Shown piece after piece: positions 1 through 64,000 of a DNA stretch of 64,000 nucleotides. The stretch is from Squalus acanthias (taxonomy: Eukaryota): NCBI GenBank assembly GCA_030390025.1, contig CM059431.1, positions 132,248,001-132,312,000 on the forward strand. Reading direction: 5' to 3'. The first letter of the stretch is position 1. Every line of letters starts with the position of its first letter. The notes beneath the pieces were generated by a model, which worked only from the letters and a program-made list of their open reading frames with translations, was not told the DNA's origin and did no database searches. The position numbers were made by a program, and so were the translations under genes.

Positions 1-597
1 CCTACTTTTTGCCCTTCAAGGGTGATCTCCATCCCTTGCGCACATCCCCCCTTCCCACCCTACTGCTCCTCCGCAATGGGGCCCCAGTGGCTGCAGCAAG
101 GCTGGTGGAAGGCTGTGCACAAGTGGCGGGAGCACAAGTGGATAGCTGACTATCAGCTGCAGGTGCACTATTACAATGGAGATGTGATGAAGGTAGTAGT
201 AGTATTAGGTCTGAAAGTCGCATCTGATGCTGGTGCATTGAATGCCTTCAGAGCCTGCCTGGGAGGACTTGGTTGCAAAAAAAATTCTCACTCTCTCTCG
301 CTCTCGCTCTCGCTCTCGCTCTCGCTCTCACAGATGCTGCTCATTTTGCATCCAAGTCCTCTCACACCAAAGGCCAGGCAGTGTCTGAAAGCCTTCAATG
401 CAGCAGCAATGATGACATCATCAGAGGCGACTTTCAGACTGAAACCACTAATTGATTCATGGGTTCCCACATGCTGGAACTCAATTGCCCAATTAAGTGA
501 AAATTGCATCAATCTCCCACATCCAATTGCAGTCGGGTGGATAACACGAAAAGTGGATGACACGACCCCAACCCGCCCCAGTATCAAAATCCAGCCC
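1..597. mobile_element. Right part of a non-autonomous Harbinger-type element (left end outside the window)
   Basis: Ends in AAAATCCAGCCC (586-597), the same terminal motif as the other GGSC...TTTT elements here. CR1 sequence begins immediately afterwards. Contains an internal inverted repeat and a (CTCTCG)n tract. Confidence 0.55.
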
Positions 598-2275
598 TTT
601 GTGTCTGTCTTCACAAACGAGAGGGATGATGCAGACATTATAGTTGAGGAGGAGTGTGAAATATAATGGATGAGATAAACATAGTGAGAGAGGAAATATT
701 AAGGGGTTTAATCTTCTTTGAAAGAAGATAACTCACCAGGCCTGGATGAAATTTATCCCAGGCTGTTAAGAGAAGAAATAGCGGAGGGTCTGACCATCAT
801 TTTCCAATCCTCTCCAGCTACAGGTGTGGTGCCGGAGGACTGCTAACGTTGTACCATTGTTTAAAAAGGGAGTAAGGGATTGACTGAGTAATTACAGGCT
901 AGTCAGCCTAACGTCGGTGGTGGGCAAATTATTGGAAAAAATTCTGAGGGACAATATGAATCGTCATTTAGAAAGGCATGGATTAATCAAGGACAGTCTG
1001 CATGAATTTGTTAAGGGAAGGTCATGTCTGACTAACTTGATTGAAATTTTTGAGGAGGTAACAAGGAGGGTCGATGAGGGTACGGCATTTGATGTAGTTT
1101 ACATGGATGTTAGCAAGGCTTTTGACAAGGTCCCACATGGCAGATTGGTCAGAAAAGTAAAAGCCCATGGGATCCAAGGGAAAGTGGCAAGTTGGATCCA
1201 AAATTGGCTCAGTGGCAGGAAGCAAAGGGTAATGGTTGACGGGTGTTTTTGTGACTGGAAGGCTGTTTCCAGTGGGGTTCCACAGGGCTCAGTACTAGGT
1301 CCCTTGCTTTTTGTGGTATACATCAATGTATACCACAAATGATTAAGAAGTTTGCATGTGATACAAAAATTGGCCGTGTGGTTGATAGTGAGGAAGAAAG
1401 CTGTAGGCTGCAGGAAGATATCAATGGACTGGTCAGGTGGGCAGAAAAGTGGCAAATAGAATTCAATCCGAAGAAGTGTGAGGTAATGCATTTGGGGAGG
1501 GCTAATAAAGCAAGGGAATACACAATAAATGGTAGGATACTGAGATGTGCAGAGGAACAGAGGGACCTTGTCGTGCATGTCCACATATCCCTGAAGGTAG
1601 CAGGACAGGTAGATAAGGTGGTTAAGAAGGCATATGGGATACTTTGCTTTTTTTGCCGAGGCATAGAATATAAGAACAATGAGGTTATGCTTGAACTGTA
1701 TAAAACACTAGTTAAGCCACAGCTAGAGTACTGCGTACAGTTCTGGTCACCACATTACAGGAAAGATGTGATTGCACTAGAGAGGGTACAGAGGAGATTT
1801 ACAAGGATGTTGCCAGGACTGGAGAATTTTAGCTATCAGGAAAGATTGGATGAGCTGGGGTTGTTTTCTTTGGAACAGAGGAAGCTGATGGGAGACTTAA
1901 TTGAGGTGTATAAAATTATGAGGGACCTAGATAGAGTGGATAGGAAGGACCTATTTCCCATAGCAGAGAGGTCAATAACCAGGGGGCATAGATTTAAAGT
2001 AATTGAAAGCAGGATTAGAGGGAAGTTGAGGAGAGCTTTTTTCACCCAGAGAGTGGTGGGGTCTGAAACTCACTGCCTGAAAGGGTGGTAGAGGCAGAAA
2101 CCCTCATCGGATTTAAAAATTACTTGGATATGCACTTGAAGTGCCGTAACCTACTAGGCTATGGACCAAGAGCTGGAAAGTGGGATTAGGCGGGATAGCT
2201 CTTTTTCAGCCGGCACAGACATGATGGGCCAAATGGCCTCTTTCTGTGCTGTAAATTTCTATGATTCTATGATTC
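598..2275 (+). mobile_element. CR1 LINE 3' fragment, degenerate ORF2 reverse transcriptase
   Basis: ORFs 917-1342 and 1339-2091 carry CR1 RT motifs (SCLTNL, KAFDKVPH, GVPQGSVLGP, KFA(C)DTK, LEYCVQFWSP). Ends in a (TTCTATGA)n tail. Confidence 0.93.
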
Positions 2276-2344
2276 AAAGCACAAGCCTTACTGGGTTTTG
2301 TTTTCTGTGACTAATAGATCAGTTTCAGAATCTTGCAGGATTTC

Positions 2345-3875
2345 CGTTCCCTAGCCTCTGACTCCATCCCTCTCCCAGCATCTGTCTGAGGCTGAACCAG
2401 ACTGTTCGCAACCTTGTGTCATATTTGACCCTGAAATGAGCTTCTGACCACATATCCGCGGCATAACTAAGACCGCCTATTTCCACCTCCATAACATTGC
2501 CCGTCTCCGCCCCTGCCTCAGCTCATCTGCTGCTGAAACTCTCATCCATGTCTTTGTTACCTCTAGACTTGACTATTCTAATGTACTCCTGGCTGACCTC
2601 CCACACTCTACCCTACGTAAACTTGAGGTCATCTGTAAGCCATTCTCTTACTACTGTTCAGACCTCGAGAATTATGAATAAGCGTAACAATGACAGATAA
2701 GGAATGTGATCAATAAAATTGGTCTTTATTCACACTACAGTTCAAAATTCAAGTGTACATTCTCTCGCAATCAATATGCTCCCAATTTACCGTACATAAA
2801 AGTACCTCCCCAGCAACTTATCCCAAGTCAACCATACATAAAAGTACCCTTTAACAATATCTAAGCTCTATGTCCAACTTTTATACTTATTTCTTTATCT
2901 CTGGGTGATCGGTCCAGAAAAGTCGTAAGTCGCAAACATAGACTGGCCAGCTTTCTTTGTTCATCTGTTCTTCATTCTTCTTTCAGAATTTCCTGCCTCT
3001 GGGTCACTTCTTTTATAGGGCCTTTCTGCTGGCCCCACTCGTATATCACCATCTGCCTTCCCTCTGATAGGTCGGTTTCACTCCAAACATTCCCTGATTG
3101 GAGTTCCTTCTGCATGACACATTCATGTTCCTGTGATGTATGTGGGGGCGGGACTTCCTCTTCAACCCGTGTCTCTCCTTCCTGTCCATGTGGTCTTACA
3201 AACAAAGGACCATCTTGACCACCAAACAAAGGACCCCCTGCTGACTTCCGCCATTTTGTGTATTCACAAGCAAAGAACACATGCTGACTACCTACATTTT
3301 GAGTCCGTCCGTAACCACTTCACAATTCGTTCTGAACTTCGATCTCCACACGGTAGCAGCGGTTTTATTACAGTTTTCAGAATCTTACACATCCAAAACT
3401 CAGCTGCCCGTGTGCTAACTCGCATCAAGTCACGTTCACCCATCACCCCTGTGCTCACTGACCTACATTGGCTCCCGGGTTAAGCAACGCCTCGATTTCA
3501 AAATTCTCGTCCTTGTTTTCAAATCCCTCCATCGCCTAGTCCCTCCCTATCTCTGTAATCTCCTCCAGCCCCACAACCCCCTGAGATATCTGCACTCTTT
3601 TAATTCTGCCCTCCTGAGCATCCCTGATTATAATCGCTCAACCATTGGTGGCCGTGCCTTCTGTTGCCTCGGCCCCAAGCTCTGGAATTCCCTGCCTAAA
3701 CCTCTCTGCCTCTCTACCTCTCTTTCCTCCTTTAAGACGCTCCTTAAAACCTACCTCTTTGACCAAGCTAATTTTTCCTTATGTGGCTCGGTGTCAAATT
3801 TTTGTCTTATCATACTCCCGTGAAGCGCCTTGGGACATTTTACTACATTAATATGTAAATACAAGTTGTTGTTTT
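2345..3875 (+). mobile_element. L2-type LINE 3' fragment interrupted by a solo LTR
   Basis: Encodes IQNSAARVLT...ITPVLTDLHWLP, typical of the L2 ORF2 C-terminus. Has the 3' tail TGAAGCGCCTTGGGAC...AAATACAAGTTGTTG. The sequence is colinear across the 2634-3389 insertion. Confidence 0.8.
2634..3389 (-). mobile_element. Solo LTR (756 bp) with a 4-bp TSD
   Basis: TGTAAG...CTTACA inverted termini, flanked by CATC (2630-2633 and 3390-3393). Minus-strand TATAAAA near 3011-3017 and AATAAA near 2724-2729. Confidence 0.85.
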
Positions 3876-4705
3876 TGTTTTAAAGAAGGATTTGTGTTGT
3901 AATATTTTAAAAATGCAGAGAAGAATGTGGTGATGAGAGATTTGCAAGTTTCAGATAAAAGAGAAAGATGTACAATCTACAATGACTTTGTTGTGCAAAA
4001 AATTAAAAGTGATGCTTTAGTCATACTTATTTCCATTTAACTAGTTGTCCTTTTTATGAAAGCTTCTCTTGATGGTACTGAGATGTACATTATACAGGCA
4101 TCACCGGACATGTTGTTCTGACTGTCCGCTTCATAAAATACAAGCTACGTGATACAAGTGTTACCATTATCCAGTAAATATTTCTATTTGTAACATTTGG
4201 CTTGCTGTTATTTTTTTCTGACTGGTAAACTATACAATAGGTAGACTAGGCTCGGAATATGCACTGCCTTTGATGTACCATTTCATAATACAATTGAAAG
4301 CCAAGAAAATTGGATCATGTGCCAGTGGCAAACATAGATTTCTGATTGTAACCATGATCCTGACACATGCAGCATTAGTGTTTCCCCCTAGTTCTCATTT
4401 GTATGCTGGAATACACACGGAGCATTATTGCCTCTTCTGCTCCCTGGATTTGGAAGAAAATCGAAGCAGTGCTACGTGAGTCTGGAGTTGTTTTGCTGCT
4501 TATGTGCAAAGAGGTTTCGTACAAATATCCGACTGTGGAGAATTATTCCCAGTGCATGATAGAAAATAAGAAAGTTCCACTCTGTTAACCTCTTTTCCTC
4601 TGGAAAAAAGTAACTCAGTTTGACACGGCAATTGTATCACAGAATCAAATACCATTCAATTTTTCCCATTTTGCTCCGTGCCCTGCCTTCCAACCTCAGT
4701 CCTAA

Positions 4706-5044
<339 letters not shown>

Positions 5045-7967
5045 TAGAAGTCTCAGCTTAAACAAAGCTGCAGCACCTCTTTTGGCTATTAATTCTTCAC
5101 AAACTCTGCTCCAAAATGCACCCGTCTGCATTGAAGAGTCACTTTAATGTAATTCAATTATGCCAGAAAACGGCCGGTGCCACCACAGGCTGAGGCTAAT
5201 GGCCGCCCGCAAAAAGAGCGCGGCAGCACCGGTATTTTGGTGGTGCCTGCTGATTTACATGAGCAGAGTGGAGAATCTCTTGTGCAACACGCTCTTTCCA
5301 GCGCTATCCTCAGTACCCCACCAACCTTTCTAGATAGGCACTGCTCAAGTGTTTCCTGCTGGGAGAACAATACCAGCTCCCCCCACCCCCCACTGTATTA
5401 TGGGTTAGAACAAGGGTTCATATCCAAATTTCACATCATCACAACTTCATAGGCCATTAGGGAAGTGCTGAGTAAAGAGAGGATCCCCAATTAGAGGGAG
5501 GAGAAATTAAATTAAAGTGTCCCTTCAGCCGCAGCTTGCAACCCTCTTCAAAGGCATTTGCAAAGTAATATTGACAAAGGCCCTGAACATATCACCTATC
5601 TGCCTTTGGGAAACAAAACATGACCAGGGACACAAATCAGGAGAGAAAATAACAGAGAAATGTGTTTTTTTATATGTAATTGGTGATGTTCTGAATATTT
5701 AGTCTGTGCAGTGCTGTCTACATGTTTAGTTACAGTGAAACCTGTCCTTCAGATTCCCTTGATTAAATTCAACTCTAATCCTTTAGGCTTTTCTGACAAG
5801 ACAACTATAATAGTATTTACAAGAGTGTGTCAGTGAAGTAATAATGGGAAGAAATTCCAAATATCAAGGAACAAAATGAAAACAAGTAGTCAACGTCTGT
5901 CTGACTTTTTGTTATCTTTCAGCAGTACATCGTTAAGCAGATGTAGCTAGCTAACAAACTAAACGCTTTTTTGACGCTAGCACTGTGCAACCAGTTTCTT
6001 TCTCCTACTGGTAAAGCTGTCTTCTTTATCCTGAAGGAGAATTGCAGCAGCTGAGCGAATGTCACCAATCTGGCTATTTCCCATCCGCCTCAAGCCCATC
6101 AATTCTTCTATGTACTGCAATTGGAGTGATTTGCGAACGAGTTACCATCTCCACATTACTAAAGAACTGATCAAAGGAAACATTTTTCTAAAGTTTGAGG
6201 AAAGGAGAGTACAGTCATGCTGTATATATGCATATATCGGTGTGTGGCTCATGGCTGGTACATGCAAATTTGAAAAATAAATGACTTAACAAAAACTTTT
6301 ATAAAAAGGTTTTACTTGGACCAGATGCTCACATCGTTAAGCAACAAATTAGAGCTCCTCAGCAGCTTGCAAGTAGTTCAGTACATTAAACTTTTAATTT
6401 CTGGTGTGTCTTTCCCTTTTGTTTTGCTGCCACTGGCCCTTTGTATCTTCTTTCCTACCTCACTGACTAGTTCCTCAGCTATAATCAAAGATGTATTCTA
6501 TTCCTTTTTGGGATTTGTTTGCTCTGATTCAAAGGTAGAGTTGTGAAAGTGTCTTGAAAGGCATTTTATCTTGTGTATAACTGGAAAGGTCTGTGATTAC
6601 AAGTTCATTGACAGGATTAAATTATCACATCAATGTGCCTGTTTTTACTGAAATTCTGTTCACATCTCTATTTTAACTAAAATTGAGTATGATTAAATAT
6701 TGAAAATGTTTTTGCTGCAGTAGTTATAGTGTCAGCTGCAGCAAAACCTTTCTCAATGGCCAACTTGACTGTAATATGGCAGTGTTTTGGAACAGGTTTC
6801 CTCGGAACAGAAGTTTCTGGAAACTGCCCATTGAGGCAGTAAATTGCCTTTAAAGTTTAGTGACTGGATTTGGTGAATGAATTTACATGAGTTCTGAATA
6901 GGTTCTAGTTATCAAGCTGAGTAACTGGGAAAGCATTTACCTGGCACTGTACTTGTCTGAATTATTCCTTGTAATTTTTGCGTCAGGAGGTATTCCTCAC
7001 AGTGGTGCTTTATTTAATGCATTAGTCTACAAACACACTAAGCTACTGTTTATTTAATGGACAGTTTTCTTGCCATGCCTAAGAAGTCTGATTCACTGGT
7101 TTTAATTAACTGTAGAAACTGAATACAAATACTAAAATATTATTTTCATTAAGAGTTGGTTCCTGATTTTGGCTGCATTGCTGTGAGAAAGTGCAGGATG
7201 GAAGCTCAACTCTTAACCCTAGGGAAAGGGAAAAGTCAGAGTGAAAGTCATCGCTAAGCTCCTGTCATGAGCCTCCTTAAGCTCAGTGGCATTGAGTAGA
7301 GGCCCAGTGACAGGTCTCCCACTCACTTTTCCACTGCAATGGTATGTGACTCAGAGAGTCTAGGGAAAAAGGGGAAGAGAAATAACTTAAATAAGAAGGA
7401 TGTGTACCTCAAAACATATATATATATTTTACCTTAACCAGCCCTGCTCATCTTTACCTGCTCTCAATGTCAGAAACAAATATCAGGCCTTTTGCAGACG
7501 AGTACAGAATACCCAACTCATCTATTGTAAATTTATCTATAAAAAAATCACAATTTAACCCAATCAGTTCAGTTGTACATCACATCTACTTTAGATGGGT
7601 TGTTTTAAAAAAAAAGAAATGGTAGTGACACCGCCATACAGCCAACCATCTGGCAAAAGACTGCCTTCACACCTTCTTGCAGCCATTTTTGCTAACAACT
7701 TAGTTGTGGGTGTAAAGCCAAGTATTTGGTGGCCTGGCAGTGATGGTCAGTCGCCTGTCAATCTTGTAGTAGGTAAATATATCCAGCTCACCTATTGATG
7801 ATGCTCACCTTTGGAATCTAGTTCCTATGGTGGCTGCTCGTGGAACTTCAGAGAATTCAAATTTGGAGCTTTGAAACTAGATTCCAAAGTCAGCATTTTA
7901 TCTGAAGATTCGCTAGAACAATGACTTTATGACGAGATCTTTTTCCATGGATCCCAACTATTAACAC

Positions 7968-8212
7968 GCATGAGGAGAAATTTCTTCAATCAAAGTGTGA
8001 ATCTTTGGAATTCTCTACCCCAGAGGGCTGTGGATGCTCAGTTGTTGAGCATATTCAAGACAGAGATCGATAGATTTTTGAACTCTAAGGGAATCAAGTG
8101 GAATTGAGAGAAGTGGAGTTGAGGTCAAAGATCAGCCATGATCTTATTGAATGACGGAGCAGGCTTGAAGGGCCATATGGTCTACTTCTGCTCCTATTTC
8201 TGATGTTCTTAT
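7968..8212 (+). mobile_element. CR1 3' terminal fragment
   Basis: ATGAGGAGAAATTTCTTC...TGGAATTCTCTACCCCAGAGGGCTG and a 3' UTR matching the end of the CR1 at 32750-33000. Confidence 0.85.
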
Positions 8213-8368
8213 AAAATCATTTACTTTTCAGTGTATTCTTAATGAAAAAGGAAGCTGGTCACTGAAACTAGCTCACTGACCAGAATATTGAGATTCTGCT
8301 ATAGAAAAAGTAATTGGATGAACGAAGATAAGCAATTTGAAACATTTCTATTTGTTTAATTATTGTAG

Positions 8369-8512
8369 GTTTTTCAAGGATGTGGCCAGCCTAAACCAAT
8401 GCCAGCTGGGCGTTTGACACGCTCCATTTCAGATAATTTTAACATAAGGTTCAGGTCCTACAGCCCTGAGGAGCGTCCAACTACAGCAGCTGGCACGAGT
8501 CTGGACAGACTG
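8369..8512 (+). CDS. GPC6: Glypican-6 internal coding exon (equivalent of human exon 6), 144 bp, phase 0 to phase 0; missed by the ORF track
   Basis: TTGTAG acceptor and CTG|GTGAGT donor. Translates [48 protein letters not shown], in frame with the previous exon. Contains the RxxR (RLTR) putative furin site and the [14 protein letters not shown] motif of GPC4/6. Confidence 0.93.
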
Positions 8513-9132
8513 GTGAGTATTCACAAGCCTTTACTGACTGCTTCCTCTATATATGTCTGCATTAGGTGAATTGAACAAATTATTAATGTATCTCTCCCAA
8601 AATGTGCACTAAAAGAATCATCAGCTGCAGTCAAGGAAAACTGGATGTAGTTTTGCCACACTCTTTTTATCCCAGTCACTTGTGGGTTTTGAAGCTTAAA
8701 GATTTCCTCCTCAAACTGGAGCTTCCATTCACTCCCGACGTTTCCACCCGTCCCATTTAAGCTGTTACTGCAGGCTCGTCAAAATCAGTCACCCTATAAG
8801 GAGCATGTTTTGCGCTGGCATTTCACCGTATTAATGTAAATATGTTCCGGCCACAAAACCGGCATGGGCCCCATGCTGACTCCTTCGGATAGGTGCTTGC
8901 CTACGTCCAAAACGAAAATCACCCCCACTGTCTGCAATTACTATGAAAAATCCTCTGTGATAAGGAACACTGTCCCCGAGAAAAGGGACTGATATTTTTG
9001 CTGTTGTGGGAAAAATGTCACCCTGCAGAACATGTTTCTTTATCACCAATGTGCTTTCCCTAGCAACAGCTAAAAGTACTGTAAGTATACTGTTGTTAAC
9101 TACAATGTAAAATATCTTGTTTAAGAACCTAA

Positions 9133-9664
9133 GGGGTAAAAATTGGGTAGTGCCCCGAAAACGTTAGCGCCTGCGGCCGATTTTTCGAGGTAGCGCCGCG
9201 GTACTGCAGGACTTCCTCCCCTTATTAAAGGGGAGAGGCCTGGTGCAGCACGTCCCGGTGCCCAGCTGGGCCACCAGGGATCGGGAGTGCTGGCAAACGA
9301 GCCCAGCACTCAAGAGGAGTGCCGGGCTCACGGAGAGCAGCCGGCACCCCGCGGAGGGGCTTCACGGGGGCCGGGGACAGCAACGGGGGCAGGTGCTGGC
9401 AGGTGGCCAGCAACAAAAATGGCCACCCACCACCTCCCCTTTAACTAGTGCCGCCCCGGCCGCAGGTAGGCCCCCCTGACCCCGGCGGACATAGCGTCCA
9501 GCGGTAAGTCGGGGGGCGCCACCCAATGTTACAGCCGCTGAATTTCGTGGGAGGCATTTGTGGCGCCGCGCCCAGGCGCTAGTTGATTTGCACCCGGTTA
9601 GCGCCCTAACCCTAACCCTCTTAGGGTGCTAACGGGAGGTGCAAATCAACCGAATTTAGCCCCC
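9133..9664. mobile_element. Harbinger-type MITE, GC-rich
   Basis: Imperfect TIRs GGGGTAAAAATT / AATTTAGCCCCC, flanked by a TAA TSD (9130-9132 and 9665-9667). Confidence 0.75.
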
Positions 9665-11019
9665 TAAAGGTTTATAGTCTAGAAATGACTGTTGGTGATA
9701 TCAGCATACTTATGCTTAACAAATTCATGACGTTCCTCTGTTCATTATTTTTACACATTTTAATTAAGTTAACACCACTGATAAAATAACAAAGAGGACT
9801 GTGATGTAAATGCATTGAACATGTCCCATAATATCACCAACATATTAATCGAATTGGCAACTGAAAGAGTCAGTCCCTGTGACAGTTTAGTTGCCACAAA
9901 TGACATGCACTCCCTTCACTACTTGTTATTGATGCTTGACTTTGTTTAAGAATGATGTAAACTAATTTAAGATAAACTGTTAGTTGTACTGCAGGAAGCA
10001 TATGCCACATTTTCTGGGCTCATGAGAACTACTTTGTGATGTTACTATGGGAAAATCCAGTGAGATCTTGAGAAGAGTTGAATCTGGCTAAATTTGTGAA
10101 AATGAGTTTTGTGTTCATTGCGCATGCAAAGTACAATATGACATTTTTAACAAGATACAGTGATAATAAAATGTTAAAAGGATTCTTGGTTTAAAGGATA
10201 AGAAACTCATTGACTGCATTATTTTCTGATAATAAACTGGGGATTACCTTTTGATAAATTTGAGGTGATTACATGATGATTGTTAGTCCAGCTGCAGATA
10301 CCCTAGTGATTTCAGATGTTCATTATGGATTGCTTGGGCTTTGCTCCATGGTTTATCCAAGTCCTTTGATAAGATTATTGCTTCATAATCACACTTGAGT
10401 ATTCATAATACTTATATTATGTCTTGGGGAAAAAAAGGACCTATTTTCTTACATTGTATAATATCATAGTGCTCATTATGAATATTCATGGAGCCTCCTC
10501 CTCCCGTTGTTTAATGGTTCACCACCATTCACGACTGGATGTGGCAGGACTGCAGAGCTTTGATCTGATCCGTTGATTGTGGGATAGCTTAGCCCTGTCT
10601 ATAGCATGCTGCTTCCGCTTTTTAGCTTGCATGTAGTCCTGTGTTGCAGCTTCCCCAGGTTGGCACCTCATCCCCCCAATTGGTTGCCATCAATTCATGT
10701 CTTCCCGTTCATCATCACACAACTGAAAAGGCCACTTGCCAGCCAGCAACCAAGAATGGGCAAGGCGGAAAAGTGGTGCAAAAGAATAATATTTATGTGC
10801 TTCAAAAACACAACAGAAACTTAATAATATAACAATGTCTAACACACCCATGAGCATACCATTGTGCAACCACAAATCTTTACTCTTCCTTTTCCCAGCG
10901 CTTCTCCATGGTGCAACCCCTATGGCTTCAGCAGAGGTAGAGTCAGGCTGTTCAAATACCTGCTCTGATTGTTGAGTTGCTCTTGGCCATAAAATGCAAA
11001 TAGTATTCAGAATTTTATG

Positions 11020-12440
11020 TATGGGGACTTTGAACATAAGAGCAAAGAAGTGATATCAAATTTGTACAGGGTATTGGTCAGGTCACAGTTAATATATTGC
11101 ATGCAGTACCAGACACCCAGAACAGGAAGGATAATAAAGTCACGTAAAAGCTACAGTGAATATTCACAAGAATAATACCAAAGGTTATAGTTATGAAGAA
11201 AGGCTGAAAAAAATTGGCGCTGTTTGCACTGGAACAGAAAGGGTTACAGGGAATCTAATAAAGGCACTCAAACTTCTGAAAGTTATGAGGGGGTAAATAA
11301 TGAAATATTGTTCCAATTGGTTGGCAAGTAAGTAACAAAGGGATATAGACTCAGGATTATCACTAGGAGGGAATTAAATTACATTTTTCACAACAGATAT
11401 CATGGAACTCTGTACCACAAGTGGCTATTGAGGCAAATATTGTAACACCATTTGAAAAGAAAGAATATAAATGGATGCAGAAAAAGGGCAGGAAAATGGG
11501 ATTAGAACTTATGCTCATACAAAAATGACGGACACTGGTCCATCTAGCCTATCCCATATAATTGTGATGCCAAGTGCATCATAATACAGACACTCCCCAC
11601 CCATCCAGAGAGACAAAAACCCGAGCCAATTAGGGAAAAAAATCTGGAAATTCCTCTCCAACCACTTTAGGCTATCAAAACTAGTTCAGGAGATCACATA
11701 GACCCTAATTTAAATTTCAGGATAACTACCTCTTGTACAAAGTGATCTCTGCCCCGGACAGAAACATGTCCAGCTCTCTATTGAATGAATACAGAGAATC
11801 AGCATTCACCGCATGAACCGGCAACCTGTTTCACAGGTCCACTATTCTCTGGGAAAAGAAGAACTGCCCAACCTGGTTCTGCCCTCAAATAACTTGTAAA
11901 CATGACCCTTGGTCCTCCATGTTGAAATAATTGGTCCACATAGATACAATCTAGTCCCGTCATTATTTTATAAAGCTCGATCAAATCGCCCCGAGTCTAC
12001 ACATTTCTAAAGTATACAGACCCAGCACGTTGAGCCTATCTGAATTACTAAGGTGTTTTAAACTGGGAATTAGTCTTGTGACCCTCCACTGCACCATTTC
12101 TGAGCTATATACCCCACCATGTGAGAATACCAAAACGGGACACAGTATTCTAACTGAGACCTAACCAAGGTCTTGCACAAGGACAAAATGGTATGCTTTG
12201 TTTTGTAGTGAATTGTCCTGTGAATGCAACCTAGAACTCTGTTTTCCTTAGCTATAGATCCATGGCATTGGTCATGAACCTTTAGCGGGTGATGCACTGA
12301 AAGATCCAGATCTCTTTCTTTCACCAGTGGCTTTAGTTTTCTTCTTTGTAGGGTGTAAGTATATTCAGCACTTGATCTGTCCACAGCCATAACACTACTC
12401 CTTTCTAAGTTAACCATCATTTGCCAAACACAGCTCATTC
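11020..12440. mobile_element. Two old CR1 fragments tail-to-tail (+ about 11020-11510; - about 11520-12440)
   Basis: Degenerate CR1 ORF2 motifs. Minus-strand ORF 12070-12438 contains ERDLDLSVH...KTLVRSQLEYCVPFW. Confidence 0.7.
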
Positions 12441-12999
12441 TTCCAACACATTAAGAATAGATATCTCCATTTGAAGAGTGAGTACTGACACAGCTTGATG
12501 GGCAGAATGGCTTTTTTATAATTTCTATGGCTCTAAGAAATCTGGGTTTGGATATGGGAGCTAGATTTAACAGTGTAAATGCCAGGAACTGGCTCATGGA
12601 CCCAGGTTCCTGGTATACAAACTAAATGAGCACCATATAAAAGTGTCTTTAGAATAATTTATTCAGTTTTGGTCAACATGCCACAAAAAGATATTCTTGC
12701 ACTGATAGAGTACAGAAAAAAGTTGTACGGGAAGGTTAGAGAAGCTTAAGCTTTACAGGCTAGAAAGAAGACAATTATATTCCGAGAAGTAAGACCAAAG
12801 GACATAAATGGAAATAGTGAAAAGTAAATTGCGCACAGATAGCAGGAAAAAATTCTTTACGCAAAGAATGATAAATGAGGGATGAATTTTAATGAGCTTA
12901 AGTGAGCTTTTCTCATCCCTGGCTCTTCTTGTTTTCTTGAGATCTAGATGAGCCTTAACTTCCTCCACCTAAATGTCAGCAAATCACAGCCATCCTCTT

Positions 13000-13580
13000 G
13001 GCTCCCACAAACACGTGTCTCCAGTCCCAGCTGCCACTTCAGGCTAAACCCAGAGGTATGGAACCTTAGCATTCTGCTTGACCCCAGCATCCTCCATTAC
13101 ATCTAATCAGTTCCCAAGGCCACCCCTTTCCACCTCCAAGACATTGCCTATCACCACCCCTGCCTTCCCCTCTCCACTGTTGAAACCCTTACCAATGGTT
13201 TAATAACTTGACACTCAATTTCTCCAGTGCTATCTGTGCCAGAATCCCCACTTCTATGTTCCACGACCTACCCCTTCATTCTTGCTAAGATCCATGGATC
13301 TCTGTACTCCAGCAAATTGACTTCAAGATCCCCATCCTAATGTTCAAATTTCTCCATTGCCTCACTTCTCCCTGCATCAGCAATCTCTTCCAGCCATGCA
13401 TCCTTACACACAACTTCTGCTCATCTAACAGTGACTTAGCGCCATGTTCCCTGCTTCAAACACCCGCTCCTTCAGCCACTATTCTCCTCCCCCCGGAACT
13501 CCTTTTTTGAACACATTACCTTGTCAACTCCCTCTCTGCTTGCAAGAACCTCTTAAAGACGCTTATCTTCAGCCATGTTT
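13000..13580 (+). mobile_element. Highly degenerate L2 fragment
   Basis: Visible similarity to the L2 copy at 2345-3875 (aaccttagc...tgacccc, ttccacctcc, ttgacttcaagat). Confidence 0.55.
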
Positions 13581-13721
13581 CATAAAATATAGGAACAGAA
13601 GTAAGCCAGATAGCCCTTTGAGCCTGTTCTGTCAGTCCATGGCTGATCTGTACCTCAACTCCATTTACTCGCCTTTGATCCATATCCCTGGCTGTTTCCC
13701 CCTCCCCCAACTACTGTCAAC

Positions 13722-13885
13722 CAACGTTCCCATTAAGCTGCACGGCCGTGCAGTGGTCTGGAGGTCCCGCACAGGCCGCTCACTGGCTTTTACATGGGAG
13801 AAACCGCACATGTGCGAGAATTTAAATGGGCTGCGCAGCCAGTTAAAGGGGCTGCGCACCAAAAAAAAAATTACAGGGAACATTG
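13722..13885. mobile_element. hAT-type MITE (about 164 bp)
   Basis: TIRs CAACGTTCCC / GGGAACATTG with a degenerate 8-bp TSD (CTGTCAAC / CTCTTAAC). Reverse-orientation homolog of 53462-53628. Confidence 0.75.
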
Positions 13886-14387
13886 CTCTTAACCCCTCTC
13901 TCTGTTCTGCTCATTAATCACACTTCTTGTCTTCTGGTCTGTAAAGTGCTGTGAAACCCAGAGATGGCTCATTGTGTGAGGCAAGTGAGGCACTGCCACA
14001 TTTGGGTTGTGTGCAATGCCATGCTGTGAGATTGTCATCAGATGTCCTGGCAAATCCTGTGGCTCAAGGTTCTCCTTCCTTTTTCTTCCAGAGCCTTTAT
14101 CCGGTTAGGGTACGTGGGTTTATACTGAGTTCACACTCACCACCGCCTTTTGTTTATTTGTTCCCCTTTAAGAACAGAGATTCAGTTTGAAATCACTCGA
14201 GAACGAAGGCCAAGCATCAAATCCCTTGGTGCTTTGGGTGAATTATTTGGGATTTTGAAATGCTGTTTCTTCAATGTGATATAATAGGGTTCAAAAAAGC
14301 AAGAAAATATTTCCAAAAGGTTTGATTACAACAGATTAAAGGAACCACTTTGTAATGATGCATTTGATTGCGCATGTGTGAAGGCCT

Positions 14388-14401
14388 GTTGCCATGGTAA
14401 C
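14388..14401. promoter_or_regulatory. Consensus RFX X-box
   Basis: GTTGCCATGGTAAC matches the near-palindromic X-box consensus and lies in non-repetitive intronic sequence. Function is untested. Confidence 0.4.
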
Positions 14402-17400
14402 AAGTTGGCGTGGCTTGACATCTATAGCGTGTGCCTCACTTGTCAAAATGGTCACCAGCCGCCACTGATGAGATCCCTTTCTGGTCAGGAGAAGTGGTGT
14501 ACAAATGTAAGTTTTTGGTGAAGTTATGTTTGGGCAAACTCGCAAGAGGCAAAAATATTGGGGTAATGCCAAATACGATCAGATGCCATGATGGGAAACT
14601 TACTGTACTACAGGGATGAGCTTTGATGAGCCAAATAGCTCTTTTGCACTTCTGATTTTTCTGATTTTTCTTCTGTTGTTAAGCAGCCTCAATCCAATTA
14701 CTGGTCTACAGAAAGAAAGTTTCCCATAATTCTGCACTAATTGGCACTAAATTGGCAATGTCACTTGATCAGCCCATAGGATGGCTGGTGCGGTAATTGG
14801 AAATGTCACACTGGTGTAGTATGAATGTCCATTTGAAAATGGTGTTTCGGCTCATTGTTGAGGCAGAAGTAGATGAAGCTTTATCCTACACCAACCACTC
14901 TTGTACCGAAGCTCGGGTGCTAGCTAGAGAAAACAAAGGAAAAAACATGTTAAAAATCTGCAATTTAACTGTCATGTTATTATAGTGCATTAGCTGTGAA
15001 GGACGTTGAAGCAGCCTTTTGAACAGATAATGCAGTTTAAATTGTCTTAGAATGATAGGTGAACAGAAGGCATCATTTCAAAAGCTTGCATCCTTTCATT
15101 AAATATGTTGAACATCCTACTGCTCCCAAGATAACTGCAACTCTAGCAGAGTGTAGCAGAAAAGCCTAGAATTTGACTGGGACCTAGATGTGCCGGAGAA
15201 GTACCTCCGCCCGGCCCTTACAAGGCAGTGACACCAAGGGGATAGAGCTGGGAGTGCTCCATGCCCTATGTCAGCAATTCCCACTGAATGGAAGATCAGG
15301 TGGGCTCCCTACAGGCGTGTAAGCCTCCCCGCCCTATTTTCCTCTACGTGCAGTACCCAGGTAATCCAATGTGCTCAGGAAATCTGCCTTGTTTTCTCTT
15401 TCATTTCCCAGTGGATTATGAAATTTCATTATTTTACTGCTGTGCCTTTGTCTTTTTTCCAAACTGCAGCAATTTCCTGTAGATACGGGAACACTTACCT
15501 GTACTTTGGGAAATGTTTAAATTACGCAACAACTTTGGGATGCTGCACAATGTGCCTTTCAGCATGTTCACTGTAGTTCAGCTTATTACAATCTAACAAT
15601 CTAAACAGGCATGTTAGGTCATATTATTAAAAAAAAGTTAAATGAATAGCACTCCCTCAATTATTGCAGAAGAGGTGAAAGTATTTTAGTTAATGAGTTG
15701 TATACTGCTCAAAAAAAATAAATTTTTGGTTTTAAGCTTTGCCATGTAGAAATAATGCCATTAGGATTCATTTGAAAGCTCATTAGAATTAAAATGTATC
15801 TATTAGGATGTCATTAAACTGCCTCGGTCTTAATTCGCTCCTGTGTTTTTATTTCCCTGTGTTTAGTCACTGCAAACAGAAAAGGATAAGTATTTAAAAA
15901 TCAGGAAAATATGATAGGTCACCACTATCATTAACACAGTAAAAAAAAGCTTGCTGGTTTCACTTAGAATAGTGGAATTAATGCTATTAGTTTTACAGAA
16001 ATGAAATATAACCTTATTCTGACCCAGGCTTGATTTTGCAAGTCAGTTTAAGCATTCCTCATGGCTGCAAATGATTAGGGGACCACAGTGGTCTCATTAA
16101 CACAATGAAATCACAAGTGAAACCAACATACTTTCAGCATTATGTCTTCGACCCTCAGAAAACAGAAACGTTTCTCAAGCAAAATTCGGGGAATTGTGGT
16201 GCTGTAGAACAGCACTTCAGAGCTGAGATGTTTGGGGGATCGGTTTGATCCTTCAGTTCACTGAATTCCTGATTTCAGTCAGGCTGCTGTGAAAAGGCCC
16301 CAAATAGTGTCCACAGGGAAGAATTTCAAACCCTGAAAACAAAACCTGAGGGGAAAAAAATCTGTTATTTTACATGAATTGGTTAAAACAAATCCTTAAA
16401 AATAAATATAAAGACTGACATTACTGTAAAAAATTATCATATCTTTCAGAAATATCTTAAGGACCTTCACATACAATAAATTAATATACATTACTAAATC
16501 TAATTAGTGACAGGATTTACTTTTTTGAGGGTGAATTGTATGCTTAAGCTGAAGGATGGTAGTGGCAAAGAGGACAAGGAAAGATTTATCCCTCAGTACA
16601 TCTCGCAGCTCATACAATACCTGCGCAGGCACAGCAGAGGTTACATGCAGTTCAGAACTCCCTATGCACTGACTCAACAGTATGCCTTAATCCTAATTAC
16701 AGACATTCTGAGTGCACCAGTGATGTGCCCCTACTAGTGCCAAATTCTGAATACTGTGAAGTTATTGTAATTTTTTTTTAATATATTTTTTAACTGAATG
16801 TAATATATTTATTCACAAAATACCATGTTATTCTAAATAATTCAGATTTAAAAAATAAGTTAAACAGAAATATAGGTCATTGTCACCTGCAGTGCAGTTT
16901 GTTTGCACATAAATATAGTTGGGGAACATTGCTCTTTCATTTCTAGGATCTGAGTTTGGATACCACCTGCCCTGATAGGATGAAAGTCTTTGGCCGGAAT
17001 TTTCTGGGTTCCGTGCGGGCGCGATTGGAGATGGGTCAGGTGGGAAATTTGAAATATCTAGCAGCGGGTCGGGAAGCCACCATCATCCCGCCCCCACGCG
17101 CCTTTCCCTCGGGCGCGTTTGCCGGCGCGGCAGCGACCCGAATGGCAGAGGCAGGCAAGCTAATTTAAATCATTATTAGGTACTTGTCAGACCCTTAAGC
17201 GCCTTTTTAACCCTACTTTTCAAATTTCCCTGTATGAGCACGGGAATCACACAGCTCTGGAACCACATCTGTGAACCTAAGGCAGAAGTTGAGTGGCCAT
17301 TGATCCCCCTCATTAGTGCACAGCATGAAAAGTACAATATAAACTCCCACCTGACAGCTGATCACTTTCCTAAGGCAGATGCTGTTGCTGACTGTACTGT

Positions 17401-17540
17401 CAGCACAGATTTAGCTTTCTAGAGGTTGCAAATGTTTCCAGCAAGGTCAGCATCCACTGTCACTTCATTGGTAGAACCTATCACACCATTGACAGATTGC
17501 TTGTGTCATCTCTACTTGACCTGCCATCTATTCCATCAGC

Positions 17541-18670
17541 ATGGGTGCTGTTTATACTGCCTCACCTTGGTCCTCAGAATCGGACCATGATGAGCCCCAA
17601 CACCAGCAGCACCAGGCACACCAGCAGCACCAAAAACAACGCCACCAACCTTCTCCTCAACCACCTGATGCTGCACAGGACAGAGGGCATCAGCGCAGGC
17701 TGCACCGTGCCAGAAGCGATACCCCCAACACAGGGTATACAGGCAGAGGATGAGTTTCCTCAAGTAACAGAGCAGCAGTGCCAAAGGAGGCTCAGGTTAT
17801 CGCGCCAGGTTGTCGCTGACATTTGCACATTGCTGGAGCAAGACCTGCAGCCCAGAGGAGGGGGTAGACACACATTACCAGTAGCTGTCAAAGTCACCAG
17901 CACCCTCAACATCTTCGTCTCAGGTTCCTTCCAGGGATCTGCAGCAGACATTTGCGGCATCTCGCGCCACTGATGAAGCCAGTGTTACTGAGCGGGTGCT
18001 CGGCTTTGCTGCTCTGGCTGTCTTCCCACGGGTGCAGGGGGTCATCGACTGCACACATGTGGCCATCAGGGCACCCCATCATCACCCAGGAGTCTTTGTC
18101 AACCGCAAGAGCATCCACTCCCTCAATGAGCAGCTCGTCTGCAATCATAGAAAGATCATCATACATGTCTGCACCAAATATCCTGGCAGCTGCCATGACT
18201 CCTTCGTCCTGTGCCAGTCCAGCCTCCCTCAGCTCTTTGCTCCTCCAAACAGACTTTTCGGCTGGCTGCTTGGAGACAAGGGCTATCCACTGAAGACGTG
18301 GCTAATGACACCCTTGAGGAGGCCAAATACTGAAGCCCAGGAGAGATATAATGATAGCCACATTTCCACCAGATGTGTCATAGAACAGACAATAGACATG
18401 CTCAAAATGCGCTTCAGATGCCTTGACAGATCTGGAGGAGCCCTTCTGTACGCACCAGCCAGGGTCTCCAGAATCGTCGTGGTCTGCTGTGCCCTGCACA
18501 ACATAGCGCAGCAGCAAGGATTAGCGCTGCAGGAGAAGCAAGGCACTGAGCGCACAGCCTCTTCAGAGGAGGAGGAGGAGGAGGAACCTGCCGTCCAGAT
18601 CCCACCAGCACCCGAGTATATTGCTGCCCGGGAGGCCAGGGGTGAACTCGTCATGTCCAGATTTACTTAA
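17541..18670 (+). pseudogene. Harbinger (HARBI1-like, DDE_Tnp_4) transposase of copy A, frameshifted
   Basis: Motifs FASGSFQ-like, [41 protein letters not shown]...[14 protein letters not shown]. About 74 bp is deleted near 17965 relative to copy B, plus other frameshifts. Confidence 0.92.
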
Positions 18671-20067
18671 CTTTATGCTGTACACCCATATGGCTGCAAC
18701 ATGCTGCTCCAGGTTCACACCACCCCACAGCAACACCATAAAGCATCCCTATAATGACCAAGCCATTCCTTTCACACTGACCACCATTGCTGGAGGTAAC
18801 GTTATGTCCCACCATTCACTCCAACTCACTAAGCCACTTCCAAAGCTGCACACAAATTTGTCCATGCCCGGAAAGTAGTGAAAATAAAGATTTTTATCTG
18901 TGACATCACAGTAACGGAAACTTTACAGAAACATTTAATAAAACACCCAAATGACTACCCTTGTGCATCTACTTGTGTTTCATCTTTCCCTTCTGCATGC
19001 TTCTACGAGGTGCTACCCCTGTGGCTTCAGCAGAGGTAGAGGCAGCCTGCTTACTTCCCTGCTGCGACTGCATAGACACTTTTGGTGGACGTCCTCTGGT
19101 CTTTGGGCCTGTGATGGCCCCGCCAAAGTCTGCTCCTCCTGCGACTGTGCAGGGGCAGACTCAGCCATCGCAATCTGGGGAGCCATTTGGGGCTCTGACA
19201 GGGGGGTGGGGGGCAACAGGGGAGAAGTGTGGGTGCTTTCAGAGGAGCCCCCACTTCCATGTCCCCTCTCACCATCATTCCTCTCATGGGCCATCCGAAC
19301 TTCCCTGCTAGCAAGGAGCAGAAGAGCACCTTGCTGCACAGCAGTGGGGCCATGAGGACCCACGTCTACGTTGACATCCCTCCTAGAGAGGAGGTCTATG
19401 AGCGTCTGACATCTATTCTCCATCGATAGCCATCTATTCTCCATAGATAATATGTGCTCCTGTGAGTGTTGCATTAGCTGCTCCATGCAGGTGGCCATCC
19501 TTTCCATGGAAGAGCCTGCAGTCGCCATTGCCTGTGACATGATGGTGTTCATGTTGGAGATGGACTCCTCCATTCTCTGGACATTTGCAGACATTGCGGT
19601 CGAAAAACCTGTCAAAGCCTCCTGCACTTCTTGCTGCACCTCCAGCATCGCCCTCTTTCTGGATGGCCCCGAGGCTCAGCGTCTGCATGCAGCTGAGCAG
19701 AGCTGGGAGCATCCTGTGCCCTCCAGCGAGGAGTCTCCACTGCTGTCCCTGTCTCCACCATCTGCTCTTGCTCACTTGTGACTTGTGAGATACCAGGTGA
19801 CAACACTACTCTATCTCGCATCGGACCCACCGAGGTGTGCGTATCTGCGCTGGTGCTGGGTGCGCTTATGTCTGGTGACGATGCGCCCTCAGAGGCTGGC
19901 GGCTGCTCTGAGGAGTCAGTTTCCTCTTCCTCCTGGACAGTGGGGACGGGGGCTCTTGATAGACCTGTGGGAGAGTAAAGAGATGAGTTAGATATGTCAT
20001 TTGAAGAATGGGTACAGATACCATTATGCACATAATGAACATTCACTGGCTGCAGACATCAGTTGCC

Positions 20068-22454
20068 ACATAGAAACATAGAAGATAGGAGCAGGAGTAG
20101 GCCATTCGGCCCCTCTAGCCTGGTCCGCCATTCAATGCGATCATGGCTGATCATCCAAATACAGAACCCTGTCCCTGCTTTCTCCCCATATCCCTTGATC
20201 CCTTTAGCCTTAAGAAATATATCCAACTCCTCCTTGAATATATTTAATGAATTGGCCTCTACTGCCTTCTGTGGTAGAGAATTCCACAGGTTCACCACTC
20301 TCTGGGTGAAGAAATTCCTCCTCATTTCTGTCCTAAATGGCTTACCCCTTATCCTTAGACTGTGACCCCTGGTTCTGGACTCCCCGACCATCGGGAACAT
20401 CCTTCCTGCATCTAGTCTGTCCAGTCCTTTCAGAATTTTATAAGTTTCAATGAGATCCCCTCTCATTCTTCTAAACTCCAGCGAGTATAAGCCCAATCGA
20501 CCCAATCTCTCCTCATACGTCATTCCTGCCATCCCAGGTATCAGCCTGGTGAATCTTCGCTGCACTCCTTCCATGGCAAGAACCTCCTTCCTCAGATAAG
20601 GCGACCAAAACTGCACACAATACTCAAGATGTAGTCTCACCAAGGCCCTGTACAACTGTAGCAAGACATCCTTGTTCCTGTACTCAAACCCTTTCGCTAC
20701 GAAGGCCAACATACCATTTGCCTTCTTAACCGCCTGCTGCACCTGCGTGCTTACCTTCAGCGACTGGTGCACAAGGACACCCAGGTCTCATTGCACTTCC
20801 CCTTCTCCCAATCTATTGCCATTCAGATAATAATCTGCCTTCCTGTTTTTGACACCAAAGTGGATAACCTCGCATTTATCCACGTTATATTGCATCTGCC
20901 ATGCTTCTGCACAATCACCCAACCTGTCCAAATCATCCTGGAGTTTCTCGGCATCCTCCTCACAGCACACACACCCACCCAGCTTTGTGTCGTCTGCAAA
21001 CTTGGAGATATTACATCTAGTTCCCTTGTCTAGATCATTAATATATATTGTGAATAGCTGGGGTCCAAGGACCGATCCCTGTGGTACCCCACTAGTCACT
21101 GCCTGCTACTCGGAAAATGACCCATTTATTCCAACTCTTTGCTTTCTGTCTGCCAACCAGTTCTCTATCCAAGTCAATACCTTGCCCCCAATCCCATGTG
21201 CCTTAACTTTACACGCTATCCTCTTATGCGGGACCTTATCGAAAGCCTTTTGAAAGTCCAAATACACCACATCCACTGGTTCTCCCTTATCTATTTTATC
21301 AGTTACATCCTCAAAAAATTCCAGTAGATTAGTCAAACACGATTTACCTTTTGTAAATCCATGTTGACTTTGTCCGATCCTGTCACTGTTTTCCAAGTGC
21401 TCTGCTATTACATCTTTTATAACGGACTCTAGCATTTTCCCCACTACCGATGTCAGGCTTACCGGTCTGTAACTCCCCGTTTTCTCTACCACCCTTTTTG
21501 AATAGTGGGGTAACATTAGCTACCCTCCAATCCATGGGTATTGTTCCAGATTCCATCGAATGTTGGAAGATGATCAGCAATGCATCTACTATTTCTAGGG
21601 CCACTTCCTTAAGTACCCTAGGATGTAGATTATCAGGCCCTGGGGATTTAACGGCCTTCAATCCCTTCAATTTCCCTAACACCATTTCCCTACAAATACT
21701 GATTTCTTTCAGTTCCTCCCTTTCATCAGACCCTATGTTCTCCAACATCTCTGGGAGGTTATTTGTGTCCTCCTTTGTGAAGACAGAACCAAAATATGTA
21801 TTTAATTGGTCTGCCATTTCTTTGTTCCCCATTATAAGTTCCCCTGATTCTGACTGCAAGGGACCTATGCTTGACTTCACCAATCTTTTTCTCTTCACAT
21901 ATCTATAAAAGCTTTTACAGTCAGTTTTTATGTTCCCTGAAAGCTTCCTCTCATATTCTATTTTCCCCTTCTTAATTAATCCCTTTGTCCTCCTTTGTTG
22001 AATCCTAAACTGCTCCCAATCCTCAGGTTTACTGCTTTTTCTGGCCTATTTTCTGCCCTCTCCTTGGATCTTATGCTATCCCTAATTTCCTTGTTAGCCA
22101 TGGTTGAGTCACCTTTTTTGTTTTATTCTTATGCCAAACTGGGATGAACAAATTCTGTAGTTTATGCGGTCTTTGAATGTTTGCCATTGCCTATCCACCG
22201 TCAACCCTTTGAGTGACATTCCCCAATCAGTCCTACCCAACTCGCGCCTCATACCATCGTAGTTTCCTTTATTTAAATTCAGGACCCTAGTCTCTGAGTC
22301 AACTACTTCACTCTCCATCTTAATGAAGAATTCTATCATATTATGATCGCTCCGACCCAAGGGGCCTCGCACAACAAGATTGCAAATTAATCCTTTCTCA
22401 TTACATAATACCCAGTCTAAGATGGCCTGCTCTCTGGTTGGTTCCTCGACATAT
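20068..22454 (-). mobile_element. 5'-truncated CR1 LINE (about 2.4 kb) nested in intron 2 of the Harbinger Myb gene
   Basis: Minus-strand ORFs 22109-22474, 21383-21898, 21106-21516, 20788-21099 and 20059-20772 form a frameshifted EN-RT ORF2 (SDHN, YRPVSLTS, GVPQGSVLGP, FADDTK). (TTTCTATG)n tail at 20068. Confidence 0.95.
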
Positions 22455-22755
22455 GAATGACTGCTGTATGCCATGTAGCTGTATGAGATGTAATTCTGTC
22501 ACCAGGTTGCTGAGATGCTCCCCTCTCCATCTCCCACCTCCAGCTGCTCTGCGACTCCTGACACTTCCAAGGCAACCTCCTTTGCTGCTGGTAAGGTGGC
22601 CAATGATGGAGGGTGACCTCCGGTTCTCTCCCTCTTATTGTGGGCTCTCTTTTCCTGCAAGGAGGGAAAGAAGAGAAGGTTGAGTGAGAGTGATGGAATG
22701 AGTGTAAGGAATGGATGGGTTACATCTTTAGAGGAAGACTATGATGGAGAGGGGT

Positions 22756-24395
22756 TGTAAGGGGTTCGGTTCTAGGTGCTTGTGCGGGGTTAGGCCTTCG
22801 TTGCCTGATACTATTGCTTGCTCTGGTCTCCGGCCAGCCTTGTTGCAATAAGCACCTGTGAGTGGTTCGACCCACTCGCCCTTACGGTTCTAACACTGGA
22901 CTTAGGTGCGAGAGCAGTAATGCAGAGAAAACTCAAATAGACCCGGTTGAATAGTACGAAATGGAAATCTTTATTGCATAACGTCCAAACTCATGAAGTA
23001 CATGTCATAGGCACAAATTAATGACAGTACAAGTATACATACATTCATAAAACTTGGTCTGGGTCATGAGGAACGCACGGCACATCGTAAAAAGGGGAAC
23101 ACATTATATTTATCCTTAATAAAACCACCCTCCCCTATTAATACCTACACTAATCTAGATTTGTAGGATCGAGGAAACATGCTCACCACTCGTGATACTT
23201 CGGAGAATTTTAAACGAGGCACTCGGCTTGTTTCGCTGCAACACCTGACTGTCACGTGTTGGAAGGGGTCTCTGTACCCCACTTGTTTATCTTCTCTGCT
23301 CCGGCTAGCAGGCTGGGCTCCCCGTTGTCATGAAGAACTCGACAGTGCTCGGGCCCGGCTGTAGAACTCAAAGAAAAGTCTTTCTGGACCGACACCAGTT
23401 AACCGGTAGAATTCAAAGAAGAGTCTTCCTGTATTGACACCGGTTGTCGATAGAATTCAAAGAAGAGTCTTTGACTGGTTCGGCAGCAACCTGATAGAGT
23501 TCAAAAATGGTCTTTATATTTACGGGCGCGGTCGGGGTTTACTGACCGCGGCGGCACGTGGATTCTTCTTCTCTTCTCATCTCGTCTCGTCGGGCCTTCG
23601 GGTCCAGAACACCGTTTACCGACCCTCGGGATGGTGCACCCGGTTACTGGCCTCCGTCGAGGTGACTCGTTCCAAAGTTCAAACGAATCAGCCCCGGGAG
23701 GATCAGAGGAATAAGAGCGTTCAGCAGCCAGCAGCAAGATAAGAGTCAAGAGTCAAGAGAGCGATGGACATTTGTTCACTATAGTTATAGTGCTGTGTTT
23801 TCCTTATCTCCCGCCCAATCTTAATGTTCATCCTTTGTAAAATCTTGGCGCTCAAAATTCCCAGTATGGGGTGATTCTTGTTTATAATGGGTATCGGTAG
23901 CACCTTAAACTGGCCAACTACCCGTTAATGTTTTTCCCATTGCCGAACCGGCTAGGAGCCTCCCTGGCGGGGTTTTGGGGGCCTCCGAATACTTGTGTAA
24001 GTACCCGAGAATGGCTCTCTCATTGTAGAGCCGTGGGGAATTTGCGTATTGATGTATCTGGATGGGCCTTCGATTGCCCAGTACAATGGCCCTTACTTGT
24101 GCATGGAAATTGATTCCAGCACTTATATCTTTGCTATTGTGTCGAAAGCAGACAGGTTGCATCCTGTCTTTATCAGTGTTTGCTGCGTATTAACCAATCT
24201 TATACTGAAATGTTTATTCGAACGCCATCTTGTCTGCCCACTGAAAATTCTGGAAGCTTCTGCCACGAGGCGCGGCGGCCATTTTACAGGCTTCTGTGTC
24301 CTGTTTAATCATGACAGCATTTCGTTGAAATAAAACTGATGAAACGAATCTGCTTTATCTCGTTATTTCGAATCGCGATAATTGCGAATTTTACA
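22756..24395 (-). mobile_element. Long solo LTR (1640 bp) with a 4-bp TSD, nested in intron 1 of the Harbinger Myb gene
   Basis: TGTAA...TTACA termini flanked by GGGT (22752-22755 and 24396-24399). CpG-rich, no coding potential recognised. Minus-strand AATAAA near 22970, so orientation is tentative. Confidence 0.8.
23362..23507. repeat. Degenerate tandem repeat of about 44-45 bp (3 to 4 units) inside the LTR
   Basis: Recurring TAGAA(C/T)TCAAAGAA(A/G)AGTCTT core at regular spacing. Confidence 0.8.
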
Positions 24396-25868
24396 GGGTG
24401 TCGATGCCAAGTGGCCTCCTTGTGTGTTGTGAGTTGGTATGATTGCATTAGGATAAGGCTGAGTGTGAGGGGTGGTTAGTCAGATGGGGATGTGATAATA
24501 TAGATAGAGAGAGGGATGGGTGGACGCGCAAGGTATGTTGGTGTGAGTAAGGATGTGCAGGAGTCAGGTTGGGATGGCAGAGTGATGGGGATGTGATGAG
24601 AGGCTCAGCAGGATGACGTTGAGTATGGCTTTGTACTCACCTTTCCTGATCTACTGAGATCATTGAAATGTTTGTGGCACTGCACTCAGGTCCTCCTGAC
24701 CACATCCCTGCTGTTGACCTCCTCTGCAATTTGGAGCCAGGCGTCTTTGGTCTGCTGGGAAGGTCTCTTCCGCCCATCGGAAGGGATGAGGACATCCTTG
24801 CGTGGTCTGACTCCCTCCACAAACATATGGAGGGAGTCATTGGAGAAACTGGGTGCAGCCCTCTGCCTCTGTGCAGTCATGTCTGGCACTCTTTGCAGCA
24901 GTCCGATGGTGCAGTGCGCTGCCTGCACACTCCTAGATGAACCTTCAAATGCAATGTGGCCATGACTCCTTTAAATATCCTGCATCATTGATGACGTCAT
25001 CAGACAAGCACCATTTAATTGGACTGGGCAACGTGCAGGGCGCCTTAATAGGCCCCATTAATGGAAAGTCGATCTCAGGAGCGAGATGGAATGAGAAGCG
25101 GGGTCGCGACCCGCCACGGCGACCGCCCGCATCCGAACAGCCCAGGTACAGAAAATTCCGGCCTTTGTGACTGAAATAGAGCACATTTCTCTGCAGCTTC
25201 TTTCTTTTTGTGAGGGCACATATGGGTAAAAACCAGGTTCACTCAAAGGAAATGGCCCAGTTTGTTTTAATACCTCATAACTGCAAAACAGATAGATCTA
25301 CAACAAAATTCCAAAGGAGGGGCAAGGCATTCAATTCAAATACAAGCATCCTATGAGTTTCTTTGAATATACATTTGATTGGCAGCTCTACTTGCAATTA
25401 AGTAATTCATATTTCAATTTGTAAAGATGATTTTGGATGGAGAATTGTAGGCCACATGCCCTTGATTTCCCAATATGTGCTGTCAGCTGGCAAGGCTCCA
25501 TGGCAGCATTGCAATTCAGAAAATGAATCTCATATTTCAGCTTGTTTTTCTAATTAAGTAGTCTACCTGAAGCCAGTAGAGGGATATAGATAGGCTAGAG
25601 ACATGCCATGGATAGGTCAGCAACAAATTGCACTTAGATTAATATTCAGGGACCATTTGCCAAGTCCAGTTGACAATGAAGATTATCACAGTCACTGTAA
25701 ATGTTGCTATTCCAGATAGAGAGCTATTTAAGCCTGTAACTGCTGTAAATCCATAGCACGACATTGTTGCTGCTCACATCACTTGTTTATAAATCTGTTC
25801 AATAGTTTATAGCCTTGGTCATGGATATTAGGATGTTTATTCTGCTGCCTTCCGAAGTTGAGGAAGAT

Positions 25869-26210
25869 CATAAGAACATAAGAAATAGGAGTAGGAATAG
25901 GCCACTTGGCCCCTCGAGCCTGCTCCGCCATTCAATAAGACCATGGCTGATCTTGGGCTCAAAGCCACTTCCCTGCCCGCTCCCCATAACCCTTCACTCC
26001 CTTATCTTGCAAAAATCTGTCTATCTCCGCCTTAAATGTATTTAATGACCCAGCCTCCACGGCTCTCTGGGGCAGAGAATGCCACAGATTTACGACCCTC
26101 TGAGAGAAGAAATTCCTCCTCATCTCAGTTTTAAAAGGGCGACCCTTTATTCTGAAACTATGCCCCCGAGTTCTAGATTTCCCCACGAGGGGAAACATCC
26201 TCTCTGCATC
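25869..26210 (-). mobile_element. CR1 3' fragment
   Basis: CATAAGAACATAAGAA tail. ORF 25959-26198 reads SRTRGHS...RRNFFSQRVVNLW. Confidence 0.9.
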
Positions 26211-27401
26211 AAATGAGGTGATGTGATATAGTCAGTCGGTTAAAATATAGTGATGAGTGTTTTCTGTTCAATCTCTGAGCTTGTCACAAACTACCTAGCT
26301 ATTGGGCAGGTGAAGGAATTCTCTGGGTCTAAGAGAGCATGGAGTCGGCTACGGGAATGGTCTGAGACTCTAAACCCCAGAAAAATATCTGAAGTTGAAC
26401 CTCAAAAACATAAGTCTCTTCAGATGGCTATACGGGTCATTTCAAATGAGTTCAGGTAGTTTGACCCAATGTCTGATGTGCACAATGGGTAGCCAAAGTA
26501 GAAATGTTTCGCCAGGGCTAACACTCCTCACTTTGATGTGTGCAAAAATTAATCTAAAAATGTAAATTAAAAATTAACCGTAGTATTGGATAATGCCTGT
26601 AAAAAACTTAAACCCTAATCTCAGGATAGATAGTGCAAGAAATGCTCATACTACTGCAATAAAAGGCTGTCCTGTGAAAGCCTTCCTGGATTCACATTCA
26701 TTGGAAACTGGACTTAAATCGTCCGAGCTTAGTGTTTAACTGTTGGAGGAAAGAGACTTTCACCTCGTCTGTCGAGACTGGATTCAAGCCCATGTTTGAG
26801 CGGTAGAAGGGCAATTTTACATCCCTATCCTTGATGATACAGATCACATTTAAACAATATTTACAAATATCTAGCATGCTCTGAAAAACCATCAGTGAAG
26901 TTTACTTTTTAAAGAGCATTCATGAAAATAAGGAGGTAACTGTTTCCTGACATCTTTTTAAAGGAATAAATTTAAGTTTGTCTGAGCAGTCTAAAATAAA
27001 CTGGCATGAAAAATGGAATATACCAAGTTCTCAAACTCAGTATGTCTATATTTGGAGAGTGGCACTTTGGAGCAGAGCAATAGAGCTCCAGAGTCCTGTG
27101 TTACAGAATAGTTAGGTATGGGTTTGCATCTACAGATCCCCACCTCATAAATTCTAAGCTATGGGCAAGCATTGAATAGAAGCCAGGTTCTTCCCCACAG
27201 CAAGACAGGAAATTTTAGACAGCTAATCTTTGCAGGCCATCCTCACGCAGCTCCTACTGACCAATTATAGAGGAGATGCCAGGGTGCTAGCCTTTATCTT
27301 GTCCTCTCAGATTGGTATGGTGTGGGATGCAGAGAGACAATTAGAGGGACAAAATTAAAAGACCAAACAACCTTAATGTGTACATGAACAAGAAGAGATG
27401 C

Positions 27402-28323
27402 TAGAATCATAGAATGATACAGCACAGAAGGAGGCCATTCGGTCCATCGTGCCTGTGATGGCTCTTTGAAAGATCTATCCAATCAGTCCCACTCCCCTGC
27501 TCTGTCCCCATCGCCCTGCAAATGTTTCCCCTTCAAGCATTTATCCAATTCCCTTTTGAAAGTTACTATTGAATCGACTTCAACCACCCTTTCAGGCAGT
27601 GCATTTTAGATCATGATAACTTGCTGTGTTACATTTTTTGTACTCATGTCACTTCAGGTTCTTTTGCCAATTAACTTAAATCTGTGTCCTCTGGTTACTG
27701 ACCCTTCAGCCACTGGAAACAGTTTCTTCTTATTTACTCTATCAAAACCCTTCATGATTATGAACACCTCTATCAAATCTCCCCTTAACCTTCTCTGCTG
27801 TAAAGAGAACAGCCCCAGTTTCTCTAGTCTCTCCACATAACTGAAGTCCTTCATCCCTGGTACCGTTCTAGTAAATCTCCTCTGCACCCTCTCTAAGGCC
27901 TTGACATCCCTCCTAAAGTGTGGTGCCCAGAATTGGCCACAATAATCCAGCTGGGGCCTAACCAGTGATTTAAAAAGGTTTAGCATAACTTCCTTGCTTT
28001 TGTACTCTATTCCTTAATTAATAAAGACAAGGATCCAGTATGCTTTTTAAACAGCCTTCTCAACCTGTCCTGCCATCTTCAAAGATTTGTGTACACACCC
28101 CCCCAGGTGTCTCTGTTCCTGCACCCCCTTGAAAATTGTACCATTTAGTTTATATTGTCTCTCCTCATTCTTCCTACCAAAATGAATCATTTCACACTTC
28201 TCTGCGATAAATTTCATCTGCCATGTGTCTGGCAATTTCACCAGTCTGTCTATGTCCTCCTGAAGTCTGTTACTATCCCCTTCACTGTTTACTACATTTC
28301 CGAGTTTTGTATCATCTGCAAAC
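27402..28323 (-). mobile_element. CR1 3' fragment
   Basis: ORFs 27654-27986 and 28047-28241 carry CR1 C-terminal motifs. TAGAATCATAGAA tail. Confidence 0.9.
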
Positions 28324-28332
28324 TATACTGTT

Positions 28333-28880
28333 CCATAAATGTTCAAGTGATATCTAATCACAGAATCCTGATAGTACGCATTAATGCCCGTTATCCAAAC
28401 AGCACCCAAGATGCTTTTATTATGCAGCAGTCCATGATGCCCATATTATTTGAAGATCCCAAGAGAATGAACAGATGGCTCTTGTGAGACTTGGGCTACC
28501 ATTTGCATCCATGGCTGATGATCCCAACTAGAACACCCCACCCCCAACATAGCAGCAGAACGTAAGTGCAGTGAGGCCCATGAGACAATCCAAGTTATTG
28601 TGGAGCACACCATAGGAATACTGACATAGCAATTCCATTCTTTGGACTGCTCAGGCAAGCTGTTAATCTACAGTCCAGCGAAGGTTACAAAAATCATCAC
28701 TGCTGCATGCTACACAATCTTACCATTCAAATTACCATGCAGGACAAAGTGGGGGCCCAAGCAGGTGTAGAAACAGAGGAAGAAGATGAGGAAGAGGAGG
28801 TGGCTGATATGAAGAGAGCTGGTGTGCAGGCAAGCAGTCTGTGATGGAGAACTATATCCAGTAATGAACACGTCCTCCAA
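28333..28880 (+). pseudogene. Old Harbinger transposase remnant (different subfamily)
   Basis: Translates ...INARYPNSTQDAFIMQQS...WLL*DLGYHLHPWLM..., then VVEHTIGIL, CCMLHN and an acidic tail. Confidence 0.75.
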
Positions 28881-29171
28881 CTGAATAATTTTGTCTTTGC
28901 TCTGAAAACACACACATTGTGGCCCCAAAGAACATGCAGCACATTACCTCTTATTGGCAAGAGAGAGATGGCAGGTTAGCCTGAACCCTGGGAATGCTGA
29001 TGTGGTATAATGAAGCGTTCATTTTCAATGCATGTACAGAAACAGCTGCCAGTTGCCAACAGACATAACCAAGCAGGTCTCAGGTCATTTTAGACAACAG
29101 TTTAGAGAGTTTCAAATCCCTTCCTTCTTCACTATTATTTCTGTTAAAGTTGTAAATGAAAGATGATAACG

Positions 29172-31960
29172 ACATAGAATTATAGAGTCTACAGCACAAA
29201 AACGGGCAATTCGGCACAACTGGTCTATGCCAACGTTTATGATCCACACGAGCTTCCTCCCACCCTTCTTCATCTAACCCTATCATCATATCCTTCTATT
29301 CCTTTCGCCCTCATGTGCTTATCTAGCTTCACATTAAATGCATCTATGCAATTCGCCTCAACCACTCCCTGTGGTAGGGAGTTCCACATTCTCACCTCTC
29401 TCTGGGTAAAGAAGTTTCTCCTGAATTCCCTATTGGATTTATTGGTGACTATCTTATATTTATGGCCCCTAGTTTGGTCTCCCCCACAAGTGGAAACAGC
29501 TTCTCTACGTCTACCCTACCAAACCGTTTCGTGATTATGAACTCCTCTATCAAATATCATTACAAGACCTCTATCAGGTCACCCTTCAGCCTTATCTTTT
29601 CTAGAGAAAAGAACCCCAGCCTAGTCAGCCTTTCCTGATATGTATATCCTATCATTTCTGGTATCATCCTTCTGAATCTTTTTTGCGCCTTAGAATCATA
29701 GAATCATAGAAAGTTACAGCACGGAAGGAGGCCATTTCAGCCCATCGTGTCCGCACCGGCCAACAAAGAGCTATCCAGCCTAATCCCACTTCCCAGCTCT
29801 TGGTCCGTAGCCCTGCAGGTTGCAGCATCCCAAGTGCACATCCAAGTACTTTTTAAATGTGGTTACGGTTTCTGCCTCTACCACCCTTTCAGGCAGTGAG
29901 TTCCAGACCCCCACAACCCTCTGAGTGAAGAAATTTCCCCTCAAATCCCCTCTAAACCTTCCCCCAGTTACTTTAAATCTGTGCCCCCTGGTTTTTGACC
30001 CCTCTGCTAAGGGAAATAGGTCCTTTCTATCCACTTTATCTATGCCCCTCATAATTTTATACACCTCAAATCAAAACAGTACTCCCAAGTGTGGACTAAC
30101 CAAGGTTCTATAAATGTTTAACTTAATTTCTCTGCTTTTCAATTCTATCTCTCACGAAATGAACCCCAGTGCTTGGTTTGCTTTTTTTATGGCTTTATTA
30201 ATCTGTGTCGCTACTTTTAGTGATCTGTGTATCTGTACCCCCAGATCCCTTTGCTCCTTTACCCCATTTAGACTCTTCTTATCCAAGCAGTATGTGGCCT
30301 CCTTATTCTTCTTACCAAAATGTAACACTTATCTATATTGAAATTCATTTGTCAATTACTTACCCATTCTACAAGTTTATTAATGACTTCTTGTATTTTG
30401 TTGCAGTCTTCCTCAGTATTTACAATACCCCCAATTTGGTATCGTCTGCAAATTTTGAAATTGTACTTCTGATTCCCAAGTCCAAATCATTTATGTAAAT
30501 TGTGAACAATGGTGGTCCCAGCACCGATCCTTGTGTAATATCACTTCCCACCTTTTACCAATCTGAGTAGCTACCCTTAACTCCCACTCTCTGTTTTCTG
30601 TTCTGTAGCCAACTTGCTATCCATTCTGCTACTTGTCCCCTGACTCCACATGCTCTGACCGTAGTCATGAATCTACTACTTATCGAAGGCCTTTTGAAAA
30701 TCCAAATATATTTCACCTACTGCATTACCCTTGTCTACTCTTTCTGTTATTTCTTCAAATAATTAAATAAGGTAGGTCAAGCATGACCTTCGCTTTTGAA
30801 ATCCGTGCTGACTACTCTATTATATTGTATTTTCTGTTTTCAGATGTTTTTCTGTTACATCTTTGAGTAAGAATTCCATTATCTTTCCTACCACCGATGT
30901 TAATATAACTGGTCTATAGTTCTTGGAACTTAGTCTATCTCCCTTTTTAAATATAGGAATAACATTAGTTGTCCGCCAGTCCTCTGGCACTATTCCCTTT
31001 TCTAATGATTTATATATACATATATATATATATGTAATAGTTCCTTTGCTCGGATGCAATCCATCCGGATCAGGGGTTTTAACCTCTCTAAGTTTGATTA
31101 GGTTATGAATTATCTCCCCCTTTCTGTCTTAAATGTCTTTATATCTTTTTTGATCTCTTCTTCCAATGTGATGCCCACCTTGTTAGTCTCCCTGGTAAAT
31201 ACTGATGCAAATTAACTTTTCAGTATCTCTGCCATTTCACTGTCATTAGCTGTGTGTTTATTTTATACATCCCTTAATGGTCCTATCCCTATCATGATTT
31301 TTCTTTAGTTATTTATGTGTCTGTACAATACTTTACTATTTGTTTTTATATTCTTTGATAATTTAATTTCGTAGTTCCTCTTTGCTTTCCTAATTATTTT
31401 TTAATTACGTCTTTCCTAACCTCTTCGTATTTCCTTTTATCATCCTCTCCTTTATTGTCCAAGTACTTAGTGTATGCCTTGTTCTTTAGTTTCGATTTTA
31501 CCCTTACCTCTTTATTCATCCATAGTGTTTCATTATTGGCTAGTTTGCTCTTGTTTTTTAGTGGAATATATTTCTCCTGAACTCTGTTGATCACAATTTT
31601 AAATATTTCCCACTGCTGTTCTATCTATTTGTCTATCAAAACATTTTTTCCAGTTTACCTTCCCTAGTTCCATTCTCATCCCTTCAAAATTAGCTTCTTT
31701 CCAATCTATTACTTGTTCCTTGTCTTACCTATGTCTTTCTCAACCATTAGTTTAAACCATATTATGTTATGATCACTATTGCCTCGATGTTCCCCTACGC
31801 TTACTTCTTTATCTGCTCTCGTTCATTTCCCATTGCTAGATCCAGCAGTGATTCCTCCCTTGTTGGGCTTCTTACATATTGGGTAATAAAGGAGTCCTGA
31901 ACACATTGCAAAAACTCCATTCCCTCTTGCCAGTTTATTTGGAGGTAATTGAAATTTCCC
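29172..31960 (-). mobile_element. Degenerate CR1 (about 2.8 kb) containing a nested younger CR1 3' piece (about 29691-30068)
   Basis: Minus-strand CR1 motifs (VPEDWRTTNVIPIFKKG...NYRPVILTSVVGK). A second (TAGAATCA)n tail at 29691 marks the nested copy. Confidence 0.85.
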
Positions 31961-31961
31961 A

Positions 31962-33003
31962 GGCTGGCAGGCTGTAACTAGTGGGGTACCGCAAGGATCA
32001 GTGCTGGGGCCTCAGCTATTCACAATCTATATCAATGACTTAGATGAGGGGACCAAATGCAATGTATCCAAGTTTGCTGATGATACAAAGCTAGGTGGGA
32101 ATGTAAGTTGTGAGGAGAATGCAAGGAGGCTTCAAGGGGATATAGGCAAGCTAAGTCAGTGGGCAAGAACATGGCAAATGAATATAATGTGGAGAAATAT
32201 GAAGTTATCCACTTTGGTAGGAAAAATAGAAAAGCAGAGTATTTTTTAAATGGTGAGAGATTGGGAAATGTTGGTGTTCAGAGGGACCTGGGTATCCTTG
32301 TACACGAATCACTGAAAGTTAACATGTAGGTACAGCAAGCAATTAGGAAAGAAAATGGTATGTTGGCCTTTATTACAAGAGGATTTGAGTATAAGAGTAA
32401 AGACGTCTTAGCGCAATTATATCGGGCCCTGGTGAGACCACACCTGGAATATTGTGTGCAGTTTTGGTCTCCTTATCTAAGGAAGGATATACTTGCCATA
32501 GAGGGAGTGAAACGAAGGTTCACCAGACTGATTCCTGGGATGGGGGGATTGTCCTGTGAGGAGAGATTGAGTAGACTAGGTCTATATTCTCCAGAGTTTA
32601 GAAGAATGAGGGGTGATCTCATTGAAACATATAAAATTCTTACAGCGCTTGACAGGGTAGATGCAGGGAAGATGTTTCCCCCTGGCTGGGTTGTCTAGAA
32701 CCAGGGGTCACAGTCTCAGAATAAGGGGTCGGCCATTTAGGACTGAGATGAGGAGAAATTTCTTCACTCAGAGGGTGGTGAATCTTTGGAATTCTCTACC
32801 CCAGAGGGCTGTGGAAGCTCAGTCGTTGAGTATATTCAGGACAGAGATCGATAGATTTTTGGATATTAAGGGAATCAAGGGATATGGGGATAGTGCAAGA
32901 AAGTGGAGTTGAGGTTGAAGATAAGCCATGATCTTATTGAATGGTGGAGCAGACTTGCGGGGCAGAATGGCCTACTCCTGCTCCTATTTCTTATGTTCTT
33001 ATC
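31962..33003 (+). mobile_element. CR1 3' fragment abutting the previous CR1 in the opposite orientation
   Basis: ORFs 32001-32249, 32360-32698 and 32661-32912 ([30 protein letters not shown]). TTCTTATGTTCTT tail. Confidence 0.92.
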
Positions 33004-36000
33004 TTATTAAGGCCAGGTTAGAACATCCTGTTTTTTGTAGATAGCATATATCTGGGAAATTTTCCACACCTTCACGTAGATACCAGTATCATAGATGTAT
33101 GATATCTATATCAACAGCTTGGCCAGGTGAATGGCTCATTCTGGTGCACGGGTCTTCAGCACTACAACCGAGATATTTTCAGGGCCCATTGCTTTTGCAT
33201 GTCTAGTGTACTCACTCACTTCTTAATATCACATGGAGTGAACCAAATTTGTTTTACAGTAACAACTATAATAGTGGGGACCTCAGAAAGAGACTGAGTT
33301 AGGATCATTCACTTGGCACTTTTGGCTGAAGACACTTGCAAGCAAGTAGCCTTGCCTTGCACACATCCTGGATTCCACCATGGTTGAGAAAGGGGATAAT
33401 TATGAAGCCTCCTACTCCGATCGTTGCCGAATTACCCACCACCAGCTCTGACACTGAAGTAAATGTAATGCATTTAGCAATTTTACACCTATTTATGGAA
33501 TCTATTTTCACTGTGTTATGTAACTATTTAATATGACAAAGTTTAAGATGTTTGAGCTTAAAATTGAGGCACATTATTGGGACAGAGTGGAGAAAGCTTT
33601 ACTCTTCATTTAACAGTAACCTAATGTGATAGTGCTTGATGTTGACATTATTATTCATTCATGGGATGTGGGCATCACTGGCAAGGCTGGCATTTATTGC
33701 CCATTCAAAGTGTTCCTTCCCCCAATATTAACAAGACCCTTCACTTTTATAAGTACATCATTCTCTTGGGAAAAAACCTCCTAAACCAAGCTAATTTATA
33801 CGAAGTATAGCACACAGGTGATAGCTCTTAATAAACTCATAATCTAGTTGCTATGATACAGAGGAAGCTTCTAATGTGTCTTCGTAATAAAATGGTGAAC
33901 ATCAGCAAGAGACCATGATTGGGTTCAGAAGTGTTTGCATGATGTTCAGTACAAAAGATATCCCAATCATAGCATGTGTCATTGTGATTATGGTTCATAG
34001 AACTGTATTGATTATGTTGTTCGCTGTTATTATGGGGTGTTTAGTGTTTAAAGCTGAGTAGCGTGTAAACCATTTGAAAAAGAGTTTTAATGAAAAATTC
34101 GATCATTGTTGCATCCTCTCTATTTTTCAGTGGGTAGCAAGAAACTAACAGTCTCACATGGTTGATATCGCTCCAGACATTATTAATATTTAATTTAGTT
34201 CTTGTTTCTGTTATCTTTTAGCCAAGATTAATAACATTCATTATTACTTGGAGGTTGATTTGCAGAACTTTACATGTTGATAGTTTTTAAATGTGATATC
34301 TGCAGCATTAAGTGGGATTATTTATTTGGTATAACTCAAATCAGGTACTATCTTTTCATGCAAGATTACAGATGCACAATTGGGAACTATAGATTATCAG
34401 ATTATCATGGATGAGAACGGGCTCATAATTCGCGTGTGACTAAATTGAGGCTCTCTTATGAGTGATCGTAGTATTCGTTCTACTGCTCCATATTGTGCAT
34501 TTCCTTTTATATCTCAAGCCACTCTTTAAGAATGCAAGCTTGAAGTTGCAAATCTTGATCAACAACATCACAGATTTGGTTGTGGTGGTCAGAGTGCCTA
34601 ATTCACAATTCCACGTATCAATTTTAATCGCTAAACTGCATTCTCAATGAGTGAGACTCTACTTTAAGAGCAGAATCATGCAATTTTGGGGCTAAGACCA
34701 GTTTTAAGTTAATTTTAAAAACGTCTTTGTTGAAATACCAAGCTGCTGCATGACGTTACCGAGAAGCATCTGTGACACCACAGGGCCCACAAGGGTACAA
34801 TATACAAATGTAAGCCTCGAAGATCTGCAGGTTGCGATCTTGACGGTTCTGCTGCGTTTCTGTATGCCAGTGTCGTCCAGTGTTGACCCTGCCAGGGTTC
34901 GTGGTGTCAGTGGAATGGCACCTGTTTGCATGGGGCAAGCGGGCATATATGCTACTATAGGCACATCTCCAGCAGCCAAGAGCCCGATATGAATGGAAAA
35001 TCTATGCCTGCCCTCTATTGGGGGTGGTGGAGGGGGTGGGGGGATTGCCCAAGCCCCTCCCACGAGACTGCATCCATCTTCCCCCAATTGTTTTTCTTAA
35101 AAACGCTGATCTTTCTTCAGGGGCCCAGGACACTTACCTGACCTGGATACTCCCAGTAAGGTCTGATTGCACTCATCTGGAGGGATGTAAGAACTCCAGT
35201 GCAGGGAATCTTGCCCCTGGCTTTGCCTCCTTGACATTATTGGCTTTGTAAGAGGTGAGATGTAAGATGGTTTGCCCTTTCTAAGGCCGATCGGGAGCTC
35301 CTGGTTCAATCACACTGATCGAGTCCAGCAGAACCCTTAGGAAATTTAGGGCCATATTCTGTAAAGTAAAGGACTGAAAATCTTTCCTGTAATATTGGCT
35401 GGGGATTGTAAAACAATAATACATTATTTGAAGTCTTTTAGTTATGCAAATTCATTCATAGTCAGTTCCAAAATCTCATTTTAGATCTGGCCTCTGAAGT
35501 GTTTTTCCACATTGTGTGTGTTTATCTTCACATACTTCTTACAATGCTCGATCATTTATTTATTGAGGGTGGAGTCCTCTTATTTCCCATTAAGGTTTAA
35601 TAGTTCAATTTTAAAAGCATTCCACTTCTTAAGATAATGGTGAATGTTTGCCTGAATAATCAGGTCTGCAGCACCAGCAATAAAGAAAAATTGTCTCTAT
35701 AAAATGAAAGCTGCTAACTGTAAAGTTTTCGCCTTTAGCTTTTCATTTAAGTGGTGGGTAGTTTTAACATAGTTTCATTTGGGGGTTGTACATAAAAATG
35801 AGACCTTTTAAAGCACAGATCATCGTAATCTAAACTCAAATCCATCAGCAGGATGCAAAAGCAAATGGGCTTTCTCCAGCTGCATTCCATGTGGGGTTGT
35901 ACTGGTGAATTAATATTCATAACTAAATTTGGTTTATAATTCCAGTGTGCTTTTGTTTTGGCACATCACAATTATGCCTGAACTCTAGCAGGAAATAGTC

Positions 36001-37940
36001 TCACACTACACAAGTAATGAGATTGAAATGTGCATTTTCTGCTTAGTTGCTGCACCATAATATATAATAATGTATTTTTAAAAACATTTTTTAATTCATA
36101 ATAGCAGTGAGATTGGTGGCACAAACCCAAACTGATGTTTAATAATGTGTTGCGAAAGTCTTGTAATGGCACTAATGGGAATTAAAATGTGGCAGAAATA
36201 CAATTTAGCAGAATGCGAATAACATCTAGACATTTGGAGTAGGAGTGAGAACATTTCTGACTGTCTCAGCAAGGATGTTTTGCAAAGATATTTCACTGTG
36301 CCAGATATTTAAATTACAGTTCGATGCCAGGATTTTCTATTATGCTTCCTGCACTACAAATGAACCATCACATCAACTTTTCTGATGCAGTAAGTAACTG
36401 AAGGGGTTGAAAACCATTACATTTTTGGTTCAGCTGTCTCTCTACATCATAAGGATGCCAGAGGGAAACACTGAAGGAGCTTTCCTGTTTCATAAGTACG
36501 TGTTCCAATAAAAATCTCTTTCTCTTTCTGTTCCATGCATCTCCTTTCCTCTGGCTCCTCAGAGGACTGTCTGGAAGGCAATGCAACATGGCGTAAGCTT
36601 CAACATTCCAATTCTTCATAGTCATCTCCATTTGTCTTTGAATACTAATGGTGCCAAACTGTCCACTATAGATATTCCATCAGAGTAACTCCTCCCTGTT
36701 CCAGTATCATGCATCAATCTGTTTTTAAACAATGTTATTCATATATATTAATTAGCAAATATTTGATGCTGATATGTCTTTATCCAGTTAACTATTTTAT
36801 GCTTTGGATAGCGGATTTCTTCAAAAATGGTCAGTAGTTATTACTATACTCATGCTTCGTTTTCGTGTTAGTCTATTCAATCACAGGTATGATTGAGGAC
36901 TTGGAGTAATGACAGAACTAGAGCACAGCAGGATTTGTTTTTTTGCTATCATATTCTGTGAGGTTTTATTTTAATGAACTTGTTCAATCAGTGAAAAAGG
37001 AGATAGAGAACTCTGGGATAAGTGTAGGAATCTTCTAAAACAAATTAAAAGTACAAAGAGGATTCTGGAAATGCGTATGGCTAACACAAAATTCTTCCAC
37101 TGCCATAATAGAAAAAGAGTAGTTAGGGAGGATGTTAGACTCTAATAGATTAAAAGTGGCAGTGAAATTAAAGCAGATAAGAGTTGAAATTATTAAATTA
37201 ATTTTTTTCAGCGGCAGTCATTAGAGACTCGCTGTCCAATTTCTGTAGTATACTCAGTGATCTAGAGGACTTTGAGTCAGTGTACCAGAGGTACTTGATA
37301 AGTTAGGGGGACTAAAAAGCAACAAGTTCCCTGAACCAGATTGTGTAAAATGGATATAGTTAGGTGCTGGATCATGAGCCATTTTATCTGACCACACTGT
37401 AAGGTGTAGCAAGAGGACTGCCTTGACCAGCTGTTCACGGTACAAAGGAGAGCTTCTTACATATGGCAGTCCTTACAGTCTGTTCATTGCCTGAAATCAT
37501 GCTTAGAGCCAGTGGTGAAGGTAAGTGCCAACACCCACTCCAGGGTGATAGGTTTGATCCAATTCTTTTTTTCCAGGAAAATTTTGTAAAAAGAAAATGC
37601 TAATTTAAAATGCTCAGAGTGGCAGTTAAGGCCTGTTCTAATTGGCCATAAGGTTACTTTGAAACTAAATGCAAACAATTAGGAGTGGTTGACTAATAGC
37701 ACAAACCCTCTCTGATTTACATAAAACTCTCACAGAAATGTTAAATTCTGTGTGCACAGAATGGAACCCACAGTATGTTCCTTTTCAAACTGGCATTAAG
37801 AGGGGGCGGTAAACTCATACGCTTAAAATAGGTTTCAACGTTTCTAACTAGACTATGAAAGTATTGGCAAATTGCTGCTACTCCATGAATAGTATTATTT
37901 TTTTGTTGAAAAGACAGCCGATATTATGGTTTGCATTATT

Positions 37941-38871
37941 GGGCTGAATTTTAATGGGGAAGGCTCCAAGGCAGTTGGGAAACCCGGGAGAACGTGTTTC
38001 CCGCAGGCCCTGCCGAATTTAACGGCGGGGCCTGATTTGCATGGGAAGTGTCTGTTTCCCACCCGCAGCCAGCCAGATTGAGAGGCTGGCCGGCTCCAGA
38101 TGGGTAGACCTGCGGCCGCAGAGAGGAGGGAGGGAGGGATCGCATTGGAGGCTGGGGGGGACGGCCAGAGGAGCATGGAGGGGTGGGGGGCTGCAACAGC
38201 ATGGGTTGGGGTGGGGGAGTCACTAAGGATCACGGGATGCGAGGAGGATCGGGGGCTGGCGAAGGATCGGGGAGGTGGGGGGAGGGTGCGAGGAGGATTG
38301 GGGGCCAGGTGACGGCTGGCAAAAGATCGGGAGGGGGGGATGCGAAGAGGATTGGGGGCCGGGAGCAGCCCGGGGGGGTGCGAAGAGCATCAGGAACCAG
38401 GAGGAGCATGGGGGGTTGGGTGGGGGGCAGTCGCTGAATGATCAGGGGCCAGGACCAGTACGAGGAGTGGTGGGGCTGGAGGAGCGGGGGGAGGCCTCGT
38501 GGGGGGATCTTAGGTCTGGGGTGGGGGGGGGGGAGGGTGTTAGGTAGGAACTCTGGATCTAGGAGGTAAGTACCTTTACACTTACAGTCCTCAACTTGCA
38601 TAAGCTGGTGGGTTTCACGAGGCGTGCAAAACCCAACCAGCTAATGTTAAATACAAAATGGAGGTTAAAGCAGAGGCTTCCAGCCTCATTATAATATTTA
38701 AATAGACGACCTGCCTCCTAGCAGTGGATTGGCTGCCCGCGCCCCATCAAGTCTCCGTTAAACCTCAAGTGGGCGGGTTGGAGGTGGGTTCAGGTCGGAA
38801 TTCAGATTTTTAACACTTTAACTACCCACACGCTACCAACCCACCTTTTTTTTCCGGTTAAAATTGCCCCC
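37941..38871. mobile_element. Harbinger-type MITE with a G-rich internal minisatellite
   Basis: TIRs GGGCTGAATTTTAA / TTAAAATTGCCCCC, flanked by an ATT TSD (37938-37940 and 38872-38874). Confidence 0.8.
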
Positions 38872-40444
38872 ATTGTGTCTGAACAATGCAGAGTTTTGAT
38901 TTATAATGGAGTCCTCTTTGTTTTCATTATGATAAATAAATGGTGCAGGCAGTTGCTATGGAGGGCTGGCAGTAGCTGTCAGCAATCCTCGCAAGGGGGA
39001 ATCTGGCACAGCTTTCTGATTGGTCATGTGCTTCACACACTGTACAGTTGCAGCAAATGCAATACATTCCACATAAATGTAAGTCCGTTACTTAGTAACC
39101 ACTCTATCACAGTCACTCTACTTATTGTAGGGTTAGAAGTTACTCCCTGGCTGTATGCGGTTCCATATCAAAACCGACAAGAATCTTTTGTGCAGATCAA
39201 CATCAGAGATGATAAGCAGTCTTTGCAGCAGGAGTTAGAGACTGTTTTGTTCAAGTGAACAGTGAGCCTTTTCTAGATTTGAATTTTATCCACTGTCAAA
39301 AAATCAAACCTACAGGCATGCTCCTTTAAGAAACTTCATCTGAAGCTGCAGTATAAAATAAAACAATTTGCAACATCATTGGTAACACTTACAAATATTT
39401 CAAGTGAAAAATTTTTTATTTAAACACCATACCTGAAAGAGATAAGGTCCATAAAAATACTGCTTTTATATATTTGGTTGGAAAAAATATTTTTGGATAG
39501 TACAAGCTTGAGTAAGAATTTCTTTTTTACTCTGAACATCAGTCGAGTTAATGCAAGAGGAAGCAGAGCAGGATGTCTGTCCCTGTGGACTGTATTACCC
39601 TCTATGCAGGAATCTCAGATATAAGGTACATCTTAGTTAACTGCCCATTCTCACTCAGAAACTCCTGATTATGCCAGTAGTTTTTGATTGTGATGGCATT
39701 GGCTTGGTAGCAGACCGCCACCATCTTCAGAATAAGCCTGGTTTGGATAATTTAAACAGTGGGTTGCTTCCCACAGAGTATACTTTTAATAAAAATGAAA
39801 AGTTCAGGGTGAAGAAAAGTCTGTATAGATAAGTTGTGATGTATACTGTATACTATGTGCACACATCTCTGCTAGAGATGAGTAATTAAAAGTCTATGCA
39901 TAGTTATGCAGTGCAGGGAATACCCGCAATACGATACACTCACCGCTGCCACTGGCCCGTTTCCAAGTCTACTGGTCTCAGTGTAGCTGCCAGTTTCAAT
40001 TCAAGTTCTGGTGTATGAGTGAACAATTATGTTTTTTTAATTTTCGAGTGTGAGTATGTTTAAAGTATCAGGTAGTGTAGTTGAGTTTACTATAGCCTGG
40101 TTAAGTGATAGTGGGGTAACTTTCAACTTTGATGGGGTGAAAAACTGGCTATATCCGTTCAATGGAAAGGAAAATGGGGGGGGCGGGTGGAGTTGGGGTG
40201 TTTAACTAGAGGCCAATCCAATAACCACCAGTTTTCCGCCCCTGCCAAGGTTGCAAGTTATTGAGATGAATGGTTGTAAGGGGCACATTTGGAATTTCGG
40301 CGGAGCTGTTCCCACTCCGCTGCCGGAAGTACAGTGGAAACTCCGTTTACACGTGAAGTTCCCGCGGCGGATCAGGAGCAGCTCTGAGGAAGGTCCGCAT
40401 GGTTTAACACGGGTGAGGGTAATTTTGTGAAATTCAGTAACTAT

Positions 40445-41195
40445 GGCCCGTATTTTGCGATGCCTACGGGTGTGTACGCGCTGTGTACACACTCGTAGCG
40501 ACATCGGAAATGCCGGTTTCAGGCATGCGAAGCGCATGCACTGAAAACCGGCATTTCCGATCTGTCAAGAATGCTCTTGACAGATCGGACGCCTGCCCTG
40601 GAGAAGGGCCTCTGTCGGGGGAGAGTTCCGCTTTCTGCAGAACCTCGGCCCACTGAAAACCCTTAGAAATCTTACGCCTGGTAAAAGCAGGCATAAGGCC
40701 TGCTTTTACCAGCATAAGAGTTGAAAGAAAGTTTTTTTTTAAAAATTCACTCATTTATAATTTTAAAATACTTTTAAAAAAGGTACATTTATTTTTAACC
40801 TTGTAAAAAACTTTAATTATTTTTCCAAAAAATTAAATTTTTGTTTAAAATATTTAATTTAATGTAATTTTAACTCATTTTAAAAATGTGATGGTTTTTT
40901 TAAATTTATTTAATGTTTTAGTGTCTTTTTAGCGTGACCTCCATTCATATATTTGACAGGTCAAAAGTATGAAGGGAGATTCCCTTCTCCTATTGGCTGG
41001 ATTGGCCCACGTGATCCCAGGATCGCTTGCGAACTGCATGCGCCCCTGGGATACGTGGGTCCTGCGTTTTTCGACTGTGAAGAGGCCCAGCATCGGAAGT
41101 GTCCGGACCTCGGGAGCCCTCAGGTAAGTTCGTAGATTTTTTTTCCGATAGGAGGCAACCGCACGCAGGAAGCCTCCTATCGGAAATTACGGGCC
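40445..41195. mobile_element. Harbinger-type MITE with an AT-rich core
   Basis: 17-bp TIRs GGCCCGTATTTTGCGAT / ATCGGAAATTACGGGCC (2 mismatches), flanked by a TAT TSD. Confidence 0.85.
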
Positions 41196-44100
41196 TATAT
41201 CTATACTGTTGTGAGTTAACGTTTCAAGGAATAAAGGACTTTTTTACCTGTTGGTTATATTTGTTTAATGGCGACATCAAGTAACGAAGGTGTATTTTGC
41301 AAGACAGTCCAATGTTAGTAGATTGCACCAGTGACTGACAGATTGCATTTCAGATTCTAGCACTAGCTGATATTTTTACTCCGGTTTTTCCACAGACAAT
41401 AGGCTGTCAAACGTAACTAAGTTATATAAGAGACAGTATTTGATAGAAAACATCTTGATAACTGTAGAAGGAGAAGTCAACACAGGCTCCACTTTATTTC
41501 TTCCTTCTGGCCAGTTACAGAGCTGACTTTTGTAGGCCATGGAGAAGTTCCCGGTCAGCCACCATCTAGGTTTATGAGGATATAAGTAAGAGGAAATAAC
41601 GATAAAGTGACAATCAGTATGGAACACACTTAATTTATTTACCAGGAGGTCACAGGACCAGTTTTGTCAATTGTCAGACAAGCCACTTGATAGAGAACCA
41701 CATGTGTGTGGCTGTTCAGCTCTGAAGAAGGAAAAGCTGACTTCATTTAGCTTGTTGAATCATAATCAGGGGGCAACCTTGAGAGTTGTCATGGAAAAGG
41801 TCACAGCCTGGACTGTCTGGCGTTTAACCCCCATCTCCTGCCGCCAAGAGGAAGATATGTACTGGAAAACATGCTGGAAATAGGAGTAAATAAAGATAAA
41901 TCAGTCCAAAAAGCTGACAGATAGTTTGAGGTATGGATTATCACAATGTGCTCTTAACAGCTTTGACAGCAATTTTGATTAAGTGGCAGCCATGTCCTTC
42001 AAAGGTCCTACGTGATCATGTCAACATAAGATTAGGCCATTCAGCCCATCAGGTCTGATCCACTATTTTGTTAGCTATGAGAGTCCTTTATCTTTTTAAT
42101 CCCAAATAGCCTGCCTTTCTCCACATCCATTGATAACCTTACTTCCCAAGTGAGTACCTGTCTCCCTTTTGAACGCATCAGTTGATTCCGCATCTGTGTC
42201 CTGGGACAGTGCATCCCACATTCTCATAAGCCTATGTGTGGAGAAAATACAACTGCAAAACTCCTTACTTTATCTCAGAAGCCACCGTTTTGATTGCAGC
42301 AGTATGGGGAGGAAGGATTAGCTTGTGTGAAACATTGTACGTGAGTGGAGTGGGAGAAAACTTTCTAAATTGATTTTATCAGGAATTAGAAATGTACCAC
42401 CTCCACATATTTTATTTGTATTTATATTCCAAAAAGAAAGTAAGTTCAGTAACAGTAATAGTACAGAATCTTACTGCAGTTCTACATCCCACACATGCCT
42501 TCTCCCAGAGTCTGGATCCATTTGTTCTGAATTGTGCTAATCTGGGCACGTGCAGAAAACAAAGTGATGACATCAATTCTTCCAGCAACAAAGCTGATAA
42601 AACAGGGGCTTTAGGGAGTTAATGCTTCCAATTTTCTAGCATAAGCTTCTTCATGTGTTTGGAAATGTACTTTTATCTTGAATGTTAATCCTATTCTTTT
42701 CTCTTGCCTGCATGGAGATTTAAGCAGTTGTTCTCTCGCTCAATAAACTAGCATGTGTCCCTGGGGTTCCACAGGATTAGGGCATTGCATAGATTGTAAC
42801 CAGATTGCATCCTTTACCAGTGTCCTTTTCTCATTAGACAGCTAAGTAAATGTGGATTTTGCTAACCTGTTTTGTTCTGAAGAAAGATAAATTTATAATT
42901 AGTGTTATTTTTCATAATTTCTAATTATTGTTATCTCTTATTTGGGAGGATTTAAGAATGGGTTATGTTTAAGGGTTTTTCTCCAATGGTCTCTGATCGC
43001 CTAATAAAACATGAGTTAGACAACTTTTGAACAGTGTTAATCGGGCCGGCAGTGGGCGAGTCATGCGCTGCGCCTACCCGAAGCAATCAGGACGGGGCCA
43101 ATGCCATTTTCATGGTCGGGCCTCATTTGAATTAAATCGACGAGCTCCCAGTGCAAAATGCATTACCTGTAGGCAACTTGCCAATTGGGAGGGCAATAAA
43201 TCCGGTGGGGCGGCCACTACTTAAAGGCAGCCTGCAGCACCTTAAAGGGGAGGTGCTTTTTTTCATGGTGGATAGTGGATAGCAATATTGTAGGGCAGAA
43301 GGCAGGATGACTTCGACCAGAGTACCCAGATTCTCGGATAGAGTGGTGAAGATGCTCAGTAAGGAAGTGAGAAGCAGGGAGGAGGTCCTCTTCCCTTTGA
43401 CGGGCAATGGGTGCTGAGACAGATTAAGCAGCAGGCAAGAAGGTTGCAGAATCTCTGTCACAAGCATATCCCCAGGCTGCAGTACATGAACAAAGTTTCA
43501 TCATTTGACCAGGAGCACAAGGTAATACTCCTCTTCACATCTCTCCTATTCTCTCTGCAGCCGTGCACAACCCCTACTTTAGCCCCAGTACTATCAATCC
43601 TTCCTTTCCCTGCCTCTGCTCAATCCAGCAGGAAACACTTCACTCCACCTCCTTTCTGCTTGCACTCACACCCTCAAAGCCTCCTACTGCCCTCACAACT
43701 AATTTCCCCTCTTGGCCACACTTGCTGTTTCTTCCTCACATCGTTTACATTATGCTAAGCAGCCTCATATATCTTGAAAACACTTAAACAGAAGGGAGAG
43801 TATGGGAACAAAGGGAGCTCCTGCCACTCTACAGACACTGACATCAGTGGAAGAGGCTGCCTTTGGCATCATTGGCAGAGAGGGCATGCAGAACAGAGAT
43901 GGCCAGACTGGAGGCCATGCATAGTAAGATGTTTGGGCATCTTCCCTTCCTTTACTCTTTCTATTTAATTCTCCCACTTACACAATCACATACTCAGCAT
44001 GACAACCTGGTGCTAAATTGTGCTACCATTCATCTGCTACTGCTTACCATTGTCACTACATGCTAACTCTTGTCCCACTCCCCTTTTTCTAGGTCCATCA

Positions 44101-44882
44101 GATGACCTGGGCATTGCAGTCATTTAAACTGAGGGGGAGATCCCTCCAGAAGATGCACTCAGTCTGAGTCTTCCAAGCACCAGCACAGAAATCAGTACCA
44201 TATGGCACAGAGAGGGGGGTCTGAGCACCAGTGAGCAGGAGCAGGAGCATGTGGAAAGAATGGCCCAGGAAACAACTCACCAGACCACCAGCTCGCATCC
44301 TAGCTCTGCTGAAGAGGACAAAGATACAGGCCAGAATTTTCTGGCGTCCGTGCGGGCGCGATTGAAGGCTGGTTGGAAGGGAAGTTTGAAAAACCTTAGA
44401 GCGGGTTGGGAAGCCGCCGTCATCCCACCATCATCCCACGTGCCTTTCCCTCAGGTGCGTTTGCCAGTGCAGCAGCGACCCAAACGGCAGAGGCGGCCAA
44501 GGTAATTGAGATCATCATGAAGTACTTGTCAGACCCTTAAGCCTCTTTCTCACCCTACCTTTCAAATTTCCCTGGATGAGCACGGGAATTACGCAGCTCA
44601 GGAACCATGTCTGTGAACCTGAGGCGGAAGTTGAGTGGCCATTCACCCACCTCAATAATGCACAGCATGAAAAGTGCAATAAAAACTCCCACCTGACAGC
44701 TGATCACTTTCCTAAGGCACATGCTGTTGCTGATTGCATTGTCAGCACAGATTTAGCTTTCGAGAGGTTGCAAGTGTTTTCAGCAAAGTCGGGATCCAGT
44801 GTCACCTCATTGGTAGAACCTATCACACCATTGACAGCTTGCTTCTGTCATCGCTACTTGACCTGCCATCTATTCCATCAGC

Positions 44883-46098
44883 ATGGGTGCCATTTATACT
44901 ATCTCACCTTGGGCCTCAGAATTGGACCACGATGAGCCCCAATACCAGCAGCACCAGGCACACCAGCAGCACCAACAACACCACCAACATTCTCCTCAAC
45001 CACCTGATGCTCCACAGGACAGAGGGCATCAGCGCAGGGCTGCACCACGCCGGAGGCGATACCCCCAACACAGGGTATACAAGCAGAGGATGAGCTTCAA
45101 CAACATGACGGAGCAGTAGTGCCAAAGGAGGCTCAGGCTATTGCGCCAGGTCATCTCAGACATTTGCAGATTGCTGGAGCAAGACCTGCAGCCCAGAGGA
45201 GCGGGTGGACACGCCTTACCACTGGCTGTCAAAGTCAGCAGCACTCTCAACTTCTTTGCCTCAGGCTCCTTCCAGGGATCTGCAGCAGACATTTGCGGCA
45301 TCTCGCAGTCGGCCACCCACAGATACATTGCACAGGTCACCGATGCCCTGTTTGACAAGTCAGTCAATTATATCAACTTTGCCACTGATGAAGCCAGTGT
45401 TACTGAGCGGTTGCTCAGCTTTGCCACTCTGGCTGGCTTCCCATGGGTGCAGGGCATCATCAACTGCACACATGTGGCCATCAGGGCACCCCATCATCAC
45501 TCTGGAGTCTTTGAGGGAGTGGAAGCCCTTGCAATTCACAATGTGCAGCTCATCTGCAACCATAGTAAGATCATCATGCACGTGTGCGCCAAATTTCCTG
45601 GCAGCTGTCATGACTCTTTCATCCTGCGCCAGTCCACCCTCCCTCAGCTCTTCGCTCCTCCAAACAGACTTTCCAGCTGGCTGCTTGGAGACAAGGGCTA
45701 TCCACTGAAGACATGGCTCATGACACCCTTGAGGGGGCCAAGTACTGAGGCTGAGGAGAGATATAATGAAAGTCACACTTCCACCAGATGTGTCATAGAG
45801 CAGACAATAGGCATGCTGAAAATGTGTTTCAGATGCCTTGACAGATCTGGAGGAGCCCTCCAGTATGAATCAGCCAGGGTCTCCAGAATCATCATGGTCT
45901 GCTGCGCCCTGCACAACATAGCGCAGCAGCAAGGATCAGCGCTACATGAAGAGCAAGGCTCATCAGATGAGGAGTAGGAGGAGGAGCAGGAGCAGGAGGA
46001 GCATCAGCTGGAAGATGAGGAGGAGCAGGGGGAACCTGCGGTCCAGATCCCACATTGTTGCCCGGGAGGCCAGGGGTGACCTCATCATGGCCAGATTT
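44883..46098 (+). pseudogene. Harbinger transposase of copy B
   Basis: ORFs 44883-45119 and 45141-45977 are in the same frame, separated by one stop. The first catalytic Asp is changed (INCTH); GDKGY and VIEQT are retained. Confidence 0.92.
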
Positions 46099-46186
46099 TA
46101 TGCATTACACCCATATGGATGCCACAAGCTGCGCCAGGTTGGCACCACCCCATAGCAACACCATAAAGAACCCCTACAATGACCAA

Positions 46187-46892
46187 AATGAGAAGTCGCA
46201 CAACACCAGGTTATAGTCCAACAGATTTATTTAATTTTACAAGCTTTCGGAACAGTTCGCTCCTTCGTCAGGTAAGTTAGCAGTGAGAGAATCTCCCAGA
46301 ATTCACAATTTAAACACAGACAAAATATATTCAAATCTTTCCCTACATCAAAGAGCATAGCCAAGGCAATGAGATGTGTCCCAGGCATTCAGCCTCGGAT
46401 ATGCGGGTAAGCGTTCTCCAAGGCGGCCTTCGAGATACACAACAGCGCAAAATCATAGAGCAGAAACTGATAGCCAAGTTCCGCACTCATGAGGATGGCC
46501 TCAATCGCGATATCGGGTTCATGTCACGATACAGGACGTGACTTGACATCATGGCCGGTCTTCCCAGGTGTTTTTTTTTAAAAAGACTAACACAAGAACC
46601 TACACAGATTGACAGGATATGCAGCCAGCAGGTGGTTTGACACGTTGGACCCCCTGGGACACATCTCATTGTCTTGGCTATGCTCTTTGATGTAGGGAAA
46701 GATTTGAATATATTTTGTCTGTGTTTAAATTGTGAATTCTGGGAGATTCTCTCACTGCTAACTTACCTGACGAAGGAGCGAACTGTTCCGAAAGCTTGTA
46801 AAATTAAATAAATCTGTTGGACTATAACCTGGTGTTGTGCGACTTCTCATTTTTGTCCACCCCAGTCCAACGCCGGCATCTCCACATCATGA
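46187..46892 (+). mobile_element. Penelope-like retroelement insertion: inverted pLTR + GIY-YIG C-terminus + pLTR + tail
   Basis: 46386-46541 encodes HSASDMRVSVLQGGLRDTQQRKIIEQKLIAKFRTHEDGLNRDIGFMSRYRT*, the R...E..I...T...GLN end of PLE GIY-YIG endonucleases. 201-bp inverted arms at 46185-46385 and 46653-46853. Direct repeat CCTACAATGACCAA at 46173-46186 and 46893-46906. Copy A is uninterrupted at this site. Confidence 0.88.
46761..46835 (+). ncRNA. Hammerhead-ribozyme-like motif in the PLE terminal repeat (mirror copy on the minus strand at about 46203-46277)
   Basis: CTGACGA (46767-46773), then stem II GGAGC/GAACT/GTTCC, then GAAA (46790-46793) overlapping the palindrome AAGCTT. Minimal hammerheads are a known feature of PLE pLTRs. 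Stems I and III are not confidently assigned. Confidence 0.55.
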
Positions 46893-49800
46893 CCTACAAT
46901 GACCAAGCCATTCCTTTCACACTGACCACCATTGCTGAAGGTAACGTTATGTCGCACCATTCACTCCAACTCACTAAGCCACTTCCAAAGATGCACACAA
47001 ATTTGTCCAGTGGTGAAAATAAAGATTTTTATCTGTGACATCACAGTAATGGAAACTTTACAGAAACATTTAATAAAACACCCAAGTGGCTACCCTTGTG
47101 CATCTACTTGTGTTTCATCTTTCTCTTCCGCGTGCTTCTATGAGGTGCTACCCCTGTGGCTTCAGCAGAGGTAGAGGCAGCCTGCTCACTTCCCTGCTGT
47201 GACTGCATAGACACCTTTGGCAGACGTCCTCTGAGTTTTGGAGCCTGTGATGGCCCCGCCAGAGTCTGCTCCTCCTGCAATGTGCAGGGGCAGACTCGGC
47301 CATCTTGATCCGAGGAGCCATCTGGGGCTCTGACTGGGGGGAGGGAGCGTTTTGAGATGAGCCCCCACTTCCTCCTGTGAGTCCTGTGAGGCTGGGAGAC
47401 CAATTGTACAGATCCTTCAATTAGATCATGGATATCCTACACTCTCCTGTGTACCAGGGGCAGTCATGCAATGGGGATGTAACATGAAGCCATCTCTTAG
47501 GATGATAGCACGTCTGCACCCTTGCCATCCCTGAACCAATGCCTGCCCTGGTGCCAGAATGTCAGCAGATATTAAGCTGCTGTAGTCTGAAGCCAGGCCT
47601 GCTCAGGTCAGCGGCCACACGCATCCCAAGAAAAGTTGACTGAGTCACAGTAGCCTGCCACCTCTCACGCTGCAGCCATTAGGAGAGCACCTCATAGGAG
47701 CACTACAGTAGGTAAGGTAGCACTTAAGGGAAGTACTAGAGGCTCGCACAAGGGCAAGAATTACTGTGTAGGCATTTGTATAAGGCTGTAAAATTATAAT
47801 ACTTTCTGAAATCTTTGTATGGAGAGAGTTGTTCCTGTAATAGCTGATGACCCTGCAATGTTAGTTGACGTGAATATCAGTGTGGGTCTTTAGGCATATG
47901 CAGCTTTCGAGGGCAGAAGGACTCAAATAGACTTTGGACATAACTGTTGATGTAGGGGAGCAGGGGTTGTTTAGCTGCAGCACTCTTCAGTGAGCTGCTG
48001 CTGAAGAACTCTGACTGCAGGCAATTGTTGGACCCCTCCCACTTTCTTACCATCCTCTATATCATCAGTGTTGTCTCCCTCATCAAACTGAAGATCCTTG
48101 CCCAATGGTGGCTCCATGTGTTGTACTCATTGCAGAACAAAGTTATGCAGCATAAAGCAAATCACTATCATGCGGGACACTCTTTGTGGGCTGTATTGCA
48201 GTTTACCACCAGTCCTCCCCAAGCATCAGAATTATTGCTTGAGGACTCCAATCACTTGACAAAGGATCTAGTTAACATGGATGTGATTATAGTGCAATCC
48301 AGCTGCAAAGCATGGGTTCCTGATTGGAGTCATGAGCCAAGTGTGCAGGGCGTAGCACTTATCTCCAAGCTGCCAGCCTCTCACTTGCTCTGCTGTTTCA
48401 AAGAGTGGGGGGGATGGAGGATTGCCCATGGCAACTGTCAGGAAAGTGGGCACAGACCTACATGATACATTGCTGGTGATCACACACCAGTTGCCCATTA
48501 ATGGAGTGGAGGTTCTTGGGAGCAGACAATGATACCCTGGACTTGGAGGAATGCTTGCTGGCGAAGAGAACTATCATTGCCTAATGTGAGCAATTGCTTG
48601 TCAAGTACACAAGCACAAAGGATGGTACAGTCATCACATCTCTGTTTCATTCTAACTATGTATTGAGGCCTGTGAATGTGAAAAGCTTAGATGGATCAGA
48701 CATCAAATTACACAACACTGTTAACAGCTGAACTGTTAACTTGAGATTAGCTCATGGAATAGCTTGGTGAATTTTGCTTTTTCCAATTTGGAAGTCATGA
48801 GTACAGAAAGTTATAAACTGGTGTATGCTTAAACTTGGAGGAATCCTGCAATCTGTGCGAACCCTAAACTCATATCATGTTGTTTTCGGCATTTGGCAAA
48901 TTCCTGAATGGGGAAGGAGTTAGAGGTCCCACCCTTCCACTTCCTGTAAATACTCAGAGAATATAGACAAAGAGACTCATAGGAGGTCACTCAGGTTCAT
49001 CGGAATCCTGCCCGAACCCGGCCAGGTGTAATACCTGGCCGGTGGGCAAGAGCATAAGAGTACAGGCAGGAGCCCACAGCCTGGGACCCACAGCATCAGT
49101 CCTCAGCAGTCAGGTAAGTGGTTGGGGGGGCAAGGGGGAAAAGACAATTGGGGGGGCGAAACCCAGGGTAAGGAAGGCCCCAGGCTTCCTAGTGAGGCCT
49201 GGAGGAGCAATGCTCCTGTTGGCCCAAAAGGAAACCTAAAAATAAATGTTAAAACTTACCTCCTGGGCCGCTTGTGGCCCACAATCCACCACTTGAGAGG
49301 TTTGGCCTGACGGGGAAGCTGTCACCGCTTCTCCCGCTCAGGCCTTGGACTAAAATTGCAGTTCGAGTCCCGATGACATCATTGGGAGCCAATCTGCAGA
49401 GTTAAAACAGGACCCGCTGCCTTCCTGCGGGTGTCCTGCTCACCTGCTCAAAAGAGCAGATTAGTATTCGGACCCGATGGCAAGGCCGCAGGATTGGCGG
49501 GGGTAAGTTGTTCCCCTCATTTTAACTGCCTCCTTGCCCGGTTTCCACCAGACAGAGGGAGTTAAAATTGGGGTCTGTGAGTTATAGGCCCAGGCCTAGA
49601 GTAGAGGCTAAAATGCAGGAGATTAGTGTTTGCAGTCAGGCATTTGGAATGGGACAAATTTGGCATTTTCAACAGTCAAGCGGCAGAATGATTCACAATG
49701 AGTCCAAATAAGACTTGAATTTATTTGAGGACTATTTATTCTTATAAGAAAGCTATTGAAAATAGAATGGATCTGAAGTTCACCAAAGACTATAGACATT

Positions 49801-52800
49801 TTATAGGGTCGTGAGAGAGCAGCAACAGCTAAGATTGTCTTACACCACTCCTACTTTTGTTCCTGCTGCTGTTCCTAATCAAGGCCTACACATTTTCATG
49901 TAGGTGGAGACACATAAGCAGTTAATTGGACCCAAGCAAATGTGGGTTTCTAATGCTTTTAAGTTCATGGAAGATCACACACCTATCATCAATGGGACTT
50001 TATCAACATAAAAGTGCTTTAACATTGCTGTCAGAGTTACTGACAAATATGCAGCTGGGACACCCAATCCCCTTGATTCTTTTGTCTATTTTGATTTCTA
50101 GATATCCTCCTTTCTCATCTCCTCAAGCGCTCGCCTTCAAATAGCTTCTTTCACCAAGGGGAATGCAGGACCCAGCTGTTTCACTATCTCTGCTGGCAGT
50201 GATAGTCTGCCGCCAGATGCCAACACATTGCAGGGCATGAAGCACGATGTAAAGTCACCCTGCTGGAGATAAGATGCTGTGCCACTGTCATGTTTCTCAC
50301 CTAATTGGCTGGAGAATATCAGTTAAACAGCAGAATTTAATTATTCTTTGCTATTTGAAGAAATAAGTAGCCCATTGTAAAAATGTCTTTTCAGGAATAG
50401 TTAGTAGCTTCTCCCATTAGTAGGCTGCTGTAATGAAGGTGTATGACTCAATCAAACAATATTTTAAAGGATCTCCAACTCCATTATGGAAGGGGGTTCA
50501 GTATTTGTCAATATTTTGAAAACAGTATTTTCTCATGATGCAAATGGTGGTATAACGTCACTCCTATACTTATACCAGTAACAAGGTACTGTTCTCATTG
50601 GGGCTGATCTGATGTCCCTTAGTAATATTATTAATTTTAATCCTGGCACATTCAGAAATTTGCCTTTTCCTAGTCACACTATAACATGATGGCATGGAAA
50701 ACCTGTACCACTGTTAATGAGCACAACAAATTTAGCATGCTGCAAAATAGTGATACCATTGGTAATCACAGGACTATCGCTGTTCAGTGAAAGTGTACCA
50801 AGAACATAATGTAGCTTTCAGACCAGACAACCAAGGAGGACTGCTGATAGCTTAGAGTTATCACTGCTGTGCGTATCATCACTGGGAAGTGCTAGTTAAT
50901 ATTGAAAAATAAAGTTTGGAATAAAAGAATTGTAAACCTAAGAATACTAAGTAAATATATTTTAGTGCTAGCATTTTTTCATTCTCACAGTAGTACATAA
51001 TTAAATATGATTAAATCATTGAAATTACTAAATGGAAAATAGAAAAAGGCTCTGTGGATTATTTATATATTATTTATATATCGTCCATTCTTTTATTATA
51101 TCCTTACACTGTAATAATGGTTTGGGTAACTTCTGTTGGATTAAAAAAATTAATTCTTTTTACTTTTTCAGCAGCAGAGTTAGAACGTGTAATGAAATAT
51201 TGTCTTGCTGAATCATTCATTTGCTGAAATACCAAATAATTTGACATTCTTAGCCCTTTGTTCATGTGCTGCTGTAGTCATTTGTTTGTTGATGTGGAAA
51301 CGTACTAATTGGCCGAGGTGGACAGATGCGGTAATGGAGTGGTAGTATGGTTTCCGCATTGCAGGGCATGAACAAACTGTTCACAGTGGCACGTCTCTGT
51401 GTCAAATGGATTAGCATAGTCTGATTTTGACATTTCTATCCATACATTTGTCTTCGAACTGTTGTTTTTATGTACTACAGATCTCGGGGTAGGTTTGGAG
51501 GATATTTATGTGATAGCATTTGGGTAAAATTAGCCTTGTAATGTCAGCATTTGAAAATATCTCGTATAGAAAGATAAATGGATAATATCTACAGTGGAAT
51601 TTATTTATTGTATTTGCTGGATATTTACTCCTATTATAGTAAGAGAGAAGAAATGAATACAGCAAAGGCTAACACTGCTAGTTCTTGCTGTGTGCAGTCT
51701 TTATAGCTTGAGTGCAGAGGAACAGCTGGTCAGGATTGAGTGGTGCTGCCCCCTCGTGACTATATGGTTAAACTATTTTGTCAATGCAACTGAAAAGGAA
51801 GTGTGAATATCAATGTACAGAGCAGTGACTTGTACAGTTAAAGTCACAGAGGTCTCCTTAGGCACTAAGTTATATAGATTTTATTTTATAGAGGAGCAGG
51901 GTTTTATAAAGATTTATTGAAGTGTCTCCTTAGAGAGATAAATTACTGTAGCTATTGAAGCAAACTAGAAAAAGAATTACACCAGAAGGAAAAATGTGAA
52001 GGTATCATTCATTTACACTGTAGACAAGCTGTAGCATCTGCTGTATACGAGATGTCAAGCCAGATTGCATCAAGGGAAATCTTTGTTTTCTGTTTTGTGC
52101 CACTGTGAATAGAATTAAGCAGATTTCTACATTAGTATTGCACAGAATTGATGTTTTAGATGGAGACTCCAATGGTTCAGCAGTACAATTTACGCAATTA
52201 TCAAAGTATTTTAATGTAAAATAGATTTTTAAATTATGTATTGTTTGTTTTGATTAACTTGCATAAAGTCCATTTCAATGTTTTATTCTGAATAGCAAAC
52301 AGTCCATTTCCTACATGCAGCTCATGTGTGTCACATTCAGCTGTGTCTAAAGTTTAGTTTCCATGGCAGCTGTCACATTGTTCTCGCATGTGACCCAATG
52401 AGCCCCATGACACACAAGGTATCAACAGTTCATGGATGAAAGCATTTCTGGAAGGGTCAAGCTCTTGACATAGGATGATTCAATCCTTGAGGTTTCTGAT
52501 GACTTTATCTTCAGCGAGCTGAATAAATTGACCTTCTGAGAGAACTTGGTAGCAGACTATATGGATTTTGGCAAAACTTGGATGCAAATCTGAGTCTCTT
52601 ATCACTATATCATTTTAAGGAGGAGATATATTTTCATCTGTAGCACTCCCTGCAGAAATCCATCCTTTTAAAGAATTGAAAATTGTGGGGGGGGGGTTGG
52701 GGGGGTCTGCAAGTTGGGCAATGACCAAATTCCTGCCAAGTGTTGCCAGCGCTGGAAACCCTGCATGATGAGCACTAAAAATATGTTAAAGATTCAGCCA

Positions 52801-53461
52801 ACAGCAATTTAACTGTTAAGCTGCTGGCACCTCTGAGGAATTCCAGTCTCACTACGCAAGCCAGTTTTCAGCTCACACACTGACACAAATCGTAATATTA
52901 CAGTAATAAAGTTACTCCAATTGTTAACAATAGCTTTATTACTGTAATGGTAACCTGACTAAAACATTCGGAAGGATATTTTCCTATGTGCCTCCTACCG
53001 TTTTTTTACCTGTTCTCTCCTTTCCCTTTCATGCTATTATGATTACTATAATTTGGAATTTGTTTTATTTGTAACTAATTCTAACTATTTTATACTATTT
53101 ATAACGTTTAAAAAAACTAACCTGGTTTCCTCTATTTTGGAAGAAAAAAAATGGTCTTTGATTGTCTAAAAACTGGCTCCAAAGGAATCTGTAGAATACA
53201 TCAGGTCAAGTTTGAACATAATTTCTACACATCAAACAGAGGAGTATTGCCACTGGATAGGTTATCTCATTCACGGTGCCAGTGGTTTATTCAGACCCAT
53301 TTGACATAGCTTGGCCATGGCACTCCAAGGGTTTTAAAAAAACTGAGATAAAACAAAATTTGACATGGTGGCATAGCCATGGAGTAGCAGGATATGGTCT
53401 AGTGCCTGCAATCCCGAACACGCTGAATGCACTCTGGGTTGTTATCCTGTGGGGAGGTACT

Positions 53462-53628
53462 CAATGTTCCCTTGAAGCTGCGCTTTGTTCTGCGCGGCCT
53501 GTTTCTTTTAATGCGCAGTCCCTTTAAATTCCTGCGCGTGCGCGGTATTTACAATGTAAAAGCCAATGAGTGGCCTGCGCGGGACTTTTCCCATTACTGG
53601 GCGGCTGCGCAGCTTAGCGGGAACATTG
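53462..53628. mobile_element. hAT-type MITE (167 bp)
   Basis: Perfect TIRs CAATGTTCCC / GGGAACATTG and a perfect 8-bp TSD GAGGTACT (53454-53461 and 53629-53636). Confidence 0.9.
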
Positions 53629-53894
53629 GAGGTACTAAACAGATGCCAACCTTTCTCCGTAAGGAAGAAAAATGATACAACAGGTCACAGCAGAAAGCTC
53701 ATGTGCACCCCCTAGAGCTCAATTCCAGAACAGCACCGGCCTGGAAGCAGGCTGCTTGGCTCCCCTCTGACCCTCGATATCAAGAAATAAACTAATATTT
53801 AATATCTCTCATGCTATTGTCCCTGTTCATGTATATGGCAGCGTTGCGAAAGACCCTTTAGCACGACAACAGTGTTTCTTTAAGTTTAAAAAAA

Positions 53895-54085
53895 ATCAAT
53901 TACAACAACAACTTCCATTTATATTGTGCCTTTAACATAAAAAAAACCTAATGCACTTCACAGAAGGCACATTGAAAATGGACACCAAGCCAGGACAGTA
54001 GAGGTCAGGAGTGGTGACCAAAAGCTTAGCTGAAGAGAGATGGGTTTTGAGAAGGTTTTTAAAGAAGAAGAGAGAGTTGGAACGG
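53895..54085 (-). mobile_element. L2 3' tail fragment
   Basis: ACAACAACAACTT...TTTATATTGTGCC...GGTGACCAAAAGCTT, the reverse complement of the L2 tail seen at 3740-3875. Confidence 0.7.
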
Positions 54086-56303
54086 TGTAGCTGGAGTTGA
54101 TGTGAAAATAGTTCATTGCTAAAATTATTTTTTAATAAAGGAAATGTTAATTTATTCATATTAACTCACTGTGACAAGGTTTTAACTAAACAATTATCAC
54201 TATCTAGTGGTTTGGATTAAGACACTTACATCATCATGTAGAGCTCTTGGGTCTGCTAGACAGTTGAATGATTACGTTGTATGTATGAAATACTCTCACA
54301 TGCTTCAGTATTGTTTTTCTGCTTCAGTTCACCCATTGAACAAGCAAACAGTGGGTTCATTATTATGGGCAAAAGGATTAGCCATCCACCCAGTCCATTC
54401 TGATTTAGAAATGAAATTACACAGTGTATATAGACTCAGCACTTCATCAGTGGTGAGACTAGGCATACTAGTCCGTCAAATGGTATATGTAGGCCCCACC
54501 TGGGGTCCAGGCCCAGGGCGCAGCCTAGATCTCCAAAGATCTCAAAACATTTTCAGTGTTATTTCAGCACTCTTTCAAAGAGCAGCATATATTTCAGGGC
54601 TAATGTGGACTGAATTTCTCGTTCTTCTGGGAAAGGTGGGTATTCCAGATGCACCCCTATTCATGTAGGTGCTCGCCATTGCCGTTGTTAATGAAAGGAC
54701 CTCCCGTTGACCCCACACATTTTGTCAGGGTCAGCAGCAGAGGTACCGGCAGGGGAATCTGACACACATGCTGGTATGTGCCCCCCGACCCATGGATTTT
54801 CTGCCCTTTTGGCCTCCAAGGGCTCCCTGTGGGACAGCAGTTGGTCCCCTCTTTGCACCTTTCATGACACTGTAGCCGAGTTACATAACCCACTTCTTGG
54901 GGAAGCAAAGGGCGCAGTCTGTCTGTCATTCCACAGCATGCACTGTTAAAGTACAAATACACAGCACCACTGTACTACCTCTAGTTTACCAGTTTGAAAC
55001 CAGGTAGGTCTGCTATTTAATTCAGTGTTAGGGGCAGCTTTAAAACGTTGCTAATTTGAATCCTGTTATTAAATGGAGTTTATCTCATTTTTTCCTGAAG
55101 GTAATCCCACTGATGAGATTAAAACGTGGAAGCAGGGAAAAGTGAGGCAGCCTGTGGAATAGAAAAATGCTTTGTATTAAACTGAGCTGAACCCAACGAA
55201 CAGGGTTGGAACTAAACTGCCAAAATTTACTGTTTTGTTATTGGAAGGCAAAGTGAAAAGTTGTCTGAGCTCTTAAGTCTCTGCTGCAGTGCTGGGGAAT
55301 TGTTGTCATTTAAAAAATCCAAGCCTCAAGCAAGCAACACTTGGTATTAGGCCGATCCTGTCAAACCAAGTACATTTAAATTCACTCAACCTTTGTAGCT
55401 GGATTTGTACTTAGTCTGACATATAGAATTATACTGGGCTAGATGTTCCACTCATTGACAATGAATTGATAGAATAATGTATTTCTTATAAATTGTTGCA
55501 TTTTGGAATAATTTATTGTAAATAATTATTTTTAGGAATGCCATTTAATTGAACATAATGGCCTAAGTTTTCCGATTGTAGTGTTGATGGTAACCTATTT
55601 AAATGGGCTACCATTGGTTTTACGATTGTTAAATGTATGCCACTGTTAATATTCTACTCTGTAAGGTCTTAATAGCTTACAGATACATATAAAATTGGTA
55701 CGGGAGGTCAAAGAGTGATCTGTGGACTTACCCATGATTGGTTCAGCATACCCCAATAAAATGTATGACCTCTGGATTTTATTTTCCTATAAGTAAATGA
55801 TGTAGTGGATGTACTAACAATTCATTTACAAGAGGTTATTGGGAATAACCTTGGAGTGCTCGGTAATGTTGATCGCTGTTGAATCTTATCAGATCTTGTG
55901 TTTAGAAGAGAAATATAGCTGAGCAGTTGTAGTGCATAACTCTTAAAATTTAACGTTTTGAACTGTGCAAAGACAATTTTGAAACTTCCATCTGCAAAAG
56001 CATAGCACCCGGCTTGTGTGCAAAATTCACTGAGGCACAGCAGAATGAGATGGGTCGGTGGGGAGGGAATAAAGCATTGGTCTTATGAAAATGTTAGTTC
56101 ATTTTATGCTATCAATTCAGAGACATTGAAGAGAATGTGGAGCTGGTGTTTGGGTTTTGAGTGAGAGCTAGCCTTTTCCTAACATTAGAAACACAGTTGC
56201 AACAGTTACCAGTCTTTCTTCCTATTGGTGGAAAGTAGTTGGATGAGCTTCATGGCAGGGATGTGGACCAGAGATTCTGCTTGTGCACTCGCGAGCCCAT
56301 ACT

Positions 56304-56775
56304 GTCAGCCGTGGCTCAGTGGGTAGCACTCTCACCTCTGAGTCAGAAGGTTGTGGGTTCACAGTCCCGCTCCAGGGACTTGAGCACAAAAATCTAGGCC
56401 GACACTTCAGTGCAATACTGAGGGAGTGCTGCACTGTCGGAGGTGCTGTCTTTTGGATGAGACATTAAACCAAGGCCCTGTCTGCTCTCTAAGGTGGACA
56501 TAAAAGATTCCACGGCACTATTTTGAAGAAGAGCAGGGGAGTTATCCCTGGTGTCCTGGCCAATAGTTATCCCTCAATCAACATCACAAAAACAGATTAT
56601 CTGGTCATTATCGCATTGTTGTTTGGGGAAGCTTGCTGTATGCAAATTGGCTGCAGTGATGCCTACATTACAACAATGACTACAATTCAAAAGTACTTCA
56701 TTGGCTGTAAAGTGCTTTGGGATGTCCTGAGGTTGTGAAAGGCGCTATATAAATGGAAGTATTTCTTTTCTTTCT
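56304..56775 (+). mobile_element. tRNA-derived SINE with a Deu domain (SacSINE1/DeuSINE-like), full length
   Basis: A box TGGCTCAGTGGG and a B-box-like GGGTTCACAGTCCC. Deu-domain-like GGTGCTGTCTTTTGGATGAGACATTAAACC. L2-type tail TGTAAAGTGCTTTGGG...GGCGCTATATAAATG. Confidence 0.8.
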
Positions 56776-58018
56776 TTCATATTCATTTTAATGAACAGGA
56801 AAATTGCAGGCACAGCAGCGGAGAAGCCCAGCCATGTTGTTTGTTTTTTAGGTAGAAGTGAACGAGTGATTTCGATGTAAAATCAAAGCTTAGAGACATT
56901 GTGCAGTTTAACAGTGATTTTACTGTGAAATTTTACTCTGAAATTTGGACATAACATGCATTTACATAACAAGTTATTTCCATTACTGTTAGAAATGTTT
57001 GCACTCCTCCTGGATCTCCGATTCTCCATTCAGGCTTGATGCAGCTCTTTAAAAGAATGGGAAAGAGAGAGATAGAACGACAACACATCAACAGATATCA
57101 ACAGGCAAAAGAGTAGACACATGCACACTATGTGTTCCTTTGCACAGCCACTACAGTATAAATGCAGCCTACAGGGTCAGGGCCTGTCCTGATTCCAGTG
57201 TGGACCAGAGTGAGACTCCTTGGGAAGAGGACGTCTCGCTCCACTTCTTTCCAACGTTAGTCAGGGCCAAACTCTGGATATACACTACATAGGTTTAGTG
57301 TCAGTGTAAAGTGCAAACTGCTTCACGCCAACACTAAACTTTTCATTTAAATGCACCCAAAGAGAGAGAGGTTGCTTTGTGGAGTTTAGATATTGTTTAG
57401 AAGAAGAATTTTTCAACTTTCTCATTCCTGGGACTTAATAACAATTTATTCAAAACAAATAATTAATTCACCATAGAGAAGCCGACCCTTTGTGAAATGA
57501 AAAATGCAAAGGGATGTTAAAAGAAAATGGAGAAGACTAAAGGATTAGAGGGAGAAAGCTTATAGATGAGGGATACCTTTTAGTAAGACTTGAAAGGATT
57601 AGATTGATAACGAATGTCTACCTGTATGTGTCTGTAATTGAGACTGATAATTTTCCACCTTCAACTTAGCCGAGCATAAGAATGTAAGAAAAATGTACTT
57701 GTTGTTATATATCAGGCTACTGTGACTTCCTATTTGTAAGACATGAGGTTTGGCTTTATACTCCCTGTTAGCATCAGCGGTATTCCTTGGAGACCTTCAT
57801 GAGTATAATTGGTTGTAACAGAGGGCGATCATATCAAAAGTTCCTGAGCGTAATTGCTTGTGTGATGCCAATGTGTTTATTCCAAGCCCAGATCGCATGT
57901 AGCCAAGAGTAGACAGTACAGTGTGTGTGTGTAAAGAAGCAGAACAGTAAAGGGACTCTTGGGCAGGTACTTAGCTTGCACTCAGTGCCTCATTAGAACA
58001 CTACTGCGTGGACTTAAT

Positions 58019-58769
58019 GGCCTGGATTTTGCATACCCTCAAAGTATGCCATCATACAACCATTGAAATGGACAGCAAGTTCGGGATTTCCACCCATGCG
58101 CTAAATCCCAAACTTGCGATCTGTCACCACTATCATTGGTGGAAAGTAGTTGGATGATTCTAATTGTTAATTGCTGGTGCAGAGTTGGGCTAATTGTCTA
58201 CCAACTGCCCAGCAACTATGCCTGAAAATTTTACGGCTGGTGCAAACAGGCGCAGCAGCCTGTTTGCACAGCGTAAGGGGATACCCGTTAATAAAAAAAT
58301 GTCATTTTGGTGATTTAATGGTTATTAGCTGTCTGCAGACTTTGACACTTAAACAGGATTTAGAAAAAAAATCAGTTCAGCAATGAACAGTATTATATTA
58401 TATGATATTGTTTTATTTTGAGGGCTCCACAACAATCTTACTTCCTCCCTTTTTCCAAACTGGAACCCACTGGCCGTGAACCATCTACAGCCAAGATGGT
58501 AGACAAGTGACTCCCTGGCCCTTCTCCAAAGCCACTCCATTTGAGTCACTGGAAGGTGTACAATCTGATTGGAACACCGGCGCACATGATCCCAGGTACG
58601 TTTCCGCACACGGTGCGCCCCTGGGATCCGTGGGCCACTACACTGCGCTCAACTCTGCAGCGTCTGAAAGCAACTTTTCGTTTGGGGCCTCGCAACAGGT
58701 AAGTGCACATTCGGTTCGGATGCCGGTGGCGTAATCCTTAATTACGCCACCGACCGCAAAATCCCGGCC
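58019..58769. mobile_element. Harbinger-type MITE related to 40445-41195
   Basis: TIRs GGCCTGGATTTTGC / GCAAAATCCCGGCC. Shares internal motifs (GATCTGTCA, TGATCCCAGG, GCGCCCCTGGGATMCGTGGG, CAGGTAAGT). TSD not preserved. Confidence 0.75.
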
Positions 58770-59614
58770 GTTATCTATGTTACATTCAAGCAGACTATGT
58801 TACTGTTCTTTCCAAAAAATGGAATATCTTTAAATCGAATTATGTTTGATATATGTAATTCTGCACCCCAAGGATTTCAGGTTTTAAGTTTTTATGCAGT
58901 TATATAATCAGTTGAAGAGATAAAATTAACTTCAAAGTTGCGTTTGTCATCATCAACAGCGCTTATTCAAGCCATTGCTGTGAGAATGCATCTTTAGATC
59001 TGTTTACCACTGAGAAATTGCTGAACTTCAGCACACTGGATTGTCGTCAAAGCTGACAGTTGAACCAATACTACGGCCGCGATTTTGCCAGTGCTCAGAG
59101 GGCGGATTTGGAGGCGGGTCAGGTGTTAAATTCAAAATGATTGACGGCGGGTTGGGAACCCGCTGCGAACCCGCCTCCACGCCAGTTTCGAAAGTGTCAG
59201 GTCTGCGCCTTCAGACCAGACCTGACACCAAGTGACTGGAGAGGCACTTAAGATAGTTAACAGTTTTTTAACTCCTTGTTAATTGCTATTTTGCCAGGCT
59301 TATTCCATTTTCACACATTTTCAACGTGTTTCACGTCGTTCGGCAAACACGCCAGCTGAGTGTGTCGGGTCTTCCAACGAGCTGAATAGTTCACAGCTGC
59401 AACTGCTGCATAAAACCTAACCTATCACATCAGGTCACTTTCAAATGCCCGAAGTTGCTGAATTCATGATTTGGAGGACACCTTTGAGCTGTATTGAAGT
59501 TGTAAGTGTGTGCTGTGAACTCTATACGCACTGTCACCTCCTCGGAATAAGCTCTCTCCCCACTGACTTACTCCTGATAACATCTCATCCTCAATTGCCA
59601 TATATAACAGCAGA

Positions 59615-60848
59615 ATGGGAACCATTTCTACTCTCTCATCCTGGTCCTCATATTCAGAAGAGGATCATCCATGGCAGCAGCAGAGCCAGGCACAGCAGCA
59701 GCACCAATAACAAGAGCGCCAACCTTCTCCTCAGCCGTCGGATGCTGCACAGGGCGAAGGCCATCAGCGCTGGGCTGGCCCGCGCCGCAGGAGATACCCC
59801 CAACACAGGGTTTACAGGCCGAGGATGAGCTGCCTCAACATGAGTGAGCAGCACTGCCAAAGGAGGCTGAGACTTTCGCGAGAGGTAGTCGTAGACATTT
59901 GCACAATGCTGGACCAAGACTTGCAGCCCAGAGGAGCGGGTGGACACGCCTTACCAATGGCTGTCAAAGTCACCACTGCACTCAACTTCTTTGCGTCAGG
60001 GTCCTTCCAGGGATCAGCAGCAGACATTAGCGGCATCTCCCAGTCGGTCGCCCACAGATGCATCACGCAGGTTACCGATGCCCTCTTTGCAAAGTCCATC
60101 AATTACATCCACTTTTCAACTGATGAAGCCAGTGTTACTGCATGGGCGCTAGACTTTGTCAATCTGGCTGTCTTCCCACGGGTGCAAGGCGTCATCGACT
60201 GCACCCATCTGGCCACCTGGGCACCCCATCACAACCCAGCAGTATTTGTGAACCGCAAGGGCTTCCACTCCCTTAATGTGCAGCTGGTCTGCAACCAAAG
60301 GAAGAGCATCATGCATGTGTGCGCAGAGTACAGCTGCCATGACTCTTATATCCTGCGCCAGTCCACTGTGCCTCAGCTCTTCACACTGCCAACGACCTTT
60401 CCGAATGGCTCCTTGGAGACAAGGGCTATCTCCTGAAGACGTGGCTAATGACGCCGATGAGGAGGCCATCAAACGAGTCTGAGGAGCGCAACAATCAAAG
60501 CCACATTTCCACCAGAAGTGTAATAGATAACACAATAGGGTTGCTCAAAATGCACTTCAGATTCCTGGACAGATCTGGTGGAGCCTACAGTACGCACCAG
60601 CCAGTGTCTCGCGAATCATCGTGGTCTGCTGTGCCCTGTACAACATCGCACTGCAACGGGGATTAGCGCTGCCTGCGGAACAGGTGGCAGAGCGCACAGC
60701 CTCTTCAGAGGAGGAGGAGGAGGAAGAGCCGAATGAGGCTGCAGATGAGGAACTCCTGGAGGAGGCGGCTGACCCAGTGCGACCAGCACGCGAGCACATT
60801 GCTGCCCGTCAGGCAAGGGATGGCCTAATCCATGGCAGATTCAACTAA
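59615..60848 (+). pseudogene. Harbinger transposase of copy C
   Basis: ATG at 59615 is in frame with ORF 59825-60436 (one stop between them). Motifs [39 protein letters not shown]. Frameshifts in the 3' half. Confidence 0.92.
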
Positions 60849-61134
60849 CTTTAGGCATCACAGACATGTGGCTGCCACATGCACATGACAGTTCGCATGA
60901 CCCCACTTCTACATCATAGAGCAGCCCTACAATGAACTGTGTATTCCTAGCTCTTTCACCACCATTGCTTCAGATGAAAGGTGCCCTCACCACTTCCTGT
61001 GCCACTTCCAATTGTGAACACACATAGGGCAACGCATTGAAACATTCACAAGACATTACTTTAATACAATAAAATAAAAGAACACAAACATTACACTGAT
61101 TTATATGAAAGCACCCAAGTGACTACCCTTGTGA

Positions 61135-63016
61135 CTATTTATGCGTTAGCTTTCTCTTATGTGTGCTTCTGCGTGGTGCTCCCCCTGTGGCTTCAGCAGA
61201 TGCAGAGGCAGCCTGCTCACTTCCCTGCTGCACCTGCTTAGACGCCTTTGGTGGTCATTCTCTGGGTCTTGGAGCTTGAGAGGGCCCCGCCAAAGTCTGC
61301 TTTTCCTGGGGCTGTGCAGGGGCAGACTCAGCCATCTCTGTTGGGGGAGGCATCTGGGGCTCTGACCGAGGGGTTGGCAATGGGGTGGTAGTGTGAGTGC
61401 TTGGAGAGGAGCCCCACTTCCATTTCCCCTTCCACCACCATCCCTCTCATGGGCCACCCGCACTTCTCTGCTAGCAAATTTCTGGAGAGCACCTTGCTGC
61501 ACATCAGTGGGGCCATGAGGACCCGTGTCTGTGCTGACATTCCTCATAACAAGGATGCCCATGAACCTCTGGTTTCTGTCCTCGATAGATGCCCATCGAT
61601 CCTCCATAGCTGACCATTGATTTAGAAGTGTTACCATGTTCTCCTGAGTCTGGCGATTTATGTCCTCCATGGAGGTTGCCATCCTTTCCATGGCAGGACC
61701 TACATTTGCCAGTGCCTGCACCATGATGCTGCTCATATTTGAGATGGACTCCTCCATTCTCTGCATACTCGCAGTCACCGTGGTTGCTTACCCAGTCAGA
61801 GCCTCCTGCACTTGTTTCTGAAGCACCAGCATCACTTTCTCTATGGATGGCCCCAGAGGCTCAGCGTCTACATGCAGTTGAGCAGAGCTGGGAGTGTCCT
61901 GCAGCTTCTGATGAGGATGCTCCACTGCTGTCCCTGTCTCCACCATCTGCTTTTGCCCACTAGTGAGTTGTGAGACAGACACCAGGTGACAACACTACTC
62001 TATCTCACGTTGGACCCACAGAGGTGTGCATCTCTGCGCTGGTGCAGGGTGCGCTAATTTCTGCTGACATTGCTCCCTCAGAGGCTGGACAGTAAGGAGG
62101 GGGGGCTCTTGATGGTCCTGTGGGAGAGTAAAGACATGAGTTAGACATGTAATAGGTAGGTTGCAGACACATCCCATTGTGCACATAATTAGCACTCAAT
62201 TTCGAGGAACATCAGATCCTATATGAGTCACTCCTGAATGCCAAATCAGATGTTTGGAAAATAATTCTGTCACCAGGTTGTTCGACTGAGCCCGTCTCTC
62301 CGTCCCCCACTTCAAGCTCCTCAGCACCTCCAACAATGTCTAGAGCTGCCTCCTCAGCATGGGTGAGCTGTGCCACCGATGGTGTTCCTCCTCCTGTTCT
62401 CTCCCTCTCCCTCTTACTGTGGGATCTCTTTTCCTGCACGGTGAGACAGAAGTGCAGTTTTAGTGAACCTGATGGAATGAGTGTAAAGAATGGATAGGAT
62501 AGATGCTCGAGGCAGACTGTGATGGAGTGAGGTGCCAATACCAATTTCCTTCCTTGTGAGTTGTTAGTTGTTGTCATTGTATAACATTGAGAGTTAGTGT
62601 GAGGGGTGCATAGAAAGATGGGGATGTGATTCTGTACATAGGGAGAGAGGGATGGGTGACAGTGCAAGGGATGTTGGGGTGAGTTAGGATGTGCAGGAAT
62701 AGGGTTGGAAATGCTGAGTAATGGGGATGTGAAGACAGGCACAGTAGAATGAAGGTAAGTTTGCTGTTATACTCATTTTTGCTGAACGCAGGAGATCATT
62801 GAACCTCTTTCTACACTGGACCCAGGTGCATGTACAGATAGACCTCACACTCACCTCCTCAGCTATTTGCAGCCAGGCTGCCTTGGTGTGCTGAGGAGGC
62901 TTCCTCCTTCCATCAGAAGGGAACAGTACCTCCTTACGCCCTCTTACTCCCTCCACAAGAACATGGAGGGAGTCATAGTCGAAACGGGGAGCAGCCTTTG
63001 TTCTAGGTGCAGTCAT
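61135..63016 (-). pseudogene. Myb/SANT-like gene of copy C; exons 63016-62777, 62433-62274, 62117-61135
   Basis: Exon 1 (240 bp, same length as in copy A) reads MTAPRTKAAPRFDYDSLHVLVEGV...AWLQIAEEVS...TWVQCRKRFNDL. The donor is mutated to ATGAGT. Exon 2 reads EKRSHSKRERERTGGG. Exon 3 is frameshifted and ends in a basic tail (RRSTHKRKLTHK*). Confidence 0.87.
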
Positions 63017-64000
63017 CTCGGCAAACAGCAGCACTCCGGAGCATCAAAATGTAATTGAAAGCCAAAGGGGACACGGCCCCCTTAAATACAGCAGCTTCAA
63101 ATGCGTCATCACAGGCGAGCAGCAGACCCACACACACTGATTGGGCCGGGTAACGCGCACAGCGGGTTTAATAAGCCCAATCTACTCAAAAATCGTTAGC
63201 GCAGAGCGGATGGAACCGGGAGCGGGTCCGGAACCCGCCAAACACCTAACCTGACGTCTGTTCCACTTTTTTCCACAATTACAGGAAAGTGTTTTGTACA
63301 ATTGACAGAAGCTATGAACAGCTTGGCCATCAAACCAGAATAACTATGAATAACCAGCAAGATGCTTTGAGTCATACCTAATTACTGTTGCACCCAGACA
63401 TTTACTGAAAAGCACGATCGCTTTGGTAACATCTCCCGATGACTGTGAGGCATTGCAGAGTTTATGTCAGTCACCCTTTTAATGGGGAATGGCCCCTGTG
63501 AACGGAATTTCAATTTTTAAACGTTTCCTGGTGCTCAGTGAAAGCATAAATGTGAACTGGTTGTGGATAACTTGAAACAATTAGCCGTTATTTCTGGTTC
63601 ACTTAGGTTGGCACACAAGACAGGAACATGTTCGTGACTGCTGACTAGTCTAATGAAGTTCACATCTGTACAGTTTGACACAGGGGTGCATTTTTCCACT
63701 TCCAAAATCTGCTAGTGACAGCTTTATTCTTTGATGAGTCAAAATGGCCAGACGATCAGAGGTGCAGAGCTGAAGAACAAGACCCCAGACTCTCTTTAGT
63801 GACGTATTGAAGAAAAGTTTCCACAGACCTTCAGATTCCACAGCTTATTAATTAGACTGACAGAACCACCTGTCCTTCTACCCTAGAACAAGTACAAGTG
63901 ATGTAATGGGAATAAGGTATTGATGTCTGTCTATGGGTTATGTGCGTTACTTCAGATTCTTCTACAAAGAATACAATCAAGACCATTATAGTAAATGTTT

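Follow-up and report, generated by a model that had tools for sequence, protein, structure and literature searches.

A truncated Penelope-like retrotransposon with an inverted end forms a hairpin within a Harbinger transposon of Squalus acanthias

A short segment of the Squalus acanthias genome contains a nearly perfect hairpin lodged in another transposon, and it raises the question of how such a structure arose and whether it serves the host. We analyzed a window of 64,000 nucleotides (contig CM059431.1 of assembly GCA_030390025.1), and all positions below refer to this window. Positions 46185–46385 and the reverse complement of 46653–46853 differ by a single mismatch in 201 bp (46366 vs 46672), precisely where the original prediction had placed two arms with one mismatch. 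This pair of arms yielded an E-value of 4e-100 in the self-BLAST of the window; among the 12 inverted pairs listed, the next best showed 85% identity and a separation of 27 kb. The hairpin unit is predicted to fold at -447 kcal/mol (z -39), a value equaled by none of 20 shuffled sequences. Immediately outside this unit lies an exact 14-mer direct repeat, as had also been claimed, with 706 bp of inserted DNA between its copies. We annotated these copies as the left and right target-site duplication (TSD; 46173–46186 and 46893–46906, both on the + strand), the left one sharing its last 2 bases with the arm.

The 267 bp between the arms contain a + frame that ends at a stop codon (46539–46541). 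This frame encodes 75 amino acids, the first 24 codons of which come from the inverted arm; the element-derived peptide begins at 46386. The element's ORF accordingly ends here with its last 51 codons and the stop (46386–46541, +), which correspond to the C-terminus of a GIY-YIG endonuclease beyond the YIG motif. After the stop, 111 bp of unduplicated non-coding element sequence (46542–46652, +) are also enclosed by the arms and are covered by family contigs of sequencing runs X1 and X5. The prediction that the arms enclose a stop-terminated GIY-YIG C-terminus therefore stands, with the start of the peptide and the additional non-coding segment as refinements. Next comes the sense copy of the element 3′ end, or pLTR region (46653–46853, +), followed at the right end only by a tail of 39 bp (46854–46892, +; 67% A+C), where an unpaired tail of about 40 bp had been expected. 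The inverted pLTR (46185–46385, -) is a 5′-truncated copy of the same 3′ end without the tail (200/201 relative to the reverse complement of the sense copy). A weak stem-loop was predicted for the last 67 nt (-13.4 kcal/mol, without shuffle control). Self-BLAST revealed no second copy of the element within the 64-kb window, and no RT part of a Penelope-like element (PLE) was found within the window.

The peptide 46386–46538 matched 19 of 25 candidate proteins, and all 11 species-named matches came from sharks. Its best relative, P0001 (643 aa), is identical at 44 of 49 positions across residues 594–642, which form its C-terminus. P0001 carries RVT_1 above cut-off, a YIDD motif, a CX4CxxC linker and a YLI...YIG motif, and the likeness of the fragment to this shark RT and GIY-YIG protein supports the predicted identity of the element and, indirectly, a single ORF with RT plus GIY-YIG at its C-terminus. 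Pfam GIY-YIG matches were obtained for four of the seven relatives scanned (one above cut-off) and at E<=0.01 for none of the other three (P0001, P0009 and P0010). The window peptide gave no Pfam GIY-YIG match, only a chance one to MbeB_N (E 0.17), because the fragment lies downstream of the motif. The Scyliorhinus protein P0019, which reads through the 3′ end of a copy, matches the 3′ part of the pLTR region up to the arm end (10/16) and then, contiguously, the tail (10/10 codons), which indicates that the tail belongs to the element. Upstream of 46386, family contigs continue in frame with codons of the parent ORF (21 in X1 and 14 in X5), and this fixes the truncation point at 46386. The homology between the parent ORF and the inverted arm at this junction is 0–2 nt.

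At the sequence level, these similarities establish a PLE origin for the peptide, the pLTR region and the tail, and the element is almost certainly an endonuclease-positive (EN+) Penelope-like retrotransposon. The CX4CxxC linker was present in four of the five relatives examined and lies outside the fragment found in the window. Linkers of this type mark Neptune and Nematis PLEs (PMC8557442), and vertebrates are reported to harbor Neptune PLEs (bioRxiv 10.64898/2026.07.22.740005). The relatives resemble both groups in combining this linker with a C-terminal GIY-YIG. The Neptune-clade CX2-5CxxC linker between RT and EN is present in them but is common to Nematis, and the parent family would be Neptune-type by a linker that does not separate Neptune from Nematis.

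The insertion lies in a Harbinger-type DNA transposon, copy B (44329–47345, +; DDE_Tnp_4, E 5e-34), whose extent was defined by similarity to another copy in the window, copy A. The transposase frame of copy B spans 45120–45977, and the PLE was inserted approximately 200 bp past its stop. By sequence, the direct target is the Harbinger inter-ORF region. A third copy, copy C, has a Myb/SANT partner frame. The left and right flanks of the insertion both align to copy A and join there at 18748–18761 (+), where the 14-mer is single and carries one substitution. Contigs of the Harbinger family likewise run from 46893 directly into the left flank (43 in X1, 32 in X5, 37 in X6 and 63 in X9). Copy A thus shows the empty site, as predicted, and so do family contigs.

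On a larger scale, the insertion is 37.7 kb downstream of a glypican exon. Two such exons were identified upstream of it: one of 131 bp bounded by AG/GT (4830–4960, +; PF01153, E 8.5e-14) and the next of 144 bp (8369–8512, +; PF01153, E 7e-7), with best matches to glypican-6-like proteins of a skate and a ray. These best matches fall within the GPC6 clade of a tree of 15 proteins, a tree that comprises proteins other than the window exons. Over both exons, the identities were 81–82 with GPC6-type proteins of skate, ray, white shark and chimaera, 75 with a GPC6-clade protein of the epaulette shark, 74 with the two chondrichthyan GPC4-clade proteins that have both exons full-length, and 79–80 with frog GPC4. 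From these comparisons, the host gene is best named GPC6, though not with certainty. The exons match skate, ray, shark and chimaera about equally, and although all named matches of the peptide are sharks, the sequence by itself points no further than to a cartilaginous fish. No downstream glypican exon was found within the window. The next exon lies outside the window, and the insertion is probably in an intron of a GPC6-type gene; of the predicted GPC6 intron, the two upstream exons support GPC6 as the most fitting gene name, and the intron itself is presumed. Approximately 30% of whale-shark PLEs are reported to be intronic (bioRxiv 10.1101/443036), which makes such a placement unremarkable.

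We compared positions 46340–47240 with contigs from four of 24 sequencing runs (X1, X5, X6 and X9). The proportion of words found was 0.81 in X1 and 0.70 in X5, and neither run need represent the assembled individual. The PLE family is very abundant, with thousands of matching contigs. Contigs at least 99% alike represented 27% in X1 (5472/20325), 32% in X5 (5285/16279), 10% in X6 and 8% in X9, in counts that include the Harbinger flank; summed contig depth does not equal copy number. Only two of the sites listed, 46441 and 46786, differ from more than 90% of the family depth. The letter at 46786 is shared with its partner in the other arm, 46252, and is absent from 94% (X1) and 97% (X5) of the family depth, which suggests that both arms derive from one source lineage. 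At 46847, 152 contigs of X9 depart from the element and run on in long unlike sequence (median 255 nt, agreement 0.44); many copies ending near the pLTR end would produce such a pattern. No family-wide end at 46892 was present among the loose ends listed, and none of the matches listed spans any of the three junctions of the locus. No contig covered the bin 46340–46370 in any of the four runs, nor 46588–46742 in organisms B and D (runs X6 and X9); such holes in contig data count neither for nor against an artefact, a polymorphism or lineage specificity.

The single mismatch between the arms provides an approximate age. At a mutation rate of 7e-10 per generation, taken from the epaulette shark (PMC10587355), it corresponds to 3.6 million generations (95% range 0.09–19.8 million), and it gives no age if it is due to a copying error. 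The insertion, predicted to be young, can be called so only relative to its family; its absolute age spans the wide range just given. The further claim of a recently active family is likewise weaker than originally put.

Each arm also contains a candidate ribozyme. In a motif scan, positions 46763–46801 (+) matched the minimal type I hammerhead, here a putative ribozyme with features as reported in PMC4209133, and its mirror copy was identified in the inverted arm at 46237–46275 (-). The former presents a 4-bp helix I, a CUGACGA core at 46767, an extra A and a 5-bp helix II, and GAA with a palindromic AGCU replaces helix III; the predicted cut is after 46797. Scanning both strands of the 64 kb returned three sites: one in each arm and a third, weak one with 3 pairs. 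Rfam at E<=5 gave five matches, all below gathering and none of them a hammerhead, and shuffled sequences folded as well as the isolated motif did (z 0.5 to -1.6). The putative hammerhead is thus called from motif and context. When the two copies were co-folded, pairing was predicted through the AGCU region, which is no test of activity. Metazoan PLEs are reported to have min-HHR pairs on opposite strands, 100–700 bp apart, whose monomers showed no cleavage in vitro (PMC4209133). The motif resembles these min-HHRs in its short helix I, the extra base between positions 9 and 10.1, the G-C closing pair, the palindromic 15.2–16.2 and the lack of helix III; it differs from those described there in a helix II of 5 bp with one G-U pair and in having no same-strand dimer partner within the window. 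We also considered a non-LTR retrozyme, with tandem direct units that each carry a hammerhead, and rejected it: the motifs are on opposite strands and there is no direct tandem.

This layout is largely that of published EN+ PLE units. A typical PLE insertion is described as an inverted 5′-truncated copy with a tail of 30–40 bp at one end (PMC8557442, PMC3846280). The locus presents an adjoining inverted 5′-truncated copy, an element-derived tail at one end without poly(A), a hammerhead motif in the pLTR and, as an optional feature, a TSD with an empty site. As in the Pen2a unit of Adineta vaga (PMC3846280) and the general scheme (PMC8557442), an inverted truncated pLTR on the 5′ side is followed by the ORF end, the pLTR and the tail, with one TSD around all. 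Unlike the rotifer units reported in PMC3846280, it retains only 51 ORF codons, lacks an upstream direct pLTR, has a TSD of 14 bp instead of 8–10 bp (9 bp in Pen2a, with a 31-bp tail) and shows no junction palindrome. The 5′-truncated PLE copy with an inverted end that had been proposed agrees with this standard. The existence of the hairpin is confirmed; it is, however, an ordinary truncated PLE remnant with an already published layout. The textbook status of the whole layout, tail included, had gone unmentioned in the original prediction, as had the hammerhead motifs and the Harbinger inter-ORF target.

With good confidence, we interpret the locus as a dead-on-arrival, truncated EN+ PLE insertion in a Harbinger copy, with the hairpin as a by-product of integration. 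Dual priming from both target nicks is the mechanism that we infer, and we consider it moderately probable. Nicks made by the GIY-YIG enzyme in the two target strands would lie 14 nt apart, and reverse transcription would be primed from each of the 3′ ends. From the bottom-strand nick, synthesis would start at the tail's outer end (46892) and proceed for 507 nt; from the top-strand nick, it would start at the pLTR end (46853), 39 nt away, and proceed for 201 nt. This second start may have been aided by the target: five of six bases at the end of its top strand agree with the template at the pLTR end, a likeness noticed post hoc. The two truncated cDNAs would then be joined head to head with 0–2 nt of homology. 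The departures of X9 contigs at 46847 and the primer match both fit this scheme. An anole PLE protein, Poseidon PAc, is reported to nick and extend both strands, with reverse transcription beginning at two internal sites on either side of the tail, and a dimeric form is predicted for it (PMC11167929). The locus resembles PAc in its two termini with an AC-rich 30–40 nt tail between them. The nicking and extension of both strands reported for PAc would here be deduced from the sequence, and PAc differs in belonging to the Poseidon clade, with a mechanism described in vitro (PMC11167929), whereas the element studied here would be Neptune-type by the linker of its relatives. Our literature search, outside of which most subscription papers fell, returned no title on twin-priming inversion in PLEs and, among the matches listed, no title describing a shark PLE family of this kind. 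In L1 twin priming, both target ends prime and an inversion results inside one TSD, and the 3′ end is not known to be duplicated. The present locus differs in that both cDNAs start within 39 nt, yielding a 201-bp duplex.

Alternatively, the same PLE insertion might have acquired its inverted arm when one nascent cDNA or antisense template folded back to prime itself, or when a template switch took place on it. This is the main rival to dual priming, and it is a possible but less probable one. Head-to-head geometry and junction palindromes have been read in this way for rotifer Penelopes (PMC3846280), and a rare letter common to both arms fits a single template; this shared variant, however, would fit dual priming, fold-back copying or later gene conversion equally well. 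No palindrome is found at the junction, 267 bp separate the arms, and the arm and the parent ORF have at most 2 nt in common. Fold-back copying also predicts neither that the arm should stop where many X9 copies end nor the five-of-six match to the target end. An explanation by a MITE or foldback DNA element with a captured PLE piece, or by two PLEs inserted independently into the same site, is highly improbable. Long inverted repeats inside one TSD do resemble TIRs, but the right repeat ends 39 bp inside the terminus and not at the TSD, and PLE sequence in native order makes up the arms, the loop and the tail. Two insertions are further opposed by the one TSD around both halves and by the rare variant common to the arms. 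Equally improbable is an assembly artefact, which we reject on anatomy and not on reads. Such structures are reported to trouble assemblers (PMC8557442), and no contig crosses the inversion junction among the matches listed. The mirror is nevertheless imperfect and leaves out the tail and the flank, whereas a chimeric read would be expected to extend the mirror into the flank, and the arm abuts a TSD whose empty site is found in a paralog and in 32–63 contigs per run.

The last alternative concerns function. If transcribed, the locus would form the 201-bp duplex on a transcript of either strand. The hammerhead would be trapped in this duplex, its bases being paired to the mirror arm with a predicted p>0.99, which makes it unlikely that the host pre-mRNA would cut itself. 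A duplex in a nuclear intron is more likely to be a substrate of ADAR than of Dicer. In a chimaera brain sample, 200,171 hyper-edited sites were reported, 81% of them in repeats, and self-folding repeats are described as strong ADAR targets in the frog (PMC5625713), which makes passive ADAR editing plausible. Of the ADAR or Dicer substrate originally suggested, the duplex is predicted, and in GPC6 pre-mRNA it would likely be a passive substrate of ADAR. It could further be supposed that the hairpin was co-opted as a regulatory dsRNA for GPC6, acting on editing, splicing or small RNA, as would be allowed by the very high predicted stability of its duplex in the sense transcript of the gene and by the edited repeats of chimaera and frog. 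We consider this very unlikely: the hairpin sits within another transposon, with the nearest known exon 37.7 kb away, thousands of contigs match its family, intronic PLEs are commonplace in the whale shark, and editing would not prove function. The hairpin is very probably devoid of any selected host role.

This single locus means little, being one among very many truncated copies. It is nonetheless a clean specimen of how PLEs finish integration, with an empty site, both termini and a rare arm variant. A broader reading can be proposed only tentatively and is itself rather doubtful: the two ends would record in vivo priming at two fixed start sites in a Neptune-type PLE, every such inverted arm would act as an inbuilt antisense strand, trapping the hammerhead whichever way the host is transcribed, insertions would thereby be tolerated in introns, and this very abundant chondrichthyan family would constitute a major source of near-perfect 200-bp dsRNA for ADAR. 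If there are indeed two start sites, a count of termini across the family bears on the late steps of PLE integration. The abundant family would supply thousands of cases on the formation of inverted ends, and it would let the contribution of hairpins to A-to-I editing in cartilaginous fishes be tested.

A single presumed intron contains three Harbinger-type copies that all point the same way: copy A (16992-20045), copy B (44329-47345), which carries the truncated Penelope-like (PLE) insertion, and copy C (59496-63043). Their mutual similarity by self-BLAST is 74-91%. The DDE transposase is on the + strand and a Myb/SANT frame, in copy C, is on the - strand. Additional Harbinger-type fragments were found at approximately 10840-10971 and 48318-48378. 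Within the transposase of copy B, about 30 bp (45511-45541) are in flipped orientation relative to copies A and C, to which the reverse complement of this segment matches at 27/34 and 28/31 aligned positions, respectively. Short inverted motifs are present at the borders of the flipped segment, across which the transposase frame is uninterrupted.

The same gene contains several LINE reverse transcriptase fragments in both orientations (regions 884-2279, 20062-22498, and 27402-33002), one of which yielded an RVT_1 match at 21109-21519 (E = 3e-17). We presume from their motifs that these fragments are CR1-like. Among the inverted pairs listed, those formed by LINE fragments are longer than the pair of PLE arms, yet their identity is only 64-85%.

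Near the end of the sense pLTR region of the PLE, several contigs of X9, a sequencing run of organism D, link 46846-46847 back onto 46806-46817, and one contig with this joint has a depth of 1019. These joints may indicate that the PLE end occurs there as a short fold-back or tandem structure. The tail of the insertion closes with an ATG (46889-46891), which could be the start codon of the parent PLE ORF.

Finally, pieces of the PLE endonuclease end were observed in annotated shark proteins (P0002, P0015, P0018, P0006, and the Scyliorhinus read-through protein P0019), whose annotations include XRCC5, FAM210B, FAM204A, and septin 5a isoforms. These pieces represent either gene-model errors or exonised copies.

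Follow-up and report, generated by a model that had tools for sequence, protein, structure and literature searches.

A recent Penelope-like insertion carrying a dimer-type minimal hammerhead in both orientations within a glypican intron of Squalus acanthias

The minimal hammerhead ribozymes of Penelope-like elements (PLEs) share an extra nucleotide, a G10.1-C11.1 pair and a palindromic 15.2-16.2 segment as conserved traits, and are also found as opposite-strand pairs 100–700 bp apart (Cervera and De la Pena 2014, PMC4209133). Reviews describe PLE hammerheads as working as dimers in tandem transcripts; in PMC4209133, a single minimal motif is reported as inactive and dimers as having low activity. 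In Poseidon of Anolis carolinensis, whose pLTR hammerhead lies upstream of a tail that internal starts of reverse transcription delimit, the core needed the protein of the element to cleave (Frangieh et al. 2024, PMC11167929). The same study reports that PLEs with a mutated hammerhead still inserted unimpaired in vitro, and that no RNA-seq ends were seen at the cut site in Anolis. PLE insertions typically show an outward-facing arrangement with an inverted arm, in which a 5'-truncated body adjoins an inverted 5'-truncated copy, a tail of 30–40 bp (PMC8557442) stands at one end, and a short target duplication surrounds the whole unit (Craig et al. 2021, PMC8557442; Arkhipova et al. 2013, PMC3846280).

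Here we analyze a hammerhead-like motif from S. acanthias, located in a 64,000-nucleotide stretch of DNA (G000:C7:132248001-132312000; hereafter the window, whose numbering is used unless another is given). The insertion that carries it has the same body, inverted copy, one-end tail and enclosing target duplication as the PLE insertions above, from which it differs in that only the last 51 codons of the open reading frame (ORF) remain. The motif agrees with the minimal hammerheads of PMC4209133 in its 4-bp helix I, unpaired nucleotide separating position 9 from 10.1, G10.1-C11.1 pair, palindromic 15.2-16.2 segment without a loop 3, and location in the pLTR, as well as in its mass spread as truncated copies and in the presence of dual motifs on opposite strands, here 526 bp apart. 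In contrast, helix II has 5 bp, compared to 7–8 bp in the Schistosoma families, and sharks are not named in the available portion of that paper. The position of the hammerhead in the pLTR upstream of the tail is shared with Poseidon, which nevertheless belongs to another clade, the shark family having the CX2-5CxxC linker that marks Neptune and Nematis. Canonical type I hammerheads, such as those of satellites and non-LTR retrozymes, have the same CUGANGA and GAAA boxes, topology and dimer-type stem III, whereas the present locus has no tandem array, no 6-bp helix I and no recognizable loop-loop contact. A non-LTR retrozyme was considered and rejected, since there is a single sense core, which lies on the end of a PLE ORF, and no direct repeat in 44000-49500. 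In the literature searched, which comprised main texts outside subscription journals, we found no paper dealing with PLE hammerheads in sharks or with masking by an inverted arm.

Genomic setting and anatomy of the insertion

Two exons of a glypican gene were identified on the + strand of the window, at 4823-4966 (Pfam Glypican positions 282-329) and 8369-8536 (positions 328-384), and the next exon on the same strand begins 455 bases beyond the window end. Because these exons flank the insertion, it is intronic and its right arm is sense to the gene, as the initial annotation had it. The intron is the sixth, is opened by the exon at 8369-8536 and measures 56 kb, with the nearest exons approximately 17.6 and 37.6 kb from the insertion. 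The annotation also named the gene GPC6. That the host is a glypican is certain, whereas GPC6 is only a likely name, based on the gene span of about 1.0 Mb (approximately 131.30–132.32 Mb), the intron sizes and the position downstream of a GPC3/5-type gene; the choice of GPC6 over GPC4 presumes the layout of the human glypicans. Comparison of the glypican with the PDB matched only GPC2 and Dally-like, with no GPC6 name, and an Atlas search likewise gave no match naming GPC6. We use the name below on these terms.

The same intron holds three related PIF/Harbinger-type elements (44000-48500, 17000-19800 and 59400-63000), with a transposase and a convergent second ORF; the paralogous copies in the window are 75–91% identical. 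One of them received the PLE, at a site flanked by the 3' ends of its two genes; its transposase frame lies at 45120-45977 on the + strand (Pfam DDE_Tnp_4, E 5e-34). Segments at 884-2091, 20059-22500, 27654-28013 and 32330-32698 are what we take to be CR1/L2-type LINE fragments.

The insertion is bounded by a target-site duplication of 12–14 bp, with the same 14 nt at 46173-46186 and 46893-46906; the final AA of the left copy could also belong to the arm. The paralogous Harbinger near 18748 has the target site once. The left arm (46187-46385, minus strand) is an inverted, tail-less copy of the 3' end of the element and is antisense in the glypican pre-mRNA. It ends at an inversion junction, which comparison with sibling copies places at 46381-46385, where CCAGG provides microhomology to the sense template; CCAGGGG stands ahead of the sense body in longer copies and is likewise read in the antisense arm. 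The sense body then begins with the PLE ORF's final 51 codons and its stop (46386-46541), from the C-terminal end of the GIY-YIG endonuclease region, and continues with the 3' UTR or pLTR (46542-46857), delimited from the arms and siblings, and a tail of about 35 bp (46858-46892). The tail occurs at the sense end only and is absent from the inverted arm, and read contigs pass into unrelated sequence at 46890. The two arms form an inverted repeat of 205 nt, 46181-46385 against 46653-46857, which is 99% complementary with two differences, the copies being 267 nt apart. Sibling arms likewise end at about 46850-46859 in window coordinates.

The copy in the window is 5'-truncated and carries no RT. 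The translation of 46386-46541 matches the end of an open frame of at least 666 aa in a sibling (L035), which has a Pfam RVT_1 match (E 1.4e-8). No full-length PLE ORF was present among the 14 longer sibling loci examined. Siblings carry a C-x4-C-x2-C linker, found in the sibling protein P0001 when the CX2-5CxxC mark shared by Neptune and Nematis was sought, and a C-terminal VYL...YIG motif identified by eye; Pfam GIY-YIG gave no match at E 0.001 in the sibling ORF, and the PLE protein had no meaningful match in the PDB (three hits, E 0.85–0.89). By its sequence features and the definitions in PMC8557442, the element classifies as an endonuclease-bearing PLE of the Neptune/Nematis type, and its clade is likely Neptune. 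The sense body is 98.6–99.2% identical to four siblings, and the 40 siblings scored of 621 candidates are all 100% identical over 193 bp, which marks the insertion, on sequence comparison, as a very young, 5'-truncated copy.

Of 30 sibling loci, 19, the GPC6 locus included, have an inverted arm over the core; these loci were chosen regardless of genes, and the figure is a lower bound, as the flanking sequence of 20 of them extended just 1.5 kb. A count by eye of the first 100 exact matches listed gave 23 outward-facing pairs (46 matches), and none of the pairs within 10 kb faced inward.

Several other arrangements were seen around the family. At five of the 30 sibling loci (L001, L012, L015, L022 and L026), young copies lie within 1.5 kb of older subfamily copies, which suggests insertion near earlier PLEs. 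In introns of the GPC5-like gene and of GPC6, a large number of the insertions are tiny fold-backs with their inversion point in the hammerhead or just ahead of it, so that stem I or the core is broken on both arms (for example G000:C7:130064918-130065014, 130092355-130092444, 130260462-130260517 and 131566533-131566615); they are consistent with the palindromic PLE junctions described in PMC3846280. Two inverted pairs 64 kb apart, L073 and L074 (G000:C1:6981500-6986000 and 7045500-7050000), both have a spacing of 2,116 bp and represent either a segmental duplication or an assembly duplicate. Tandem arrays with periods of 69 bp and about 62 bp adjoin some PLE copies (L035:4494-7651, L040:3252-3962 and L072). 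L072 has repetitive open frames between its two PLE copies, which are 6.9 kb apart; it was rejected as a direct tandem, there being no PLE ORF between them.

The hammerhead core and its family

The initial annotation read a hammerhead-like core with an inverted duplicate at about 46203-46277, and both the letters and the 205-nt arms bear this out, that interval being the exact mirror of 46761-46835. The sense core (46763-46801, + strand) consists of CUGACGA at 46767-46773, an extra A at 46774, GGAGC at 46775-46779, a GAACU loop at 46780-46784, GUUCC at 46785-46789 and GAAA at 46790-46793, the last overlapping the palindrome AAGCUU at 46792-46797. Stem I pairs UUAC (46763-46766) with GUAA (46798-46801), and stem II pairs 46775-46779 with 46785-46789 in five pairs that include G10.1-C11.1 (G46775-C46789), with A46774 unpaired between positions 9 and 10.1. 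Stem III is the self-complementary AGCU at 46793-46796 (A15.1-G-C-U16.1), which by its pairing geometry could form only between two copies. The NUH site, called unclear in the annotation, is legible: it reads CUU, with H17 at U46797 followed by the GUAA that closes stem I, and the predicted cut therefore falls between 46797 and 46798. Both catalytic boxes, U16.1 and an H17 other than G are present. The mirror core (46237-46275, minus strand; boxes 46242-46271) is a ribozyme only in a minus-strand transcript.

Fold prediction for an isolated 58-mer returns the hammerhead, with pair probabilities of 0.76–0.96 for stem I and 0.996 for stem II (0.76–1.0 across helices I and II), at an unremarkable folding energy (z -1.28). 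A loose pattern of the boxes alone matched four times in the window, compared to an average of 1.07 matches in shuffled sequence, which is weak by itself; the other loose matches, 52490-52514 and 55110-55143, were dropped after failing the structure scan. That structure-aware scan found 18 cores in 1.024 Mb and none in each of three shuffles. The Rfam search suggested in the annotation did not succeed: at E 10 no hammerhead was returned for 44000-49500 (six unrelated sub-threshold matches) or for 46730-46900 (one unrelated match), and since no Rfam hammerhead model matched, Infernal with Rfam is unable to confirm the motif class. In every feature that can be examined in the sequence, the motif is nonetheless a complete type I minimal hammerhead of the PLE kind, and the ORF end, pLTR, tail, target duplication and siblings uphold its assignment to a PLE pLTR. 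A further predicted hairpin, in which GUUGGAC closes with GUCCAAC, spans the arm end and tail at 46815-46872; by analogy with the Anolis element (PMC11167929), it may be a start structure for reverse transcription.

The exact 39-nt core matches the genome 552 times, compared to none for a reversed control, and a looser pattern requiring the extra A matches 77,595 times, compared to five for its reversed control, which amounts to about 21 cores per Mb in the 3.71-Gb assembly. A similar pattern with G directly after CUGANGA gave 115 matches, the two patterns differing slightly in their fixed flanking letters, and many of the 115 are A-to-G changes at the extra-A position. The extra A, which the annotation had suspected of making the motif non-canonical or inactive, is thus the norm of the family and not a defect, and corresponds to the published PLE trait. 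For comparison, PMC4209133 gives about 4,000 cores for coelacanth and 9,000 for Xenopus, obtained by different methods from the one pattern behind our 77,595. A dimer-type, palindromic stem III, also proposed in the annotation, is borne out by the genome counts, with palindromic AGCU at 77,595 and ACGU at 864 against 91 for the non-palindromic ACCU, which is one change away from either.

U occupies position 17 in 66,757 of the 77,595 cores, or 86%, a figure obtained by subtraction. Among the first 100 non-U17 cores listed, 95 have C and three have G, and A is rare too; G17 occurs in one of 56 distinct cores. U17 lengthens the palindrome to six bases (AAGCUU or AACGUU). The cores with ACGU constitute a second hammerhead family (864 genome matches; L241-L254) with stem II GGGUC/GACCC and a different stem I. 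It shares the extra A, has U17 in 13 of 14 sampled copies, and some of its copies have inverted arms. The family could not be linked to a PLE ORF: only one of these 14 loci gave a match, and a main-family core lies at that locus as well.

Covariation extends to all three stems in a set of 56 distinct cores, through few independent events. These are all the distinct cores found by the catalytic boxes in the collected loci, with none dropped, so that copies in which an inversion junction disrupts stem I are among them; the boxes were thus the search criterion, whereas the stems and position 17 were not, and the second family was chosen by its stem II and III letters. Paired cells make up 95.5%, compared to 77.0% in shuffled alignments, and the covariation score is 0.502 compared to 0.184, with none of 500 shuffles equaling either value; slid registers pair only 24–45%. 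Helix I is paired in 88.8% and helix II in 98.9%, and two-sided changes affect all four pairs of stem I, two of the five pairs of stem II and, in stem III, the central pair. Two of the five covariation measures, which count pairs or types, are no better than shuffles (482/500 and 261/500), and most two-sided changes stem from a single split between two families (42 vs 14 rows). The stem II covariation on which the annotation had staked its reading is accordingly present across families and weak within the family of the window, where stem II varies on one side only, by G-U wobbles, and only stem I pair 3 changes two-sidedly (C-G in 18, U-A in 17).

Masking by the inverted arm

The whole insertion is predicted to fold as one 205-bp stem (-448 kcal/mol, z -48.8), in which the pair probability of stems I and II is 0.00, compared to 0.50–0.91 without the left arm. 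The predicted duplex over the core has -100.8 kcal/mol, compared to -8.3 for its own fold. In these models the upstream arm masks the core fully, in agreement with the pairing proposed in the initial annotation. Because outward-facing arms put the antisense copy first, such masking would hold for either direction of transcription, and it is likely a by-product of PLE geometry and not an adaptation to the glypican gene.

The annotation further suggested that masking may explain why the insertion is tolerated. We took a census of 1.66 Mb of glypican introns, comprising the whole 1.024-Mb gene that includes the window, 566 kb of the GPC5-like gene and 70 kb of a third glypican. All three genes are on the + strand, and copies were found by an anchor just 3' of the ribozyme, independently of fold. 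The 47 anchor hits include 21 intact cores, 11 sense and 10 antisense, and no arm lies within 8 kb for 3 of the 11 sense and 3 of the 10 antisense cores (Fisher p = 1.0); for two of the three arm-less sense cores there is no arm within 30 kb either. In GPC6 only, an arm accompanies 8 of 9 sense and 5 of 7 antisense intact cores, which leans toward masking-based tolerance without being significant, as do the arm-less copies when broken ones are included, with 3 in sense and 6 in antisense (p = 0.51). GPC6 has a single arm-less sense core, with a 3-bp stem I, a poor predicted fold (stem I 0.15 with 12-nt flanks) and a related antisense copy 27.8 kb downstream. With wide flanks, stem I is predicted to be lost in each of the three arm-less sense cores (at most 0.04) and mostly in the antisense ones too (0.02, 0.21 and 0.01), so that the loss looks family-wide; wide-flank fold probability was rejected as a measure of activity, as it swings with window size (0.96, 0.94, 0.07 and 0.77 for stem I of the core at 46763-46801). 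The census rules out an absolute requirement for an arm only if the arm-less sense cores are competent, and it is small enough for weak selection to be possible. With no sign of an effect in this small sample, and with arms at 19 of 30 siblings, masking does not appear to be what explains the tolerated insertion.

Cleavage and competing explanations

We consider it very probable that the locus is a recent, 5'-truncated PLE with a standard dimer-type hammerhead in sense and inverted orientation, carried as an inert passenger in the glypican pre-mRNA. Direct observations cover the anatomy, the target duplication, the near-identity to siblings, the abundance of the family and the covariation of its three stems. 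The element would have integrated by endonuclease nicking and reverse transcription and been truncated, and the inverted arm was probably gained in the same event through a template switch guided by microhomology. The hammerhead itself is most likely maintained because it serves the transposon: a tandem pair of copies would associate via AGCU, build stem III and cut after CUU, probably aided by the protein of the element. Such assistance is demonstrated for Poseidon in Anolis (PMC11167929) and is here assumed, by analogy, for the shark family.

At the GPC6 locus, the hammerhead would not cut, because there is no partner core in the intron and the earlier-transcribed 205-bp arm is predicted to out-compete its fold. 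No second sense core was found in the 56-kb intron by loose pattern and structure scan; elsewhere in the gene, the closest sense core lies 333 kb upstream. There being no upstream direct pLTR, the copy has no tandem partner and likely no promoter. The suggestion of the annotation that the right-arm core could cleave the pre-mRNA is therefore unlikely to hold even for an unmasked core, lone cores being inactive in the literature. A better candidate for a dimer in cis lies in intron 1 of the same gene (G000:C7:131374500-131379600, L168-L169), where two direct sense cores are 4.84 kb apart with one antisense copy between them, along with a 442-aa PLE ORF remnant, though arms lie near both cores. 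Of the public sequencing runs, 16 were listed, all as contigs, and two were recorded as RNA, with small shares. Four runs compared with 46390-47100 gave no spanning contig and no clusters of starts or ends, the depth being family-wide and contigs being unable to show ends.

Host selection offers a different account, namely that unmasked sense hammerheads in introns are selected against and sense insertions survive mainly when an arm masks them. The complete masking predicted here, the arms at 8 of 9 intact sense cores in GPC6 and the 3:6 ratio of arm-less copies of any state point in this direction, as do the reported depletion of tandem retrozymes from Xenopus introns, irrespective of orientation (10.64898/2026.07.22.740005), and a secondary citation in PMC2995048 that a fast intronic ribozyme can abort splicing. 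Against this, intact cores are as frequent in sense as in antisense (11 vs 10), their arm-less shares are nearly equal (3/11 vs 3/10, p = 1.0), and arms are found at 19 of 30 sibling loci chosen regardless of genes. Monomers are reported to be inactive and dimers slow (PMC4209133), and a hammerhead that cuts slowly within an intron is reported not to prevent splicing (Dye 2006 and Fong 2009, via PMC2995048). Moreover, a copy as young as the one in GPC6 reveals little about selection by being present. We regard this account as improbable.

Still less credible is the view that the motif is a degraded or non-functional hammerhead, on account of its extra A and U17, that cuts nowhere and is carried by descent. 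The silence of Rfam at E 10 would fit it, as would the prevalence of U17 in 86% of cores, given that non-GUC triplets cut less well and that U17 is among the slowest residues at the cleavage position. The unimpaired in vitro insertion by mutants and the lack of RNA-seq ends at the Anolis cut site (PMC11167929) fit as well. However, the catalytic boxes, albeit the search criterion, are common to subfamilies that differ from one another in N7 as well as in loop II and the stems; G17, a residue that prevents cleavage, is uncommon (one core among the 56 distinct ones and 3 of the first 100 non-U cores listed); the extra nucleotide is a published conserved trait (PMC4209133); and the Anolis core does cut in the presence of its protein (PMC11167929). 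Equally hard to credit is that the relevant product is the 205-bp hairpin, as a substrate for editing or small RNAs that silences the family or alters glypican splicing. A near-perfect stem is indeed predicted, at the energy given above, and PLE small RNAs are reported in a rotifer. Yet no A>G change was listed in the right arm (46653-46857) in four runs, which consist of family-wide contigs of uncertain RNA status, the nearest exons are some 17.6 and 37.6 kb away, and such hairpins number in the thousands, so that no role specific to this locus is implied. The preferred reading thus remains that of a young PLE copy with an ordinary dimer-type hammerhead that would lie inert in the pre-mRNA.

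The locus itself matters little, being one of 552 identical and about 77,000 similar cores, and head-to-head arrangements were already described in 2013–2014 (PMC3846280, PMC4209133). Instead, the scale, at about 21 cores per Mb, and the U17 bias are the unusual aspects. At this density, most large genes would transcribe several hammerheads. The family offers very young copies in great number, in either orientation, some with an arm and some lacking one, so that the in vivo role of the ribozyme and any cost to the host become testable by an orientation count on an annotated assembly. If selection did favor masked over unmasked sense intronic copies, which we think improbable, the family would have a genome-wide ribozyme safety catch; its brakes could be the antisense-first arms and a U17 palindrome that holds dimers in a non-cutting state until the protein of the element refolds them. 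Such a catch, if real, would shape which Penelope insertions survive.
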